From positions 1-64,000 of the IMG/VR virus record IMGVR_UViG_3300036773_000096: a DNA stretch of 64,000 nt. One strand, written 5' to 3'. Below are positions 1 through 64,000 of this stretch, in pieces. The position numbers and the translations under genes are program-made. Each line of letters opens with the position of its first letter. Position 1 is the first letter of the stretch. The notes beneath the pieces were generated by a model. The model was not told the DNA's origin. It saw only the letters and a program-made list of their open reading frames with translations, and did no database searches. Source of the stretch: a virus.

Positions 1-11
1 TGATCGCGGGT

Positions 12-1091
12 GTGGCTTTTTTCGTCTTCGGGGGGCGCGGGCGCGGAGGTGCTGTTACTGCGGGAGCCTCTAGTGGCGTTGCCACGGTGGTGCGCACCTC
101 GGCATTGATCGGTGTGGGGTTGGTGCGCGCTGCCGCGTCGATGCCGGGTGTTCCGGGCTCTGCGGGGCGTCGGGCTCGGCGTCGCGGTGCGGTCGGCTCG
201 CCGGCCCCGGTGCGCTCGGTGACGCGCACGGCACTGCCGAGCTTCGGTGGACCATCGGTCGGTGGCCAGTCGGTGCCGGCGGAGTTCACGGGCACGACGG
301 TGTCGTCTCCGCTGGGTCGGATGTTCGGTCGGGCGCCGCGCGTGCTGTCGGAGCAGTCGATGAGCACGGCGGGGTATGCCTACGCGCCGGGTGCGGGCTA
401 TTCGACTACTGCGAGCCAGCCTCAGTCACTGCTGTCTCGGGTGTTTCGGGGCTCGGTGGCACCGGGTGCGGCACCGATGACGGAAGTCCGTTCATCGTGG
501 CGGGCTCGGCTGATGGGCGCTCCGGCGACGGTGATGACCCCGGCGGTGGCGGCGTCGAACATGCCACTGTTGGAGTCTGGGCGGGGTTATGGCCGCACGG
601 CGTCGGCGCTGTTCGGGTCGAGTGCACCGTCAGCGTATTTCGCGAACCCCGGTGCGGATCTGGGCATTGTGGGCAAGCTGCGGCGGCGTAGTTTCCGCTC
701 CGCCCCGGTGATCGGTGGCCGCCGGGTGGCGGGCAGTGATGTGCCCATTGAGTGGCTGGTGGACACGTTGACGAACCGGTGGATCCGGCGGATGCGCAAC
801 GCCACCACTGATGATCAGGTGTTCAACGCGTTTCGGTCGGTTAAGGGTCGCAAGTGCCGCTACTGCGCGGTGGGGTTCCTGTGGGATGAGTCGGACCCTA
901 ATGGTTGGTACAACGGCGGGACGTGGGCGGTGCCCCGGTGGCGTCACCGTGACCAGGAAGCCCTCTATGACCGCTACGGCCTTGAGTTCTTGTGGAACAT
1001 CTCGAACATTTACGAGGCCAAGTCAATGAATCTGAAGCAGATCGCTGACCTGGTGGAGAAGGAATGCCAGGGCGGGGAGATTCCGAAGTAG
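12..1091 (+). CDS. hypothetical protein; Arg/Ser/Gly-rich low-complexity N-terminus, globular C-terminal domain (may begin upstream of window)
   Basis: Long ORF; C-terminus has CRYCAVGFL...NLKQIADLVE; start uncertain. Confidence 0.55.
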   Translation: MAFFVFGGRGRGGAVTAGASSGVATVVRTSALIGVGLVRAAASMPGVPGSAGRRARRRGAVGSPAPVRSVTRTALPSFGGPSVGGQSVPAEFTGTTVSSPLGRMFGRAPRVLSEQSMSTAGYAYAPGAGYSTTASQPQSLLSRVFRGSVAPGAAPMTEVRSSWRARLMGAPATVMTPAVAASNMPLLESGRGYGRTASALFGSSAPSAYFANPGADLGIVGKLRRRSFRSAPVIGGRRVAGSDVPIEWLVDTLTNRWIRRMRNATTDDQVFNAFRSVKGRKCRYCAVGFLWDESDPNGWYNGGTWAVPRWRHRDQEALYDRYGLEFLWNISNIYEAKSMNLKQIADLVEKECQGGEIPK

Positions 1092-1100
1092 GAAGGGGTG

Positions 1101-1262
1101 GTGAGTGTGCGGGCACAGATTGAGGTTGAGGAGATGATGGGTCGGTTCTCGGCTATCACTGTCGATGACGATGATCGGGCCATTGGGGTGCAGGAGGCCC
1201 TTCGCTGGGTGATGTTCCCGGAGATCGGCAACGAGTCGCTGTTGGAGAATCTGCCGGGATGA
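1101..1262 (+). CDS. small hypothetical protein (53 aa, MSVRAQIEVEEMMG...)
   Basis: Read by hand; GAAGGGG RBS-like element before GTG; ATGA overlap with next gene. Confidence 0.6.
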   Translation: MSVRAQIEVEEMMGRFSAITVDDDDRAIGVQEALRWVMFPEIGNESLLENLPG

Positions 1263-1471
1263 CGATTCATCGGGAGCGGGTTGCACGCAAGCGCCACGCT
1301 TGTGACCGGTGTACGGATCCGATCCTGCCCGGTCAGCGGTACTGGTCGTGCAGCCTGCCTCCCGGTGATGTCGATGTGGGTAATACGAACTGGTGGCACA
1401 GCAAGGCGCATCTCATTCCGGGGTGCGCCTGGTGGGCGATGCGTCCGGGAGAGGTGGCACACGATGACTGA
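1259..1471 (+). CDS. small Cys/His-rich putative Zn-binding protein
   Basis: ARKRHACDRC...I.PGQRY motif; 4-nt overlap with upstream ORF. Confidence 0.7.
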   Translation: MTIHRERVARKRHACDRCTDPILPGQRYWSCSLPPGDVDVGNTNWWHSKAHLIPGCAWWAMRPGEVAHDD

Positions 1472-2039
1472 ACGCGGTGACCGGTATATGGCTGGCGGTG
1501 GGTTGATCAATGCGGAGAATCTGGGACTGACTCCGGTGGTGAAGCATGCCACGGTCAGCGGGCATGTGTTCCGCATGGAGGGCGGTGTGTTTATGGTGGG
1601 GTTGATCTACCACCCGCGTTTCAGTCACTGGCATCCTCCCGGTGGGCATGTGGAGGGTGATGAGACACCGGAGTGGGCGGTGTACCGGGAGGTGCTGGAG
1701 GAGACGGGTCTGAGGGGTTTGCGGATGGTGTGTCCGCGCGGCCCGGTGATTCCCCCGTTGCCGATGGAGCCGCACCGGCCGTTGGTGGTGGCGCGTCCGT
1801 GGTGGGTGGTCGAGGAGCACGTGGGGCCGGACAGTCATACGACGCATCCGCATTTCCACATTGATCACCACTATCTGCTGGTGGTGAGGGAGCCGGACGT
1901 CGCGCATTCCGGTGAGCACCCATTCCGGTGGTTCACGCAGGAGGAAGTGCTGTCGCTGGATATGTATTACGATTTCCGTGAGTTGACGTTGGCCATGTTT
2001 CGGTTGCACGAATTGGAGTGGGCGTCGAATGACCAATGA
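1464..2039 (+). CDS. Nudix hydrolase
   Basis: Nudix box GGHVEGDETPEWAVYREVLEETGL; start moved to ATG 1464 after GAGGTGG RBS. Confidence 0.9.
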   Translation: MTERGDRYMAGGGLINAENLGLTPVVKHATVSGHVFRMEGGVFMVGLIYHPRFSHWHPPGGHVEGDETPEWAVYREVLEETGLRGLRMVCPRGPVIPPLPMEPHRPLVVARPWWVVEEHVGPDSHTTHPHFHIDHHYLLVVREPDVAHSGEHPFRWFTQEEVLSLDMYYDFRELTLAMFRLHELEWASNDQ

Positions 2040-2394
2040 GGCCAATGGGCGACTGAAGCTCGATGTGGTGGAGGTGGATCCGGCGTCGCTGCCCGCTGAC
2101 CTGGAGGGGGCGCTGGCGGCGTTGGATGCCGCGCAGCCGTTCGAGCCTGATTCGGAGCCGGCGCCGATGGTGGTGCGTGAGCTGCGGTCGCGGTACTGGA
2201 TCGGTGGGTGCGGTGCCCTGAACTTCGGAGTGAAGGTCACCGAGGGGGTGCCGGGTCAGTTCGATGGTGTCCCGCTTGAGCCGCGCGAGGTGGCGTGTGT
2301 GATCACCTCCCACAATCACAAGATCACCATATGGCCGGTCGACGCGGGTATCTACGAGCAGTGGACCGCCGACGGTGACGACGACGAGGGGTGA
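2029..2394 (+). CDS. hypothetical protein
   Basis: Coupled ORF in operon. Confidence 0.6.
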   Translation: MTNEANGRLKLDVVEVDPASLPADLEGALAALDAAQPFEPDSEPAPMVVRELRSRYWIGGCGALNFGVKVTEGVPGQFDGVPLEPREVACVITSHNHKITIWPVDAGIYEQWTADGDDDEG

Positions 2395-2465
2395 GTGAGG
2401 GCTGGTGGCAGATCGTGGTGGTGTTCGCGGTGACAGCGCTGATCATGCGGGCGGTGCTGTGGTGA
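2391..2465 (+). CDS. 24-aa single-TM peptide (MSEGWWQIVVVFAVTALIMRAVLW)
   Basis: Read by hand; GTGA overlap with upstream stop; hydrophobic. Confidence 0.45.
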   Translation: MSEGWWQIVVVFAVTALIMRAVLW

Positions 2466-2472
2466 GTGACCT

Positions 2473-3816
2473 ATGGGAGGTGGTGGGGTGATGGTGGCTT
2501 TCGAGGTGACAACCGAGGCGCCGACGGTGTCGGGTTTCGAGTACGGCCCGCAACAGCGCGAGGCGCTGGAGGCGGTGCAGCGATGGTGGGATGACGAATA
2601 CGCGACGCAGGTGTTCAAGCTGTTCGGCTTCGCCGGCACGGGCAAGACCAGCTCGGCAAAGGCCATCGTGGCCGACCTGGGTGTTGGCGATGCGTCGTTC
2701 GCCGCGTTCACCGGTAAGGCCGCGCACGTGCTGCGCCAGAAGGGGTGCCCGGCGACAACGATCCACTCCCTGATCTACAAGCCGTATGACAAGGCCCTGG
2801 AGGAGTTGCAGCGCCTGCGTGCGGAGCTGGCCGAGGAGACCAACCCCGGTGAGCGGGCGCGGTTGGTGCGCGAGATCCGCGATGAGGAGATCAACCTGGG
2901 TAAGCCTGGGTGGGTGCTGAACCACGAGTCGGACCTGGCGGGGTCGCAGCTGTTGATTCTGGATGAGGCGTCGATGGTCAACGCCGAGATGGCCAGTGAC
3001 CTACTGAGCTTCGGTGCCCGGATCATCGTGTTGGGTGACCCGGCACAGCTGCCGCCCGTGTCGGGGGCCGGGTATTTCACATCAGGGGAGCCGGACTACC
3101 TGCTCACCGAGGTGCACCGCACGGCCGCCGAGCAGCCCACCACGAAGATCGCCACGGCGGTGCGCAACGCCCCGGTGGGGGATCGACTGCTGGGTGTGCG
3201 GGGTCTGGTGGGTGACTACTCGGGTCGCTGCGGGCCGCTGAGTGTCGCGGCGATGGCTGATTACGATCAGGTGGTGGTGGGCACCAACCGGATCCGGTGG
3301 CAGCTCATTCGGGCGATCCGCATGCACCTTAGGCGGGGCCCGGCGCCTGTGGCGGGGGATCGGGTCATCACGCTGGCCAACTCGCGGGAGGCGAACGTTT
3401 TCAACGGCCAGCAGTTCACGGTGCTGGAGTGCCGGGCTGAGGGTCGCAAGTATGTGATGCGGGTGCTCGATGGTGACTTCGAGCGGGAGCTGATCGCACA
3501 TCAGGGCGGGTTCACCAACCTTGAGGGCGAGCAGGTCGCGGTGAAGAACGGCCGGGGGCCGATCGCGGCGGCGACGTTCGCCCAGGCGATCACGTGCCAT
3601 AAGTCGCAGGGTTCGGAGTGGCCGCGCGTGTTGGTCGTTGATGAGGCTGACGTGTTCGGGTCGGGCCGGTATAAGGACGCGATGCGCGACGGTGCGAGCG
3701 CGCAGGAGGCCCTGGAGGCGTCCTACGCGGTGGCGAGGTCGTGGCTCTACACGGCGGTGACCCGCGCGCAGGATCAGGTGAGCATCGTGTCCAAGGGTTC
3801 GTTGAGGCTGACGTGA
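2473..3816 (+). CDS. SF1B helicase, RecD2/Dda-like
   Basis: GFAGTGKT Walker A, ILDEASMV, GDPAQLPPV, TCHKSQGSEW, YTAVTRA. Confidence 0.92.
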   Translation: MGGGGVMVAFEVTTEAPTVSGFEYGPQQREALEAVQRWWDDEYATQVFKLFGFAGTGKTSSAKAIVADLGVGDASFAAFTGKAAHVLRQKGCPATTIHSLIYKPYDKALEELQRLRAELAEETNPGERARLVREIRDEEINLGKPGWVLNHESDLAGSQLLILDEASMVNAEMASDLLSFGARIIVLGDPAQLPPVSGAGYFTSGEPDYLLTEVHRTAAEQPTTKIATAVRNAPVGDRLLGVRGLVGDYSGRCGPLSVAAMADYDQVVVGTNRIRWQLIRAIRMHLRRGPAPVAGDRVITLANSREANVFNGQQFTVLECRAEGRKYVMRVLDGDFERELIAHQGGFTNLEGEQVAVKNGRGPIAAATFAQAITCHKSQGSEWPRVLVVDEADVFGSGRYKDAMRDGASAQEALEASYAVARSWLYTAVTRAQDQVSIVSKGSLRLT

Positions 3817-4079
3817 GCACGCCGTTGCCGTTCCCAGTGCCTCCGCCGGGCAGCGTTTATGCCCAAATGTGGATGGCGGAACTGTCCGACGACGAGCGGA
3901 CGGGCCTGCCGGGGCAGTATCACCGCCCGCACTTCGACAGCCTGGGTGTGCCGCCCGCGTGGATCTGTGAGGCGTGCTGGAGCGACGGCTGCACGACGGC
4001 GTGGCCGTGCGCTGCGGTCATCTGCCGCGAGGATGGTCTCGCGCTGGCCGAGTCACTGAACCTGGGGTGTTCGCGGTGA
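3813..4079 (+). CDS. hypothetical protein
   Basis: GTGA coupling on both sides; CEAC...WPC motif. Confidence 0.6.
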   Translation: MSTPLPFPVPPPGSVYAQMWMAELSDDERTGLPGQYHRPHFDSLGVPPAWICEACWSDGCTTAWPCAAVICREDGLALAESLNLGCSR

Positions 4080-4390
4080 TCGCTGCGGCGCCGAAGGTCT
4101 TGTGCTGCCCGGATTGCAGTGCGCGTCCGGGTGAGGAGCACCGGGGGCTTTGTGATGTGGCGCGATGTTCGGTGACGGGCTGGCAGGAGGTGCAGTGTGC
4201 GCTGCCGGCGGGCGCGCATCCGCCGACGACGTGGACTGGGTTGTGGCCTGGGGTGTTGGAGTGCCGGGAGTACGGGTGGTTCACGGAGGGGGCGCACGGG
4301 ATGACGGAGGATCTGAACCGTTTGGCGAAGGCTGCCGCCAATGGTGAGCTGGTGTGGTCGGTGCGGTTGCAACGGTGGTTCCGCGCGTGA
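4076..4390 (+). CDS. Cys-rich hypothetical protein
   Basis: CPDC...CDVARC...WTGLWPGVLECREYGW; coupled. Confidence 0.65.
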   Translation: MIAAAPKVLCCPDCSARPGEEHRGLCDVARCSVTGWQEVQCALPAGAHPPTTWTGLWPGVLECREYGWFTEGAHGMTEDLNRLAKAAANGELVWSVRLQRWFRA

Positions 4391-6363
4391 CCGTCAAGCC
4401 GCAGACCGTCAGGCCGCAGGTCGGCATCGACGGCCGGGGCCGTTTGGTGGCGGCGAACGTGTTCCCGTGGCATGAGGCGATCAAGGATCTACCGGGCGCG
4501 TACTGGGCGGGGGGTAGGCCGCCGGGGTGGGCGATGCCGGTGTCGCCGGGGACGGCCGCCGCACTGTTGACGATCTTGTCGGAGTCGGGTGCGATGGTGT
4601 CGCCGCGCGTGATGGCGCTGGCCACTGAGGCGCACTCGCGGGAAGCGCGGCGCTCGCTGGCCGCTGACGAGTCGGCGCCACTGCCGGAGCTGGCTTGGCA
4701 CGAGATCTTGGCGACCGATCCGTGGGCGCACCAGAAGCGGGGCATCAACTACCTGGGTGACTGCACGTGCGCGGCGATCGGCGCTGGCATGGGCACCGGT
4801 AAGTCGCTGATGGTGGTGGGCGGAATGAACCTGCTCAACATCAAAAAGGCGCTGATGGTGGTGCCGACGGCGACGTTCGGGGTGTTCCCGCGTGAGCTGC
4901 GGTTGCACTCGAACCGGGAGTGGCACGTCGATAACGGGACGCGCTACACGCGGCGTAAGACGATTAAGAAGCTGACCTTGGAGGAACGCTTCGCTGCGAT
5001 GCGCGAGCTGTATGCGTGCAGCTGTGGGCGCCCGCACGCGTGCATCGTGGGCTATGAGGCCCTGGTGGCCGATCCCTTGGCGAGCGCCGACCTGGCGTCG
5101 ATGGGCGTGCAGCTGGTCGTTTACGACGAAGCACACCGGCTGAAATCGGCGGGTGGGGCGATGTCGCGCACGGCCGCGTCATGGGTCAATCAGATTGAGC
5201 GTCGCTGGGGACTGTCGGGGACGCTGATGCCCCAGACCCCAGCGGACATCTACGGCACTTACCGGGCGTTGGACCCGTCGATTTTCGGGACGAACTACAC
5301 CGAGTTCGCTACCGAGTTCATTGTCACCCGCAAGACCGCTGACGGGCTGCGGGAGTTCCCGGTGGATGTGCGCAAGACCAAACGCCTGGAGTTCTCCCAG
5401 CGGTTCCATTCGATCGCCTATGTGCCGGAGGTGGATCTGGAGCTGCCCCCGGTGACGCACACCATCCGTGCGTTCGAGTTGGAGCCCAAGGCTCGGATGG
5501 CTTACGACGCGATCCGCGACACCGGGGTCGCGGAGATCACCGCTGCGGCGGTGGCGGCCGGCGGGGAGGCCACCCCGGACGGTGATGTGCGCACGGTGAC
5601 GCCGGCCAACGCTGGGGTGGAGCGACTGCGGTGGGCGCAGATCACGGGTGGTGCGGTCACTGACGACGATGGCCGGGTCACGGTGGTGTCCACGGCGAAG
5701 GTCGACGCGCTGGGTGTGCTGCTTGATGAGGTGGGGTGCCGCAAGGGTGGCCATGATGGCCGTTCGCGGCCGGAGCCGGTGGTGGTGTTCTGTAAATACT
5801 CCCCGCACCTGGCCGCTGTTGAGCGCCTGGGCAAGAAGCTGGGGTTGCGGTATCGGGAGATCTCGGGTCCGCGTAAGGACGGGTTGGACGCTGACGCGAA
5901 GATGCACCCGGAGTGTGACCTGCTGGGTGTGCAGATCGCAGCCGGCGGGGTGGGTATCGATCTGACCCGGTCGCGGATTTGCGTGTGGTATTCGGTGGGT
6001 GGAGAACTCTGGCTTTTTCAACAAGCCCAAAAGCGACTGGATCGACCGGGGCAGACCCGGTCGGTGGCCAACTTCTACCTGATCGCCGAGAACACCGTCG
6101 ACGCTGATGTCTACACGGCGCTGGCTCGCAAAGAGAACATCATCGAGTCGGTAGAGCGCGCTTACTTAAATCACGTGGCGGAGCGGGCGAGTAGTGAGCT
6201 GCCGAAGATGGAGGTCCCGCCGGGCTCGGTGCGTGGTGAGTTGCCGAACCTGCCGGCGTGGTTGCGTAAGGGTTCTGATGTCGACGCGCCGCGTCCGGTC
6301 CCGGATGCCGAGCGTGAGGCGGAGCAGTATGCGCTGGCCCTAGGTGGGCTGGAAGGATTCTGA
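4387..6363 (+). CDS. SNF2-family (SF2) helicase
   Basis: GMGTGKS, YDEAHRLK, LSGTLMPQ, AGGVGIDL, QAQKRLDRPGQ. Confidence 0.92.
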   Translation: MTVKPQTVRPQVGIDGRGRLVAANVFPWHEAIKDLPGAYWAGGRPPGWAMPVSPGTAAALLTILSESGAMVSPRVMALATEAHSREARRSLAADESAPLPELAWHEILATDPWAHQKRGINYLGDCTCAAIGAGMGTGKSLMVVGGMNLLNIKKALMVVPTATFGVFPRELRLHSNREWHVDNGTRYTRRKTIKKLTLEERFAAMRELYACSCGRPHACIVGYEALVADPLASADLASMGVQLVVYDEAHRLKSAGGAMSRTAASWVNQIERRWGLSGTLMPQTPADIYGTYRALDPSIFGTNYTEFATEFIVTRKTADGLREFPVDVRKTKRLEFSQRFHSIAYVPEVDLELPPVTHTIRAFELEPKARMAYDAIRDTGVAEITAAAVAAGGEATPDGDVRTVTPANAGVERLRWAQITGGAVTDDDGRVTVVSTAKVDALGVLLDEVGCRKGGHDGRSRPEPVVVFCKYSPHLAAVERLGKKLGLRYREISGPRKDGLDADAKMHPECDLLGVQIAAGGVGIDLTRSRICVWYSVGGELWLFQQAQKRLDRPGQTRSVANFYLIAENTVDADVYTALARKENIIESVERAYLNHVAERASSELPKMEVPPGSVRGELPNLPAWLRKGSDVDAPRPVPDAEREAEQYALALGGLEGF

Positions 6364-6364
6364 C

Positions 6365-6655
6365 ATGGCGAGACTGTGGGATAAGTATTTGGTGCAGCGC
6401 CGCGACGGGACGGTGCCCGACTGGCCCTACTTCGTGATTGGTGCTTCGGATCCGGCCGCGTCGGCCGCGCTGGATGCGTACGCGGAAGCAGCTTTGACGT
6501 GGGGGATGGATCCGGATTACTGCGATGATGTTCGCCGGCTGGCTGACCGTTTCCGGCAGTGGCAGGGCAGGGAGGGCGATCCGGATGCGCCGAAACATCG
6601 GGTAGATGATCCGGAGACGGTCGCCCGGATTCATCCACGGGCGAGCAGCCTGTAG
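6365..6655 (+). CDS. hypothetical protein
   Basis: ORF following helicase, ATG at 6365. Confidence 0.65.
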   Translation: MARLWDKYLVQRRDGTVPDWPYFVIGASDPAASAALDAYAEAALTWGMDPDYCDDVRRLADRFRQWQGREGDPDAPKHRVDDPETVARIHPRASSL

Positions 6656-6670
6656 ACGGTCGGACCCTCC

Positions 6671-6693
6671 CGGTAGACTGAGGTTCGTTCCGG
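6671..6693 (+). promoter_or_regulatory. conserved element copy 1 (CGGTAGACT-N7-GTTCCGG)
   Basis: Extended -10-like box, 7-nt spacer, GTTCCGG; intergenic, upstream of GGAGG RBS. Confidence 0.7.
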
Positions 6694-6715
6694 CTCGCAA
6701 TGTGGAGGTTCGTCC

Positions 6716-6982
6716 GTGGAAGCGTTGGGCAGGGTCACCCCGTGCGGGGTGTGTCGGGCGCTGGTGATGGTGGCGACGACCGACAATGGCGTGCCGATGG
6801 CGGTGGAACCGGAGCCGCACCCTGACGGGATGCTCGAAGTGGCGTGGCGTTCTCAGGTGCTGCGGGTGCGCACGGTGCCCCGCGTCGATCGTGAGATCGT
6901 GCGCAAGACGCGGGGCGGGCTCTACCGGGCTCACCTGGCGTCGTGCAAGCCGGTGGCGAGCAACGGGGGGCGGCGGCGGTGA
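6716..6982 (+). CDS. hypothetical protein with CxxC
   Basis: RBS GGAGG; CGVC and HLASC. Confidence 0.65.
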   Translation: MEALGRVTPCGVCRALVMVATTDNGVPMAVEPEPHPDGMLEVAWRSQVLRVRTVPRVDREIVRKTRGGLYRAHLASCKPVASNGGRRR

Positions 6983-7839
6983 CGCATTGGAACGCGGGTG
7001 AGCGGTTGCTGTTCGACATCGAGTCGGACTCACCGGATCCCGATGAGGCGTTCATGATCCAGGCTGCGGTGGTTCATCTGGTGCCTGGCCGCGACCCGCG
7101 TGCGCTGAAGTGGCTGGTTCAGCCGCGCCGCGAGATTCCGGCCGACGCGGTGGCGGTGCACAAGATCACCACGGAGCGGGCGCAGCGCGAGGGTGAGCCT
7201 ATTGAGCATGTGATGCACGAGCTGCTTCACGTTTTGGCCGTGTGGGCGCCCGATGTGCCGATCATCGGGCACAACGTCGGCTATGACCTCACGCTGACCG
7301 ATCGCGAGTTGGGCCGCGCGATGGGTGTGGAGCTGCGGGTACGGGGTCCGGTGATTGACACGCTGTTGCTGGACAAGGCGTGCGATATGTACCGCCCCGG
7401 GGAGCGGACGCTGTCGAGTCAGTGCCGCCACTACGGCATCCCGTTGGGCGATGACGCGCACGATGCGATGGCGGACTGCCTGGCGGCTGGCCGGCTGGCG
7501 CACAAGATCACCGCGCGGTGTTGTAACAACACGTGGCCGCGCGGGAAGTGGCCGCCGAACAAGGCGACGAAGGCGGCGCGGGCGTTGATCGCGGGCGGGG
7601 ATGGTGCCGCGCTGCATGAGGCGCAGGTCCGGTGGCATGAGGAGGGCCAGCTGGGGCTGGCCGAGTACTGGCGCACTCCGAAGGCGCGGGAGAAGGCGCG
7701 GGAGAAGGTCGCGCGGGGCGACATGACTGAGGTGGAGTGCAAGGCGTGGATTGAGCAGCTGCCGGAGGCGGCGGATCGGGTGGCGGCGCAAGCCGTGGGG
7801 TGCTGGCCGTTGTTACCGAGGGTGCCCGCGACTACATAG
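6979..7839 (+). CDS. DEDDh 3'-5' exonuclease (DnaQ-like)
   Basis: FDIES (ExoI), GHNVGYDL (ExoII), HDAMADC (ExoIII). Confidence 0.9.
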   Translation: MTHWNAGERLLFDIESDSPDPDEAFMIQAAVVHLVPGRDPRALKWLVQPRREIPADAVAVHKITTERAQREGEPIEHVMHELLHVLAVWAPDVPIIGHNVGYDLTLTDRELGRAMGVELRVRGPVIDTLLLDKACDMYRPGERTLSSQCRHYGIPLGDDAHDAMADCLAAGRLAHKITARCCNNTWPRGKWPPNKATKAARALIAGGDGAALHEAQVRWHEEGQLGLAEYWRTPKAREKAREKVARGDMTEVECKAWIEQLPEAADRVAAQAVGCWPLLPRVPATT

Positions 7840-7841
7840 TG

Positions 7842-7864
7842 TGGTAAGTTGGGTCCTGTTCCGG
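7842..7864 (+). promoter_or_regulatory. conserved element copy 2 (TGGTAAGTT-N7-GTTCCGG)
   Basis: Same spacing; intergenic. Confidence 0.75.
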
Positions 7865-7892
7865 CACCCAACGTACCGAGGGAGAGACCGCG

Positions 7893-8453
7893 ATGGACCC
7901 TATTACCGACGACGACCTAGCCGGACTGCAAGCCTGGGCTCGGGGCGAAGCCGAAGACATCGACTGGGGCGAGATCTGCCTACCTCCCTGCACTGACCGG
8001 ATCCGCGCTGCGGCTAGCCGCAAGGTGCGCGTCGCGGCGATCACACGGGCCTACTACGACCCAGAGATGGTCACTCCGGACTCCGATCACCTCGACCGGG
8101 AGCGCCGCTGGGCGGCGGGTCAGGTGGTGCTGGTCAGCTCGGACGGCTCGATTCTGGCCACGTGGCGTTATGAGCAGGGCACGGTGCCGGCGCAGTACGA
8201 CGGGCGCACCCAGGGCCCCACGCGGCGTAAGCGTCGCCCGGCACACCAGACCGGGCCCCAGGACCATGACGGCCTGCTGCGGATGTTGCGCGAGGAGGGG
8301 GTGCACTACGAGCAGACGTCGCGTCACCTGCGTGTCCACGCCCCTGACGGGGCGAAGGTCTACATTCCGTCCACCCCCAGTAACGCTCGGGGGGTGCTGA
8401 ACTCGGTAGCTCTGCTTCGCAAACACGGATGCACCCTGCGTCACAACAGCTGA
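7893..8453 (+). CDS. two-domain protein; C-terminal HicA-like domain, N-terminal possible DUF4258/RelE-like domain
   Basis: C-term LREEGVHYEQTSRHLRVHAPDGAKVYIPSTPSN..GVLNSVALLRKHG fits phage HicA-like pattern; N-term call is weak. Confidence 0.55.
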   Translation: MDPITDDDLAGLQAWARGEAEDIDWGEICLPPCTDRIRAAASRKVRVAAITRAYYDPEMVTPDSDHLDRERRWAAGQVVLVSSDGSILATWRYEQGTVPAQYDGRTQGPTRRKRRPAHQTGPQDHDGLLRMLREEGVHYEQTSRHLRVHAPDGAKVYIPSTPSNARGVLNSVALLRKHGCTLRHNS

Positions 8454-8459
8454 TCAGTA

Positions 8460-8482
8460 TGGTAAGGTTTCATTTGTTCCGG
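8460..8482 (+). promoter_or_regulatory. conserved element copy 3 (TGGTAAGGT-N7-GTTCCGG)
   Basis: Same spacing; upstream of GAGGAG RBS. Confidence 0.75.
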
Positions 8483-8504
8483 TCCACTGAGTGAGGAGAT
8501 CTAG

Positions 8505-9077
8505 ATGTCTACTTCCGCTACCCAAAGTGAAGCCCCAGCCCTGGCCGTCGGCGACCCCGATCCGACCCCGCCGGCCCCGGCAAACATCAGCGTCGACCCG
8601 CAGCTATTTCGCCAGGTGCGTGCCTGGGAGGTCGAACGTAAGGAACACTCCCGCCGCATCAAGGAACTCGCCGTACTGATCGACGAGGGGCAGGCGCTGC
8701 TCACTGAGCAGTACGTTGCCGCTGGCACCGACGAGATCAAGCTCGACGGCGTCAAGGGCGCGCTGGGCTCGATGATCTGGGCGCGTAAGCGCGCTGAGGA
8801 GACCACGGCCGCTGAGGTGGCCGCCGCGCTGCGCGCCGACGGACTGGCCCACATGGTCACTCCGGAGGGCTACAACTCGAACACGCTCTCCGCGTGGCTG
8901 CGGGACCTCGAAGCAGAAGGCAAGCCGATTCCGCCGAACGTCGCGAAGCTGATCGAACCTTCCGAGGTGTGGAAGGTCGGCTTCACCAACTCGCGGCCGA
9001 GCCGGGCACGGGCCCGGATGTCCGGTGCTGTGAGTTCCGTGCTCGACGGTGCCCCTGACGGCGCGTCGGGCCGCTGA
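8505..9077 (+). CDS. hypothetical protein with N-terminal coiled coil
   Basis: RBS GAGGAG; helical heptads. Confidence 0.7.
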   Translation: MSTSATQSEAPALAVGDPDPTPPAPANISVDPQLFRQVRAWEVERKEHSRRIKELAVLIDEGQALLTEQYVAAGTDEIKLDGVKGALGSMIWARKRAEETTAAEVAAALRADGLAHMVTPEGYNSNTLSAWLRDLEAEGKPIPPNVAKLIEPSEVWKVGFTNSRPSRARARMSGAVSSVLDGAPDGASGR

Positions 9078-9082
9078 AACCT

Positions 9083-9119
9083 CCGGGCGCGGGGCAAGCT
9101 GAACGCTCCCCGCGCCCGG
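9083..9119 (+). terminator. GC-rich hairpin, probable terminator or processing site
   Basis: 12-bp perfect inverted repeat CCGGGCGCGGGG / CCCCGCGCCCGG just after stop; no clear U tract. Confidence 0.55.
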
Positions 9120-9191
9120 CTTGGAGGGTGGTGTTACCCCCCGGTGGGCAGTGGGTTCGCTGGGGTCTTCTAGCAGGAGGAGTGGTGGAAC

Positions 9192-10112
9192 ATGGCAGGT
9201 GGAACGGTTGCGAAGCGGCAGCCCACGGGGTTGCTGGCGACGCTTGAGCAGGTCGACGTCGCGGACTACCCGGCGTTGATCGAGGGCATTGACGGGATGC
9301 TGGAAGCCTTCGGCGCCAACGTGGGCGGCAAGCTGGATCTGTCCGACCTGGTGCGGGTGGGAGTGCCCACGGGCGGCGACACTGAGTGGAAGATTCCCAG
9401 TGCGCTGGGGGCCGCAACTCGGGTGCCGGTGATCGAGGCGATCCCGATTCACTGGGCGGACTCACGGGTGTACTGGCCCGGTGTGGAGCTGTCCAGCGAG
9501 CCCCCGTCGTGCTGGTCGACCGACGGTAAGACGCCGGACCCGATGGGCCTCTACGGGGACCTGGGTGACCTTTCGCACGAAAACCTCCCAGTGTCGGTGC
9601 TCGGTGCCGAGCCGAAGCGGTTGTGCGCTGGTTGCCCGCAGGACCAGTGGGGCAGCTCACCGAAGGAAGGCGCGAAGGGCAAGGCGTGCAAGCAGCAGAA
9701 GCTGCTGTTCGTCCTGGAGGCGGAGTCGATGCTGCCGATGCTGATCCAGGTGCCGCCGACGTCGCTGGCGGCGGTGCGCAAGGCGATGATCGAACTGACG
9801 GTGAAGACCCGCGCGCACTACTCCGGTTTCAAGCTGGCGTTCTCCCTGGTGGAGCGCGTGAAGAACGGTAATAAGTACGGCGAGATCGTGGTCAAGCTCG
9901 CTGGTGCGCTGCCCGGTGTTCGGGCAACGAAGGCGGGCGGACCGGAGGAGGGTTCCCCGGCGCACGCCGCGAAGGCCTACTCCGATGCGTTCGGTGCGCT
10001 GCTCACTCCGGAGGTGTTGGCCGCTGCGGCAGCGGGTGACGCCCCGGCGCCGTCGGGTGACGGCGGTTTGGGTGGCGACTTCGCCGATCACGGTGAGGGC
10101 GCAGGGACGTGA
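9192..10112 (+). CDS. probable ssDNA-binding / recombination protein
   Basis: CWSTDGKTP...CAGCPQDQWGS...GKACK pattern; acidic Gly-rich C-tail; directly upstream of primase. Confidence 0.55.
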   Translation: MAGGTVAKRQPTGLLATLEQVDVADYPALIEGIDGMLEAFGANVGGKLDLSDLVRVGVPTGGDTEWKIPSALGAATRVPVIEAIPIHWADSRVYWPGVELSSEPPSCWSTDGKTPDPMGLYGDLGDLSHENLPVSVLGAEPKRLCAGCPQDQWGSSPKEGAKGKACKQQKLLFVLEAESMLPMLIQVPPTSLAAVRKAMIELTVKTRAHYSGFKLAFSLVERVKNGNKYGEIVVKLAGALPGVRATKAGGPEEGSPAHAAKAYSDAFGALLTPEVLAAAAAGDAPAPSGDGGLGGDFADHGEGAGT

Positions 10113-12439
10113 GCGACGCCGAGCAGGCGCGAACCTTCGCAGGCGCGCTGCTCGGCGATCACGGCGGGATGCTGGACGGGTTGAGGTTGACGCTCTCAAC
10201 GTTCTCATCCGAGGCGCTGGGACCGCAGACGCATTGGCTGCCTGCTACGGCGGACAGCCTTGCGTCTGCGATCACCACCCACGCCGCAGCAAGTACCACG
10301 GTGGGGGTCTACGTCGGGGTGGGCCTCACTCGTGGCGCCCGCGCGATCGACCCGCAGACCGGCAAGGCTTATAAGCGCCTGGCCATGGCCGATGTGGACG
10401 GCCTGGCCTGGTTGTGGTCCGACATTGATATTGCTGGGGTGGCGCACGGTTCCCGCATGCCCCTGGTTCCCGACTTAGAGACCGCTGTCGCGGTCGCCCG
10501 CTGCACTGGCCTGATGCCTACCGCGTTGGTCAACACCGGTCACGGGGTGCAGGCGCACTGGCGTCTGGCCGAGCCACTGATCTACGGCTGCGTGGACTTC
10601 GACGACGACGGTGTGCCGATCATCGACCCGTCCCGGATCGCCGCTGACCGGGCGGCTGGTGAGGAGTTGGCGTGGTCGTTCGTCAAGAGCCTCCAGATTC
10701 GGGCGAAACGCCTGGGTGGCTGGCATGTGGATCCGACGACGGACACGAACCGTTTGGTGCGCTGCCCCGGCTCCTATAACCGCAAGGTCGCTGGTGATCA
10801 CCGTCCGGTGGTGTTGCTCGATGTCGACGCGTCGCGTCGCTATGACCTCGACGACATCCGGGCGGTGCTCGCGCCGGAGAAGCTGCTCGGACCCCTGCGC
10901 GGTGGGGACGCCGGTAACGGTGGCCAGACCATCGCGGGGGTGGATCTGCCGGGCTTGTGGGCGGGCGTGCGCCTGCTGGCACCGGCTTACGTGCCGGACT
11001 GGCTCGGAGCGATTCTCGATTCGGGGTGGGCGCCGGAGCTGGCGGCGATCTGGTCCGGGGCGGCCGACGCCCAGTACGACAATGATCATTCCAGTATTGA
11101 CGCGGCGCTGGTGACGGCACTGCTGCGGGAGAACATCGGCCTGGACTGTGTCGCTGAAGCGCTGATGTGCCGACGGCTGCGCATAGATCACCGGGTGGAG
11201 AAGGTTGATCCGGCCCGGCGGGGCGCCTACTACATCGGCCGCACGATCGGCCGGGTGCTGGCGTCGATGCGGGCTCGGGAGTCGACGACGGAGGGGCACC
11301 TGGCGGCGATCCAGGCGGTCACGGCGGAGGTGGCCGCTCAGGGGGATGACGACAACCCGGCTCCAAGCCAGCCCCAAACTGATCCCAATCTGGGAGCTAG
11401 TCCAGATGCTGTAGAGGCATCTGCATCAGAAGTTGTAGATGACGGGCTGGCCTATAACGAAAACGCCGTTACGTTGGAGGGTGAGCCGCCGGCCCCAACC
11501 CAGGTTGGAGCGCCGGGGCCCGATTCCAACGAAAGTGACGTCAGCGTTGGATCCGGGCCGGACAATGAAGGCGACGCCCCGGAGCCGCCCCTACTGCGGG
11601 CGGTGCCCCCGGTGGAGCCCGATCTGCTCGCTGAGCACGCCGACGCGCCGGTCGCGCCCCGTCAGGGCATTGACGACTCGCTGCCACGCGGGCCGCGCAA
11701 CTCCACAGAGGAGTTGCAGTGCGCGCAGCTGTCCACGGCGCTGGGGTTGCCGCCGGGGGTGACGGTGTGGACGGTGGGGGAACGCAAGCTCACTGGCAAC
11801 AACGAGGTCCGGGTGTGGCTGCGCCGCAGTGTCGACTCCGTGGTCAAGGGGGGCACGTGGCGGCCGGGTTCGGTGGGGGCGACGCGTTGGCACGCCAAAG
11901 GCGACTGGGATGCCCGTGCGCGGGTGTCGGGAATCTTGCAGCACGACCTGAACCTGTTCGTCGACGTGATGCGGGAGTGGCGTTCTGATGAGCAGGGCCT
12001 GAAGTTGATGTACGAGCTGTGCCGGGACATGCCGGCCGGTACCCCGGCTGAGGCGATGCGCTTGGCGGTGGTGGGGCTGTTGCGGCACTCGACGGGCACG
12101 GGACTGTTCGCCACGGCGTGCACGACGCGTGATCCGTGGGTGACTGACGACGATGGGGTGTGGATCCCGCTGGTGAACATCCGGGGGGCGATGCAGCGCT
12201 TGGGGCACACTCCGCCGGATGCGGCGCACATGGGCGACACGTTGGGGGAGTTGCGTTGCAAGGTGCGTGCGGGGATGGGCATCGAGGAGGGCAATCGGGT
12301 GGTGCATGACGCGGAGCAGTGGGTTCGGGTTCCGGAGGATCTGGTGGATGCGGAGTTGTGGGCGCAGGTGGGGATGCGGGCGGCGCAGCGCGACAGTGAC
12401 GACAAGCGCAATGACATTCGGGTGATCGGCGGTGAGTGA
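10109..12439 (+). CDS. RepB'-type DNA primase (AEP superfamily) with acidic linker and unknown C-terminal domain
   Basis: WLWSDID, VNTGHGVQAHWRL, DTNRLVRCPGSYNRK; no Walker motifs seen in C-terminus. Confidence 0.75.
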   Translation: MSDAEQARTFAGALLGDHGGMLDGLRLTLSTFSSEALGPQTHWLPATADSLASAITTHAAASTTVGVYVGVGLTRGARAIDPQTGKAYKRLAMADVDGLAWLWSDIDIAGVAHGSRMPLVPDLETAVAVARCTGLMPTALVNTGHGVQAHWRLAEPLIYGCVDFDDDGVPIIDPSRIAADRAAGEELAWSFVKSLQIRAKRLGGWHVDPTTDTNRLVRCPGSYNRKVAGDHRPVVLLDVDASRRYDLDDIRAVLAPEKLLGPLRGGDAGNGGQTIAGVDLPGLWAGVRLLAPAYVPDWLGAILDSGWAPELAAIWSGAADAQYDNDHSSIDAALVTALLRENIGLDCVAEALMCRRLRIDHRVEKVDPARRGAYYIGRTIGRVLASMRARESTTEGHLAAIQAVTAEVAAQGDDDNPAPSQPQTDPNLGASPDAVEASASEVVDDGLAYNENAVTLEGEPPAPTQVGAPGPDSNESDVSVGSGPDNEGDAPEPPLLRAVPPVEPDLLAEHADAPVAPRQGIDDSLPRGPRNSTEELQCAQLSTALGLPPGVTVWTVGERKLTGNNEVRVWLRRSVDSVVKGGTWRPGSVGATRWHAKGDWDARARVSGILQHDLNLFVDVMREWRSDEQGLKLMYELCRDMPAGTPAEAMRLAVVGLLRHSTGTGLFATACTTRDPWVTDDDGVWIPLVNIRGAMQRLGHTPPDAAHMGDTLGELRCKVRAGMGIEEGNRVVHDAEQWVRVPEDLVDAELWAQVGMRAAQRDSDDKRNDIRVIGGE

Positions 12440-12710
12440 GTGGATCGGCTCCGACACCGGGGTTGTTGATGTTGTCGGGCCGATCGAGACGCTGTTGTGG
12501 CTGGCGGTGCTGGTTGATGATGGGCCGCTGCACCGCTGCATCGCGTGTAGTCGGATGACGGTGTGGCGTCACCCGACGCACGGTGGGGTGCATCCGCGCT
12601 GCATCCCGGCGGCGATGGCCGCGCTCGATGACGGGGGCGCGGAGCCGGTGATTCCGAACCAGTCGCCGACGCGGTCGCGGGGGGCCTATTCCCGCCGGGG
12701 CAAGGTCTAG
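12432..12710 (+). CDS. hypothetical protein (CxxC, HxxC)
   Basis: Overlaps primase stop; CIAC...HPRC. Confidence 0.6.
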   Translation: MSEWIGSDTGVVDVVGPIETLLWLAVLVDDGPLHRCIACSRMTVWRHPTHGGVHPRCIPAAMAALDDGGAEPVIPNQSPTRSRGAYSRRGKV

Positions 12711-12716
12711 CCTGTA

Positions 12717-12739
12717 TGGTAGGCTGAACCTCGTTCCGG
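12717..12739 (+). promoter_or_regulatory. conserved element copy 4 (TGGTAGGCT-N7-GTTCCGG)
   Basis: Same spacing; upstream of AGGAGG RBS. Confidence 0.75.
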
Positions 12740-12759
12740 TCGACGTCCAGGAGGTTCCT

Positions 12760-13152
12760 TTGTCCAACCCCATCGTTATTAGATCGTTCGGCTACCTACA
12801 CGGTGAGCTGCCAGGAGACTACGACCTCACCGTCGATGTCCGGCGCCACCTGCGGGACCCCCACATCGATCCGGCATTCCGGGAACTCAACGGTCAAAAT
12901 GTGCAGGTCATCCAGCGGGTACTGGAGACTCCCGGCGCTCTTGGTTTGATCAACGGCCTACTCATCGCGATCGACGCCATCTACCCGATCGCCCTGGATC
13001 GCGGAGTGGCGCTGAGGGTCGCCATCGGCTGCGCGGGGGGGCGGCATCGCTCCGTGGTTCTCGCCGATCACCTCGCCTACCGGCTGACCTCGACCCAACG
13101 GCTAGCCGTGGTGGGTCACCGCGATCTCGGCAAGCCTGTGGTGCTCCGATGA
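12760..13152 (+). CDS. stand-alone RapZ C-terminal domain protein
   Basis: SFGYLHG...DLTVDVRRHLRDP...VAIGCAGGRHRSV. Confidence 0.85.
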   Translation: MSNPIVIRSFGYLHGELPGDYDLTVDVRRHLRDPHIDPAFRELNGQNVQVIQRVLETPGALGLINGLLIAIDAIYPIALDRGVALRVAIGCAGGRHRSVVLADHLAYRLTSTQRLAVVGHRDLGKPVVLR

Positions 13153-13664
13153 AGCGACGCGACGTCCTGCCCGGTCACGCCGAGCGCCCCGACCGGCGCG
13201 ATCTGGGCAAGACCGGCAAGACCGGCAGTCACGCGTTCGCGACGACACCCGCGTGCCAGTGCGGCTGGAGAGGCACTGAGGTGCTACTGCCCCCGTCGCG
13301 GGGCGGATCGGCCAGAGCGCAGCGCCAGCATCAAGCCCACGTCGCGGACCTGATCTCCCGCAGCCCAGAGTTCACCCTGGATCGGGCGCGGTCGGAATGG
13401 CGCGACTGGTGCCCCGGCAACGGTGCCGCCTACCGGGTGCGGGTCCTGCCCATCTGCGGTGGCATGGCCGACACCGACCGGATCCTGCTGGTCAACGTGG
13501 GCGCCCGCACGTGGGCCTTCCAGTACCCCATCAACCCGACCCGCCAGGAACGGTTCAAGCTCCACGCCGACTACATCGTGCCCCTGTTCAAGGGTGTCCC
13601 CCCGTCGGTGCAGACGGCGACCGAACCACTACTGAAAGCCCTGGGTGCTCTTGATGGCGAGTAA
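13149..13664 (+). CDS. hypothetical protein
   Basis: ATGA coupling; CQCGW motif. Confidence 0.6.
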   Translation: MKRRDVLPGHAERPDRRDLGKTGKTGSHAFATTPACQCGWRGTEVLLPPSRGGSARAQRQHQAHVADLISRSPEFTLDRARSEWRDWCPGNGAAYRVRVLPICGGMADTDRILLVNVGARTWAFQYPINPTRQERFKLHADYIVPLFKGVPPSVQTATEPLLKALGALDGE

Positions 13665-13914
13665 ACGCGAGCGGCTACGCAAGGCGCGCGGGGCGGTGAT
13701 GCGCGACCTCGTGGAGTACCTGGAGCGGGCGCAGTGCATGAGTGACCTCGACGAGGTGATCGTGATCGAGAACCTGATCGTGGAGCTGCGCCGTCGCGGC
13801 GGCATGCCCGTGGTGACACCCCTGCCCGGTCAGCAACAGCTACCCGGCATGGGCCTGTTCGCGATCACTTTCAACGCTAAGGAGGGCCTCGATGTCGACA
13901 CCAGCCATACCTGA
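13654..13914 (+). CDS. hypothetical protein
   Basis: Coupled ORF. Confidence 0.55.
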   Translation: MASKRERLRKARGAVMRDLVEYLERAQCMSDLDEVIVIENLIVELRRRGGMPVVTPLPGQQQLPGMGLFAITFNAKEGLDVDTSHT

Positions 13915-14239
13915 CCTGGAGTTCTCCTGCCCCCCGTGTGCCCTGTGCGGGGAGGAGACCAACTACGAAGATGGCTACTTCGACTGTGGCAACTGCCAGC
14001 TGTCCTGGCCAAAGGAAGGTCGCGACGGTTTCCGAGCCAACCACGAGATTCCGCAGTGCCTCACTGAGCGATCACCATTCACCCATTACGAGGATGTGGT
14101 GATCCGTAAGCGCCGCTACTGCTGCTTACTCGACGCTGAACACCCGCTGCCGCACCGTGGTGTTCGCATCGACGACCTCGACGGCTACGACACCCACGAA
14201 TGGTCAGACGTCGATCAGGAAGCCGGAGTGAGAGCGTGA
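13892..14239 (+). CDS. Zn-finger hypothetical protein
   Basis: CPPCALC...CGNC; GGAGGG RBS. Confidence 0.65.
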   Translation: MSTPAIPDLEFSCPPCALCGEETNYEDGYFDCGNCQLSWPKEGRDGFRANHEIPQCLTERSPFTHYEDVVIRKRRYCCLLDAEHPLPHRGVRIDDLDGYDTHEWSDVDQEAGVRA

Positions 14240-14673
14240 GTCCGACCCCAGCGGAAGTCTTGGCGAACGCGTTCTCGATCCGCATGCGCAGGTTCATGCG
14301 CGGTGAGGAGGTCCCTGCCACCTCAGAGGAGATAGCCGCTTTCGTGCTGTCCACCCTGGAAGACGCGGGATTCGCGGTGCTGGCCTTAACCCAGCCCACT
14401 GATGTGCGGATCACGGCCGGCGGGGCGCTGTGCGCCACGTTCGGGACGGTCGACGTCACTGTGGTCGACCGAACCTGGTGGATTGATCACCGGGTGACCG
14501 GGACGACGTTGAGTGATCTCAGTTCTCCCGATGCTGGTGCCGACTACGCCGCCGCGCTGCGGTGGGCGCAGGCCCGCCTGGTTGAGCAGGCCGAGTTCGG
14601 TGCCGACAATGACCGGTGCGACCCGACGCGGGGCTATCACAGCACCCCGCACCGGGGGTGCATCCTGCGATGA
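14236..14673 (+). CDS. hypothetical protein
   Basis: GTGA coupling. Confidence 0.6.
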   Translation: MSPTPAEVLANAFSIRMRRFMRGEEVPATSEEIAAFVLSTLEDAGFAVLALTQPTDVRITAGGALCATFGTVDVTVVDRTWWIDHRVTGTTLSDLSSPDAGADYAAALRWAQARLVEQAEFGADNDRCDPTRGYHSTPHRGCILR

Positions 14674-15485
14674 CGCTACGTCGACCCTGGAGCGTGTCCG
14701 CGCACCGGCTCTACAGCGGGTGCCCGCGCGCGTGGTGGCTGCACAACGTCGCCAATGTTGAGCCCGAGGACACCGCTGAAAGCGCGCGGGGGATTGTGAT
14801 GCACGCGGGGCTGGCCGTCGGCTACGCCCAGTGGGATGACTGCCGGCGGCGGTGGCTGGCCCCGGTGGTGACCCATCGCCGGGTCGGTGATGTTGTCGAC
14901 TCCGCCATCATCGAAGCGGCGATCCGCGCGAACGTCGAGGACACCCTAGATCTCGACGAGGCTTACGACACGGTGATGCGCGCGCTGAACTACTTAGGGC
15001 CCCAGCCCGGTGACTTCGTGATCGGCACTGAGGTCAACATGGAGATCACCGTCGACGGGGTGCCGATCATCTACCGGGCCGATGTGCTCTACGAGCGGGC
15101 CGAGGTGCTGGTGGTGCGGGACTGGAAATCCACCGTTGAGCTACCCCGGTCTCGGGACTTGCAGCGCAACCGCCAGCTCGCGCTGGGTGCGTTGTGCGCG
15201 GGCCGCACCTACGCCCCGAAGCGGATCGACATCGAGATCGCGTCGATCAACGCTGCGGTCGCGGTGTCCGCGCCGATCAACGTCACCGCTGCCCGCACGG
15301 CGGGCTCGGCGGTGGCCGCCACGGCCCGGCAAGCGGAGGTCGATACGAGGTTTACGCCGACGCCGGGCGCGGTGTGCGCGGAGTGCAAGGTGCGGGCCTA
15401 CTGCCCGGCGTTCGCCCCGACGGGCAGCGCCCTACCGACGCCCGGTCCGGATGGTCAGCGAGCGACGGAGGCGTCGGTGCTGTGA
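14670..15485 (+). CDS. PD-(D/E)XK nuclease, Cas4/RecB-like
   Basis: SVS...CPR, GIVMHAGL, RADVL...DWKS, QLAL, CAECKVRAYC. Confidence 0.85.
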   Translation: MTLRRPWSVSAHRLYSGCPRAWWLHNVANVEPEDTAESARGIVMHAGLAVGYAQWDDCRRRWLAPVVTHRRVGDVVDSAIIEAAIRANVEDTLDLDEAYDTVMRALNYLGPQPGDFVIGTEVNMEITVDGVPIIYRADVLYERAEVLVVRDWKSTVELPRSRDLQRNRQLALGALCAGRTYAPKRIDIEIASINAAVAVSAPINVTAARTAGSAVAATARQAEVDTRFTPTPGAVCAECKVRAYCPAFAPTGSALPTPGPDGQRATEASVL

Positions 15486-15640
15486 ATGCTTGCCCGTATT
15501 GCCAGGAACCGTTTCATGCCGCCGGGTATGCCCGTGACCATCTGGTCACCAATAAGTGCGGCAAGGTGCCACCCCACGCCCAGCAGGTAACCGGACGGAA
15601 CAAAAGGACAGCCCGGAAACGGGCGGGATGGAAACGATGA
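15482..15640 (+). CDS. small Zn-finger protein with basic tail
   Basis: CPYC...H....C; coupled at both ends. Confidence 0.55.
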   Translation: MNACPYCQEPFHAAGYARDHLVTNKCGKVPPHAQQVTGRNKRTARKRAGWKR

Positions 15641-16167
15641 CTACAACGACTATGCAACCGCCACCGCACTTGGTGTGCAAAGACGCCGTGATCCGGGGCG
15701 AGAGCCGGGAGTACCGCTATCAGCTCACTCGGGTGTGGGATCCCCGACTGCCCTACTGCGTGTGGGTCATGCTGAATCCGAGCACTGCTGATGCGCGTTC
15801 CGATGACGCCACGATCCGTAAGTGCATGGGCTTCGCGATGTCATGGAAGTGCGGCGGCATCACTGTCGTCAACCTGTTCGCCTGGCGTTCCCGTAGCCCG
15901 AAAGCCCTCCTCGTCCCCGGCATTGACGCTGTGGGGCCGGAAAACGATCACTACATCAGCCTGGCAGTGCGCGGCGCCGCGCTCGTGGTGTGCGGGTGGG
16001 GTGCGACGCCCTACGCAGCGACCCGCGCGCCGGAGGTGACCGCGAGGATCTGGCGTCATAGTCCCCGGCCGCCGATGTGCCTGGGCACCGTGAAGTCGGG
16101 CGAACCCAAGCATCCCCTGACCTTGGGGTATGCGACCGGGCTTGTGACCTTCGGATCGAGGCCCTGA
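15637..16167 (+). CDS. DUF1643 family protein
   Basis: YRYQLTRVW...VMLNPSTADARSDDATIRKC...VVNLFAWRS. Confidence 0.9.
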   Translation: MTTTTMQPPPHLVCKDAVIRGESREYRYQLTRVWDPRLPYCVWVMLNPSTADARSDDATIRKCMGFAMSWKCGGITVVNLFAWRSRSPKALLVPGIDAVGPENDHYISLAVRGAALVVCGWGATPYAATRAPEVTARIWRHSPRPPMCLGTVKSGEPKHPLTLGYATGLVTFGSRP

Positions 16168-16847
16168 TGGCTACTACCACCATGAACATGACCGCACTGG
16201 CGGCCAACATCGCCCGCAGTGTGGGCCAAGAGTTCCCTGCGCCGGCCGGCGAGATGGCGTTGCGCCAGTTCATGTCGCTGGTCGAGGAGGGCGACGAGCT
16301 GAAGCAGGCGATACGGGACGGGACGATTCGGGAACTGCGTGACGAGTTCGCCGATGCATTGATCACCGTCTATCTGCTGAACCACTACCTCCCACAGCTT
16401 GACCTTGATGCGGAGCTTGCGGCGTGGACCGACGGGGCGAAGCCGGAATCGCTGTACGCAGACCAGTTGCCTGGCTACTACATCGCCCAGCTCGCCCAGC
16501 CGTTGCGCCGGGCACTGGGGCACGCTCGGCGGCCGGGTGAGTGGAGCGCGGTGGGGATCGCCATGGTTCGGGTGGTGCTCGCGATCCGCTCCCACGCTGA
16601 GCAGTCCGGCGTCAACCTGACCAGTGCGGTTACCGACAAGGCTGACGTGATTTTCACGCGGGGTTGGCGGACGGTCGCTGCCCTGAACTGCGATGTCTGC
16701 GGTAAGCCCATCATCGGCATCGGGTGGCGGCATCACCGGCTGGGTGTGGTCATCCACGGCGACGACGCGTGCCAGTCCAACGTGCGCGGTGAGGACGTCC
16801 GGGGCCACTGCATGACCATGATCCAGTGCGGGGCGGGGGCCGGCTGA
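16167..16847 (+). CDS. MazG-like nucleotide pyrophosphohydrolase
   Basis: LVEEGDEL...LRDEFADALITVY; C-terminal Cys/His cluster. Confidence 0.75.
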   Translation: MATTTMNMTALAANIARSVGQEFPAPAGEMALRQFMSLVEEGDELKQAIRDGTIRELRDEFADALITVYLLNHYLPQLDLDAELAAWTDGAKPESLYADQLPGYYIAQLAQPLRRALGHARRPGEWSAVGIAMVRVVLAIRSHAEQSGVNLTSAVTDKADVIFTRGWRTVAALNCDVCGKPIIGIGWRHHRLGVVIHGDDACQSNVRGEDVRGHCMTMIQCGAGAG

Positions 16848-17338
16848 TGTGCCGCATCCAGGACTGTGACCCGTGGAAGATCTACCGGGAGGCCAAGCGC
16901 ACCGCCCGCAAGCCGCACAAGTGCTATGAGTGCGACCGGACCATCGCCAAGGGCGAGCGGTACCACTACGCGACTGGCCTGGGGCCGGACTCGGACCGCT
17001 GGGACGTCTTCCACGTGTGCGCGCATTGCGACACGGCAGCGCAGTGGCTGGTCGTGGTGTGCGGCGGCTACCTCTACGGCGGGGTCCGGGAGGAGCTGGA
17101 GGAACACTGGGGCGAAGACCTCACGTTCCGCTCCAACGCGCTGCACTCGGCGATCTGCGGCATCGCGCGGGCCTGGAAGACCCGCAAAGGCGACGGGCTG
17201 ATGCCGGTGCCGCGCGACGCCGTGTTAGCGGCGCGGTTGGTGATGGCACCGATCCACGAACAGGAGCGGGTTGGCCGAGAAGTGTGGCAGGTCCGGTGCG
17301 ACCTGAACCTGGCCGGCAATAAGCGGTGGGCGGCGTGA
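16847..17338 (+). CDS. Cys-rich putative Zn-binding protein
   Basis: ARKPHKCYECDRTIAKGERY...VCAHC; shares motif with 1259-1471. Confidence 0.7.
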   Translation: MCRIQDCDPWKIYREAKRTARKPHKCYECDRTIAKGERYHYATGLGPDSDRWDVFHVCAHCDTAAQWLVVVCGGYLYGGVREELEEHWGEDLTFRSNALHSAICGIARAWKTRKGDGLMPVPRDAVLAARLVMAPIHEQERVGREVWQVRCDLNLAGNKRWAA

Positions 17339-17607
17339 CCGGCCCGGCGCCGGAGGTCCCGGTCAACGGTGCGGTGTGGTCGGCCAGTGGGCACGGTTGG
17401 GTGTGCGTGGGCTGCGCCTACCACGAGTCAGCGCCGCTGGAGATCTCCGAGCGGCCCGCCATGCTGGTCGTGCACGGGATGTCGTGGTGTGCGATCCACG
17501 GGTCGACGGCGATGCGGGCGTTCACCGACCCCGCCACGGAGTCCCCCGCGCAGGCGGTGGCCCGGATCATGGGGCTGCACGGGCGGGATAAGAGGTGCTG
17601 GGAATGA
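17335..17607 (+). CDS. hypothetical protein
   Basis: Coupled; CVGC...CAIH. Confidence 0.55.
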   Translation: MTGPAPEVPVNGAVWSASGHGWVCVGCAYHESAPLEISERPAMLVVHGMSWCAIHGSTAMRAFTDPATESPAQAVARIMGLHGRDKRCWE

Positions 17608-17852
17608 GCGTGAAGGTACCGAAGGCGTTCTCCGCCATCGGCTACTCCGGGGATTTCCACACGACGATGTCGTTCATGAATGACGCCGATCGGGAGGACT
17701 ACCGGGCTAAGGCACCGTGCCTGCTGGGCAACACCGGGTGGATGGTGCTGGAGGTCGACGCTGACGGGTACGGCGTGCTGGTTCGCCGCGACAGCGCCGC
17801 GATATGTGATCTTGTTTTCATGCCGAAATTGGAGGCACCAGATGAAGGTTGA
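17604..17852 (+). CDS. hypothetical protein
   Basis: Coupled ORF. Confidence 0.55.
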   Translation: MSVKVPKAFSAIGYSGDFHTTMSFMNDADREDYRAKAPCLLGNTGWMVLEVDADGYGVLVRRDSAAICDLVFMPKLEAPDEG

Positions 17853-18291
17853 CCCGCTCGCGTTCGCGGTGCTCTTACCGAGCTTGTGGGCCGCCCACAA
17901 TGTGGGGGATCACGTCGCGCAGACCGATCACCAGGCGAACCGCAAAATGAAGGACTGGTCGGCGATGGCCGGGCACATCGCCACCTACCAGGGCGCCCAG
18001 GCGGTCGCGGTGGGCGCTGTACTGGCCACCACGGGACTGCGGTGCGGTCGCTGGGGCCTACTGGCCGGCACGGTGATCTCGGCTGCGAGCCACGCGTTCA
18101 TCGACCGTCGCTGGCCGGTCGCGGCTGTGCTCGAAGCCACGGGCTCACCGGGGTTCGCTGACCTGACGGTCTCCGCCCGGCGCGGGACAGTGAAGTTCCA
18201 GTTCCCCCAGGGCATGTATCTGGCTGATCAGGCGCTGCATCACGGGTGCCTGTTCGTCGCGGCGCTGGTGATGGCGGCCCGGCGTGGATGA
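17842..18291 (+). CDS. DUF3307 family membrane protein
   Basis: AHNVGDHVAQT...SHAFIDRR...ADQALH; GGAGG RBS. Confidence 0.85.
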   Translation: MKVDPLAFAVLLPSLWAAHNVGDHVAQTDHQANRKMKDWSAMAGHIATYQGAQAVAVGAVLATTGLRCGRWGLLAGTVISAASHAFIDRRWPVAAVLEATGSPGFADLTVSARRGTVKFQFPQGMYLADQALHHGCLFVAALVMAARRG

Positions 18292-18445
18292 ACCTGAATC
18301 GCCGGACGCACCGACGCTGATCTTCGATGACCTGCTGGCGAACTGGGGCGACTGGTATGCCACCCAGCAGAAAAACGAAGCGGTCCTTTCGGGTGCACTC
18401 GACGGCGACACCACTCAGCGGGCGACACCGGAGGAGGCGCAGTGA
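18284..18445 (+). CDS. small acidic hypothetical protein (53 aa, MDEPESPDAP...)
   Basis: Read by hand; fills gap, GTGA overlap with next gene. Confidence 0.5.
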   Translation: MDEPESPDAPTLIFDDLLANWGDWYATQQKNEAVLSGALDGDTTQRATPEEAQ

Positions 18446-18993
18446 TCCCCAGGGCGATGGTCGAGGAGGCCCGGCTGGCCACGGAACGTCTCGCCGCCGG
18501 GCAAGGGTGCCCTTCGGTGCTCATGGAGCTGCTTGACCTGCTGGAGGCCGGTGCCCCGGTGGAGGCGCCCCGCACTGACCGGCGGACCGACGGGCCGCTG
18601 TTGATCGCCCGGCCGCGCTACCGGGGCAAGACATCTGAGTTGATCCAGTGGCTGGTCAACGGACGACGAGTGGACGGGTGGCCGGGGTGGTCTCGGTTGA
18701 TCGTGGTGGCCGATTCCAATCGGCAGATGACCATGATGGGCAAGTGGAACCATCAGGTGCACCCGTTGGTGCCCGGTGGGTTGGGCAAAGTGGTTATCAC
18801 TGCGCCCGAGCTGCACAACCGTATTCCCGGCATGCGGATCAATCAGGGGATCGAGGTCGGTTTCGATGACGTCGATGCGGTGCTGTGGGCCACGCTGGGG
18901 CTGTTGCCGGATGTGATGACGATGACGGCACGGCCGGTGGCGACACTGCCGGGCCGGGAGCCGATCGTACCGCCCCAATACCCCCCTATCTGA
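18442..18993 (+). CDS. hypothetical protein with P-loop-like motif
   Basis: ARPRYRGKTS and VGFDDVD; GGAGGAGG RBS. Confidence 0.55.
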   Translation: MIPRAMVEEARLATERLAAGQGCPSVLMELLDLLEAGAPVEAPRTDRRTDGPLLIARPRYRGKTSELIQWLVNGRRVDGWPGWSRLIVVADSNRQMTMMGKWNHQVHPLVPGGLGKVVITAPELHNRIPGMRINQGIEVGFDDVDAVLWATLGLLPDVMTMTARPVATLPGREPIVPPQYPPI

Positions 18994-19013
18994 TACCCTG
19001 CGTAGTGTTCCGG
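18991..19013 (+). promoter_or_regulatory. conserved element copy 5 (TGATACCCT-N7-GTTCCGG)
   Basis: Same spacing; upstream of UvrD-like gene. Confidence 0.7.
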
Positions 19014-19033
19014 TCCGCACTAGGGGGTACTCA

Positions 19034-20758
19034 ATGACGTCACCGCTTGACGAACTGACCACAGCCACCGTTCACCTGCTCGCACAGGGCAACGTGGAAC
19101 GCATCTACGGGCCGCCCGGCACGGGGAAGTCCACCACGCTGAAAGGCATGATCCGTGATGCCGTCGCCGAGCACGGCACGGAGTCGGTTCTGGTTACCAG
19201 CTTCACCGTCACGGCCGCGAAGTCCCTGGCCGGCATGGATCTGCCCCTGCCCGACCGGCAGGTGGGCACGCTGCACTCAGCGGCCTACCGGGCGATCGGC
19301 ACCCCGGACGTCGCTCTAGACGCCAAAGTGCTGAAGGATTGGAACTCCCGCGTGCGCGCCGACTGGCGGATCACTTCCGACGGCCGCCGGGGCAGTCCCG
19401 ACAACGTCGGCGACATGGGTCCCGGTGGTGATGGTGGCGACGAGCTGATCGCCGCCTACGACATGGCCCGCTCCCAGCTGATCCCGGTCGCCGACATGCC
19501 GGCGGCGGTGCGCGAGTTCGCCCAGCACTGGGAGGGCTGGAAGCGCGACACGGGAGCGATCGACTTCACCGACATGATCCAGGTCGCGCTGGCTCGCGCC
19601 ATGGACGGTGAACGCGCGCCCGGCAGTCCCAAGGTGATCATCTCCGATGAGGCCCAGGACATGACCCCACTGGAGACCGCGCTCGTGCTCGCCTGGGGTG
19701 CCCACGCTGACCGCACCGTGCTCGCCCTGGACGACGATCAGGCCATCATGGGCTGGCGCGGCGGCAACGCCGACCCGATCCTGTCCCTGGGCACTGGCCT
19801 CGACGGTGGCCCGCAGCTCGGTGTCGACATCACCGACCGGGTGCTCGATCAGTCCTGGCGCATCCCCGCGTCGCTGCACACCGTGGCGCAAACCTGGATT
19901 GAACTGTGCAGTCACCGCCGCGACAAGCCCTACCGCCCCCGTGACGTCGACGGGCAGACCTACTCCGTGTCGCACCCCATCGAATCCATGCGCACCGCTG
20001 AAGCGATCGCCCGCGACGCGCACGCCGGCCGCCAAGTGATGGTGATCGCGGCGTGTGAGTACATGCTGCGAGTGCTGGTGTCGAACCTGCGCAAGCTCGG
20101 GGTGCCGTTCGCCAATCGTTACCGGCCCCTGGAGAGCAGGTGGAACCCGCTGCGGGCCGCTAAGGGCATGACCACGGCCGAGCGGCTGTTTCGCTACCTC
20201 GTCCTCGACGAGCGCGCGCTGGGCGACCGGTCACGGCTGTGGACCGGTGACGACGTGCGCGCCTGGCTTGAGCTGGTCCGCACCGACGCCGGCCTGGCGC
20301 GGGGCGCGAAGACGGCGATGAAGATGCTGCCGGCCGGTGAGTTGAGCATCGCCCAGGTTGAGGCCCTGTTCGCCAGTGAGGACGCGCTGGTGCGGGCGAC
20401 CGAACCGGAGCTGGGATGGCTGCTGGAGTCGGTGGCGAACAAATACGCCGACAAGGTGGGCTATCCGGCGGAGGTGGCCCGCGCGCACGGTCCGGCGGCG
20501 TTGATGGATCCCGCGCCGGTCACGGTGGGCACCATCCACTCGGTGAAGGGTGGTCAGGCCGATGTGGTGTACCTGTGCCCGTCGGTGTCGGGTGCCGGCT
20601 GGGGTGAGTGGGTGCGTGGTGGCCGGGCTCGTGATCACACTGTGCGCCAGTTCTACGTCGGGTTAACCCGAGCGAAGGAAGCCTGCGTCGTGCTGGGATC
20701 TACCGAGCGCCACATCCCTGACGGCGTGCTGTGCCCGCGTGAGATGGAGGTCCGGTGA
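19034..20758 (+). CDS. SF1A helicase, UvrD/Rep-like
   Basis: YGPPGTGKST, DEAQD, DDDQAI, TIHSVKGGQAD, FYVGLTRAK. Confidence 0.92.
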   Translation: MTSPLDELTTATVHLLAQGNVERIYGPPGTGKSTTLKGMIRDAVAEHGTESVLVTSFTVTAAKSLAGMDLPLPDRQVGTLHSAAYRAIGTPDVALDAKVLKDWNSRVRADWRITSDGRRGSPDNVGDMGPGGDGGDELIAAYDMARSQLIPVADMPAAVREFAQHWEGWKRDTGAIDFTDMIQVALARAMDGERAPGSPKVIISDEAQDMTPLETALVLAWGAHADRTVLALDDDQAIMGWRGGNADPILSLGTGLDGGPQLGVDITDRVLDQSWRIPASLHTVAQTWIELCSHRRDKPYRPRDVDGQTYSVSHPIESMRTAEAIARDAHAGRQVMVIAACEYMLRVLVSNLRKLGVPFANRYRPLESRWNPLRAAKGMTTAERLFRYLVLDERALGDRSRLWTGDDVRAWLELVRTDAGLARGAKTAMKMLPAGELSIAQVEALFASEDALVRATEPELGWLLESVANKYADKVGYPAEVARAHGPAALMDPAPVTVGTIHSVKGGQADVVYLCPSVSGAGWGEWVRGGRARDHTVRQFYVGLTRAKEACVVLGSTERHIPDGVLCPREMEVR

Positions 20759-21075
20759 CCATTGAGGGTTTCTCCTACATTCCTGCCGCTGATCTGCCGG
20801 CACCGCGCCTGGCGCGGGCACAGCACGTCGCGCTGGATGCGGCGTTGCAGTTTGACATCGCGGTCACCCTGCTGGGCACGGTGCCCGATGAACGGGAGCA
20901 GGTGATCATCTGTACGTGTGGGTGCATGCGGGGCACGCCGGGCTCCATGGTGGTCGTGCCTGACCTGCTGGTACTCGAAGGGATCGCGGAGGGTTGTTCG
21001 GAGGCGGGGCACCAGACGTTGACTCGCCGCGACGGTCGCAGCGGCATGATCATGCGGGAGTGGACGGGTGGCTGA
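20755..21075 (+). CDS. hypothetical protein
   Basis: GTGA coupling. Confidence 0.55.
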   Translation: MTIEGFSYIPAADLPAPRLARAQHVALDAALQFDIAVTLLGTVPDEREQVIICTCGCMRGTPGSMVVVPDLLVLEGIAEGCSEAGHQTLTRRDGRSGMIMREWTGG

Positions 21076-21499
21076 CTTCAGCGGTTTCACTGTGGTCGCC
21101 GAGCTGGACGCTCAACGCGTCCCGGTGACGAAGTCGCGGGCACGCAAGGCCCGGCCGCCATCGGAGACCAGTGTCAAGGACGCGGTGATGAGTAAGATCC
21201 GGCTGGCCAAGGGCTACTGCATCGCCAAGCACATGACCGGCGCCGGCAAGCGGGGCACGCCCGATGTGCTGGCGTGCGTGCAGGGTCGCATGGTGGTAGT
21301 CGAGTGCAAGACCGGCGACTACGAACCGACCCCTGCTCAACTCGGAGAGTTACGGCGGTGGCAGGATGCGGGGGCGCTCGCCGGGTATGTACGCACCGTC
21401 GCTGAACTTGAGCAACTCCTGTCTCACCTGCAAGAACCGGGCTGGCGCAACGATTTCGAGCATCCAGGTGACGGGAGATCCAAAGGTGACCCATGGTGA
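21068..21499 (+). CDS. VRR-NUC domain nuclease (resolvase-like)
   Basis: SETSV...RGTPDVL...VVECKT...PTPAQ. Confidence 0.88.
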   Translation: MADFSGFTVVAELDAQRVPVTKSRARKARPPSETSVKDAVMSKIRLAKGYCIAKHMTGAGKRGTPDVLACVQGRMVVVECKTGDYEPTPAQLGELRRWQDAGALAGYVRTVAELEQLLSHLQEPGWRNDFEHPGDGRSKGDPW

Positions 21500-21524
21500 C
21501 GCACCCGTAGGAACGTTCGTCACC

Positions 21525-21758
21525 ATGCCACTTCAGGTCGATGAGGCTGTCATCAAAGCCATGCCGACCCTGTTTCCCATATCGCGGGCCGGCTTCGCCG
21601 TTCATCAGGCCGCCGTGGACTTCTATGAAACGATCCTGGCCAGCAATCTCGACATCAGCCCGGAATCGCTGGCGCGCTGGACCGATCAGGACGTCGCGCA
21701 CGCTGTGCAGGTGCTACTCGACGCGTGTCATGACCTTGTGGAGCGTCGCTCCGCTTAG
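21525..21758 (+). CDS. hypothetical protein
   Basis: ATG at 21525 after AGGA. Confidence 0.5.
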   Translation: MPLQVDEAVIKAMPTLFPISRAGFAVHQAAVDFYETILASNLDISPESLARWTDQDVAHAVQVLLDACHDLVERRSA

Positions 21759-21767
21759 TCTCCGCTT

Positions 21768-23297
21768 GTGACGGCCCCACCACGGGGCGCCTACACCCGT
21801 GTCGGCGCCGACGAACCCGATGCTGCCATTTTCGCTGCCGCCACCGCACTGATCCGGTCCATTCCCGCGCAGCCCACCACCTCGGATCTGATGGCCCCGC
21901 CGCAGATCGGGCGCGGTGTCGACTGGGATGCGCTGGGCAGTGAGGTCCCGGAGTGGGTTGACGAGGTCAGCCCCAGTCTGATCGCGTTGCGGTGCTTAGA
22001 GCCGCCCCCACCGCGCCCGTGGCGGGCTACCGCGCGCAAGGTGCAGCTGGAGCTGGCGGAGTCGACGACGGCCTACATCATGTTCCTCGCCGGCCGTGGC
22101 ACCGGTAAGACGTGGGCCGCGTCCAACGCGTTCGCCGAGTGGGCGCTATCGGAGGTGGGCAACTGGGCGGTGGTCGCTCCGACGTTCGCCGACGCCCGGC
22201 AGATCTGCGTCGAAGGCCCGTCGGGCTTGCTGGTGGCCCTGGGTGATGACCTGATCAGCTACGACAAGAGCAAGTATGAGATCCGGCTGCGCAACGGGTC
22301 GCTGATCTATCTGGCCAGTGATGACGCCCCGGCCCGGCTTCGCGGTAAGAACCTCAACGGGGTGTGGGCTGACGAGCTGGGTTCGTGGCGGAATCTGAAA
22401 GAGACGTGGGAAGAGGGCATCGAGTTCGCCACTCGTATCGGTTCGTCGCGGCGGCTGATCACGACGACGCCCAAACGCGGCAACAAGATCATCAAAGAGC
22501 TGAACGAGCGGGGCAAACGCGGCGACCCCAACGTCACCCTGCTCCGTGGCTCGACGATGGACAACGCAGCGAACCTCTCCCAGGTCTTCCTCGACACCGT
22601 CCGGGCGCGCTACGCGGGCACCACCCTGGGGCGCCAGGAACTCGACGGGGAACTCCTCGACGAGGTCGAGGGCGCCCTGGTGACCGTGGCACTGATCGAC
22701 GCCACGCGCGTCATGGACGCCGATCACGTGCCGCTGCTGCGGCGCATCGTCATCGGCGTCGACCCTGCCGTGACCGCTGGGGAGACCTCCGATGCGTGCG
22801 GCATCGTCGTCGCCGGGCTCGGCGGGCCACCGATGAACGGATGGGTGGGCCGACCGGCCGAAGTCGAGGGGCTTCACCTGTACTTCCTGGCCGATCACAC
22901 GATGCGGGGCACGCCGCGCTCGTGGGCGCTGAAGGCCCTCCAGGTCGCTGAGGACTGGGACGCCGACGCGATGATCGTGGAGACCAACCAGGGCGGGGAC
23001 CTGTGCACCACCATGCTGCGGATGGTGGCCAAAGAGATGGAGACCCGCACGCCGCGTGTGGTGAAGGTGCACGCGAGCCTGGGCAAGCGCACCCGCGCCG
23101 AGCCGGTCGCAGGAGTGTTCGAGCAGTGCCGAGCCCACATCGTTGGCGGCATCCCCGGTATCGAGGACGGTTTCACCTCGTGGGTGCCCGGTGATCCGGA
23201 GTCTCCCAACGAGCTGGATGCGGCGGTGTGGGCAGCTGTGGGATTGATGCCGCAGCTGGCGATGAAGGGCCCGTCGCCCGTGCGGGTGATCGCATAG
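21768..23297 (+). CDS. terL: terminase large subunit
   Basis: LAGRGTGKT, WADELGSW, ITTTP, IGVDPA, IVETNQGG, SPNELDAAVWA. Confidence 0.92.
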   Translation: MTAPPRGAYTRVGADEPDAAIFAAATALIRSIPAQPTTSDLMAPPQIGRGVDWDALGSEVPEWVDEVSPSLIALRCLEPPPPRPWRATARKVQLELAESTTAYIMFLAGRGTGKTWAASNAFAEWALSEVGNWAVVAPTFADARQICVEGPSGLLVALGDDLISYDKSKYEIRLRNGSLIYLASDDAPARLRGKNLNGVWADELGSWRNLKETWEEGIEFATRIGSSRRLITTTPKRGNKIIKELNERGKRGDPNVTLLRGSTMDNAANLSQVFLDTVRARYAGTTLGRQELDGELLDEVEGALVTVALIDATRVMDADHVPLLRRIVIGVDPAVTAGETSDACGIVVAGLGGPPMNGWVGRPAEVEGLHLYFLADHTMRGTPRSWALKALQVAEDWDADAMIVETNQGGDLCTTMLRMVAKEMETRTPRVVKVHASLGKRTRAEPVAGVFEQCRAHIVGGIPGIEDGFTSWVPGDPESPNELDAAVWAAVGLMPQLAMKGPSPVRVIA

Positions 23298-23336
23298 TGT
23301 GACCGCGATCTGTCCGCAACCTACTAGGAGTGATAA

Positions 23337-24047
23337 TTGATCACCGTAGTTAATAAGTCGACGCTGGTGAGCAACGCCGACGTCCAGCTCATGACCAGGG
23401 CGTGCTGGACGCAGCTGCGCGATCACGCCTCCCCGGCGTGGCGACTGGTGCCAATGACCGTGGTGTACGCGGTCGATGAGGCACACGCACCTCCCGGCTC
23501 GTGGGTCATCGGTGTCCTCGACGACTCCGATCAGGCCGGGGCGCTGGGCTGGCACACCGAAGACGGGGGAGTGATCTATGGGCGGGTGTTCGCGCGCCCG
23601 GTACTGGACAACGGCGGCAACGCGCTGACCGCGAAGCTGTCGATCGCCTCAGTGCTCAGCCACGAGGTGCTGGAGACGTTCGTCGACCCGTCGTGCAACC
23701 GTTGGGCTGATGTCGACGGCCGGCATTCGATCGCCATCGAGGTGGGCGACCCGGTGGAGTCGGACTCTTATGCGGTGCAGGTCGACACCACCCAGGTGAT
23801 GGTGAGCAACTTTGTCACGGAGAACTGGTTCGACCCGCAGGCGCGTGGCGGCTTCGACTACATGAAGCGGTGTACGAAGCCTTTCCAGATGACGCGGGGC
23901 GGCTACATCGTTCAGATGACCGACGGTCGAGTGACGCAGAAGTTCGGGGAGACCTACCCGGCGTGGCGTAAGGAGATGAAGCGCACGGAGCTTGCGCGGA
24001 CGTCGCGGCGGATGGCCCTCGCGTCTGGTGGCGCCATCCCCGGCTGA
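23337..24047 (+). CDS. zincin-like metalloprotein (HExxE...DP family)
   Basis: ALGWHT...SHEVLETFVDP...IEVGDPVE; AGGAG RBS. Confidence 0.7.
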   Translation: MITVVNKSTLVSNADVQLMTRACWTQLRDHASPAWRLVPMTVVYAVDEAHAPPGSWVIGVLDDSDQAGALGWHTEDGGVIYGRVFARPVLDNGGNALTAKLSIASVLSHEVLETFVDPSCNRWADVDGRHSIAIEVGDPVESDSYAVQVDTTQVMVSNFVTENWFDPQARGGFDYMKRCTKPFQMTRGGYIVQMTDGRVTQKFGETYPAWRKEMKRTELARTSRRMALASGGAIPG

Positions 24048-24050
24048 CCG

Positions 24051-24073
24051 TGGTAGGGTTGGATTCATTCCAA
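24051..24073 (+). promoter_or_regulatory. conserved element copy 6, variant (TGGTAGGGT-N7-ATTCCAA)
   Basis: First 16 nt identical to copy at 55646; contains GTTGGA-N5-TCCAAC palindrome; no ORF follows. Confidence 0.6.
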
Positions 24074-24200
24074 CCGAGCGAAGTGGGGCACCGGCTGTAC
24101 GAGTCGGCTGCCGCCGGCCGGGGTAGCTCCCCAGGTCGGCCCCCCAGGGGTGAACCTGCCGCATGTGGTAGGGACGGACCCCTGGGGACCTGGACTCACT
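24066..24200 (+). ncRNA. candidate structured small RNA
   Basis: ORF-free; hairpin 24087-24111 and nested stems 24131-24193; lies between two promoter copies. Confidence 0.35.
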
Positions 24201-24220
24201 CCAGATCATCCGCTCCCACC

Positions 24221-24243
24221 TGGTAGAGTTAACGGTGTTCCGA
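24221..24243 (+). promoter_or_regulatory. conserved element copy 7 (TGGTAGAGT-N7-GTTCCGA)
   Basis: Same spacing; GGTAGA...TCTACC inverted repeat; GGGAG RBS follows. Confidence 0.7.
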
Positions 24244-24262
24244 TCTACCGAAGGGAGTCCGC

Positions 24263-24661
24263 ATGCTAGATCGACCTGCCGCCATCCGGGCGGCGCGTGA
24301 AGTGCTCGCATCCTCGCCCGTCGTCGAGGGAGTCAACGACGACCAGCCCATCGTCGACCTGGCGAAGCTGGTAGACGCCGTACTCGCCGCAGCCAACCCC
24401 GACGCACTGATCGTGCCCGCCTACGATGCCCAGCTCGCCCAGTCCGCCCGCTACCGCCTAGAGCAGGACCCCGAAGGCGGCAAGGGCGCACGCATGTCAC
24501 TGTTCGCCCGCCCCGGCGCTGTCTCCGTCGTAGTCGTTGGTCACGCCGACCAGCTTGTCGTCGCCGGCATGGTCGGTCCCGACAGTGCGTGGCACACCGG
24601 ACTCGCCTGGTGCTCCGCTTCCATGGAGTCCGAGCGACAGAGGAACGAGGGGGACAGGTGA
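24263..24661 (+). CDS. hypothetical protein
   Basis: RBS; coupled to next gene. Confidence 0.65.
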   Translation: MLDRPAAIRAAREVLASSPVVEGVNDDQPIVDLAKLVDAVLAAANPDALIVPAYDAQLAQSARYRLEQDPEGGKGARMSLFARPGAVSVVVVGHADQLVVAGMVGPDSAWHTGLAWCSASMESERQRNEGDR

Positions 24662-25242
24662 CCGTTGCCGTGACCAACCCAAAGCCCACGCGGCCACGCT
24701 GGCGCGCCGAAGCCGAGCAGGTGAGCACCTACCCTCTCGACGCACTACCCATCGGTGAGGTGGCCGCCCAGATCGGGGTGTCGGCCGCCCACATCCTCAC
24801 CGCCATGCTGTCCACGGCCTATACCGGTGAGCGTTCCCGGATGCGCCAGATCGCCCGTCCCCGCTGGGACCTCGAAGGCGTCCCCCTGTGGCACCCCGAT
24901 CAGGTCGCCGACTACCACAACCAGGTCGCCGCGCGGCACAACGTGCGCGAGGAGTTCGCGAACCTGCCCACGGTCGACCGGGCCGGGGCACTGAAGATCC
25001 AGGCTGTGTCGCTGCACGGGATGTCTCGGGTGTCCACCGTGCCCGTGACCACGCTGCACCGCTGGAAGCTCGAAGCGGGCTTCCCTCCGCCTGTGGCGAT
25101 CATGGAAGTCAACTCGCCGACGCCCCGGCTGCTCTACTCGTGGCTGGCGGTGCGGGAGCACATGATGCGCTGTCACGCCGACTGGTTCGCTGCCCGCGCG
25201 CCGGAGATCCGGCTGCACGCCCGCACGGTCACTGAGCCGTAA
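24658..25242 (+). CDS. DNA-binding protein with two MerR/AlpA-like winged HTH domains
   Basis: LPIGEVAAQIGVSAAHI...LWHPDQV and SLHGMSRVSTVPVTTLHRW...FPPP...LYSW. Confidence 0.7.
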   Translation: MTVAVTNPKPTRPRWRAEAEQVSTYPLDALPIGEVAAQIGVSAAHILTAMLSTAYTGERSRMRQIARPRWDLEGVPLWHPDQVADYHNQVAARHNVREEFANLPTVDRAGALKIQAVSLHGMSRVSTVPVTTLHRWKLEAGFPPPVAIMEVNSPTPRLLYSWLAVREHMMRCHADWFAARAPEIRLHARTVTEP

Positions 25243-25582
25243 GCGGGTCAGGGTCCGGCGAGCAACCCAACTCCTCATTGATCTCCGCGAGGCGATTCTG
25301 CGCGGCCTCTAGGAGTCCCCGCTTCTCCAGGTGGGCCATTTCGTGCGGGTGCATCTTCAGCGGCCGGCCGGCGTTGCAGCGCCGGCACGACGCGACTAGC
25401 TCCCCGGACTCGATGAACGGCACCATCAGCAGCGGCACCTGCACTTGTGCCCCGCACGGGGGGCTCTGTACGCGGCACTCCCGCACGGCCGACTCGGCGC
25501 TGCTCGGTTCCCCCAGGTAGGTGCACACCAGTCTGTCCCGCTTACGGGGCTGCTCGGGCTCCAGCAGACTGTGTTTGGCCAC
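25229..25582 (-). CDS. hypothetical Cys-containing protein, last gene of late operon
   Basis: GTG 7 nt after upstream stop with GGGGGA; CRRC. Confidence 0.6.
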   Translation of the reverse strand: MAKHSLLEPEQPRKRDRLVCTYLGEPSSAESAVRECRVQSPPCGAQVQVPLLMVPFIESGELVASCRRCNAGRPLKMHPHEMAHLEKRGLLEAAQNRLAEINEELGCSPDPDPLTAQ

Positions 25583-25589
25583 GTCCCCC

Positions 25590-28500
25590 CTACTCGATTC
25601 CCAGCGTGCCGGTAGCCACCCCAATGACTGCGGTATTCGCACTAGCCACCCCAACTAGATCATCTTCACTGTCTGCGGTGACCGCGACTTCCACGGTAGC
25701 GGCGGCAATCGTCGCCAGCACGAGCACCCCAGCGGCCAGCTCGGTGACCCCCAAAGCACCCGCACTGGGCGGCCAGACGAAGGTCACCGACGGGAACGGC
25801 GCCGGGGCGCTGCCCACCGCAACAGCTGTTGGTGCCCCCGTCACCACCCGGCCCGACGGTTGCGACGCCGTCCCGGCCACGGCGGCGAGCCCCGCGTTGG
25901 CCGCCACGGACGGGGTTGGTGTCGGGGCACTGCCGGTGGCGGTGGCGGTCTGGGCGAAAGTCAGAGCGGCGGTAGATCCGACGACCCCCGGCGCGGTGCC
26001 CACACTGACCGCTGGGCTGGCCTGCGGGGCGACCCGCACCGCTGGCGGCCCCGCTGTGGCGGTGACCGTGGCGGCGGTCGCGCTGGCCGCTACTCGGCTC
26101 GTGGGTGTCGGCGCGCTGCCCGCAGCGGTGGCCGTGGCGGCCAGCACCGCCGATGTGATGGACACACCCGGTGTCGGGGCACTGCCCACCGCCACGGCGG
26201 TTAGGGCAGTGGCGTTGACGTTCTGACCGTCGACGGCACCGAACGGCGCCGGGGCGCTGCCTACAGCAGTGGCGGTGTTCGGGCTGGAGGTTACGGCCGG
26301 GGTGGGTGGCGGGGCGCTGCCCGTGGCGGTCGCGGTGGCAGCCGCAGCGAAGACCTCGACACGGCCCGTCGGCGTCAGGGCGCTGCCCGCGCTGGCCGCT
26401 GTCGGTGCGCCAGGTGCTACTTCAGTAGCGGTATCGAAGGAACTACCGGCGGCGGTCGCCGTGTCCGGTGTGGAGGCGACCGTGACCGACGCGTCGGGTG
26501 CTAGTCCGGTGGCGGTCGCGGTGGCCGGGGTGGCGTCGGTGTGGGAGGCACTGGACCCCACAGCGTCCGGGGCGGTGCCCACAGCGATGGCGGTGGTCGC
26601 CCCGGTGGTGACGTCGGTGGATGGCGCTGGCGCGGTGGCGGCCACGGTGGCCGTTGTGGGACCCGCCGCCGAGCTGGCGCCCGGTGCCGGCGCAGTACCC
26701 GCCACCGTCGCGGTGGATGCCAGGGGGGCGATCTGAGCGGCCGGAGCCGGGGCGCTCCCCGCAGCGGTCGCGGCCGGCGCACTCGACTGGATTAGGGGCG
26801 TGGGCGCCGGGGCACTGCCCACTGCGGTGGCGGTGATGGCGAGCCCCACCACGGCGACCACGCCGGCCGGGGTCGGCGCACTGCCCGCGCTGGTCGCGGT
26901 GCCGGCAGTGGCCGCTGCGCTGGCCGCTGGGGTCGGTGCACTGCCCGCGCTGGTCGCGGTGGCCGGTGAGGGGGAGACCTTGACGGCCGGGGTCGGCGCG
27001 CTGCCCGTGGCGGTGGCGGTGGTGGGGCTCGGGCTGGTCTTGCCGGTGGCCCCGGGGGCGCTGGTCGCACTGGTGGCGGTTGATGCCGTGGGGGCGACGC
27101 TGGCCCCCGGTGCCGGCGCGCTGGCTACTGCGGTGGCCGTGGCCGGGCCGGAGGTCGCGCTGGCGCCTGGGGCCGGGGCGGTGCCCACGGTCGTGGCGCT
27201 GGACGGACTGGGGGCCACGCTGGCGGCCGGGGTCGGTGCGCTGCCCGCGACGCTGACGAGCCCGGCGGGTGCGGTGATCGCCGTCGACGGGGTGGGCGCG
27301 GTGCTCGCTGCCGCAGCGACCCCCGGTGTGGGGGCGACCTTGCCGGTGGCGCCCAGGGCTGCCGCTGTGGCCGTGGCGGTGGCCGCTGTGGCGCTGACAC
27401 TGGTCGACACCGCCGGGGCCGGGGCGGTGCCTACTGCGGTGGGAGTGCCCGCGTTGCCCAGCGCTGCCACTGACGGGGCGGGGGCGCTGCCTACAGCTGT
27501 GGCGGTGATCGCATTGGCGGCCACCGACACCGACGGGGCGGGGGCGCTGGCCGCGCTGGTCGCTGTCGTGGGGTGGGCTTGGACGCTGGCGGCCGGCGTA
27601 GGTGCGCTGGTGGCACTGGCGGCCGTCGGGGCGGCGGGGGCGACGGCGGTGCTCGGGTTGTTCGCTGCGGCTGTCGCGGTGGCCGTGGGGGCGCTGGCGT
27701 TGGTCGCGGGCAGAGCGCGTGATGCCGAGTCGCCGTCGGTGAGACCATTGTCCCAGGACCACAGCGTGGAATCGCCATCGTTATAGCCCGGTACGGCACT
27801 GACAATGTCGTAATAGGCACAGGTGACGTCGAAAGTGTCGCCGACCGCAGCGGTGCCCTCAATGGACATCCCGATATAGGCGGTATTGGCGGGCGCGGTG
27901 TAATTGTTGAACGTGATTGTTTGCGCGGTGCTGGATAGTGTGACGTTTTGTGAGGGGTTCGGGGTGAGGAAGTTTCCGTTAGCGTCGGTGTAGTTCAGCC
28001 AGCATGTTGTGGTGTTCCCGGCGGTGATCGACCCTTTGGCCTGAACGGAGATCGACCACGTCTCCCCGACTGCCGCCGGAACCACGGGGAGGTTGACGTT
28101 CGGATCTCCGGCGGTTCCGACGACGATGTGCAGCCCAGTGGTGCGGCTAAAGCCGGTCTGCGCGGGGGAGGTGACCGTGGTCCCGGCCGCGGTGGACCAG
28201 AAGTCCTGGAAGGTCTTCGCCGACGGGTTCCAGCAGCGGTTCGCGGCGCCGGTCGGGGCGGCGGCGAGCACGTTGTTCGGGTCGGAGAACTGCACCCAGC
28301 CGAAGCGGGTAGCGGGGTCGGTGCCGTGCGCACCAACACCGTTGGCGACCAGGTCCCGGAAGAACTGGTTGCCGCCGTAGTTCATGGTGCCGGTAAATGA
28401 CGTGGTGACGGTGTTCTGTGCCTGGTAGCCGATCTCTACGACAACACGGTCACCGGCCTGTACGGCCACGGTGGTGATCGCTTTGTCGAGTGCGGAGATA

Positions 28501-28889
28501 CCGGCGGCGGTGGTGGTGAACTCGACAGTGTCGGTGGTGTTGGTGAGCAGCGTGCCGCGCGGGGTGTCGGTGCTGCCCGTGGTGACATAGATGTGAATGC
28601 GCAGGAAATCGTTGGCACTGAGGCTCGATTCCTTAACCCCGACAGCCCAGGAGACGACACCGGAAAGGTTCCCGGCGGCTACCGCTGGTGCGGAGATCCA
28701 CCTTCCCCACAGCACGTTGTAGGGGTTGGTGGTGACCGCTTCAGCGATCGCGACAGTGGCGGGTGCGCCCGTGTCGTGCACCGCACCGAGCAGTTTTGTG
28801 ACCGCGCTGGCAGTGGTGCTCCACGTACCCCGAATGGTGGTCGGGGTGTAGGGAGCGGCGGTGTTATTGAAATAGAGCCGTGACGCCAC
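25590..28889 (-). CDS. long fibre/appendage protein: N-terminal beta domains incl. carbohydrate-binding-like module, then Ala/Thr/Pro repeats
   Basis: 1099 aa; CBM-like VPAAVGETWSISVQAK...TAPANTAYI; repeated TAT.xGSAPxP. Confidence 0.75.
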   Translation of the reverse strand: MASRLYFNNTAAPYTPTTIRGTWSTTASAVTKLLGAVHDTGAPATVAIAEAVTTNPYNVLWGRWISAPAVAAGNLSGVVSWAVGVKESSLSANDFLRIHIYVTTGSTDTPRGTLLTNTTDTVEFTTTAAGISALDKAITTVAVQAGDRVVVEIGYQAQNTVTTSFTGTMNYGGNQFFRDLVANGVGAHGTDPATRFGWVQFSDPNNVLAAAPTGAANRCWNPSAKTFQDFWSTAAGTTVTSPAQTGFSRTTGLHIVVGTAGDPNVNLPVVPAAVGETWSISVQAKGSITAGNTTTCWLNYTDANGNFLTPNPSQNVTLSSTAQTITFNNYTAPANTAYIGMSIEGTAAVGDTFDVTCAYYDIVSAVPGYNDGDSTLWSWDNGLTDGDSASRALPATNASAPTATATAAANNPSTAVAPAAPTAASATSAPTPAASVQAHPTTATSAASAPAPSVSVAANAITATAVGSAPAPSVAALGNAGTPTAVGTAPAPAVSTSVSATAATATATAAALGATGKVAPTPGVAAAASTAPTPSTAITAPAGLVSVAGSAPTPAASVAPSPSSATTVGTAPAPGASATSGPATATAVASAPAPGASVAPTASTATSATSAPGATGKTSPSPTTATATGSAPTPAVKVSPSPATATSAGSAPTPAASAAATAGTATSAGSAPTPAGVVAVVGLAITATAVGSAPAPTPLIQSSAPAATAAGSAPAPAAQIAPLASTATVAGTAPAPGASSAAGPTTATVAATAPAPSTDVTTGATTAIAVGTAPDAVGSSASHTDATPATATATGLAPDASVTVASTPDTATAAGSSFDTATEVAPGAPTAASAGSALTPTGRVEVFAAAATATATGSAPPPTPAVTSSPNTATAVGSAPAPFGAVDGQNVNATALTAVAVGSAPTPGVSITSAVLAATATAAGSAPTPTSRVAASATAATVTATAGPPAVRVAPQASPAVSVGTAPGVVGSTAALTFAQTATATGSAPTPTPSVAANAGLAAVAGTASQPSGRVVTGAPTAVAVGSAPAPFPSVTFVWPPSAGALGVTELAAGVLVLATIAAATVEVAVTADSEDDLVGVASANTAVIGVATGTLGIE
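25760..27710 (-). repeat. imperfect about 60-bp (20-aa) tandem repeat, roughly 30 units
   Basis: e.g. near-identical GGGGTCGG(C/T)GCACTGCCCGCGCTGGTCGCGGTG at about 26869 and 26929; unit count and boundaries estimated. Confidence 0.8.
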
Positions 28890-28923
28890 CCACAGCTCCT
28901 ATCCCGTTAGCTCAAGCAAACGC

Positions 28924-29394
28924 CTAGAGGGTCCACCGCGCGATGCCGGTACCTGCCCACACGGAGGTGAAGGTGCCGTTGGTGACGGAGTTGGGGCCGC
29001 CGTAGTAGTTGAAACAAATCCCTTGTGAGGCGACCGGCGTTGCCACGGTGGTGTCGTAGACCATGACGCCGTAGATGTTCGCCAGGGTCGCCGCCGAGCC
29101 GGAGGCGGTGTTCGAGGCGGTAAAGAACACCACATCTGACGTGCCCGAGTTCAGTGACGGGCTGGTCAGGGCGACGCCGCCCGTGGGCCACTGCCCGGCC
29201 TGAGAGACCTCGTTACCGGTGACCCACTGACCGACACCGAACGCGGTGTTGGCGGAGGTGGCGTTCTCGTCCGGGGTGCCCGTGTTGCCGTAGAGGGCGG
29301 CCTTGAAAGCGTCCGACCCGAGATCCAGCGCGGTGGTGTTGTCGAGGACATCGGCGAGGTATGCACGGTTGATGTGGCTGGCGGTGAAGGCCAT
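28924..29394 (-). CDS. conserved virion protein usually found upstream of long fibres (fibre base/adaptor)
   Basis: LDLGSDAFKAALY...NEVS...GGVAL...YD...GTFTSVW..GI pattern. Confidence 0.65.
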   Translation of the reverse strand: MAFTASHINRAYLADVLDNTTALDLGSDAFKAALYGNTGTPDENATSANTAFGVGQWVTGNEVSQAGQWPTGGVALTSPSLNSGTSDVVFFTASNTASGSAATLANIYGVMVYDTTVATPVASQGICFNYYGGPNSVTNGTFTSVWAGTGIARWTL

Positions 29395-29705
29395 CAGTTC
29401 ACGCTCCCCTGGGCGTGAGCGGTCTCAGCGACCGCGTACACCATTTCGCCACTGATCGAGACCGGGCCTTCGGCGAGGACATCGGCGGCGCGCCTGCGGA
29501 CCTTCGTCAGGGTCTCCTCCTCGGCCGCGAGGTTCGCCTTCGCCGCCCGCAGATCCTCCCGGAGGTTCTTGAGGTGATCAGTGAACTTCTCGACCTTGTC
29601 GGCCGCCCCGTTGACCCGCTCTTGTGCGGCGGCGACCTCCCGCACATGCAGGTCAACAGCGGCGACGTCCTCACGCCGCTTCTGTTCGATCTCTTGCTCG
29701 GTCAC
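29394..29705 (-). CDS. coiled-coil hypothetical protein
   Basis: Heptad pattern; 1-nt coupling. Confidence 0.6.
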   Translation of the reverse strand: MTEQEIEQKRREDVAAVDLHVREVAAAQERVNGAADKVEKFTDHLKNLREDLRAAKANLAAEEETLTKVRRRAADVLAEGPVSISGEMVYAVAETAHAQGSVN

Positions 29706-29707
29706 TG

Positions 29708-30010
29708 CTACTCCCTCTTACCTAGTGCGGTGGGGGCGTAGACAGTGCAGTCCTGACCCTCATCCCTGGTGACTAGCGTGGACATCCAGACCCGGCCGTC
29801 GGCGTCGCGCTGCACGATCTCTTTGCCGACGTAGTCCTCACGCGGCTGCGGCTGCACCTTGGCTTTCGTGCCCGCGAGGATCAGCGGCACCATCAGCCCG
29901 GCCATGGCCTTGCACGGGTGATGAGGCAGGGCGGAGTCGTAGGTGCGCGCGGAGCTACCGCAGTCCTTAGCGCACACCCAGTCACGGTGCAGTGCGAGTC
30001 CCTGTGTCAT
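29708..30010 (-). CDS. Cys/His-containing hypothetical protein
   Basis: CAKDC...HHPC; coupled. Confidence 0.6.
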   Translation of the reverse strand: MTQGLALHRDWVCAKDCGSSARTYDSALPHHPCKAMAGLMVPLILAGTKAKVQPQPREDYVGKEIVQRDADGRVWMSTLVTRDEGQDCTVYAPTALGKRE

Positions 30011-30363
30011 GCGGGGATGACCTCCCGGTCGAAGTCGTAGACCACGTCGATGATCCGTTCCACTTCCGTGGCGTCGAGTGGATTGGTGATCTTCGCCTGG
30101 ATGACGACGCGATCACAAACCCAGGCCAGCGACATCGCCGGAGTGATGAACAGCTTCACTTCACGCCCCGACGCGGTCGCCCGGCCCTGGAAGCCCGTGG
30201 GGGTGTCCGACCATTCGGCGAGCACCGGGCCCTCATCGTTGTCGGCGCGGGCGACCCCGTGGACGAGCCAGCCAGTGACAGTCAGTGGCTGGTCCGCGCC
30301 ATCAACGATGTTGAAAGCGCGGACCGTCCGCGATGTCCCCTGCTTCAGGCTCGGCCGGCTCAT
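30007..30363 (-). CDS. BppU N-terminal-like Ig-fold structural protein
   Basis: LKQGTSRTV...DQPLTVTGW...VKLFITPAMS; start at ATG 30363. Confidence 0.55.
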   Translation of the reverse strand: MSRPSLKQGTSRTVRAFNIVDGADQPLTVTGWLVHGVARADNDEGPVLAEWSDTPTGFQGRATASGREVKLFITPAMSLAWVCDRVVIQAKITNPLDATEVERIIDVVYDFDREVIPA

Positions 30364-30725
30364 ATCGCTTGCGGTGCCGCCACGGGTGCGGGAGCGGGAG
30401 CGACCGGGGCCACGATCTGGGTGCGCAGGTAGAAGCCGACGGCGCCCTCGACGAACACCATGATCCCGGCCTGGACCTCCGGCGAGAGGTCGAAGTGCAC
30501 GGCCAGCGCGACCGCCATGACGGCCTTGATCAGGCCAGCGACCAGCGGCGCGGCCTTCTCGGCGCCGGCAGCGGCGGCGGTGACGATCCCGGACAGTGCG
30601 GCGATGACGGCCAGGACAGCGCCGGTCAGGTCGGGGGTTAGGTGGAAGATGGGCACCAGCATCATCAGGAACGCACCGAGTAAGTGCGCCCACTGTGCGG
30701 GCTCGCGCCCAAAGATCTTCAGCAT
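30360..30725 (-). CDS. holin
   Basis: IFGREPA start and several TM helices; directly after endolysin. Confidence 0.8.
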   Translation of the reverse strand: MLKIFGREPAQWAHLLGAFLMMLVPIFHLTPDLTGAVLAVIAALSGIVTAAAAGAEKAAPLVAGLIKAVMAVALAVHFDLSPEVQAGIMVFVEGAVGFYLRTQIVAPVAPAPAPVAAPQAI

Positions 30726-30736
30726 CTACTTTCCCC

Positions 30737-31687
30737 TCACGGTTTCGGCTTCAGTTCCAAACACCAGCCGGCGACACCGGGCACCTTCGTCGAGATCGTC
30801 ACCAGCGCCCCCTCCGTGCCGTCTGGCAGCTCTTTCCACCACCTGTTGACCCCGGCGGCCTTCTCGGTGAAGGTGGCCAGGATCCGGCCCCCTCCGTAGA
30901 TGTCGGCATGGATGTCGGCGTCGGCACTGGGGAAGATGCTCAGCCAGCCCTGGGCGGTCAGGCTGGAAACCTTCGCGCCGACCGGGTAGCACACCGCGTG
31001 CTGCTGCGGGGTGGGGCTAGTGGCCCATTCGTTGGCGGGCATGTCTTCTCCTAGCGTGGGCGGGCTAGCGATCCCCAGCGCGGCACAGAATGAGTCGATG
31101 TCGTAGCCGTCGGCTGAGTTGACGTCGGCGTAGCCGAACGGGGGCACCAGTAGGTGATCTTTCGTGGCACCGTCGGTGAACTGGTGGCCCAGCTTGCCGG
31201 GGTAGTCCGGGTTCGACCCGTAGGCGGCGATGATCAGGCGCGTCCCGGCGGGCTTACGGGGCCACAAGCCGTTCAGGTCTCCGGTGTTGCCGTAACCGAT
31301 GACCTTGCGGTTGTCGCCGAGCCACGCGGCCAGCCCGTTGATCAGGTTGTTCACCCCGGCCGACTGGTCGCCTTTGATCTGGCCACTCCAGGACTCCACA
31401 TCGACCATGACGGCCATACGCGGGTCCGGCTTGCCGACCATCGCCTTGAGCGTGTCGAGGGTCTGTTGCCAGTTGGGCCGGTAGACGACGTAGTCGATCA
31501 ACGCGCGGAGCCGGCCCGCACCCAGGGCGTATTTCGACCATGCGAGGTTGGCGGGAAACTTGTCATCACGGTAGGTGCCGTCGTTGCTGCGGATGGCGAG
31601 CACCTGGTAGGGGTAGGTGTCGTCAACCCAGGTCTGGTATTTCGACACGTCGGACCACAAGACGCTCCCCAGGTAGGGGTGGCGCAT
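30737..31687 (-). CDS. endolysin, GH25-like muramidase with C-terminal putative wall-binding domain
   Basis: DVSKYQ...IRSNDGTYRD...MVDVESW...HQFTDG...DVNSADG. Confidence 0.85.
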   Translation of the reverse strand: MRHPYLGSVLWSDVSKYQTWVDDTYPYQVLAIRSNDGTYRDDKFPANLAWSKYALGAGRLRALIDYVVYRPNWQQTLDTLKAMVGKPDPRMAVMVDVESWSGQIKGDQSAGVNNLINGLAAWLGDNRKVIGYGNTGDLNGLWPRKPAGTRLIIAAYGSNPDYPGKLGHQFTDGATKDHLLVPPFGYADVNSADGYDIDSFCAALGIASPPTLGEDMPANEWATSPTPQQHAVCYPVGAKVSSLTAQGWLSIFPSADADIHADIYGGGRILATFTEKAAGVNRWWKELPDGTEGALVTISTKVPGVAGWCLELKPKP

Positions 31688-31691
31688 CGGT

Positions 31692-31742
31692 CCTCCTCGT
31701 TAAGTGCCGGTCCGGGGGGCACGAGGAGGCCCCCCGGACCGG
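31692..31742 (-). promoter_or_regulatory. 14-bp hairpin with anti-Shine-Dalgarno loop upstream of endolysin
   Basis: Stem 31707-31720 / 31729-31742; 31721-31729 is the reverse complement of 31692-31700, which contains the lysin SD. Confidence 0.6.
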
Positions 31743-31832
31743 ACGTTCATGCGGAGTCAGCTGGCGGGTTGGGCTTACCGCGAAGCCAGTTGATCAGCTT
31801 CTTAATCGCCAGGAACTCCAGAATCTTGCTGA

Positions 31833-32327
31833 TCACCGACGGCGGGCGGCCGGGGCGTTTGGGTCAGTGCCAGGGTCAGCCGGGGTGGTCCCGTCACCAG
31901 TGCCAGGATCACTGGGTGCGGGCGGGGGGTTGTCCTGCGAGAACGCGCCCTCCAGGGTGTCCAGGGTGTCGGACAGATCCTGCGCGTCACGGGTCATCTG
32001 GTCGGCTGCCGCGCTGGATACCTGACCCTGCGCTGCGGACAGCTGGGACTGAAGCGAGGTCACCTTGTCTCGCATGGCGCTGACGTAACCGCTTACGTCG
32101 TCCTTCAGCCGCTGAATCTGCTCGCCTTCGTTGGCCATGAGATCTCCTATGTGTCGGTGGCGTACATGGATCTGGTGGATCTGCTGCATGATCGACCGGG
32201 CGTTGGGCGCTTGCCCATGTCGGCCGTGCCCGGCGCCCCCGGCGTCTTGCGCGTGGTCTTCGGTCACGCCCGTCATCATCGAGCGTGCACGGGCTCTATC
32301 CCTGCCGACGCGCCGTAGCGGGCTCAC
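31833..32327 (-). CDS. coiled-coil protein with Pro/Asp-rich tail (probable start ATG near 32138)
   Basis: AGGAG RBS before MANEGEQ; longer start uncertain. Confidence 0.6.
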   Translation of the reverse strand: MSPLRRVGRDRARARSMMTGVTEDHAQDAGGAGHGRHGQAPNARSIMQQIHQIHVRHRHIGDLMANEGEQIQRLKDDVSGYVSAMRDKVTSLQSQLSAAQGQVSSAAADQMTRDAQDLSDTLDTLEGAFSQDNPPPAPSDPGTGDGTTPADPGTDPNAPAARRR

Positions 32328-32740
32328 GGCCAGGTGATGCCATGGGCCTTGAGCAGCAACTGCGCCCGCTCGAAGTCGGCGGTGAGCTGGTTGGTCTGGA
32401 TGGTCAACGCCCGCACGCGAGCCTCGGCGTCCTCATAGTTCTTTGTCGCCGCGTCGGCGGTCTCGGTCAGGCGCGCGACTCGGACCTCCAGGCGTTCAAT
32501 CTCACTGCGCATCGGGTCCAGAAGCACCACGGTGGCGTCGGCGACCTTTTTCAGTGAATCGGAGTCCAGGGAGCGCCGGGTGGACCGGGCGGTGATCAGT
32601 GCGGCGAACCCGGAACCGGTGAAGATCGCTACTACGGCGGCGGCGATGATCCCGTAGAGCCCCCCCACTCCCCCGCCAGTGCCACTGCCGGGGATGGGCG
32701 GTGCGGGTGGGGCGGCGAGCAACAGATCCAGCAGGATCAC
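32324..32740 (-). CDS. lysis-cassette membrane protein (1 TM plus coiled coil)
   Basis: GIIAAAVVAIFTGSGFAALI then heptads. Confidence 0.7.
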   Translation of the reverse strand: MILLDLLLAAPPAPPIPGSGTGGGVGGLYGIIAAAVVAIFTGSGFAALITARSTRRSLDSDSLKKVADATVVLLDPMRSEIERLEVRVARLTETADAATKNYEDAEARVRALTIQTNQLTADFERAQLLLKAHGITWP

Positions 32741-33162
32741 GGCGCGGCCTCAACTCTTGCGATGGCGGCCCGCCAGCGCCGCAACTCCAGGGTGATCTCG
32801 ACGATGCGCCAGAGGCCGGCAATCCCGAACAGTGACGTGATGAGTCCACCGAGCCCGGCGGCGAACCCAGCGATGGCATACAGCGCGATCGGGTAAGTCA
32901 TCAAGGCGCCGGAGAAAAAGAACATGCCGACGCGCTCACCGATGAGTCGGTCGCGGATGTCGGGCAGCCACACGCACACCGAGTTGATCACCCCGCCGAG
33001 CAGGAGAACCGCGTAGTAAGCGGTGCGGTAAGGCTCCGGAATGAAGTGATCCAGCGCTGATGCCGGATTGGGCGGCAAGACCAGCCCCAGGATGCCCGCG
33101 ATGACAACGGCACCCATCGTGAACACCGACAGCGGGTGGCGGCCGTCGTGGACGACCATCAC
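32737..33162 (-). CDS. 4-TM membrane protein of lysis cassette
   Basis: GRHPLSVF then four hydrophobic segments; start moved from 33396. Confidence 0.7.
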   Translation of the reverse strand: MMVVHDGRHPLSVFTMGAVVIAGILGLVLPPNPASALDHFIPEPYRTAYYAVLLLGGVINSVCVWLPDIRDRLIGERVGMFFFSGALMTYPIALYAIAGFAAGLGGLITSLFGIAGLWRIVEITLELRRWRAAIARVEAAP

Positions 33163-33190
33163 AGCGGCCCCGACGACTGGCGGTGGCGGG

Positions 33191-33439
33191 TCAGTTCGGC
33201 GCATCGGCCTGCTCGCTGACGAGATCGGGGCGCGGCGCCTCGGTCGGTGCCTCATCGGCGCGGTGCAGCTCAATGCGCCGCTCCAGCTCGGCCAGCTGCG
33301 CACTGAACTGCTCGAACTCGGCAACCTCGACGGCCTCTTCGCGGCGCAGCACGAGCCGGAAGTGCTCGCCCTCCAGCACCGTGATCCGCTCGGCACGCAG
33401 CGCGTCGATGTCGCGCCCAGTCAGGTTCTTGTATTGCAT
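33191..33439 (-). CDS. small coiled-coil protein (possible fibre chaperone)
   Basis: Directly follows fibre gene. Confidence 0.6.
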   Translation of the reverse strand: MQYKNLTGRDIDALRAERITVLEGEHFRLVLRREEAVEVAEFEQFSAQLAELERRIELHRADEAPTEAPRPDLVSEQADAPN

Positions 33440-33442
33440 CAG

Positions 33443-35185
33443 TTAGGCCGCCGCGTAGGTCTCGACGATGCTTTCCCTCACCTTGAGGTCCGCCCGACGC
33501 AGGCGCGCGTCACTGGCGTAGGCGTAGAGCAGCGCTTGGAAGCGCATACGGAACGTGGTGCCGGCCGCCGCCGTGACGGGGATGGTCACCGTCCAGGTGT
33601 TCTGGATGCCCGGCGCCTGCGGGAACGTCCCGTCCACCGTGGTCGCGGCGGCCTCCTGGTAGTCGGTGTCGGCCAGCGTGAACGAGCCTCCGCCGATGGA
33701 GTAGAACCAGCGAATCTGGAGCACCTGGCGATCAGGGTTGGCGCCGGAGTTCTGCTTAAAGAACAGCGCTTCGAGACGCATCTCGACCTCAAGCTGCGTG
33801 ATCGACGCGCTGCGCACGGTCATCGTGGGCCAGTCGTAGGTGAAGCTGCCGTTGCTGGCGACGAACTGGCCGTCGGGGTAGTCGCCGGGCACCACCCAGA
33901 TCTTCTTACTGGTGTGCAGTACCGGCTGGCGGACGTCGCGCAGGTGGTTGGGTTTGGTGCCGCTGCCCCGCCACGGGGCGTTGGATGACATCTGCCCGAT
34001 CGGGCTGACCTTCGCCACGATCACCTGATCCGGCGCCCCGGAGATGATCTCCGACTGGTACCAGCGAGACAGATCCCCGGTCCATGTCGCCGTCGACGAT
34101 GGGTAGGAGGCGAAGCGGGCGGCGTCGCGGGTGGGGTCACCGTAGTTGTTGAACTGGGTGCCCACCGTGGAACTCAGACCATTGGCCTGATCAATCCCGA
34201 CGAAGCCTGTCATGCCAGGGAACGGGTTGAACGGGGTGGAGCCCGACTGCGAGGCGGCGTTGGGGAACCACGCGAGACGCGCGGTGGCCAGCTTCACCAG
34301 GCTCGCCCCGACGTCCAGCTCACCGGTCCAATCAGTGGCGATCCGGCCGATGCTGATCAGGTTCGGGGCCACGGAGAAAATCGACGCCGCGTCGGAGCTG
34401 CCCGGCTGGAAACGGTTCGCTTGCCAGATCACCCGCGTCGGTGCGGACTCCTGCCCGTAGCCCAGCAGACCCGTGTTGATGGCCCCAGTGGCTTGCGGTG
34501 CCACCGACAGCCCCGCAGCCGTGCTGGGTGTGACCCCACCGAACGCGGCGCTCTGGGTGGACGTGAGCTGTCCCGTGCCCGAGATGGTCAACACGTTGCT
34601 GCCGCTGGAGTCGATCGCCCGCAGCAACTCCGTGACGTTGGTGTCGCCGGCCTTCAGCTCCAGCGCCCGCTCCACCCCGAACGCGGTGATCCGGGCTCGC
34701 ACGGCCGCCGGCAGCGAGTCCAGGGAACCGACCGCGAGACGGCCGATGGTGGGCTCGGCGGCGTTGCCCAGGATCAGGGCGTTGCGGGCCTTGACCGTGC
34801 CATCCCATGACGAGGTCAGTCCAGCGGTGGCGACGCTGGCGTGCTCAATACGCAGCGCCTCAGCGGTAACAGCCGGCGCGGTGTCCGGGGGGCGCACCAG
34901 TAGGCGTTCGGGGATCCAGGACTGCGCATGCCAGGAACCGCCCGCATCGGTGCGGTAGAGGGAGTAGGCGGTGACGCCGGAGCCCAAATCCAGGGTGCGC
35001 TGGAAGTACTCGGCGGACACCAGCGCGGGCGAGCCGACCGGCAGGGTGGCCCCGGCGGTGCGCTGATCGACCGCGACCCGCGTCTCTAAGTCCAGGAAGT
35101 CGGTGTTGAACCCGGTCCGCGAGGGAGAGTCGACGCCGCTAGACCACTGCTCCAGCCCCAGCCGGGGGGTGCGGGTGAGGGTCAC
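33443..35185 (-). CDS. tail fibre / receptor-binding protein
   Basis: N-term TRTPRLGLEQW...D.PSR..FN; beta-rich body; follows baseplate genes. Confidence 0.7.
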   Translation of the reverse strand: MTLTRTPRLGLEQWSSGVDSPSRTGFNTDFLDLETRVAVDQRTAGATLPVGSPALVSAEYFQRTLDLGSGVTAYSLYRTDAGGSWHAQSWIPERLLVRPPDTAPAVTAEALRIEHASVATAGLTSSWDGTVKARNALILGNAAEPTIGRLAVGSLDSLPAAVRARITAFGVERALELKAGDTNVTELLRAIDSSGSNVLTISGTGQLTSTQSAAFGGVTPSTAAGLSVAPQATGAINTGLLGYGQESAPTRVIWQANRFQPGSSDAASIFSVAPNLISIGRIATDWTGELDVGASLVKLATARLAWFPNAASQSGSTPFNPFPGMTGFVGIDQANGLSSTVGTQFNNYGDPTRDAARFASYPSSTATWTGDLSRWYQSEIISGAPDQVIVAKVSPIGQMSSNAPWRGSGTKPNHLRDVRQPVLHTSKKIWVVPGDYPDGQFVASNGSFTYDWPTMTVRSASITQLEVEMRLEALFFKQNSGANPDRQVLQIRWFYSIGGGSFTLADTDYQEAAATTVDGTFPQAPGIQNTWTVTIPVTAAAGTTFRMRFQALLYAYASDARLRRADLKVRESIVETYAAA

Positions 35186-35403
35186 GGCGTGATCGTGTCA
35201 GGCACAGTGGGGTCCGACTGGGAGTGACACGCGGGCGGCAGGTCGCCGGGGGCAGGAACGCTCATGGCAGCCGGGCGGAATCCCCAGGACCCGCATGCTG
35301 GGCACGCGGGTCAATGACCCAGCCGAACGCACCTTAACCGCTGGACTATGAAGTGGCGGGGACGGCCTTGACCCCCCAGCGGCGACCTGGGCACACCCTA
35401 TGG

Positions 35404-36603
35404 CTAGCCGTGATATTCGCGGGCGTCCCACGCGTCGACTGCGATGGTTTCCGCCACGCCCATGCCGTCGATCTGCACGGCGACGCTCGCGGTGGTCGCC
35501 CCCGTCGGTGCGGTGGCCACAAAGAACGGCACACGGGTCCACACGCCGGCCGCCAGGGTGAAGTCCGGGCCCGTCGCGGTCGCCCCAGTCGACCACGTGC
35601 GGATCAGCCGCCCGGTACGGACGTTGTTGGGCTTCAGGGCGCACGCGCTGCGGTAGTCGTGCGCGGCGGTCACCGCGAACGTCGAAGACGTGAGCTTGAC
35701 CTGCCCCGCTGCGGTGGCGTGCACGATGGCCTGACCCAGGCCGTCCACCCCGCCGGCCAGCCACGTGACCGTAGTGTTCGCCCCGGCGGTCCAGCCGGTG
35801 ACGTTGGCCTCGTAGGACGCGTTGGGCACCAGATTGCCGGGCACGTCGGCGTAGGACAGCCCCGTGTCGGACAGCCGGTCCCAGGTGACCACACCGAGAC
35901 TGTCGGACTCCCACAGGTCCCAGGTGGGGCGCGCGGACTCCAGGATGTCCCAGGAGGCACCGAAGTTCACTAGGTGCAGAACCACCCCGGCCGGTTTGAC
36001 GCCCTTGCGGGTGATCGCACCGAGCACCGCTGACGGGTCGGGGGTTTCCGACGACCGGGTCATGATCGCCACATCCCACGGGCCGCCCGCCGCGCCGCCG
36101 TCGGTCATGTGCGGCACACACTTCGCGTACTGCGACCCGGTCAAGGCGGTGCGCGCCGCGTACTCGATGCTCGCCGCGCTGCCAGCCAGCCAACCGGAAG
36201 TGGCATACCGGATGGTGTCGCGCTGCTCGGCGACGGACGCGGCCGGATCCAGGGTGCCGCCGACCATCTGCACCAGCCACGGCAGCCACGCCGCGTCGGC
36301 CACCGTGGGGTCACCCAGCTCCGATAGCCGCAGTACGCGGTTGGCGTTGTAGTCATCCACCGCATCGGGGTGCAGTGACCACGGGATGGGTGCGGCGGGT
36401 CCGACGGGACGCTGCCCGGTGATGCGATCAATGACGGTGTCGATCGCTCCCAACTCCTGGGTGACGGCGTCGATGTAGAGCAGGAACGGGTAGCCGGAGT
36501 TCGCATCGAAGGTCCGGTAGGCCTCCGGGAGGCGATCGAAGATGCGGGTCGCGAAACCGTTCACCGCCGGGCGTGCCGGCAGGGTCGGGATGGCGGTGGT
36601 CAT
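35404..36603 (-). CDS. baseplate wedge protein, P2 gpI-like, with C-terminal carbohydrate-binding-like domain
   Basis: DRLPEAYR...DPTVADAAWLPWLVQMVG; NLVPNASYEA...W CBM-like start. Confidence 0.8.
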   Translation of the reverse strand: MTTAIPTLPARPAVNGFATRIFDRLPEAYRTFDANSGYPFLLYIDAVTQELGAIDTVIDRITGQRPVGPAAPIPWSLHPDAVDDYNANRVLRLSELGDPTVADAAWLPWLVQMVGGTLDPAASVAEQRDTIRYATSGWLAGSAASIEYAARTALTGSQYAKCVPHMTDGGAAGGPWDVAIMTRSSETPDPSAVLGAITRKGVKPAGVVLHLVNFGASWDILESARPTWDLWESDSLGVVTWDRLSDTGLSYADVPGNLVPNASYEANVTGWTAGANTTVTWLAGGVDGLGQAIVHATAAGQVKLTSSTFAVTAAHDYRSACALKPNNVRTGRLIRTWSTGATATGPDFTLAAGVWTRVPFFVATAPTGATTASVAVQIDGMGVAETIAVDAWDAREYHG

Positions 36604-36890
36604 GAGAGGGCCATCACGGTGATGCCACTACCGGAGCACCTGAAATCCCCGCTGGAGTGACTGAGCAGCATCAAACCTTTAGATGTCACGACTGCCGCCG
36701 CTATGAGCAGACCGCACTCCGGGCAACGCGGAGCGACAGGGACGGCCTGCTTGCAGGTGAGTTCTTCGTGGGCGAACTGGGGCAGCAACTCGTCGTGCAA
36801 CCAACCGATGCTTTTGATCAGCGCGATGGGACGCTGACAGTTCCGGCAGGCGTTGCGGTCCAGCACCACCACGTGGCCCTCAATGTTCAC
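36600..36890 (-). CDS. Cys-rich hypothetical protein inserted in baseplate operon
   Basis: CRNC, CPEC; 4-nt overlaps at both ends. Confidence 0.6.
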   Translation of the reverse strand: MNIEGHVVVLDRNACRNCQRPIALIKSIGWLHDELLPQFAHEELTCKQAVPVAPRCPECGLLIAAAVVTSKGLMLLSHSSGDFRCSGSGITVMALS

Positions 36891-38047
36891 GGAGCCTCCG
36901 TGACGGTGACCGTCCCGGCCTGCGGCAGGGCCTTCGGGGTGGTCGCCGCGACGTCCCCCGAGCCCGCGTTGAGAGTGACACTGACGACGTAGTCGACACC
37001 GGGCACCTGGTCGATGACGGAAACGAACTCATTATGGCGCAGCGGTGCCCCCGGTGCCCAGGTCAACGGGTTGATGTAGTTGCGGATCGTGGCGATCACG
37101 GCAGCGGCCACCGTGGCCGGCGTGAACCCGGCGGCGGTGCGGATGCTGGCCACCACCGCGATGGTGTCCAGGCCGGCGTTGATGACGTGCACCGCGAGCA
37201 TCGCCGCCGACTGGGCTTGGATGGTGGTTTGGATGCTCGTGAGGTCCGGAGTGGTCAACGGGAGCCCCGTGGGGTCCAGGACGCAGATGGTGATGTGACC
37301 GGGGTCCGCGCCGGGCGTATGTGGTGAGCCCACAGACCCATCCCACAGATCCACTGTCATCACGCGGCCGACCCGCACATCTTCATCGACAGCGGCGTTG
37401 AATTGTCGCGGGACCACAAGACAGTCCGAGAGTCGCTGAAGTCGGGCCACGCCCCGGTCACGCCACGCGGTGTCGGTTTCGGCGTCGCGTCCCCCGGCCA
37501 CCGTCGAAGCCAGGGTCACGGTCTGCACCATGGACAGCTGGTCGGCGAGCACCAGCCGGGCTCCGGCGGCGACCCCGTTGGCAGCGGCGGTGTTGATCTG
37601 AGAGATCAGGTTCACGGTCGCGGAGGTGGCCCCGGCGGCGATCTGGGTGTCCGGGGTTTGTGCCAGGAACACCACCGTGCCCGTGGCCAAGGGCAAATAG
37701 AATCTCGTCCCCGTCGGAATGGTGTAGCCCAGGCCGTCGGCGACGGCGATGGTGGCCGTGGCGATCGCGGGAGCACCGAAGTCCTTATCGACCCCGGCGA
37801 GGTGCAGGATCGCTTCGACCACAGCGCCGGGCAGGCGGTTGATGGTGGCGACGTTCTCCGCGATGGCCAGCGCGATCGCTTCCATGAGAACGACTTCGGT
37901 GTTGCCTTCGCGGGCGACCCATCCGGGGTTGACGATGCCGTAGTAGGCGATCATCGCCGAGATCAGGTCTGATGAGGGGACGTCGAAGACGCGTAGGTCA
38001 ACGTAGGCACCCAGGTCGGTGGGTGGCCTGATCAGTGGTGCGCTCAC
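36887..38047 (-). CDS. baseplate J-like protein
   Basis: GGRDAETD..WRDR; position after gp25-like gene. Confidence 0.88.
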   Translation of the reverse strand: MSAPLIRPPTDLGAYVDLRVFDVPSSDLISAMIAYYGIVNPGWVAREGNTEVVLMEAIALAIAENVATINRLPGAVVEAILHLAGVDKDFGAPAIATATIAVADGLGYTIPTGTRFYLPLATGTVVFLAQTPDTQIAAGATSATVNLISQINTAAANGVAAGARLVLADQLSMVQTVTLASTVAGGRDAETDTAWRDRGVARLQRLSDCLVVPRQFNAAVDEDVRVGRVMTVDLWDGSVGSPHTPGADPGHITICVLDPTGLPLTTPDLTSIQTTIQAQSAAMLAVHVINAGLDTIAVVASIRTAAGFTPATVAAAVIATIRNYINPLTWAPGAPLRHNEFVSVIDQVPGVDYVVSVTLNAGSGDVAATTPKALPQAGTVTVTEAP

Positions 38048-38364
38048 GTTTGGCGCTCCCAGTCGATAGCGACCTCTTCCCGGTCCCCACGGGTGTCCCC
38101 GCCGCGCCGTACCCGCACGGAGGTGACGTTGACGGCCGGGCCGAAGTCCAAGACGTGACGCGACAATGCGGGCGCCTCCCAGCCGGAGAACGCGGGGTCG
38201 GCGATGCCGAAAGTGGGCGCGGTGGCCCGCTCGCCGGGGCGGGTCAGAACGGCGACGGCGAGCTGGTTCTCCACGTCACGATCGGAGTTCTGATCGACGA
38301 CGGCCACCGAACCGCCCGGTCCGAGCTGGAAGGGGAAGTCCCACACTTGTGCCACGTCGCGCAT
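38044..38364 (-). CDS. baseplate wedge gp25/gpW-like protein
   Basis: DFPFQLG...LTRPGERATAPTFGI. Confidence 0.8.
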   Translation of the reverse strand: MRDVAQVWDFPFQLGPGGSVAVVDQNSDRDVENQLAVAVLTRPGERATAPTFGIADPAFSGWEAPALSRHVLDFGPAVNVTSVRVRRGGDTRGDREEVAIDWERQT

Positions 38365-38405
38365 CCTGACATGCCGCCCAGTGATCTCCAGCGGGGCGCG
38401 CGGGG

Positions 38406-39458
38406 TCAGAACTGCGCGACCGCCGCCAACAGCTTCACGGTGGCCACCACGGCGCCGGGCTGGCGCCCCCAGCCGCACCCGGTGGAGCCTCCGACGTTGT
38501 CACGGTTCGCCATCCGGGTGAAGGCATCCCAGGCCCAGCGGTGCTGCTCCAGCTGCGGTTCCCAGTGCGGATTGTTCGACGCGACCATGGCGCGGACGAA
38601 CCCGGCGGAGACGTGCACCGTTTCGGGCACGATCAGCTCGCCCATCGGGAGATAGAACTGGCGGGAGTACGGGGTGGGGTGGTGCCGGTCGCCGAAGGGG
38701 AGGTGGATCGCGTCGAGGATCTGACCGTGCGGCCAGTAGGTCCACATGGCGTTGGCCAGCTCCACCAGTGGTCCGGCGTCGGGTGGACTGATCAGCGGGG
38801 AGTCATTTTTGTTGCCGTAACAGAAGTGCAGGATCCAGGTGGAGTCTTTCGGGGACTGGGCGATGAACTCACACGCCCGCCGAGCGAATCTCTCCGCGAC
38901 CGCAGCCTGTAGCCGGCGGGGGGATTTCGCGACGGCAACGGTTTGCAGGGGGCCTTCCCACTGGTAGACGGCGTTGCCGAAGGTGTAGCCGTGGATGAGG
39001 CTGATTTCGCGCTGCGCGGCGGCGGCCTCAGCGTCGTAGTAGCGCATCGGGTTGGCCCAGAAGAACGCACCGACGTTCATGGGATCGGCGATGCCGGCCT
39101 GCGGGCGCACTGCGGTGCGCAGCCTGGGGATGGTCCGCATGATGGGCAGTGCGGAGGCGACCTCGGCGGCGTAGGGCAGAGGCAGGGAGTCGGCGGTGAC
39201 CTTCACGCCGTGGCGGGGAATGGCGCGCGGTGGGTCCAGTAGGGGGCGCAGGTTGCGGTCTTCACTCATGCGCGACCGGCGCAGGATCCGGTAGCGGGGG
39301 TCTTGCGCGCGCTGCTCAATGAACTCGATGACCCAGTGGTGGCGGCGCTCGAAGGGCAGCGTGGTGATGGTGTCGCCCAGCTCGTCGACGATGAGGTTCA
39401 TCGACGCTTCGATGTTGTCGGGACTGACGCTGCCGACGATGTGCGTTCGCAAGGCCAT
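38406..39458 (-). CDS. MetE/UROD-superfamily Zn-dependent enzyme (single barrel, cobalamin-independent methionine synthase-like)
   Basis: THIVGSV, YQWE, LHFCYGN, LVELAN, IHLP, STGCGWGR. Confidence 0.75.
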   Translation of the reverse strand: MALRTHIVGSVSPDNIEASMNLIVDELGDTITTLPFERRHHWVIEFIEQRAQDPRYRILRRSRMSEDRNLRPLLDPPRAIPRHGVKVTADSLPLPYAAEVASALPIMRTIPRLRTAVRPQAGIADPMNVGAFFWANPMRYYDAEAAAAQREISLIHGYTFGNAVYQWEGPLQTVAVAKSPRRLQAAVAERFARRACEFIAQSPKDSTWILHFCYGNKNDSPLISPPDAGPLVELANAMWTYWPHGQILDAIHLPFGDRHHPTPYSRQFYLPMGELIVPETVHVSAGFVRAMVASNNPHWEPQLEQHRWAWDAFTRMANRDNVGGSTGCGWGRQPGAVVATVKLLAAVAQF

Positions 39459-39480
39459 GGGAAACAAAGTATCCGAGCGG

Positions 39481-40467
39481 TCAGGCCACTCTGGTCATCT
39501 TCAGTTTCGATCCGGCCTTAAACAGGGTGGTCGACGGGTCGGAGACGTTTTGGCTGTATTGGATGGCGAAGTTCCCGGCGGTGGCGGCGACGACGAGCCC
39601 CCCGGCGGGGCGCGAGGACATCATTCCTCCGCCAGTCTTGCCGCCCATGATGTAAGAAGGTCCGTCGAACACGTCGTGCCAGATGGCGGCGTTGCCGGCG
39701 GGGTCACCGGAGAACCACGGCGCGACGCGGGGCACGGCGGTGCCCGTCGGCACCGTGAAGGTGATCTTGCAGCCTGGGGTGGGCTGCACGTCGACAATAA
39801 CCAACGCCTCCCACTCGTAGGTCGCCCCCGCGAGCACCGCCATGATCAGGCTGGTCGCCTGCGGGGTGGTCTGGCTGACGATCCCAGTCGCGTCGGCGGC
39901 CTGGAAGACATACCGGGTCGCGCCGACGCGCGTGGTGTCCTCCAGCACCGTTGTCCGAGCGGCCAGCGCGGTCGCCGCCGCCTGGATGGCGGTGATGTTC
40001 GTTTCGGCGGTACCAACACGGGTGGTTAAGGCAGTGATCGCGGCGGCGTTGGCCGCGATGTTCGTCTCGTCAGTGGTCAACCGCACCCCGTGCGCGGCGA
40101 TCGCCACAGCGTTGGCGGTGGTCGCTGTCGTGTTGGCCGCGATGTTCGTCTCGTCGGTGCCAACACGGGTGGTCAGGGCGGTCGCCGCCGCCTGGATCGC
40201 GGTCAGGGTAGCGGTCAGGGTGGAGATCTCGGCGATGGTGGGCGCCCGGCCGGGGATGCGCCCGATCACCGCGAGGCTGTCGCGGGAGGTGGAGATCTGG
40301 GCGAGCAGCACGGCCTCACCGACAGCGAGGTTGGGCACGGCCGTCGGGTAGGGGCCCATCGGTGCGTTGGGCGCCAGTAAGGGGATTTCCACGGTGACCC
40401 CGTGGGTGTCGACAGCGACGACGATGCCCCGGTGCATCGTGCCGAAGTCGGCGAGCTGCATGCTCAT
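39481..40467 (-). CDS. baseplate spike (gpV/gp5-like OB fold) with coiled-coil extension and C-terminal domain
   Basis: RGIVVAVDTHGVTVEIP...LAVGEAVLL...LAVIG; repeats LTTRVGT.ETNI. Confidence 0.7.
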   Translation of the reverse strand: MSMQLADFGTMHRGIVVAVDTHGVTVEIPLLAPNAPMGPYPTAVPNLAVGEAVLLAQISTSRDSLAVIGRIPGRAPTIAEISTLTATLTAIQAAATALTTRVGTDETNIAANTTATTANAVAIAAHGVRLTTDETNIAANAAAITALTTRVGTAETNITAIQAAATALAARTTVLEDTTRVGATRYVFQAADATGIVSQTTPQATSLIMAVLAGATYEWEALVIVDVQPTPGCKITFTVPTGTAVPRVAPWFSGDPAGNAAIWHDVFDGPSYIMGGKTGGGMMSSRPAGGLVVAATAGNFAIQYSQNVSDPSTTLFKAGSKLKMTRVA

Positions 40468-42329
40468 AGGTAGCCCAGCGCCCCGCGCAGCTTGCCGCCT
40501 TGATCCCAGCTGCGACCCGTGGCGTTGAGCTGGCCGATAGGCACCCCGTCTTGGCTGGCTTCGATGGTGCGCCCGTTGCCCAGGCTGATGGCGATGTGGC
40601 CGGGTTGGTGCAGCAGGGCCCCTCGGGTGTTGATGGCGGTCGCCACACTGATCAGGTCACACGCGGCGATCTGCTGCTCAGAGGTGCGGGGCACGTTGGG
40701 GATGCCGGCGCGGGTCGCCGCCCACTGCACGAGGCTGGAGCAGTCGAACGCGCGTGGGTCCGGGTCGGACGCGGCCGGGGTGGCGCCGTAGACATATGTC
40801 TTGCCGGTCTCCTGGAGTGCGTTGCGCACGAAAGTTTCGACTTGCCCATCGGCCCCGCCACCACTGATTCCGGCGGCCCCGGCGGTGATCGGGTTTTTGT
40901 TCGGGTCGTTGGTTGATCCCGGCGGCTGCGGAATGGGATTGACGGGCTCAATGAGGGTCACGTCGGCGCCGTCGGTGTCGGTGGCCAGCACATGCTCAAT
41001 GTCGGACACGATCATGCGGATGGGCGCGGCGGCGGTGTTGCGGGGCTGGATGTTCGGAGTGTTGTCGGCACCCATGATCCCGTAGACATCCACGGGCACG
41101 CCTGGGCGGAACAGCGCCGCACGCGCATGCGGCACCCGGCCCTTGACCTGCAACGTCTGCACCCGGTCGGCGATGGTGGCGCGCACGGTGGTGGGGATGT
41201 CCATGAACGCCTCCTCGGGCACCGCGTTGTCCCACCCGACGCGCACCGGATTGGCGGCGGCCCAGGCCATCGCGAACTGGGCGGAGCCGAAGATGATCCG
41301 GCGCCCGGAGACGAACACCCACTTGCCCAGCTCGCGCGCGAGTCGCACGATCGTTGTCCACGCCGACGGGAACTCGGTGTCGGCGACGACACCCATGGAG
41401 GGATCCCAGACGTCGCGGGCGATGGTGGTCTGGGTGGGCACGGACTCGCCGAGTAAGAATTTCGTGGGGTCGTAGCCGACGGTGGAGATCTCTTGGAACA
41501 GCCATGTGGTGGCGTCGATGTTCGACTGGGTGTGGGGGCCGCGCAGCTGTTTCAGCGCGTGGACGATGTCGTCTTCGGCGGTGACGTCGGCTTGGCCTTG
41601 CCCGTGGTCACCGGGAATGTAGGACACGGTGTCGGTGCGCATGGTGGCGTCGCGCCAGGTGAGCAGGTTGCCTGGGGTGAACAGTTTCGAGTTGGACAGG
41701 TTGAATCCGGGGTCGATGACGGAGAACGTGATGTGGGGGACCATGTCCAGGGCGGCCCGGAAGGTGGGCTCGTCGATGATCTGGAGTCCGAGACTGCCAG
41801 CGATCTGGGTGCCCATGATGCGGATGATGCCGATCGACCCGTCGGCGGTGGGGGTGTTGAACTCCAGCGGGAACGCCTTGCCCGCTCTGACTTCCTCCCC
41901 GCCGGGCGGCCCGTAGACGACGGTTTGACTGGCGGGGTCCGAGCCGGCCACCGGGGGCAGTCCGACGAGCCCGCCAGCGTTGGCGACGGCCTGGGCGGAC
42001 TCGTTCATGTAGGGCGTTTGTGCCCCGGCGTTGTAGGTCGACCACGCTTTGAGTCCTTGCCCGTCGTAGATGGCTTTGGCGGCCATCGTGTTGTAGCGGG
42101 GGTCGGACAGTAGTTGCTGGGCGTTGTATTGGGAGTGAATGGAGTTGATCTGAAACAGGCCCCGGTCGGTGGAGCCGTTTGAGTTGGCGGTGTTGATGGC
42201 GTCGACGGTCCAGCCGGATTCGGCTTTGGCGATGGCGACCATGGTGACGCGGTCTTCCGGGGGGAAGTTGGCCTCGACGACGAGTTGGGCGACCTGTGGC
42301 CCGGTGAGGTGGATCTGACCGGCGGCCAT
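40464..42329 (-). CDS. baseplate hub with N-terminal lytic transglycosylase and C-terminal NlpC/P60 domain
   Basis: AIAKAESG...GLFQIN...AWSTY; YVYGA...DCSSLV...GHIAI; hub call from position. Confidence 0.85.
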   Translation of the reverse strand: MAAGQIHLTGPQVAQLVVEANFPPEDRVTMVAIAKAESGWTVDAINTANSNGSTDRGLFQINSIHSQYNAQQLLSDPRYNTMAAKAIYDGQGLKAWSTYNAGAQTPYMNESAQAVANAGGLVGLPPVAGSDPASQTVVYGPPGGEEVRAGKAFPLEFNTPTADGSIGIIRIMGTQIAGSLGLQIIDEPTFRAALDMVPHITFSVIDPGFNLSNSKLFTPGNLLTWRDATMRTDTVSYIPGDHGQGQADVTAEDDIVHALKQLRGPHTQSNIDATTWLFQEISTVGYDPTKFLLGESVPTQTTIARDVWDPSMGVVADTEFPSAWTTIVRLARELGKWVFVSGRRIIFGSAQFAMAWAAANPVRVGWDNAVPEEAFMDIPTTVRATIADRVQTLQVKGRVPHARAALFRPGVPVDVYGIMGADNTPNIQPRNTAAAPIRMIVSDIEHVLATDTDGADVTLIEPVNPIPQPPGSTNDPNKNPITAGAAGISGGGADGQVETFVRNALQETGKTYVYGATPAASDPDPRAFDCSSLVQWAATRAGIPNVPRTSEQQIAACDLISVATAINTRGALLHQPGHIAISLGNGRTIEASQDGVPIGQLNATGRSWDQGGKLRGALGYL

Positions 42330-42675
42330 GGACTGGGCGGGCCTCCGATCTGTGGACGGGGCTACCGGAGGTGCCGGGGGTGATCGTCGGCGTTACCCTA
42401 CGCAGCGGCGTGGCTTCGGAGGGTCCGACACTCCGATCACTCAGCGTGAGTAAAATAGGCACCTCTGGGTGATTGCCTGACCACATAACGCGTGGTCGCA
42501 TCCTTCGATGGACCCCTGTGAAGAGTCTCGTAGCTCCACCGCGCATCGAGAACACACCACCCTGATCGTCATGGATCTCTACGGTGTCCACGGCTGTCTC
42601 GATGCCCCCACCGACCCCGTCCCCGAACCGGCGTGTTTCGCCCGAATCCCCCACCAGCGAGGGAAGCCTGTCTAA

Positions 42676-43485
42676 ATGACCATCGCGGCCGAGCCCGCCG
42701 AACACCTACCCCACCATGCGGCACACACCGTCGCGTGGCGGCTCCCACGGTGGGCCCGGCCCCTACTACTGACCGTGCACATCGCCGCATCAGTCGGATG
42801 GCTCGGTGTCGACGGTGCGGTCGTCGGCCTGGAGATCGCCCGACGGGTCAGCCACAACGCCGCCGAAGCGTCCAGCGCCAGCACCGCCATAGCTCAACTG
42901 GCGTGGTGGGCTGTGGTTCCCACCGTAGCCGTCTCGCTGATTACGGGGCTCGTATTGTCGGCGAGCACCGCGTGGGGACTGTTTCGCTACTGGTGGGTCG
43001 TAGGCAAGGTCATCGCCGTGTACGTCTTGACCATCGCTGGTGCCCTCACCGTGGCGCTGCACGGTCCCACCCTGCTGCCCCGCGCGCTGGTACTGCTGTG
43101 CCTGCTCGCCGCCATCGCACTGTCGGTTTTCAAGCCGTGGGGGCGCACCCGACACGGCAGGCATGTCTTCGCCGCTGCTCGCGCGGAGCGCGCCGCCTGG
43201 GAGTACACCGCCCACCCCGGCGCGACACCACAGCACCGTCGAGGCATACCGCAAGTGACCCCGCGCGTCCTAGACGCGGGTGCTCCACCCGCTGCCCCGC
43301 ACCAGGCCAACGATCAGCAAGATCAGCCCGATGATAGCTACGATGATGCCCACGATGTAGCAGATGGCGCTGAGCGGGTAGGGCAGCAGGCCGTTGATGG
43401 CGACCAGCACCACCCCGATGATAAGCATGATCAAAGCGTTGAGCCACGGCATGAGAACCCTCCTACGGTGGAATTACCAGCGTGA
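42676..43485 (+). CDS. DUF2269-like integral membrane protein (moron; C-terminus runs antisense into neighbour)
   Basis: LTVHIAASVGWLG...GLFRYWWVVGK...LSVFKPWGRT. Confidence 0.7.
   Translation: MTIAAEPAEHLPHHAAHTVAWRLPRWARPLLLTVHIAASVGWLGVDGAVVGLEIARRVSHNAAEASSASTAIAQLAWWAVVPTVAVSLITGLVLSASTAWGLFRYWWVVGKVIAVYVLTIAGALTVALHGPTLLPRALVLLCLLAAIALSVFKPWGRTRHGRHVFAAARAERAAWEYTAHPGATPQHRRGIPQVTPRVLDAGAPPAAPHQANDQQDQPDDSYDDAHDVADGAERVGQQAVDGDQHHPDDKHDQSVEPRHENPPTVELPA
43270..43452 (-). CDS. 60-aa two-TM membrane protein
   Basis: AGGAGGG RBS; two hydrophobic helices. Confidence 0.7.
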   Translation of the reverse strand: MPWLNALIMLIIGVVLVAINGLLPYPLSAICYIVGIIVAIIGLILLIVGLVRGSGWSTRV

Positions 43486-44158
43486 TGCCCACAGCCATTG
43501 TCTGCGGGGTCGCGATCTTGTCACGGTTCGCGTCGTAGATGACCGGCCACCGGTCACCGCGCCCATAGAGCTTCTGCGCGATCCCCCACAGCGTGTCCCC
43601 CGGTGCCGTCGTGTACGACTTCGCCGGGGCGCTGCTCTGCGGTGCCGCGACCGGCGCGGGAGCCACGGGCGAGGACACCGGGCCGGTGTTCGGGGACGTC
43701 TCACTGGCACGGGTCATCGTGATGTCAGCGGTCGCTCGGATGATCAGGTTCGTGTCCGGGTGGCGCAGCACACTGGACACCGCCAGCGCCGTGATCCGCC
43801 ACAGCCCGGCCTCCTGATCGGAGTAGCGCATCATGACCCGCATCCGGGACTTCGCGACCAGCTTCAGCGTGTTGATGTAGCCCGACTGGTCGGCGTAGAA
43901 GTCGTCCGGGTCGCCGATGTTGATGGTGAATCGCATCGTGTCGAGCTTGTCGGCCTTGCGCACCAGTAGCGGCACGAGGCCCACTCTCGAGACTTGCACC
44001 CAATCCTGCTCCCACACGCCGTACTCGATGACCGGCGGCGCGAAACGGAACGTGAAGCTCGCCGACCCATCCTCAGTGAGCAGGTAGGCGCGCTGGCCGG
44101 GCACAGCGGTGAAGCTCACCCCGCTCACCGGGTCGCGGATGACCGCCAGCGCCATCAC
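43463..44158 (-). CDS. tube-initiator-like protein with C-terminal LysM domain
   Basis: YTTAPGDTLWGIAQKLYG...IYDANR...LVIP; follows tape measure. Confidence 0.88.
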   Translation of the reverse strand: MMALAVIRDPVSGVSFTAVPGQRAYLLTEDGSASFTFRFAPPVIEYGVWEQDWVQVSRVGLVPLLVRKADKLDTMRFTINIGDPDDFYADQSGYINTLKLVAKSRMRVMMRYSDQEAGLWRITALAVSSVLRHPDTNLIIRATADITMTRASETSPNTGPVSSPVAPAPVAAPQSSAPAKSYTTAPGDTLWGIAQKLYGRGDRWPVIYDANRDKIATPQTMAVGITLVIPP

Positions 44159-46701
44159 GGCCTCCTGGGTGAGCTGTAGCGGTATCGGTCGGACAGCCCG
44201 GCGAGACGGTCAGGTGAGCGCACCGGGGGCGACTGGTCGGGTGGCCGGCGCGCGCTGGCCAGCACGGCGGCGGCCAGATCGTTGATGGCCTCGACCACTT
44301 CCCTCGACCCGGTGTCGACATTGACCGACACGTGCGGGGAGCCCGGTGCGGCGCTGCCCCGGCCCAGCAGTGCCCCGTAGCCGGGCACTGCCCCGGCTAC
44401 CGCGTCGGCGACCGATGTGGGGAGCCGGTCGGCGAGCATCGGGAACTTGCTCAGCGTGCCCAGGTTGGGCACGACGTAGCCGCCGCGTGGGAGGTCGGTG
44501 CGCAGCTCCGGCCCGTGGGTTCCGATCATGCCCAGGAACTGGCCACCCTTGATCAGGGCTTCGGGGCCTTGCTCGCCGACGATGGCGGTGCCGTACTCGA
44601 TCGTGCCGCCCTGGGCTAGCAGCGGCATCTTCGGCAGGCTGAAGTTGGTGCCCCCCACCAGTGGCACCCAGGAGGGTATGGAGATGGTGGGGATCAGGTT
44701 CCAGCCTTTGGCGATGAGGTTGTAGGCCCCCTTGATGATGTTCCACAGCTCCACGAACGGGGCGGCGGCGGCCTTGGCGATCCAGATGAACACCGCGACA
44801 ACGTCGTTGCCGACGGCCTTGACCCCGTCGCGGAACCACGCGAACTTGTTCCACATATAGATGAAGGCCAGCACCAGCAGCATGATCCCGATGATGATCA
44901 AGCCGATGGGGTTGGACGCGAACGCCGTGGCGATGGCCCGGCCGACGAACATGATCCCAGTGCCCATGGCCTCGAACAGCGGGACCACCCAGCGCATGAT
45001 GAACCCCAGGGCACCGATGGACCGCGACCACTCCATCAGTTTTTCGACCTTGGAGAACAGGCTCAGCACGCCGCCCACGGCCTTCGCGCCCGCGCCGAAC
45101 ACCGTGAACAGGGTCAAGGCCGTTCCGATGAGTAGGCCCAGGCCGGGCACGTGGGCGACTAAGAACACGATGCCCCCGGCGAGGATCGCGATCGCCTGAA
45201 TGATGATCGTCAGGCCACCCAGAGGGATCCTGCTCAGAGCCAGGGCGATCTGAGTGAACGCACTGACCAGCGCAGAACCGAACCCACCGGTACCGGCCCC
45301 GGACAGGTTGTGAAACAGCGCCCCCAGCGCCGGCAGTAGCTCCGTGCGGATCTGGGCGATCAGTGCCGCGACCTGCGGGTTGGTGCCGATCCCGCTGATG
45401 CCGTGCAACAGCGCCAGCAGGAGCAGTCCCGTCTCGCGCAGGATCGGCACGGAGTCGGTGAAGAACTTCGTGATCCGGGCGGCGCCTTGGGCTGACGTCG
45501 TCCAGGCCCGGAACTTCGCCGAAGCGGCCTCCATGCCGCCGCCGAGCTGGTCACGCGCGACCCCGCCCGCGATGGCGAAAATGTGGAACAGCCCGACGAG
45601 GAAGTTCTCCAGGATCCGGCCATCGGTTTTCATCTGATCCCAGGCCCGGCTCATGAACGCCTGGGCTTTGCCGGAGTCGGTCATGCGCTTTGACCACGCG
45701 TCGAGTTTCGTGGTCACGTTGTCCAGGCCGTGAGCCATCGACGTCGTCATGGGCAGCGCCGCGACCGCCAGGTTCAGCAGGGTCGTCAGCACGTGGCCTA
45801 GCGAGTTGCCCATCAGCCCCACCAGGGGGGTGACCCCAGCGAACAGGGTGCCGATCTGGCTGACCTGGCGCGTCCCGGAGACCATGTCGCCGACGTGGGC
45901 GACCGCGCCACCGAACGCACCGGACAGCCCCACCAGGCCGGTGCGCAGGGTGGGGATCATCCGGTCGTGGATCTCTTTGTCGAACGCCTGGATGCCCGGC
46001 ACCATCGCCTGGGTGATCACCGTGCGCATCGCGAGGAAGTCGTTGGTCAACGGACGCAGCAGTGCCCCGATATCCTTGCCGCTGATCTTCATCAGGGCCA
46101 TGCCGGCGGCAGCGAGGAACAACGCCGGCCCCAGCGCGCCCGCGACCCCCACCAGTGGCGCCATGTGGCCCACGGCCATCACCGCGCCGGCCCCCAGCGA
46201 CACCAGCATGCCGACGACGGCTTGACCGCCCGTGAGGATCGCGCCCCACTTGATCAGCATGATCATCGACTTCAGGCCGCCGGTCGCCTTGCTGGCCTTA
46301 TTCGCCGACTTCGCCCACGCCTCCAGCGTTGACACATGCTTCTTAGCGCCACCGGTCGAGGAGTTCTGGGCTCTGGTCGCGCTGTTGACCGAATTGGCGA
46401 GCTTGGTGTATCCCAGGCTGCCTGCTGCGGCCTTCGCCCCCGACGCGGCGGCAGCGTTCCCGGCCGCCTTGGCGGCGGGCACGAACTGACCCAGGGCGTT
46501 GCGGGCGCGCTGGGTGGAGTTCTTGGCCTTGTCCATCCCTTCGTCAAGCTCTTCACCGGACTTGATCCCGGCCTTGCCCAGGGAGCCCAGCGCGTGATCG
46601 GCCTCCTCCGCTGCGACCGTGGCCCGATCCAAGGCGTCGGTGATGTCGCCGGACATTGACGCCCTGATATGCACGTCATCGTCAGAGCCGGCCACAATCA
46701 C
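44155..46701 (-). CDS. tape measure protein
   Basis: 848 aa Ala/Gly-rich helical; NPIGLII..I; LAQGG..VGEQGPE; position. Confidence 0.9.
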   Translation of the reverse strand: MIVAGSDDDVHIRASMSGDITDALDRATVAAEEADHALGSLGKAGIKSGEELDEGMDKAKNSTQRARNALGQFVPAAKAAGNAAAASGAKAAAGSLGYTKLANSVNSATRAQNSSTGGAKKHVSTLEAWAKSANKASKATGGLKSMIMLIKWGAILTGGQAVVGMLVSLGAGAVMAVGHMAPLVGVAGALGPALFLAAAGMALMKISGKDIGALLRPLTNDFLAMRTVITQAMVPGIQAFDKEIHDRMIPTLRTGLVGLSGAFGGAVAHVGDMVSGTRQVSQIGTLFAGVTPLVGLMGNSLGHVLTTLLNLAVAALPMTTSMAHGLDNVTTKLDAWSKRMTDSGKAQAFMSRAWDQMKTDGRILENFLVGLFHIFAIAGGVARDQLGGGMEAASAKFRAWTTSAQGAARITKFFTDSVPILRETGLLLLALLHGISGIGTNPQVAALIAQIRTELLPALGALFHNLSGAGTGGFGSALVSAFTQIALALSRIPLGGLTIIIQAIAILAGGIVFLVAHVPGLGLLIGTALTLFTVFGAGAKAVGGVLSLFSKVEKLMEWSRSIGALGFIMRWVVPLFEAMGTGIMFVGRAIATAFASNPIGLIIIGIMLLVLAFIYMWNKFAWFRDGVKAVGNDVVAVFIWIAKAAAAPFVELWNIIKGAYNLIAKGWNLIPTISIPSWVPLVGGTNFSLPKMPLLAQGGTIEYGTAIVGEQGPEALIKGGQFLGMIGTHGPELRTDLPRGGYVVPNLGTLSKFPMLADRLPTSVADAVAGAVPGYGALLGRGSAAPGSPHVSVNVDTGSREVVEAINDLAAAVLASARRPPDQSPPVRSPDRLAGLSDRYRYSSPRRP

Positions 46702-46763
46702 CTCCGAAGGTCAGGGGTGATCGTCGCAGCGTGGCCAGTCGGTAACCGGCAGACACGCAGGAG

Positions 46764-47000
46764 CTAGGACCGCTGGGCGCGCTTGGCTTCAGCCTCTTCA
46801 CTTCGGGCCACGTAGCGAGCCGCTGCGATCCGTACCAGCATGCGCCAGTCGTCACCGTCGTCATCGAGCATCGCGGCCGGATCCTGCCGGAACATCCGCG
46901 CCACCATCGCCGCCTCCCGCACCGGCCCCAGGCCCGCTAGCCATTCGATAGTCGCTTCACGCCGCAGCTCACGCGGGTGCGGCGTTACGTAGGGTCCGCG
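46764..47000 (-). CDS. tail assembly chaperone -1 frame extension (gpT-like)
   Basis: Open -1 frame of 79 codons (..EWLAGLGPVREAAMVARMFRQDPAAML..) between chaperone and tape measure. Confidence 0.65.
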   Translation of the reverse strand, partial: RGPYVTPHPRELRREATIEWLAGLGPVREAAMVARMFRQDPAAMLDDDGDDWRMLVRIAAARYVARSEEAEAKRAQRS

Positions 47001-47536
47001 TCACTCTCGCCCGGCTTGGACTCCCCGTAGCCGCAGCGATCCAGCAGGGCCTCCCCCGCGCGCAGCAGGAACACGTCCCTGACGAAGATGCGCTGCACCG
47101 CCACGGACGCTTCAGCGGCCCCGAACGCCGCGAGAACCTGTGGGGAGTCGAACCCGCCAGCCAGTGGCCGGTAGGAGCCGTCGGCCTGAAGCAGAGCGAT
47201 CTCGGTGACCTGCTCGCCGATGAGGCCAGCGAACATCGTGACCTCGTCGAGCTTCTTTAGATCCGGGATGCGCTTGCGCCGCGCCGCCAGCGGCAGTGCC
47301 GCCAGCTGGATGCGTTTCAGGTCCGGCTGCGCGAGGTCCGTTGAGCAGGTCAAGCGGATCACGTCACCCGGCGAGTACAGCTCGAAGTCGGGGAAGTCCT
47401 GATCGGCGACCTCACTGGCCTGATCCAGGGCCAGGCGCAGCTCGTCGAGACTCGACATCGCCGGAGCGGATGGTGGTTCGTCGACCGGATGCTTGTCGGC
47501 GTAGCCGACACCAGCAGGGTCGTAAACGTTGGTCAC
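46985..47536 (-). CDS. tail assembly chaperone (gpG-like)
   Basis: Between tube and tape measure; GAGGAG RBS; ends DPT. Confidence 0.8.
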   Translation of the reverse strand: MTNVYDPAGVGYADKHPVDEPPSAPAMSSLDELRLALDQASEVADQDFPDFELYSPGDVIRLTCSTDLAQPDLKRIQLAALPLAARRKRIPDLKKLDEVTMFAGLIGEQVTEIALLQADGSYRPLAGGFDSPQVLAAFGAAEASVAVQRIFVRDVFLLRAGEALLDRCGYGESKPGESDADPT

Positions 47537-47568
47537 GCGATCTCCTCACAGGGGCGGTCAGACGGTCC

Positions 47569-47604
47569 GGGCCGGTCTCGCCCCTGTGAAGCCGAGACCG
47601 GCCC
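47569..47604 (-). terminator. hairpin downstream of tail tube gene
   Basis: 12-bp perfect inverted repeat GGGCCGGTCTCG / CGAGACCGGCCC. Confidence 0.6.
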
Positions 47605-47621
47605 GCACCGCCCGCAGGCGG

Positions 47622-48035
47622 CTAGCTCAGGTTGTTCACCGCGAAGGTCAGTTCATAGGTGGCGGCCTCACCGGAGTTGGCGTCGACGTCGGGGAGCTTC
47701 ACGCCGGACAGCACCGCCCCGGTGTAGACGAACGGCTTCACCCCAGCGATCCGGGACATATCCCCGAACAGCGGCACCTTAGTGATCGTGGTCGACAGCA
47801 CCCCCACCTGCCCCAGCAGGTTGGACAGCATCGCGCCGTCAACATCGGAGTCGTAGGCGTTTTTCACCACCACATCCGACGTTTCCGGGGGGGAGAAAAT
47901 GTTGTCGCTGGAGATCGCCCCGCCGTCGCGCCACTTCGTCACATCGGACTTCTTTTCACCGCCGGTCTGCTCGGTGAACGTCCGGGAGCCCAGGGCGGCC
48001 ACCGTGACCAAGAATTGACGTGCCGCAGCCTTCAT
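47622..48035 (-). CDS. tail tube protein (contractile type)
   Basis: 137 aa directly after sheath; TGGE...WRDGG pattern. Confidence 0.8.
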   Translation of the reverse strand: MKAAARQFLVTVAALGSRTFTEQTGGEKKSDVTKWRDGGAISSDNIFSPPETSDVVVKNAYDSDVDGAMLSNLLGQVGVLSTTITKVPLFGDMSRIAGVKPFVYTGAVLSGVKLPDVDANSGEAATYELTFAVNNLS

Positions 48036-48046
48036 CTACCTACTCC

Positions 48047-49510
48047 TCAGAATCGCCGGGTCACGCCGACCTTGGTGACGGTGAGCGCGATCAACGCCCC
48101 CGTGGGGGACACCCGCACCGCGCACGTCGCCTGCACCATGTTCGCGCTGGCCACCTCACGGCTGGGGTCAGTGGTGATCGAGAAGCCGGGGTCGCGTTCG
48201 ATCGGGGTACCGCCCAGCGGGTCGGCGTCGATCCACGGATAGAGCCCGCCAGCGTCAGCCATTGGCAGCACGAGCCCCGTCAGGGCGCCCTCCACGCGGG
48301 CCAGCAGATGCCCGCGTGCGTCGATGGTGGAGAACACCATCGGATCCAGGGCCTGCTGGGAGGCGACGACGATGCGGTTGATGACGTCGATACCTGTGAG
48401 CAGCCGCCAGTTGGCGATGTCGGAAGACAGCGACCGCCAGCCGTAGAGCCGGACCCCACCGGACACCGGCAGGATCGGGGAGACCTTCGCGTCCTCTAAG
48501 GCGTTAGCGGTGGCGGAGTCGAAGATTTGATCGGGGGCCACCACCACGATCGACCGAGCGCGGTCACCCGCTGGGGCCTGCCACGGGCCGACGTCGCGGT
48601 GCGCCCGTGCCCGCACGGCCGCGATGTAGCCGTCGCACGGAATGGAGGACAGGCCGCCGAAGGCGTCGCGGGTCTGCACCCACGGGCCGAACAGTCCCGC
48701 GTACTCACTGTCATAGGACGCGGCCAGGGTGGCGAGCTGAGTGGAGGTCGACCCGCGCGCGGAGACCAGGATCGCGAGACGGTTGTTGGCTTTGGCGTGC
48801 GCGATCAGCCCGGTGTGGGTGGCGTCGCCACCACCGGGGATGGCGACGCACCCGTCGCCGTACTGGGGACCGAAGCGGGCCAGGGCGGCCACCAGGGAAG
48901 TGGCGTTGACCGAGCTGCGGTCATCGGTGCCCGCGCCCAGGGCGACCGGGCCGACGACGGCCGGGTTGTTGTTCGGTGCCACCGTGGCCGACGCGAGGTC
49001 GGTGACCGAGACCCACGAGCTGCCGGCGGTTTTGGTGACCGCGTCCTGGGGGGAGGACAGGTTGGCGTAACGCTCCACTTCGATCCCGAGATAAAGGACC
49101 GAGAGGATGAACGTGTTGGGCACCGTGCCCGCGAGGATCTGCACCGTGACGTCTGAGGACCACGAGCCGGGGCCCTTGGCGGTCACCTGCAACGTCGACA
49201 GTGGTGTTCCGGCCCGGTCGACCAGCGGCGTCCCCAGGGAGCCCTGGGTGGCGGCCGGGCCGACGACGCGGGCGACGTAGGCTTCCCCGCCGCCTTCAGC
49301 GAAGAACATCGCGATGTCGTCATAAAGGTTGCCGTAGGACGGTCGGGTGCCGAAGGTGGCCTCGAACTGTGCCAGCGACGTCACGCGTGCCACATCGGTG
49401 GCCGACCCGCGCGCGGCCAGCCCGACTGCGAAGTAGGACGCGCTCGGTACGGGGATGGGGAACAGTGAGCCGGCCGCAGCGGTGCGGGTGACGGTGACAC
49501 CTACAGCCAT
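48047..49510 (-). CDS. tail sheath protein
   Basis: YFAVGLAARG, FFAEGGGEAYVARV, GPWQAPAG, RLYGWRSL. Confidence 0.93.
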   Translation of the reverse strand: MAVGVTVTRTAAAGSLFPIPVPSASYFAVGLAARGSATDVARVTSLAQFEATFGTRPSYGNLYDDIAMFFAEGGGEAYVARVVGPAATQGSLGTPLVDRAGTPLSTLQVTAKGPGSWSSDVTVQILAGTVPNTFILSVLYLGIEVERYANLSSPQDAVTKTAGSSWVSVTDLASATVAPNNNPAVVGPVALGAGTDDRSSVNATSLVAALARFGPQYGDGCVAIPGGGDATHTGLIAHAKANNRLAILVSARGSTSTQLATLAASYDSEYAGLFGPWVQTRDAFGGLSSIPCDGYIAAVRARAHRDVGPWQAPAGDRARSIVVVAPDQIFDSATANALEDAKVSPILPVSGGVRLYGWRSLSSDIANWRLLTGIDVINRIVVASQQALDPMVFSTIDARGHLLARVEGALTGLVLPMADAGGLYPWIDADPLGGTPIERDPGFSITTDPSREVASANMVQATCAVRVSPTGALIALTVTKVGVTRRF

Positions 49511-49560
49511 GCGGCCCTCCCGGATGTGGACACGGGGCGGATCATCGCACCGCGAAGGGC

Positions 49561-49767
49561 CTAGTCAGTCCGCGACGCGCCGTCAGCCTTCGGTGCGGCC
49601 AGCAGTAGCTGCCCCGCGTTCAGCGCGGTGCGCCCCACGTCGTCGACCTCCTCGACCTCGACGCGCTCCCCACCGCCGAGACTGTCCCCCGCCTCGGTGT
49701 AGACCACGCCCGCCGTACCGGGGTTGATCAAAGTACTGGGGGTGGGTTTCTTGTTCGCAGTGGCCAT
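49561..49767 (-). CDS. small virion-associated protein
   Basis: Between tail terminator and sheath. Confidence 0.6.
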   Translation of the reverse strand: MATANKKPTPSTLINPGTAGVVYTEAGDSLGGGERVEVEEVDDVGRTALNAGQLLLAAPKADGASRTD

Positions 49768-49770
49768 CGG

Positions 49771-50403
49771 TCAAGCTCCGATCGGGTGCATGAACGGGAC
49801 GAGAGTGACGCGCAGATCCAGCGTGTTGAACGTCCCCAGGTCCGGCAGGGTCGAGGGGATCCCAGAGGCATACTCGTGGTCGATCTCGTAAGCCAGCAGT
49901 GCGGCGGCCCGGACGTGGGAGGTCTTCAGCCGCACCGGCTCCGATGACTCCTCGGAGATTGTGGCGGGATTGAGCAGGAATCCGGTGTCCCCGAAAGCCG
50001 GCGGCGGCGCCAGCGTCGGGTAGGTCATCAGACTGTCCCGGCACGCGGCGGCCAGTCGGTCCCGCTGATCCAGGGCGGTCTTCCACTCTTTGGCCAGCAC
50101 CCAGACATAGATCCGTGCGGTGTAGCGGTAGCGGTAGATCATGTAGCCCAGGTTGTTCAGGCCCATCGCGCGGGTGCGGGGCATCAGCCGGGGCGTGATC
50201 ACCTCGACCCAGGTGTCGCCCCGGTGATCCAAGGCGTTGTCCGCCGCCTCCCCCGACGTGATCATGTCCGGGGTGGGGATCTCTTTTTCACCCAACGCCC
50301 ACAAGTGCACCATGCCCGCGATCCGGCCCGGCAGGTCCGCGATCAGCAGATCCGCCACCTGATCCCGCACGGCGATCGCACCGTGCTCAGAGGGCATGGT
50401 CAC
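49771..50403 (-). CDS. tail terminator / completion protein
   Basis: Position and size. Confidence 0.6.
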   Translation of the reverse strand: MTMPSEHGAIAVRDQVADLLIADLPGRIAGMVHLWALGEKEIPTPDMITSGEAADNALDHRGDTWVEVITPRLMPRTRAMGLNNLGYMIYRYRYTARIYVWVLAKEWKTALDQRDRLAAACRDSLMTYPTLAPPPAFGDTGFLLNPATISEESSEPVRLKTSHVRAAALLAYEIDHEYASGIPSTLPDLGTFNTLDLRVTLVPFMHPIGA

Positions 50404-50600
50404 AGCTGGTCGCCCACCCGTGGCACCAGCTCAGTCCAGTCCGCGACAGCCTCGTCGTCGAGCACCTTCACGGCCAGGCCCCCCGCCTGGACGTCGAGGT
50501 AGGTCAGCACCCAGTGCCCGTGACCGTTGAAGTCCTGGGCGAAACGCTGAGCCACGTAGCCATCCGGGCTTACTCGCGCCGCGACTTCCGTGAGGTTCAT
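50400..50600 (-). CDS. small hypothetical protein
   Basis: 4-nt overlaps at both ends. Confidence 0.6.
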   Translation of the reverse strand: MNLTEVAARVSPDGYVAQRFAQDFNGHGHWVLTYLDVQAGGLAVKVLDDEAVADWTELVPRVGDQL

Positions 50601-51082
50601 CGCTCCAGCTTCCTGGAACCGCCCGTGTTGGGCACCCCGTCGATGATCCACGTGAGCACCGTCGAACTCGCCGCGCCCTCAGCGGCGACCTGATGGGCGT
50701 TGATCAGACGGCGGGCCTTCATCCGCCGGGTACCGGACTGATGGAAGTGCGCGTAGGAGATGTCAGTACCGGCCTCGACCTCGTGAGCCCGGATGTGCTC
50801 CACGCCCAGCGGACGCCGCGTCAGCTCGCTGCGCATCGACGTCGTGCGCACCAGCGGCTCATTGAGGAACCCTTGGCCGCGCTTCTGGGCGACCGTCGAC
50901 GGCATCAGCGGTGCCCACGGGGTGCGCCAACGCGCCCCGCGCGAGTTGAACTGCTCAACGTTGGTCACCGCCCACCAGGTCAGGAACTCCTCCCACGCCG
51001 GGGACAGCTCCGTCGACCGTGCCCGCATCTGCTCAAGGTTGCGGCGCACCCGGTCCAGGCCCTCGACACTGACCCGGATCAT
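50597..51082 (-). CDS. virion morphogenesis / tail completion protein (Mu gpG, P2 gpS-like)
   Basis: WAPLMPST...PLVRT...GTDISYAHFHQSGTRRMKARRLI. Confidence 0.85.
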   Translation of the reverse strand: MIRVSVEGLDRVRRNLEQMRARSTELSPAWEEFLTWWAVTNVEQFNSRGARWRTPWAPLMPSTVAQKRGQGFLNEPLVRTTSMRSELTRRPLGVEHIRAHEVEAGTDISYAHFHQSGTRRMKARRLINAHQVAAEGAASSTVLTWIIDGVPNTGGSRKLER

Positions 51083-51681
51083 CCGCTGGTCCGTAGCCGC
51101 CGCCGGGACCGCAACATCAGCAGCTCGTCGTCAGTCCAGCCCTCTTTGATCGCGGGTGGCTCTTTCGCGTCCAGCGCGCGGGCGACAACCGTGTCGTCGT
51201 GACGGTTGAGCATCGTGGCACCCACCTTGTCCACGATCGCTCCCACGATGTCACCGACCGGCCCCCAGCCGGCCATGTAGTGCATCGTGATCCGCTGGTC
51301 GTAGTCCTGGGGGACGGTCAGGGAGAACGGCCGCGAGGTGTAGGTCAGGGTGTCGGGGGCGACGGGAGCGCCGATCCAGCCCTCCTCCCGCCACGAGTAC
51401 GGCGCGGGCAGCGCCATCCCGTAGGTGGCCGACCCGCCGGCACTGACCCCGTCGATGTCGATGACCCGAAACACTGGGGCACTGGTCGCCACGACACCCG
51501 AGCGGCGCAGGATCGGCACTACCTCGGTGCGCTCCACGGGGTCAATGGGGCAGCGCATCCACCGCTCCAAGTCCGCTTGGCGGCGCGCGAGTAGCAGCGC
51601 GCACGCAGCGGTCTGGTGAGCGCTCCACGGGGGGTTTGACAGGTAGTCGTTGACCTGCCCAACAGTGACAACCAGTGCCAC
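51079..51681 (-). CDS. head-to-tail adaptor
   Basis: VTVGQVNDYL...ITMHYMAGW. Confidence 0.75.
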   Translation of the reverse strand: MALVVTVGQVNDYLSNPPWSAHQTAACALLLARRQADLERWMRCPIDPVERTEVVPILRRSGVVATSAPVFRVIDIDGVSAGGSATYGMALPAPYSWREEGWIGAPVAPDTLTYTSRPFSLTVPQDYDQRITMHYMAGWGPVGDIVGAIVDKVGATMLNRHDDTVVARALDAKEPPAIKEGWTDDELLMLRSRRRLRTSG

Positions 51682-52170
51682 TTAGACCCCGACGCCCGCG
51701 CCCAGTGACTGGGTTCCGCGCGCCTCACTGAGCAGGCCACCGCCGGGCTCGTTCACGGGCATCGCCGTCTCCGGGGTGTTGGGGGCGTCATCACCGCCGT
51801 AGCGGGCGTAGACGCTGCGCAGCACGTGCTGGCCACGATTCCACAGCTTGCGACACGACGGCTGCTGACAGCCTTCGGGGTACCAGGAGTAGTAGGCGTC
51901 GTCCTTGGCCGGCTCGTAGTCCGCTGAGGTGGTGTGCCCCGCGATCCATGAACCGGTCAGGGTGTGCGCCGGGGACGCCGGGTCCGCTGAGACCTCAAGT
52001 TGGCGTGACTGCGCGGCCGAGCCGGCGGGCGTGGACACGGGCGCTGATTCGGGGGCCGTGTCGCCCCCGCCGAGCACCGCTTGGGGGCGGGACGGCTTCG
52101 GGGTGCTCGCGCGACGGTTGCGCACCGCTGCGGCAGCGTCGTTGCGGGAATCTCTGTGGTCATCGGCCAT
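51682..52170 (-). CDS. hypothetical protein
   Basis: ORF abuts adaptor start. Confidence 0.6.
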   Translation of the reverse strand: MADDHRDSRNDAAAAVRNRRASTPKPSRPQAVLGGGDTAPESAPVSTPAGSAAQSRQLEVSADPASPAHTLTGSWIAGHTTSADYEPAKDDAYYSWYPEGCQQPSCRKLWNRGQHVLRSVYARYGGDDAPNTPETAMPVNEPGGGLLSEARGTQSLGAGVGV

Positions 52171-53159
52171 GCGCCGAACGGTAACGCCATGGCCATGGCG
52201 CCACCGTCACGCCACGCGGTGACCATCCGGGCGACCAGCGGGTAACCGCCCGGCGCGGCGACGAACGCCCCCGCGATGAGTAGCGGGTACATGACGCCGA
52301 TCTCGAAGGCCTTGCCGGTTTTGAAAGCCAGCCACTTCGGGAGGTGCACGAACTCCCAGCGCTTACCGGTGCGGGGGTGCTTGAACGGGAACAGCCAGCA
52401 GATGCCGCACTCGGTGACCGAGTCGCCGAGCATGTGGGTGAGGCACCCCAGGGTCGCTGCCGCGCCGAGCAGGCCCGTCCAGTGGGTGTCCAGAGCCCCG
52501 CCAGTGGATTGCGTGAGGTAGAACGCGAGGCCCATGCACACCGCTGCCGTGCCGGAGCGACCTGATGCGCGCAGGTACTTCCCTGGCAGCGGCACCCACT
52601 TTGAGCGCATCGCTTTCACGGCAACGTGCTTCAGGGCGAGCCCGATGTTGTGGTAGATGACAATGCCCAGGCGCCGGGGGGCGCTTTTGCCTTTCAGTCG
52701 GCTGGCGGACAGCTGCCGGTCGGGGTTGGTGGGCATGTAGAGCCCGCGCGCGGCCCAGTGCAGGGAGACGCCGAGCACGATGGGGGTGCCCCAGTGCGGC
52801 CAGACGGCGCAGATCACGGCCACCAGGGCACCCATGAACGCGGCACCGGGCCAGGTGTGGGTGGCGCCCCGGTGGATGACGGGCCTTTTGGGGTCGTCGG
52901 CTTCAGACCGGGTGGCGTAGTAGATGACCGCGCACAGGGTGACGACGAGGTGGTGCAGCGCGATGGTCAGCGCGCCCAGCGACGTGGTCACGGTGGATTT
53001 GCGCGTGTCACAGTCGGGCCAGTTGGCCCAGCCGGCGACGATCACCGCGACGATGTGCGGGATACCCCACGCGAGGTTGATGGTCGTGCACAGCTCAAAG
53101 AACAGGCAGGCGCCGTAGCCGGCGGTGGCACCCGAAATCGAGTGCCCCGTGGACATCAC
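51957..53159 (-). CDS. YdjM-like membrane metal-dependent hydrolase (C-terminal about 70 aa overlap next gene)
   Basis: STGH, WPDCDT, HRGATHT, THMLGDSVT; multiple TM segments. Confidence 0.85.
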   Translation of the reverse strand: MMSTGHSISGATAGYGACLFFELCTTINLAWGIPHIVAVIVAGWANWPDCDTRKSTVTTSLGALTIALHHLVVTLCAVIYYATRSEADDPKRPVIHRGATHTWPGAAFMGALVAVICAVWPHWGTPIVLGVSLHWAARGLYMPTNPDRQLSASRLKGKSAPRRLGIVIYHNIGLALKHVAVKAMRSKWVPLPGKYLRASGRSGTAAVCMGLAFYLTQSTGGALDTHWTGLLGAAATLGCLTHMLGDSVTECGICWLFPFKHPRTGKRWEFVHLPKWLAFKTGKAFEIGVMYPLLIAGAFVAAPGGYPLVARMVTAWRDGGAMAMALPFGAWPMTTEIPATTLPQRCATVARAPRSRPAPKRCSAGATRPPNQRPCPRPPARPRSHANLRSQRTRRPRRTP

Positions 53160-53353
53160 GTGCGGGTGTCCGGCTCAGCGAGCAGCGCGGCGAGTGCGTC
53201 GAGCAGGCCGAGGTCATGCTCATTTGGTTCGAGGATCAGTAGCGGCCCGAGTCGTGCCCAGTTGCCGTAGTACTCCTGGAAGGGTTCCCACTCGATTTCG
53301 GGACGAGGGGTCAGGGCGCGTAGCCGCGTGCGGATGTCGTTGAGATCAGCCAT
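53156..53353 (-). CDS. hypothetical protein
   Basis: AGGAGG RBS; coupled to hydrolase. Confidence 0.7.
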   Translation of the reverse strand: MADLNDIRTRLRALTPRPEIEWEPFQEYYGNWARLGPLLILEPNEHDLGLLDALAALLAEPDTRT

Positions 53354-53369
53354 GTCGCCTCCTGGTAGA

Positions 53370-53392
53370 CCGGAACGACACCCACTCTACCA
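53370..53392 (-). promoter_or_regulatory. conserved element copy 8 (TGGTAGAGT-N7-GTTCCGG)
   Basis: Same spacing on minus strand; CTGGTAGA / TCTACCAG inverted repeat. Confidence 0.75.
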
Positions 53393-53439
53393 GTTAACTG
53401 CGGGGCTGCGGAACACCCGCCAGCGATCTACGCTGCGGC

Positions 53440-53601
53440 ATGACCGACTGCACAGATCTACGCGACATCATGGCCGTGCTGCCCCCGCAACGGATCTACA
53501 TGGAACTGCGACCCGATCAGGCGCTCGCCGCGATCCGCGCCGACTACGGCCTCGGACCCGGCACACCCATCCTCAGCAGTGAGCGCCCCGCGCAGCTCTA
53601 G
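53440..53601 (+). CDS. possible small protein (53 aa, MTDCTDLRDI...)
   Basis: Read by hand; no clear RBS. Confidence 0.3.
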   Translation: MTDCTDLRDIMAVLPPQRIYMELRPDQALAAIRADYGLGPGTPILSSERPAQL

Positions 53602-54176
53602 AGACCGACCCGCAGCGGCACCCAGGCGACCCGGATAGTCACCAGCGCCTCCTGCGGCGGGCAGTCCTGGACGGCTGGGGCGGTCGGCGCGGGCTCCACC
53701 GGGGCCGGCGGGGTCAGTGCGGGCGGCGGCGCGGGACGCGGCGGTGCGACTGACTGGCGCACCAGCGGGGGCAGGGGATGTGGCCGGGGCAGCGGTACCG
53801 GCGTCACCCGATGGGGAGGTGTCGCCCTGGCAGGGAGGGCTACTGGCGCCGGGGGTGCGACTACTACAGGGGCAGGCGCTGCGGCTGGCGGGCCGACCTC
53901 GACGCACAGCACACCCGAGAGCACCTTCGGTGGCTGGCACGGTGGCGTGACCGGCACTACACGCGGCGGGCCGCCCAGTCCCGGCGGGGGAGGCGCGGCC
54001 AGCCCATCACCGGGAGTGAAGATGGGCTCACACAGCACGTTGCCGCCCACAATCTGCCCCACCGGGCACGGGTCGGCGGTGGCCGCAGCGGGGACCGCGA
54101 CCATCGCCGCGACCGTGCCCACAGAGGCCAGCGCAGCGAAGTATGGGATGGCGGGGCGACGGCGACGGTGCTTCAT
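53598..54176 (-). CDS. secreted Pro-rich protein (candidate second sortase-associated protein)
   Basis: Basic N-term, hydrophobic signal, ATA-DP cleavage; Cys residues; TGATG coupling to sortase. Confidence 0.7.
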   Translation of the reverse strand: MKHRRRRPAIPYFAALASVGTVAAMVAVPAAATADPCPVGQIVGGNVLCEPIFTPGDGLAAPPPPGLGGPPRVVPVTPPCQPPKVLSGVLCVEVGPPAAAPAPVVVAPPAPVALPARATPPHRVTPVPLPRPHPLPPLVRQSVAPPRPAPPPALTPPAPVEPAPTAPAVQDCPPQEALVTIRVAWVPLRVGL

Positions 54177-54805
54177 CAGGCGGGCCTCGCAAAGACGATG
54201 GTGTTGTCGGCGTAGCCGAACTGTCCCCCGATGAACTGACCGGAGCAAGTGATCAGACGCAGCTCGGAGGTCGGGGTGTAGCCGTAAACCTCCTGAGTGG
54301 GGAACTGCGGCTTGGGCTTCTGTAGGAGCCGGTAGACGGTGTAATTGAGCACCACCCCATCCACGCGGGTCACCGAGACCTTGTCGCCGACGCGCAGCTC
54401 GTGGAGGTGAAAGAAAATCCCCTCCTGGTGCGCACCGTGTACGACCGACCCGTCAACATGCCCGATGATGATCGACGGACCGGCCTGACCGGGCACCACC
54501 CCGGACTTACACGACGTCGCGGGGAGCACATCGGTCTGGCAGTAGTAGGCGGCCTGCTGGGGGTGCGTGACGTCGGGCTCGGCCAGCTCTTTGGTCTTCG
54601 GGTTGATGCCGATCGGTATCAGCGACGAGTGCGCCCCGATCTGGGGAATGTCGATGCTCGCCGGCTGCACCGGGGGCGGTGCCGCCATGTTGTGAACCGG
54701 CGGGGCGCTCGGCGGTGGGGTGTCCCCGCTACCGGCCGCTGAGCAGCCGGTAGCGAGGGCGAGCACTGCTAACGCAGACAGCAGTGCGACGCGACCACGG
54801 ATCAA
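54176..54805 (-). CDS. class F sortase, lipoprotein
   Basis: Lipobox-like LATGC; PASIDIP.I, PG..G.SIIIGHVD, LRLITCSG, YADNTIVFA. Confidence 0.92.
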   Translation of the reverse strand: MIRGRVALLSALAVLALATGCSAAGSGDTPPPSAPPVHNMAAPPPVQPASIDIPQIGAHSSLIPIGINPKTKELAEPDVTHPQQAAYYCQTDVLPATSCKSGVVPGQAGPSIIIGHVDGSVVHGAHQEGIFFHLHELRVGDKVSVTRVDGVVLNYTVYRLLQKPKPQFPTQEVYGYTPTSELRLITCSGQFIGGQFGYADNTIVFARPA

Positions 54806-55515
54806 GAGATCTGGTCGCGCAGGGCACCGCCACCAGTGGGGGCGGGACCCGACGGAACTTCGCCGACCTGCGGGTTACTGGGGGTCACGACGATGGGGCC
54901 GTTGTTGATGACCGTCGGAGGGGCTTCCGGGGTGTCGGTCACGGGCGCCGGCTGGTCGGGGGTGTCCACGGGCGGAGCGGGCACCGGGGCCGGGGTGGGG
55001 GCGGCGCACTCGCTGCCGTGGATCCGGTCGGTCAGCAGGGCGATCTTCGCGTCGAGCAGGCGACCGGACTCCCGTGCCTCATCGAGGTGCTTCCGGGCCG
55101 TGTTGGCCTTGGCCTGTGCGAGGTCGAGCCGATTCTTGGCCAGGTTCACGTCGCCCTGGGTGGCGGTGGGAGGAGTCGCGTGGAATCCCGCGAGGGTGGA
55201 GTCGTAGGCGTTCTGTGCAGTGCGCAGGGCTTCGCGGGCGCTGCGGTCCTCATTCTGGGCATCCTGAACGCTGCGGTGGGAGTGGCCGGCGTCGATCCGG
55301 ACCCGCACCAGGAGCAGCCGGTCCTGATCACAGTTGCCGCCGTTGCCGATGCCAACGTTGACGCGGATGGCGTCACGGTTGCCGGCGTCGCAGTTGACGT
55401 GGTTCTCGCACAGCGGGCGGGGACCGGGGTCGGCGGAAGCGGGGACGGCGATCGCCAGGGGGAGCAGGAACGCCCCCGCAGTGACGGCAGTCAGGATGGT
55501 CTTGCGTGCGCGCAC
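54802..55515 (-). CDS. secreted coiled-coil protein with C-terminal VPSGPAPTGGG sorting-like motif
   Basis: Sec signal ASA-DP; heptads; Pro-rich linker; GAGGAG RBS; coupled to sortase. Confidence 0.8.
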   Translation of the reverse strand: MRARKTILTAVTAGAFLLPLAIAVPASADPGPRPLCENHVNCDAGNRDAIRVNVGIGNGGNCDQDRLLLVRVRIDAGHSHRSVQDAQNEDRSAREALRTAQNAYDSTLAGFHATPPTATQGDVNLAKNRLDLAQAKANTARKHLDEARESGRLLDAKIALLTDRIHGSECAAPTPAPVPAPPVDTPDQPAPVTDTPEAPPTVINNGPIVVTPSNPQVGEVPSGPAPTGGGALRDQIS

Positions 55516-55645
55516 GTGATCTCCTCTTGCGTGGGGCCGGAACGGGTGGTGCTCCGGTAGCGAGCGGACATTACCGCGCGTGCACGGACGGTCACGCTCT
55601 TAGGGTCCTCTCAGGAACCCCGCGTGTTGCGGGGCTGCGCAACTA

Positions 55646-55668
55646 TGGTAGGGTTGGATTCGTTCCGA
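55646..55668 (+). promoter_or_regulatory. conserved element copy 9 (TGGTAGGGT-N7-GTTCCGA)
   Basis: Same spacing; drives + strand island. Confidence 0.75.
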
Positions 55669-55696
55669 CCAACCGCACGAGGGAGACCCACCCACA

Positions 55697-56406
55697 TGGA
55701 CGCCAAAGTCCTCGCACGCATCCGTGGCCTGCTCGCCAAGGCCGAATCAACCGAGTTCCCCGCCGAAGCCGAATCCTGCACCGCCAAAGCACTCGAAATG
55801 ATGACCGCCCACGGTGTCGAACAAGCCCACCTCGACGCCGTCAGCGGCCGGCGCCCCAGCGCCACCTCCCTTCGCATCGACTTCGACAGCCCCTACAGCC
55901 TGGAGAAAGCCACCCTGCTGGGATGCGTCACCGAACCACTGGGCTGCAAGATCGCCATCTTTGGCACCCACCGCACCAGCGACTACGCCACCGTCGTAGG
56001 CATGCCCACCGACCTCGAACTCGTCGAAATGCTCTACACGAGCCTGCTCCTGCAAGGCACCACCCAGGTCGTCCGCCAGCGCCCCTGGGATGTCATGGAG
56101 TCCATCGCCGCCTACCGGCGCACCTGGTGGCTGGGCTTCGCCTACATCATCGAGAAGCGTCTCCAAGCCGCGTACGCCAAGGCCGTGACCGAACACGTCA
56201 GCGACGGGCCGTCCACCGCGCTCGTGCTCCGGGACCGCGCCGCACTGGTCGCCGACACCTTCGATGACCTGTTTCCCAAGCTGGGCAAGCCACATAAGCG
56301 CAACCTCACCGGCAGCGGTGGCGGAGCTGGCGCCATCGCCGGACGCAACGCCGACATCGGCACCGGCCGCCGCGTGGCCCGCACCCGGCAGGCGGCGATC
56401 CGATGA
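55697..56406 (+). CDS. DUF2786 domain protein
   Basis: VLARIRGLLAKAESTEFPAEAE..TAKA.EMM..HG; start at ATG near 55697 after GAGGGAG. Confidence 0.88.
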
Positions 56407-56702
56407 AACCCAGCGAGGGATGCGTGTGGAACGCCGTTGACCGGGAATGGCTGCTCACGGTCGTTGATGAAGCGCCGCTGGTCTTCGGCGCGGTGGCCGC
56501 GCCTCCGCATGGGGATTCGCAGCGGGCCCCGGAACGCTACGACGGTGCCTACGCGACGCACGGTCCCGATCGGTCCCGCGCATCAGTGCAGCCCTACACC
56601 CGCGAGTGCATGGTCGACTTCGATTGCGGCGGTTGCGCGTGCGGGTTCGTGATGGCGCCGTGCAATCACTGCATGGAGCACTGGGCGGAGGATCAGTCGT
56701 GA
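56403..56702 (+). CDS. hypothetical protein, Cys-rich C-terminus
   Basis: ATGA coupling; CGGCACGF..APCNHC. Confidence 0.65.
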   Translation: MKPSEGCVWNAVDREWLLTVVDEAPLVFGAVAAPPHGDSQRAPERYDGAYATHGPDRSRASVQPYTRECMVDFDCGGCACGFVMAPCNHCMEHWAEDQS

Positions 56703-56890
56703 ACGGACCCCGTGAGCCCTTCGAGGTGGAGACCGCGAAAATCCTGGGTGGCATCACAGCTGGCTGCCTGGGGGTCACGCTGGTCGTCTACACGGTGGCC
56801 CCGTTGGTGGTGACGGCCGTCCCCGCGCTCGTCACGGCGATCTTCCTGATCTTTTTTCTCTGGTCGCTATTCCGATTCACGATCGGCTGA
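56699..56890 (+). CDS. small two-TM membrane protein
   Basis: Hydrophobic; GTGA coupling. Confidence 0.6.
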   Translation: MNGPREPFEVETAKILGGITAGCLGVTLVVYTVAPLVVTAVPALVTAIFLIFFLWSLFRFTIG

Positions 56891-56896
56891 CCCGCC

Positions 56897-57106
56897 ATGA
56901 TCAGTCACTCCCGCAACGTGGTCGAATCAGCCGGCGGACTAGTCCTGACCCTCGACGACACCTACGGCAAGACCTGGCAGCAAATCATCACCGAACTCGA
57001 CTCCCTCGCCGCCGACGGGGAACAGGTCTACGTCGAGCCCGCCGCGCTCGCCGGACTCATCCGGGCACTACTCGCCTACGGAGCGCTGCCGGCCAGCGTC
57101 GGCTGA
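56897..57106 (+). CDS. hypothetical protein
   Basis: Follows in operon. Confidence 0.6.
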   Translation: MISHSRNVVESAGGLVLTLDDTYGKTWQQIITELDSLAADGEQVYVEPAALAGLIRALLAYGALPASVG

Positions 57107-57376
57107 CCCCGCGTCGGAGGTCGAGTTGTTGTCCTCTGCCCGAGAACCCTGCCAGGCAGAGAAATGCCCCACGGCGTTGGCGTAGCACGAGATCAGGCCC
57201 ACCCACAGCACGGAGTCGTGCCACCACAGCACCGTCGGGATGATCGCTAAGAACCACACCCCCGTAGCCGTGGAATGAAACCTCCGCCACGTCTTCGGGT
57301 TAGCCCACGCATCCTTGACCCGCTCGAAGCGGGGCCGACATTCCGAGCCCGGCCCCGCTCCGAACGTTGCCATCAC
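57068..57376 (-). CDS. small membrane protein
   Basis: Two TM segments, ISCYANAVGHFSAWQGSRAE; coupled to decoration gene. Confidence 0.65.
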   Translation of the reverse strand: MMATFGAGPGSECRPRFERVKDAWANPKTWRRFHSTATGVWFLAIIPTVLWWHDSVLWVGLISCYANAVGHFSAWQGSRAEDNNSTSDAGSADAGRQRSVGE

Positions 57377-57849
57377 ACGTAGACGTAGCTGGCGGCCAGC
57401 GTCAAAGTCCCGCTGTCGTCGGTCACCGTGGTGGCCACGGTGGCGGCGGAATGCGCACCGGAGACACCCGTGATGGTGGTGTTGTTGACCACAGTGAAGC
57501 TGGTCAACGCCACGCCACCCAGGGCGGCACCCGACGCACCGTCGAAGTTGACGCCCTTGATGGTCACCGGGGTGCCACCAGCGGCAGCGCCCGTAGCCGG
57601 ACTGATCGACAGAATCGACGCGGCCGGGTACAGCGCGACGATGTCGGCCTTGCGCACCTGCTGGCCGGCCTTGTACTTGATCCGGCGCTCCCCGTCGAAG
57701 GTCTTGAAATTGTCCTTATACGGGGCGTAGTTGAACGATTCGTAGATGTCCTCGTTGACGATGCAATCGGTCGCGGGAACATCGGTGGTCTTGGCCTGCA
57801 ACGCCGTGAGGCTCAGCACAGTGGTGCCATCGGCGGCCAGAATAGCCAT
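57373..57849 (-). CDS. capsid decoration-like protein with IPT/TIG (Ig-like) domain
   Basis: ILSISPATGAAAGGTPVTIKGVNF...FTVVNNTTIT; directly after MCP. Confidence 0.8.
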   Translation of the reverse strand: MAILAADGTTVLSLTALQAKTTDVPATDCIVNEDIYESFNYAPYKDNFKTFDGERRIKYKAGQQVRKADIVALYPAASILSISPATGAAAGGTPVTIKGVNFDGASGAALGGVALTSFTVVNNTTITGVSGAHSAATVATTVTDDSGTLTLAASYVYV

Positions 57850-57881
57850 TCGATTACTCCTATTCTTGTGCTAGTCGCTGG

Positions 57882-59240
57882 TCAGGGAGTGATCGCGGCG
57901 GCCAGGTTGACCTTGACCATGGCAGCGGGGCGGTAGACGGCCAAACCCAGCCGCTCTTCGGCCAGGACCACGATGGCGTTACGAATGAAGAAGTCCGCGT
58001 GCTGGTCAGCGGTGCGGATGTTGGACTGCATGCGGTCAAACACCTGCGCGCCCAACCCGAAAGCGCCGATCAGAGCGGTGCCCTCAGGACACGCCGGAGT
58101 GGCGACAACAGGCATCTGCCACAACCGCTTCTCGGCACCGGAAGTGACCGACCCCGCGACCAAATAGCGGCCCTGGGTGTCCTTGGTCAATTCCATGCGC
58201 TCCCAGTCGTATGGGTGCACAACTACGCCGGTCGGGTCATACTGCGCCAACATGACGCGCGTGGCGCCCCGGCGAATAGCATCGACGTAGGTCTCGTTAG
58301 TCGGTGCGTGATAGCCGCCGGAAGGGAACAATTGGATACCCGGCGTGTTGAAAATGCCCAGCAGGTTCTGGCCCGTGCCGTCACCTAGAAGCAGCTGCTG
58401 GTCTTCGACCAACCGCAGGCCATAAAGCAGCCGGGTGTCGATGATTCCGCGCAACTGCGGCTCGTCATCAAGAACGTTGCGCGACGCGGGCACCCAGTGG
58501 GCGAGAGTCCGGATCGGCGTGGTCTTGATGTTGAAGTGGATCTGCGACTTCGGCTTCAGGCCGAAGTTGTCGTTGGGCGGAGAGACCCCGTCACGCTCGG
58601 GAATCATCGCCGCCGCGTTGTCGCCCGCGTCGACGAACCCCAGCTCCTCAATGAACTCGATCATCACCGAGTTGGTGTTCATCTGCGGGAACAGGTCACG
58701 CACCCGCCAGGTGAGCATCGGAGCTGACACCATCGGCGCCCGCTGCACCGTGCCGAAACCAGGGTGGACAACAGTGCCGATGCTGCCGGAATGAACATCC
58801 TTGTACTGCACGCCGTTGGGGGAGGTAATCTCCTCGCCCTCGATGGCGAACGCCTTGTCCATGAAACCGGAGTCACGGTGGCCCTTGAAAGCCTCCGACT
58901 CGACGAAACGCTGCCCCAGTGACTTATACTCGGGCATCGCCGTCACGCCGATACCGGCCGGGGATCCACCCATCGCCACGGGCGTGCCGGCGGGGGCGTC
59001 GAGCCACTCGTCCAGGAGGCCCTTGCGCTCCAGGGCGGTGACGATGCCGTGAGTCTCCTCAGCCTTGGCCAGCAGGGCCTTGAACTCGGTGAGGGCTTCG
59101 GGCTTGACGTGCATGTTGCCTTCGCCGTCGAGCCAACCTGACTTGGTGATCTCGTCCATTTGTGCGTTGATGGACTTCACTTCGACCTTGCCACGATCAA
59201 TGAGGTCTTTGTCGTGGCGGTCGAGAGTAGGTGCGGTCAC
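57882..59240 (-). CDS. major capsid protein, HK97 fold
   Basis: KSLGQRFVES, VRDLF, TLAHWVPASRNVLDD, EDQQLLLGDG, FIRNAIVVLAEERLGLAVYRP. Confidence 0.95.
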   Translation of the reverse strand: MTAPTLDRHDKDLIDRGKVEVKSINAQMDEITKSGWLDGEGNMHVKPEALTEFKALLAKAEETHGIVTALERKGLLDEWLDAPAGTPVAMGGSPAGIGVTAMPEYKSLGQRFVESEAFKGHRDSGFMDKAFAIEGEEITSPNGVQYKDVHSGSIGTVVHPGFGTVQRAPMVSAPMLTWRVRDLFPQMNTNSVMIEFIEELGFVDAGDNAAAMIPERDGVSPPNDNFGLKPKSQIHFNIKTTPIRTLAHWVPASRNVLDDEPQLRGIIDTRLLYGLRLVEDQQLLLGDGTGQNLLGIFNTPGIQLFPSGGYHAPTNETYVDAIRRGATRVMLAQYDPTGVVVHPYDWERMELTKDTQGRYLVAGSVTSGAEKRLWQMPVVATPACPEGTALIGAFGLGAQVFDRMQSNIRTADQHADFFIRNAIVVLAEERLGLAVYRPAAMVKVNLAAAITP

Positions 59241-59446
59241 TGCCGCGTCTCCCTTGCGCTCGGTGTGTGTTCGAGCACGGGAAGCGGGTAGGCCGAAGCG
59301 AACCCCCAGCGTGCTCGGGGACTCGCACCGGTCAGTACCAGGCGCGTTGCGCGCAGTAGATCACTGGTGACGCAAATGGCGGCAGCGACACGCCGCCGGG
59401 TCAGCTACAGTGGAAGTCCCCCCGCTGGGGTAAGTAGCCCCAGCCC

Positions 59447-59477
59447 GACGGCCCCGATCCCCCCCGACGGGGCCGTC
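59447..59477 (-). terminator. hairpin downstream of giant helicase gene
   Basis: 10-bp inverted repeat GACGGCCCCG / CGGGGCCGTC. Confidence 0.5.
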
Positions 59478-59485
59478 TCTAATTC

Positions 59486-62400
59486 CTAGCCCACCGTGGC
59501 GGTCGCCCGGCCCTGCAATGCACCCGTGCCGCACGACGGGCACGGCGCCGTGCCGACCATCCCGTAGGCGGGGATCATGATGTCGTTGCCGCACTCCGGG
59601 CACGGGGCAACCTTTACGAGCATCCCGGATGCGTCCATGACGTAGCGGTAGCCCTCGATGACGGTGTCCTCGTAGGACTCCACATCTTCCGGCCCGTCGG
59701 TGTCGGGGCCGTCAGCGTCGGTGTCCGACGGTTTGGGGCCCTGCTGCGCGCGCAGCTTGAACTCGACACCCAGCCGAGCGGCGCGCAGCATCGTCAATTC
59801 ATCGACCAGCGACCCGGCCGTCTTCTCCTCGACCACGAGGTGACGCTTCCACACCGCGTCGATTTTCGCCCGCTCCGCGTCCGCCTCGGCCTGTCGCGCG
59901 GCCTCTTTCGCCTTGCGGATCCGCTCGCGCTCCTCATAGGGCTTGGAGTAGTCCGGGGCCTCGTAGCCGCCGCTGTAGCCGGGCTGAATGCGACGGTTGA
60001 TCGCCCAGTGCCCCTCGGCCCACGGGAAGTCCAGCGCCGCGAGGTCGTCGAGCAGGGCGTGAACGTTGTCGATGGCCCCGCGCGCATCATCGGGTCGGGG
60101 GATCAGCTCCCCGTCCGACGTCATGAACACTTCCAACTTGTTCCCGCTGCCCAGGGCGGCCAGAGTGCCATCCGGGGACGCGGCGGCATCCGGGGACGCG
60201 GCGGGGATGGAGAACCGCTTCAGGCGGTCCTTTTCCGGCCCGGCGCTGCCCCGGCCCATGAGGGCGACCTTCGCGCTTGCCTTCGTCCGTGCCGTGGCTA
60301 GACCCTTAGTCGCCTCATCCTGCTGCGGGCCGGCGTCGCCTTTCATGCCGGCGGCCTCCATGGCGGCCTGCAACCGTGCTGACTCGGCCGTGGCTTCCTT
60401 CAGCGCGGCGGCGTGAGCGAACGGCACCCCGATGCGGGCCTTCATCGTCGCGGCTTCGCTGCGCAGCGACGCGGCCCGGTCAACCTGAAGGTCGCGGCGG
60501 AACTCCAGGTTGTTCAGCGAGTTCGCCAGGGTGGTGTTGATGCCCGCGCCGAGCTTCTCGACGTCGCTGGGGCTGATGTGCACGATGTTGCCGGGCAGGC
60601 CCTCCCAGGACAGTGTCATCCCAAAGCGCTTCGTGCCGAGCTTGTCGTAGTGGACCTCCGGCTGACCCAGCAGCACGTGACCGCCGATGGTGCCCAGCGG
60701 CTTGGGCTTCGACCCGGCGTAGCCGTAGCGGCGTTCCCGGATCTGATCCTGCATCGCCGACTTCAGCAGGGTCGCCCCGTCGGCGCGGGTCCGGGCGGTG
60801 ATGCCGGCGACGTTGATGGAGTACTTGTCACCGCTGATGTCGGTGCGCTTGGCGATCGCCGCGTTGTAGGCGGCGGCGTCGGCGTCGGCCTGCTCCGCGT
60901 TGGCCCCGTAGGAGACCACGTCGCGCCGTAGGTTGGTTTGGGTACGGGCGTGCTGGCGCTCCAGGCGGGTGAGCTTGCCGACCGTGACGTCGACTTTCGC
61001 CTTGTCCATGAGTAGCGGGTTGCCGGTGGCCAGGGCCTTGACTTCGGCGTAGGACAGGGCGGTGTCGCCGACGTCTTCGATCTCTCGGACGTCGCCCATC
61101 TTGCCGCGCATGATCTGGTCGATGAACTTCTTTTTGCGCTCCAGGGTCTGCCACATATAGGCGTCGAAGCTGCCCTCGGTGACGTAGCGGAAGATCGCGA
61201 CCTCTTTGTTGGTGTTGCCCTGGCGCATGATTCGGCCGTCGCGCTGCTCCACATCGCTGGGGCGCCACGGGGCGTCGAGGTGGTGCAGCGCGACCGCGCG
61301 GCGCTGCACGTTGGTGCCGACACCCATTTTTTCCGTCGACCCCACCAGCACGGAGACCTGACCGTTGCGGGCGGCGGCGAACAGCTCCGCTTTCTCCCGG
61401 TCGTTTTTGGCCTCGTGCATGAACCGGATCGACTTCGGGTCCATGCCACGGGCGGCCAGCTCGTCACGCAGCTTCTGGTAGGCGTTCATGCCGGCACCGC
61501 CGGGTGTGCCCATGTCGCAGAACACGATCTGCATGCCGCCCGGCGGCGGGTCGTCGCCACCAGCGGGGTCGTTGATGTCTTTCGGGACGGGCCGGTCTTT
61601 GTTCGCATCCCAGATCTTGTAGATGTTGTCGGCCGCCTCTTCGATCTTGCCCGGCTGGTGCTTCTCTCCCACCAGCGCCATGCTCAGGGCGGCCTTGCGA
61701 CCATCACCGGAGATCTTGAGCATGTTGTCGTCTTCGGGCTTGACCTTGCCGTTGCGGACATCCTCGGCGCGCTGGCCCAACTCCTGGACGTAAGCCGACA
61801 ACTCCGGCGACGCCGGCACGATGACGTTCTGCACCCCACCTGTGGCCAGGTCCGGGGTCTTCAGGTTCAGGTCATCGGCCATCTTCACATCAGCGAACAG
61901 GTGGAACAATCGCAGCAACTCAGGAACGTTGCGGAACTTCGCGAAGCGCGTGGTCTGGCGGAACCCCGTACCCTCAGGCTTGAGTTCCATCTCATCAACG
62001 GTCTTGCCGAACGTCGCCGCCCACTGGTCGAATGAGTGAATACCGGCCTCGCGCAACGTCTCAGGGTCGAGGAACCGTTGCATGATGTATGCCTGGGTGA
62101 CCGTGTTGCGGATCGGGGTGCCCGTGGCGAACGTTCCCACCCGGCCCGACTTATTGTTCGCCCGCAGGTGCTCCATTTTCATGTGCAGGTCCGACGCCAT
62201 GTCCGATCCGGTCGCCCCCGCGCCCTGGATGTTGGAGATGGTGCGCAGGTTGGAGTACATATGCGCCTCGTCGACACACAGGTAGTCGATGCCGGTCTCC
62301 TCCCAGCTCACCCCGGCATCCTTAACCTTGTCCAGCTTCGCCTTCAGGGCCTCCTCAGCCTTGATCAGCGAGTTCTCCATTTTCTTAACGGTCTTCTCTT

Positions 62401-64000
62401 TAGCGGAGTCCCCCGCCGCCGACGCCTGCGCAGACGCGAGCTGCGCTTTCATCGTCGCCATTTCCCGGTCAATGTAAGCCTGCATCGCCGGGCGAGACAT
62501 CGGGATGGCTTCCATGGCCTTTTGAGTGAGGATAATGGCATCCCACTCACCCGTGGCCGCACGCGCGACGAACTCCCGGCGCTTATCCCCAGCCAGATCA
62601 TCGGTACCGGCGGCCAGGACCTTAGCGTTGGGGTAGATCTGGAGGTATTCGCGGGAGAACTGCTCCAGCATGTGATTGGGAATGACAATGGCGGGCTTGT
62701 TCGCCAGGCCCAGTCGCTTCAGCTCAGCGGTGCCCATCGCCATCTCAGCGGTCTTGCCGGCGCCGACGACGTGAGCGAGCAACGCGCACGGCTCGGACAC
62801 CATGCGGTTGACCGCCCCCACCTGATGATCGAAGGGGTCGAAGCTGTCGGCCATGCCGGGGAACACCCGTGGCATGTCGTCATAGGAGCGCAACCGGATC
62901 GCGTTGAACTGGTTGTTGTAGGCGGCCAGCAGGCGCCGGGTGCGATCGGAGTCCTCCCACAGCCACTCGGAGAACCGATCCGACAACTCCTCGGCCTTGG
63001 CCTGGGCGGCAGTGGTCGCCTCCAGGTTCGGGTAGGACTTCGACTTGCCGTCGGCGTCTTTGATGGTGTCGCGGACCTGGATGGACCGCTGCTCCAGCAG
63101 GGACTGAATGATCTCCCCGGCGGAGAGCCGGTCAGTGCCCCACTCCTCAGTGGCCTTAGTGCCCCACTGGCCGCCTTCCACGGTCCAAATGCCGCCACCT
63201 GACGTAGAGACCTTGATGGAGTGGTACGGGTCATCGCCGTCGGAAAGCAGCTCCACCATGAACGCGCGGACGTCGTCAGCGGGGATCCACGCGGCCCCCA
63301 GGCGCCCGTCGACCTCGTCGACACCCAGGTCCGGGGGGATCACCGCTTCCAGCGCGGTGACGTTCTTAGCGAAGCGGTCATCACGCTTGGCGGCCTCACG
63401 GGCGGCGGCGAGCTTGCGGCGCACGTTGCCGGACAGGTACGCGGCGGCCGGCTCCAGGGAACCTTCGGAGCGAACCGCCTCACCGACGGAGTCCAGCGCG
63501 GAAGTGTCCGGGGCGTCGTCGAGGTTCAGCCCCGCTGAGATCCCGCCGAAACGCCCGCCGTCGCTGGCGATCCCGGATGCCTCTTCGATGTGGGCGCGGA
63601 ACGCGGCGTCGGCGTCGGCCGCTGACAGTGGTGGCTGCTCGAAAACCAGATCACCCAGGCGCTCGCGTGCGCCGGCCTCATCGGTGTCCAGCATGGTGGC
63701 GATCGCGGGGAGGTTCACCCGGCCGTAGGTGTCCATGGACAGCGCGACGGCGTCCTCGGGACTGTCAGCGTGGGTGGGGATCTCCCGTGGGGTGCTGGCC
63801 CGTTTGCGGAAGATGCTGGTCTTGGATTCGGTGCCGGTCTCGGCGTCGTAGGCGCCCAGGGCGCGCACGATCGCCGACATGGGGTCTTTGCGGAACAGGT
63901 TGCGCGCCGGGTCGGGCTTGCGCGCCCCCGATTTGGTCAGCGTGTAGTGGTTGACCGGCCCGTACTTTTTGGTGAACGCGTCGTAGCGGTCATTGAGCTG
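59486..64000 (-). CDS. giant DarB-like SNF2 helicase protein, 5' end outside window
   Basis: Frame stays open from 63880 to 64000 (QLNDRYDAFTKKYGPVN); RLGAAWIP, AHVVGAGKT, VDEAHMY, FATGTPIRN, QIVFCD, GSTEKMGVGTNVQ, PWRPSDVEQRDGRIMRQGN. Confidence 0.9.
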   Translation of the reverse strand, partial: QLNDRYDAFTKKYGPVNHYTLTKSGARKPDPARNLFRKDPMSAIVRALGAYDAETGTESKTSIFRKRASTPREIPTHADSPEDAVALSMDTYGRVNLPAIATMLDTDEAGARERLGDLVFEQPPLSAADADAAFRAHIEEASGIASDGGRFGGISAGLNLDDAPDTSALDSVGEAVRSEGSLEPAAAYLSGNVRRKLAAAREAAKRDDRFAKNVTALEAVIPPDLGVDEVDGRLGAAWIPADDVRAFMVELLSDGDDPYHSIKVSTSGGGIWTVEGGQWGTKATEEWGTDRLSAGEIIQSLLEQRSIQVRDTIKDADGKSKSYPNLEATTAAQAKAEELSDRFSEWLWEDSDRTRRLLAAYNNQFNAIRLRSYDDMPRVFPGMADSFDPFDHQVGAVNRMVSEPCALLAHVVGAGKTAEMAMGTAELKRLGLANKPAIVIPNHMLEQFSREYLQIYPNAKVLAAGTDDLAGDKRREFVARAATGEWDAIILTQKAMEAIPMSRPAMQAYIDREMATMKAQLASAQASAAGDSAKEKTVKKMENSLIKAEEALKAKLDKVKDAGVSWEETGIDYLCVDEAHMYSNLRTISNIQGAGATGSDMASDLHMKMEHLRANNKSGRVGTFATGTPIRNTVTQAYIMQRFLDPETLREAGIHSFDQWAATFGKTVDEMELKPEGTGFRQTTRFAKFRNVPELLRLFHLFADVKMADDLNLKTPDLATGGVQNVIVPASPELSAYVQELGQRAEDVRNGKVKPEDDNMLKISGDGRKAALSMALVGEKHQPGKIEEAADNIYKIWDANKDRPVPKDINDPAGGDDPPPGGMQIVFCDMGTPGGAGMNAYQKLRDELAARGMDPKSIRFMHEAKNDREKAELFAAARNGQVSVLVGSTEKMGVGTNVQRRAVALHHLDAPWRPSDVEQRDGRIMRQGNTNKEVAIFRYVTEGSFDAYMWQTLERKKKFIDQIMRGKMGDVREIEDVGDTALSYAEVKALATGNPLLMDKAKVDVTVGKLTRLERQHARTQTNLRRDVVSYGANAEQADADAAAYNAAIAKRTDISGDKYSINVAGITARTRADGATLLKSAMQDQIRERRYGYAGSKPKPLGTIGGHVLLGQPEVHYDKLGTKRFGMTLSWEGLPGNIVHISPSDVEKLGAGINTTLANSLNNLEFRRDLQVDRAASLRSEAATMKARIGVPFAHAAALKEATAESARLQAAMEAAGMKGDAGPQQDEATKGLATARTKASAKVALMGRGSAGPEKDRLKRFSIPAASPDAAASPDGTLAALGSGNKLEVFMTSDGELIPRPDDARGAIDNVHALLDDLAALDFPWAEGHWAINRRIQPGYSGGYEAPDYSKPYEERERIRKAKEAARQAEADAERAKIDAVWKRHLVVEEKTAGSLVDELTMLRAARLGVEFKLRAQQGPKPSDTDADGPDTDGPEDVESYEDTVIEGYRYVMDASGMLVKVAPCPECGNDIMIPAYGMVGTAPCPSCGTGALQGRATATVG

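Follow-up and report, generated by a model that had tools for sequence, protein, structure and literature searches.

The phage record IMGVR_UViG_3300036773_000096 is a complete genome of 120,179 bp (terminal repeats, CheckV 100%), and its first 64,000 nucleotides constitute the stretch analysed here, referred to as the window. It carries capsid, tail sheath, tape-measure and endolysin genes; as tail sheath and tape-measure genes are carried, it is a contractile-tailed phage. Within the structural gene block lies a cassette of three overlapping minus-strand genes (55515-53598), situated between the capsid/decoration and neck genes, and composed of a predicted substrate gene (geneA), a sortase gene and an accessory gene (geneC). 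These genes and their surroundings are as follows:

30737-31687, endolysin, 22 kb from the cassette
48047-49510, tail sheath gene, flank of the cassette
50597-51082, Neck1/tail-completion gene, flank of the cassette
51079-51681, "head-tail adaptor", no family match
51957..53159, minus strand, YdjM-like membrane protein (PF04307, 61 bits; phrog_20744, "hydrolase")
53440..53601, plus strand, small convergent ORF of 53 aa beyond geneC, closing the cassette
54176-53598, minus strand, geneC, 192 aa, ATG start
54805-54176, minus strand, sortase gene, 209 aa, TTG start
55515-54802, minus strand, geneA, 237 aa, GTG start, GAGGAG ribosome-binding site 7 nt upstream
55624-57106, plus strand, genes between the decoration gene and the cassette
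57373-57849, TIG-domain protein (decoration), flank of the cassette
57882-59240, major capsid gene, flank of the cassette

The three open reading frames are coupled, as a preliminary description of this DNA had read them: the TTG start of the sortase overlaps the TGA stop of geneA by 4 nt (TTGA), and geneC begins with a 1-nt overlap of the sortase stop (TGATG). The program-made list shows geneC with an upstream extension, as an ORF of 216 aa, and the 4-nt start/stop overlap recurs among both phage and cellular loci. That description also placed the cassette directly between capsid-decoration and head-tail adaptor genes; the structural flanks stand, but plus-strand genes intervene on the decoration side, and the adaptor name is purely positional because 51079-51681 has no family match. 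On the other side, the YdjM-like gene is a constant downstream neighbour, being syntenic in five related contigs (L002, L003, L005, L006 and L010), and is listed here as context of the cassette. The small convergent ORF is likewise kept on the opposite strand in L002 (85%), L003 (55%) and L005 (69%).

Within the structural gene block, the cassette is probably driven by a promoter of its own. A hexamer TAATGT, originally noted near 55570, is read precisely within the region upstream of geneA, which contains the following elements:

55516..55695, divergent intergenic region between geneA (minus strand) and a DUF2786 gene (plus strand)
55573-55568, minus strand, -10-like hexamer TAATGT, 53 nt upstream of the geneA start
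55594-55615, 22-nt box CCTGAGAGGACCCTAAGAGCGT, conserved in the six-phage alignment

The pattern TAnnnT is found at the matching aligned position in five of six related phages, with both T columns invariant. A generic sigma-70 consensus scan of the region found no promoter, and thus TAATGT is a candidate promoter element only; the scan for terminators gave one terminator-like site, at chance level. As the DUF2786 domain begins at residue 28 of the listed plus-strand ORF, the true start of that gene is likely the ATG near 55696.

The middle gene encodes a genuine sortase. It matches Pfam PF04203 over residues 98-208 with 53.1 bits (cut-off 26.6), a result confirmed by the genome profile search, and a lipobox (LATGC21) provides a lipoprotein signal. 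Among the NCBIfam families, class_F_sortase (NF033748) is the best-scoring by far, spanning model positions 7-153 of 155 with an E-value of 3.3e-38; the enzyme is class F-like, though its score of 130.8 bits lies under the curated cut-off of 166, so that the earlier assignment to class F holds in kind and falls short of formal membership. The AlphaFold model is confident (pLDDT 89.1, pTM 0.78) and Foldseek returns 114 matches in the PDB (E <= 0.001), headed by solved structures from sortase classes A, C, D and E (E ~1e-8, probability 1.0, TM ~0.5). At the level of sequence, a PDB search with a 19-sequence sortase profile gave no matches at E <= 0.001, and a 73-sequence profile gave partial sortase alignments only, ending short of the Arg position.

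The active site is conserved, with one substitution. His116 (GHVD), Cys187 (LRLITC) and Asn201 (YADN), the same lipoprotein-sortase motifs that had been picked out at the outset, are invariant in 73 relatives, and Arg183 is likewise invariant. The catalytic Arg is replaced by Asn201, which follows the Cys by 14 residues in the last strand (197-208); its equivalence to SrtA Arg197 is based on spacing and strand position. As Asn stands in place of the Arg of all characterised sortases, hydrolysis or another chemistry remains conceivable for this enzyme. In the tree, the window sortase falls inside the set of Pseudonocardiaceae sequences annotated by NCBI as class F, nested among cellular sequences, with 39–47% identity to the annotated class F sortases; the tree contains no other sortase class as outgroup, and its deep branches are weakly supported (SH-aLRT 80-90, quick search). 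A loop bearing Cys89 and Cys99 is present in this clade only.

The product of geneA is organized as a signal peptide (~1-28, ...PASA before the cut and DP after it), a Cys-rich head, a helical hairpin, a Pro-rich stalk and a C-terminal tag, the two parts of most interest being:

55018..55332, minus strand, helical hairpin of geneA, residues 62-166
54823..54870, minus strand, tag of geneA, QVGEVPSGPAPTGGGA, residues 216-231

The AlphaFold helices comprise residues 62-111 and 120-166, with pLDDT >80 over ~80-140 and the rest disordered; the whole model is of low confidence (pLDDT 56), the confident parts being the two helices only. An invariant Cys62 and a nearly invariant Cys170 border the hairpin, and judging from these positions a disulfide could possibly staple its base. 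Searching 5.8 billion proteins yields only six relatives of geneA, none of them cellular; Pfam and PHROGs give no match to it, and NCBIfam nothing significant.

The third product, geneC, is a secreted Pro-rich protein with CPxGQ...LC loops and no sorting tag. Its relatives number only seven, again none cellular; it belongs to no Pfam, PHROG or NCBIfam family, and the protein atlas gives sub-threshold matches only (best 0.81). The gene is present in L002, L005 and L010 and missing from L003 and L006. As it lacks the tag and is missing in some relatives, geneC is regarded as an accessory rather than a shown substrate. The proposal that the sortase travels with its own substrates, in the plural, is thereby reduced to geneA, which is tagged, geneC being untagged and absent in two of five relatives.

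The cassette is a fixed part of a phage lineage. In the five syntenic contigs, which are related phages from other metagenomes, geneA and the sortase gene lie between the capsid/TIG and YdjM/neck genes, while capsid identity drops to 81% and sortase identity to 48%. All three genes are under purifying selection, with dN/dS values of 0.32 for geneA (against L002), 0.15 for the sortase and 0.18 for geneC. The nesting of the sortase among cellular sequences, together with the way in which the cassette breaks the structural gene block, would be expected if it were functionless passenger host DNA, either recently captured or joined in an assembly chimera. Such an origin is highly improbable, as the same position is held in contigs whose capsids have diverged this far, dN/dS stays within 0.15-0.32, GC content is similar to that of the remaining genome, and neither geneA nor geneC has any relative in cells. 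The possibility of misassembled host DNA, raised at the outset as what would overturn the reading of the cassette, is ruled out because five related phage contigs hold it at the same place.

The sequencing runs in which this phage occurs are soil metagenomes throughout, and no RNA run is listed among them. The closest cultured capsids, from Brevibacterium and Gordonia phages, show 42–45% identity, and the hosts of the phage are likely high-GC actinobacteria of the Pseudonocardiaceae. No tRNA genes are found within the 64-kb window. No integrase, tyrosine recombinase, serine recombinase or resolvase is found in the complete 120-kb genome; the phage is apparently non-integrating, although the absence of an integrase is not proof of a strictly lytic life style. 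A role at the surface of the lysogenic cell, one of those first suggested, is made unlikely by this result, and lysogenic conversion was dropped as the main reading because integrase, serine recombinase and resolvase are absent.

The evidence linking geneA to the sortase lies chiefly in its C-terminus. The tag with its cut position reads QVGEVPSGPAPT before the cut and GGG after it, and as a candidate substrate peptide it may be taken as QVGEVPSGPAPTGGGAL, which includes Pro221, Thr227 and Gly228. Its core, VPSGPAPTGGG (220-230), has the form G-[VPA]-x-[T/A]-G preceded by P-x-G and can be read in register with VPAGAPETGDG and similar cellular tags; the scissile bond is predicted to be Thr227-Gly228. 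All that follows this pair is GGALRDQIS, nine residues with no membrane-spanning tail, and geneA therefore differs from a canonical LPXTG-type cell-wall sorting signal, as it lacks the hydrophobic segment and basic tail by which substrates are normally kept at the membrane. Within the geneA family Pro221, Gly223 and Gly228 never vary, and Gln216, Gly229, Gly230 and Ala231 are almost invariant; the scissile Thr is replaced by Ala in L003, L005, L010 and one cellular group. The initial reading of the first gene as a secreted protein with a sorting-type motif is borne out, this tag being generally found beside class F sortases.

Indeed, a tag of the family PxG..x[T/A]GxG closes the gene that is coupled to a class F sortase in 18 of the 26 other viral contigs, where a signal peptide, PxG[GA][VPA]x[T/A]GxG followed by no more than 12 residues, and an ORF end at or overlapping the sortase start were required. 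This count was made by reading C-termini because the automatic tail classification mis-sorted loci; it erred on several viral ones, for example those with Ala for Thr in the tag. Among cellular Pseudonocardiaceae-type loci, 50 of 79 show a same-strand neighbour with a tail-less tag. A regular expression for the tag matched 74 of 2615 ORF C-termini, and ~66 of the 74 adjoin a sortase. In an hhalign comparison of two phage substrate groups the last 18 columns alone align (probability 97.7), and the tag is the sole part that geneA shares with the substrates of unrelated phages; a constant end on a variable passenger is the pattern of a sorting signal. As to the search of phage databases that had been called for, class F cassettes occur in other viral contigs, but the GenBank phages of INPHARED (to August 2025) apparently hold no relative, as the 5-kb region searched by DNA and tblastn with three different viral sortases (E limits 1e-5 or 1e-3) both gave zero matches.

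The nearest curated description of the tag is NF058571 (GVDTG_CTERM, 44 positions), which has a G-[VP]-x-T-G core near the C-terminus beside class F sortases, as in geneA. That model comprises the tag, a membrane segment and a basic tail, whereas geneA ends nine residues after the TG pair. Tail-less proteins align to its positions 2-14 only; geneA gives no match to it even at E up to 10, and this "GVDTG sorting domain" scores 19.2 bits on the tag of the cellular L076 substrate and 17.6 on the tailed viral L024, both under the cut-off of 29 bits. As the viral locus L024 has a full tail, tailed and tail-less forms both occur. When the sortase domain was modelled in complex with the geneA tail, the outcome weakly supported the pairing, with a median of 0.38 against 0.03 for the best control (at least 70% of contacts agreeing between runs, partner pLDDT at least 50). 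Of 80 solved complexes 58 attain this mark, as do 2 of 110 mismatched pairs; among those that attain it with 0.60 or less, however, are only 7 of the 80 and both mismatches.

The sortase might instead act mainly on host proteins, either processing or re-routing GVDTG-tagged surface proteins or stripping a receptor by protease action, with geneA left unligated. Such targets would exist, because Pseudonocardiaceae-type genomes encode many tagged proteins, and many of these stand beside related sortases; moreover, the Asn in place of the catalytic Arg leaves the chemistry open and geneA itself falls under the score of the NCBIfam tag model. This is nonetheless unlikely, since the tag of the upstream gene is kept in those 18 of 26 viral contigs despite replacement of the passenger, its Pro221, Gly223 and Gly228 do not vary in the geneA family, and the 4-nt overlap of geneA and sortase fits a dedicated pair.

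A polymerizing role, already raised in the preliminary description, would have the sortase join geneA molecules to one another or to geneC, forming fibres or a surface layer in the manner of pilus sortases rather than anchoring them to peptidoglycan. It is suggested by pilus class C sortases being among the closest solved folds, as well as by cellular loci (L041, L076, L080 and L081) that resemble pilus loci in having two or three tagged proteins per sortase. In most phage loci only one gene is tagged. Searches of geneA and geneC gave neither a pilin-type domain nor a conserved Lys motif of the acceptor kind, and L005 has Arg in place of the one Lys that lies in geneC's conserved part. Polymerization is for these reasons quite improbable.

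The position of the pair in other phages bears on a further alternative, namely that the wall-linked helical protein and geneC act late to weaken or bridge the envelope, in a loosely spanin-like manner. A coiled-coil protein next to a secreted one that is Pro-rich and bears Cys is reminiscent of i- and o-spanins, and in L007, L011, L014, L015 and L016 the geneA-sortase pair is 0.2-2 kb upstream of the endolysin with holin-like small membrane proteins adjoining it. In the window the endolysin is distant, as listed above, and in L013 the pair is found between the terminase and portal genes, so that its position is variable, as for accessory ("moron") genes. As geneC is missing from two relatives (L003 and L006), there are zero matches to spanin families, and the likely Pseudonocardiaceae hosts are not known to possess an outer membrane, a function in lysis is also rather improbable, if slightly less so than polymerization.

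In comparing the cassette with known systems, the cellular class F loci (NF033748, IPR042001; Amycolatopsis, Kutzneria, Lentzea) are the closest; class F has at least 584 matches in the genome collection. The invariant His, Cys and Asn are common to the phage and cellular enzymes, and the cellular neighbours are also secreted, PxG..xTGxG-tagged and often coupled by 4 nt. The window cassette differs in being virus-encoded, in its below-cut-off sortase with the Cys89/Cys99 loop, and in its divergent tag form GPAPTGGG; the passengers differ as well, with the geneA hairpin having no cellular relatives and the cellular ones being beta-rich, e.g. choice-of-anchor P. According to a 2021 review and a 2026 mBio paper, neither a physiological role nor a substrate rule has been established for class F sortases (PMC8225981, PMC13251363), and in Actinoplanes a quadruple class F knockout displayed no phenotype (PMC8225981, PMC13251363). 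As cited in those two papers, the SrtF of Propionibacterium (Cutibacterium) acnes is the sole biochemically characterised "class F" enzyme (Di Girolamo et al. 2019, cited in PMC8225981, PMC13251363), a housekeeping enzyme described there as recognising LPXTG on canonical signals. The window sortase shares the literature class with this enzyme, but LPXTG is not suggested here; in the literature, class F sortases of the window type are without experiment.

Pairing of a sortase with its substrate in a phage was initially thought to be without precedent, a claim that cannot be kept. In gut huge phages a sortase B lies directly downstream of a substrate with a signal peptide, with display of the phage protein on the host wall as the proposed purpose (bioRxiv 10.64898/2026.10.24.761521, October 2026). 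Adjacency is shared with the window cassette. The huge-phage modules are class B with His-Cys-Arg, from phages of >200 kb with Bacillota hosts of animal guts, and their substrates bear a full PXTG signal with a hydrophobic segment and charged tail (bioRxiv 10.64898/2026.10.24.761521), whereas the window holds a class F-like enzyme with Asn and a tail-less tag in a 120-kb soil actinobacterial phage. Another comparison is with SEC10/PrgA (TIGR04320) of enterococcal conjugative plasmids, a long helical protein, anchored by sortase and encoded on a mobile element, that blocks redundant entry. Weak matches to TIGR04320 are seen for geneA (E 0.069; 12.5 bits, under the cut-off of 70) and for the L003 (1.2) and L007 (5.6) cargoes, but these may reflect coiled-coil composition only; the likeness is a functional analogy and not membership.

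Taken together, the cassette is reasonably likely to be a two-gene sortase module, derived from cells of the Pseudonocardiaceae type and joined by an accessory gene, that displays geneA on the wall of the infected cell. As their reading frames overlap by 4 nt, geneA and the sortase would be made together, and both would be exported, the sortase being held as a lipoprotein on the outer face of the membrane. The Cys187/His116 site would bind the tag of geneA, VPSGPAPT-GGG, cleave after Thr227 and pass geneA to an amine acceptor, most likely a peptidoglycan precursor or cross-bridge, thus presenting a disulfide-stapled hairpin on a Pro-rich stalk at the wall; geneC would be a co-expressed secreted accessory and not a tagged substrate. 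The likeliest use would be a surface change in the lytic cycle, such as superinfection exclusion or preventing progeny from binding to spent cells. Which acceptor is used, when the genes are expressed and how the phage benefits are matters of inference, as is the biological role itself, be it masking, exclusion or polymerisation. A broader and more tentative proposal is that class F-type sortases of phages and cells alike use an as yet undescribed tail-less route, in which a secreted protein is captured by its PxG..x[T/A]GxG tag with no membrane segment, and that virulent soil actinophages may have repeatedly adopted the two-gene unit with helical cargo of their own to coat the cell and exclude competitors.

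Class F sortases are abundant in actinobacteria, and the phage copies are natural minimal systems in which a single enzyme is paired with one dedicated substrate and a tag of 16 residues, so that both recognition signal and acceptor can be tested directly. Should the tail-less tag prove functional, proteins could be delivered to a sortase by a new route, and protein engineering might gain a new ligation tag. If the display reading is true, soil actinophages, apparently non-integrating ones included, covalently remodel the wall of the infected cell, which until now has been proposed for the sortase B of gut huge phages only, in one preprint.

The virus record is 120,179 bp long, with direct terminal repeats and a completeness rating of 100%; the window, its first 64 kb, has an even GC content of 0.65-0.70 with the exception of one richer stretch at 26-28 kb. 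The structural block of a contractile-tailed phage occupies the minus strand from ~25 kb to 64 kb, and the sortase cassette of three genes lies inside it:

59486-63880, minus strand: DarB-like giant protein (phrog_10089, E 3.5e-259), ORF still open where the window ends (64000)
57882-59240, minus strand: major capsid protein
57373-57849, minus strand: TIG-domain protein
55624-57106, plus strand: gene group (DUF2786 protein, 99-aa Cys-rich protein, 69-aa protein)
55594-55615, minus strand: 22-nt box CCTGAGAGGACCCTAAGAGCGT in the geneA/DUF2786 divergent intergenic region
55515-54802, minus strand: geneA (tagged secreted protein), GTG start at 55515 with a GAGGAG site in front
from 54805, minus strand: sortase gene, TTG start within the geneA stop (TTGA)
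54176-53598, minus strand: geneC, ATG start at 54176, one base common with the sortase stop (TGATG)
53440-53601, plus strand: small convergent ORF of 53 aa, conserved
51957-53159, minus strand: YdjM-like (PF04307) multi-pass membrane protein
50597-51082, minus strand: Neck1/tail-completion protein
48047-49510, minus strand: tail sheath
44155-46701, minus strand: tape measure
30737-31687, minus strand: endolysin

The preliminary description had called the three genes translationally coupled; this is right, as is its placement of them, with the start/stop overlaps TTGA and TGATG read on the minus strand. As the cassette is bracketed by the divergent plus-strand group on one side and the convergent ORF on the other, it looks like a self-contained island within the structural block. 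The plus-strand group, oppositely oriented inside the minus-strand module, is kept in the phage clade, and the 53-aa ORF is kept on the opposite strand in the related contigs L002, L003 and L005 (55-85% identity).

The sortase is phage-encoded, exported and catalytically equipped. The protein scores 53.1 bits with Pfam Sortase (cut-off 26.6); among NCBIfam families, class_F_sortase fits best, at 130.8 bits, which is below the curated 166. Its AlphaFold model, built from 73 relatives, has a pLDDT of 89.1, and Foldseek pairs it with solved sortases of classes A, C, D and E at probability 1.0. His116, Cys187, Asn201 and Arg183 are invariant; Asn201 is found 14 residues past the Cys in the last strand, at the position of the catalytic Arg of other sortases, an equivalence based on spacing and strand position as the alignments to PDB sortases ended before this residue. 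The protein starts with a lipoprotein signal (LATGC21) whose lipobox is retained in relatives, and the window's sortase clade has an additional loop, containing Cys89 and Cys99, that is absent from cellular sequences.

A scan of IMG/VR located a related sortase on 26 viral contigs, five of which (L002, L003, L005, L006 and L010) have the gene order of the window: capsid, TIG, DUF2786, geneA, sortase, YdjM-like, neck and sheath. Identity across these five ranges from 98% down to 81% for the capsid and from 96% down to 48% for the sortase. When the window is compared with L002, dN/dS is 0.32 for geneA, 0.15 for the sortase and 0.18 for geneC, with structural genes at 0.06-0.13. The phage lineage inherits the cassette and keeps it under selection, and the misassembly of host DNA into the contig, which the preliminary description had raised against itself, is excluded by the five-contig synteny and dN/dS.

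Other genes of the block deserve mention. The DarB-like protein has methyltransferase and helicase regions, is encoded immediately upstream of the gene for the major capsid protein and is kept in L002, L003, L006 and L010; by analogy to phage P1, it may be a capsid-packaged anti-restriction protein. The YdjM-like gene, an unusual placement for a membrane hydrolase-like gene amid head and neck genes, comes after the cassette in all members of the clade; it overlaps the next ORF (51682-52170) by 214 nt in the window, and in L003 and L005 it is non-overlapping and encodes 336 aa. A 1099-aa ORF (25590-28889, minus strand) covers the 26-28 kb stretch, which at GC 0.75 and with strong skews is unlike the remaining window; its product may be a repetitive Gly/Ala-rich tail fibre.

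GeneA encodes a secreted protein coupled to the sortase, with a C-terminal tag that accompanies this sortase class. The protein has a signal peptide and contains four Cys and two long helices (62-111 and 120-166, the sole confident part of its model), followed by a Pro-rich disordered stretch and the ending QVGEVPSGPAPTGGGALRDQIS. As Cys62 and Cys170 flank the helical hairpin, a disulfide staple between them is plausible. The geneA family has six members among 5.8 billion proteins, all of the window's phage lineage, and the ending, unlike the body, occurs outside it. In unrelated viral contigs, an ORF overlapping the sortase start has another body (helical with an Excalibur domain, beta-rich, or bearing an acidic tract) and the same ending, for example GGVDTGGGPA, GGVETGGGPA or KGVDTGDGSLA. 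When the profiles of two groups of phage substrates are compared, alignment is confined to the last 18 columns (probability 97.7). The form in geneA is divergent, PAPTGGG, with Thr replaced by Ala in sister phages.

C-termini at the 26 other viral loci were read individually. In 18 the tag is followed by at most 12 residues, and in four by a longer non-membrane tail; at L024 the tag leads into a full membrane segment plus basic tail, the almost identical L025 breaks off upstream of its sortase, and a tagged neighbour was seen in neither L004 (broken frames) nor L021. A third tail type is found in L019, L022 and L027, where the tag [AT]GDGSC precedes ~20-25 residues with a basic end of FRR- or HWHF-type and no membrane segment. 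Neighbours of cellular class F sortases end in the same tag at 50 of 79 loci taken from bacterial genomes, mostly Pseudonocardiaceae (e.g., VPAGAPETGDGSLA and APKGGVETGFGGTAR). Six cellular loci (L041, L076, L080, L081, L083 and L087) have two or three tagged proteins around one class F sortase, recalling pilus loci, and the substrate at L053 is a 'choice-of-anchor P' family protein. Over all fetched DNA, the tag regex matches 74 of 2615 ORF C-termini, ~66 of which adjoin a same-strand sortase. Since the passenger varies and the C-terminal tag is constant, always adjoins the enzyme and often lies in a gene with a 4-nt overlap, the pattern is that of a sorting signal.

The NCBIfam model NF058571, 'GVDTG sorting domain', 44 positions spanning tag, membrane segment and tail, gives hits below its cut-off of 29 bits to the tag of one cellular neighbour (19.2 bits, positions 2-14) and to the full signal of L024 (17.6 bits). 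With a tail, the core motif is therefore one that curators already know. Its variant without a tail, which prevails in phages and the nearest cellular loci, scores below the model's threshold, and a search of geneA gave no match at all. Prediction of a complex between the sortase domain and the last 42 geneA residues weakly favours pairing: the median score was 0.38 against 0.03 for the best control, a mark that 58 of 80 solved complexes attain, as do 2 of 110 mismatches, and passes at or below 0.60 are wrong more often than not, except for a pairing that is likely beforehand. At least 70% of contacts agree between runs, with a partner pLDDT of at least 50.

GeneC is a real, selected gene. Its product combines a signal peptide and two CPxGQ...LC loops with a long stretch rich in Pro, and its end is short and hydrophobic. 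Relatives number seven in total and no family matches it; the gene is found in L002, L005 and L010. The preliminary description had spoken of substrates in the plural, and geneC is at best a doubtful one, as it has no sorting tag and is missing in L003 and L006; the observation of the cassette is confirmed, and its interpretation stands in part.

The TAATGT hexamer at 55573-55568 has a TAnnnT counterpart at the same position in five of six aligned phages, and as a putative promoter element of the cassette it is a reasonable but unproven inference; a generic promoter scan found nothing. Upstream of it, the 22-nt box is common to four of the six, nearly identical despite diverged flanking sequence, and may be an operator or shared promoter element.

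In a tree built quickly from 104 catalytic domains, viral sequences form about five clusters among cellular ones, with 5 viral/cellular label changes versus 23 when labels are shuffled. Among sequences labelled cellular, Solihabitans and L044 are nearest to the window's clade; deep branches are weakly supported. L044 is an 8.7-kb contig from a Pseudonocardiaceae MAG, on which a baseplate-J-like protein is encoded as well; it may itself belong to a further phage or to a tail-like element, and it hints at the family of the host. The best cellular sortase identities are 45-47% (Labedaea, Kutzneria, Amycolatopsis), the closest cultured capsids are 42-45% identical (Brevibacterium and Gordonia phages), and the sequence was found in soil metagenomes only. 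A Pseudonocardiaceae-like soil host is likely.

GeneA and the sortase are, with good probability, a substrate-enzyme pair. The enzyme would cleave geneA after Thr227 and transfer it to a wall amine, displaying the helical hairpin on a Pro-rich stalk; this whole mechanism, wall anchoring included, is somewhat favoured. As no tyrosine integrase, serine recombinase or resolvase was found across the whole genome, this action would fall within the infection cycle. The most economical reading of its purpose, more weakly inferred, is surface exclusion or the protection of progeny from spent cells. The helical cargo gives weak, sub-threshold matches to the SEC10/PrgA domain of surface exclusion proteins from enterococcal conjugative plasmids, a likeness that is only an analogy. 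A role linked to lysis is kept alive by several other phage groups in which the sortase/substrate pair lies directly upstream of the endolysin, but in the window 22 kb separate the two. Any specific role, surface exclusion among them, is tentative and rather doubtful.

Sortases were described as previously undocumented in viruses in an October 2026 preprint, which describes sortase B alongside canonical PXTG substrates in 24 huge phages of the gut (bioRxiv 10.64898/2026.10.24.761521); the present cassette differs in its class F-type sortase and tail-less tag. Reviews and a 2026 mBio paper hold class F roles to be unknown, LPXTG being the signal of the one studied enzyme and a quadruple class F knockout in Actinoplanes having no phenotype (PMC8225981, PMC13251363). 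No relative was found among GenBank phages (INPHARED). The window adds a contractile-tailed phage lineage, complete at 120 kb and integrase-free, in which the cassette is fixed within the head-neck block, together with the divergent tag PAPTGGG and its Ala-for-Thr form in sister phages, an enzyme bearing a disulfide-loop insert and an accessory Pro- and Cys-rich gene.
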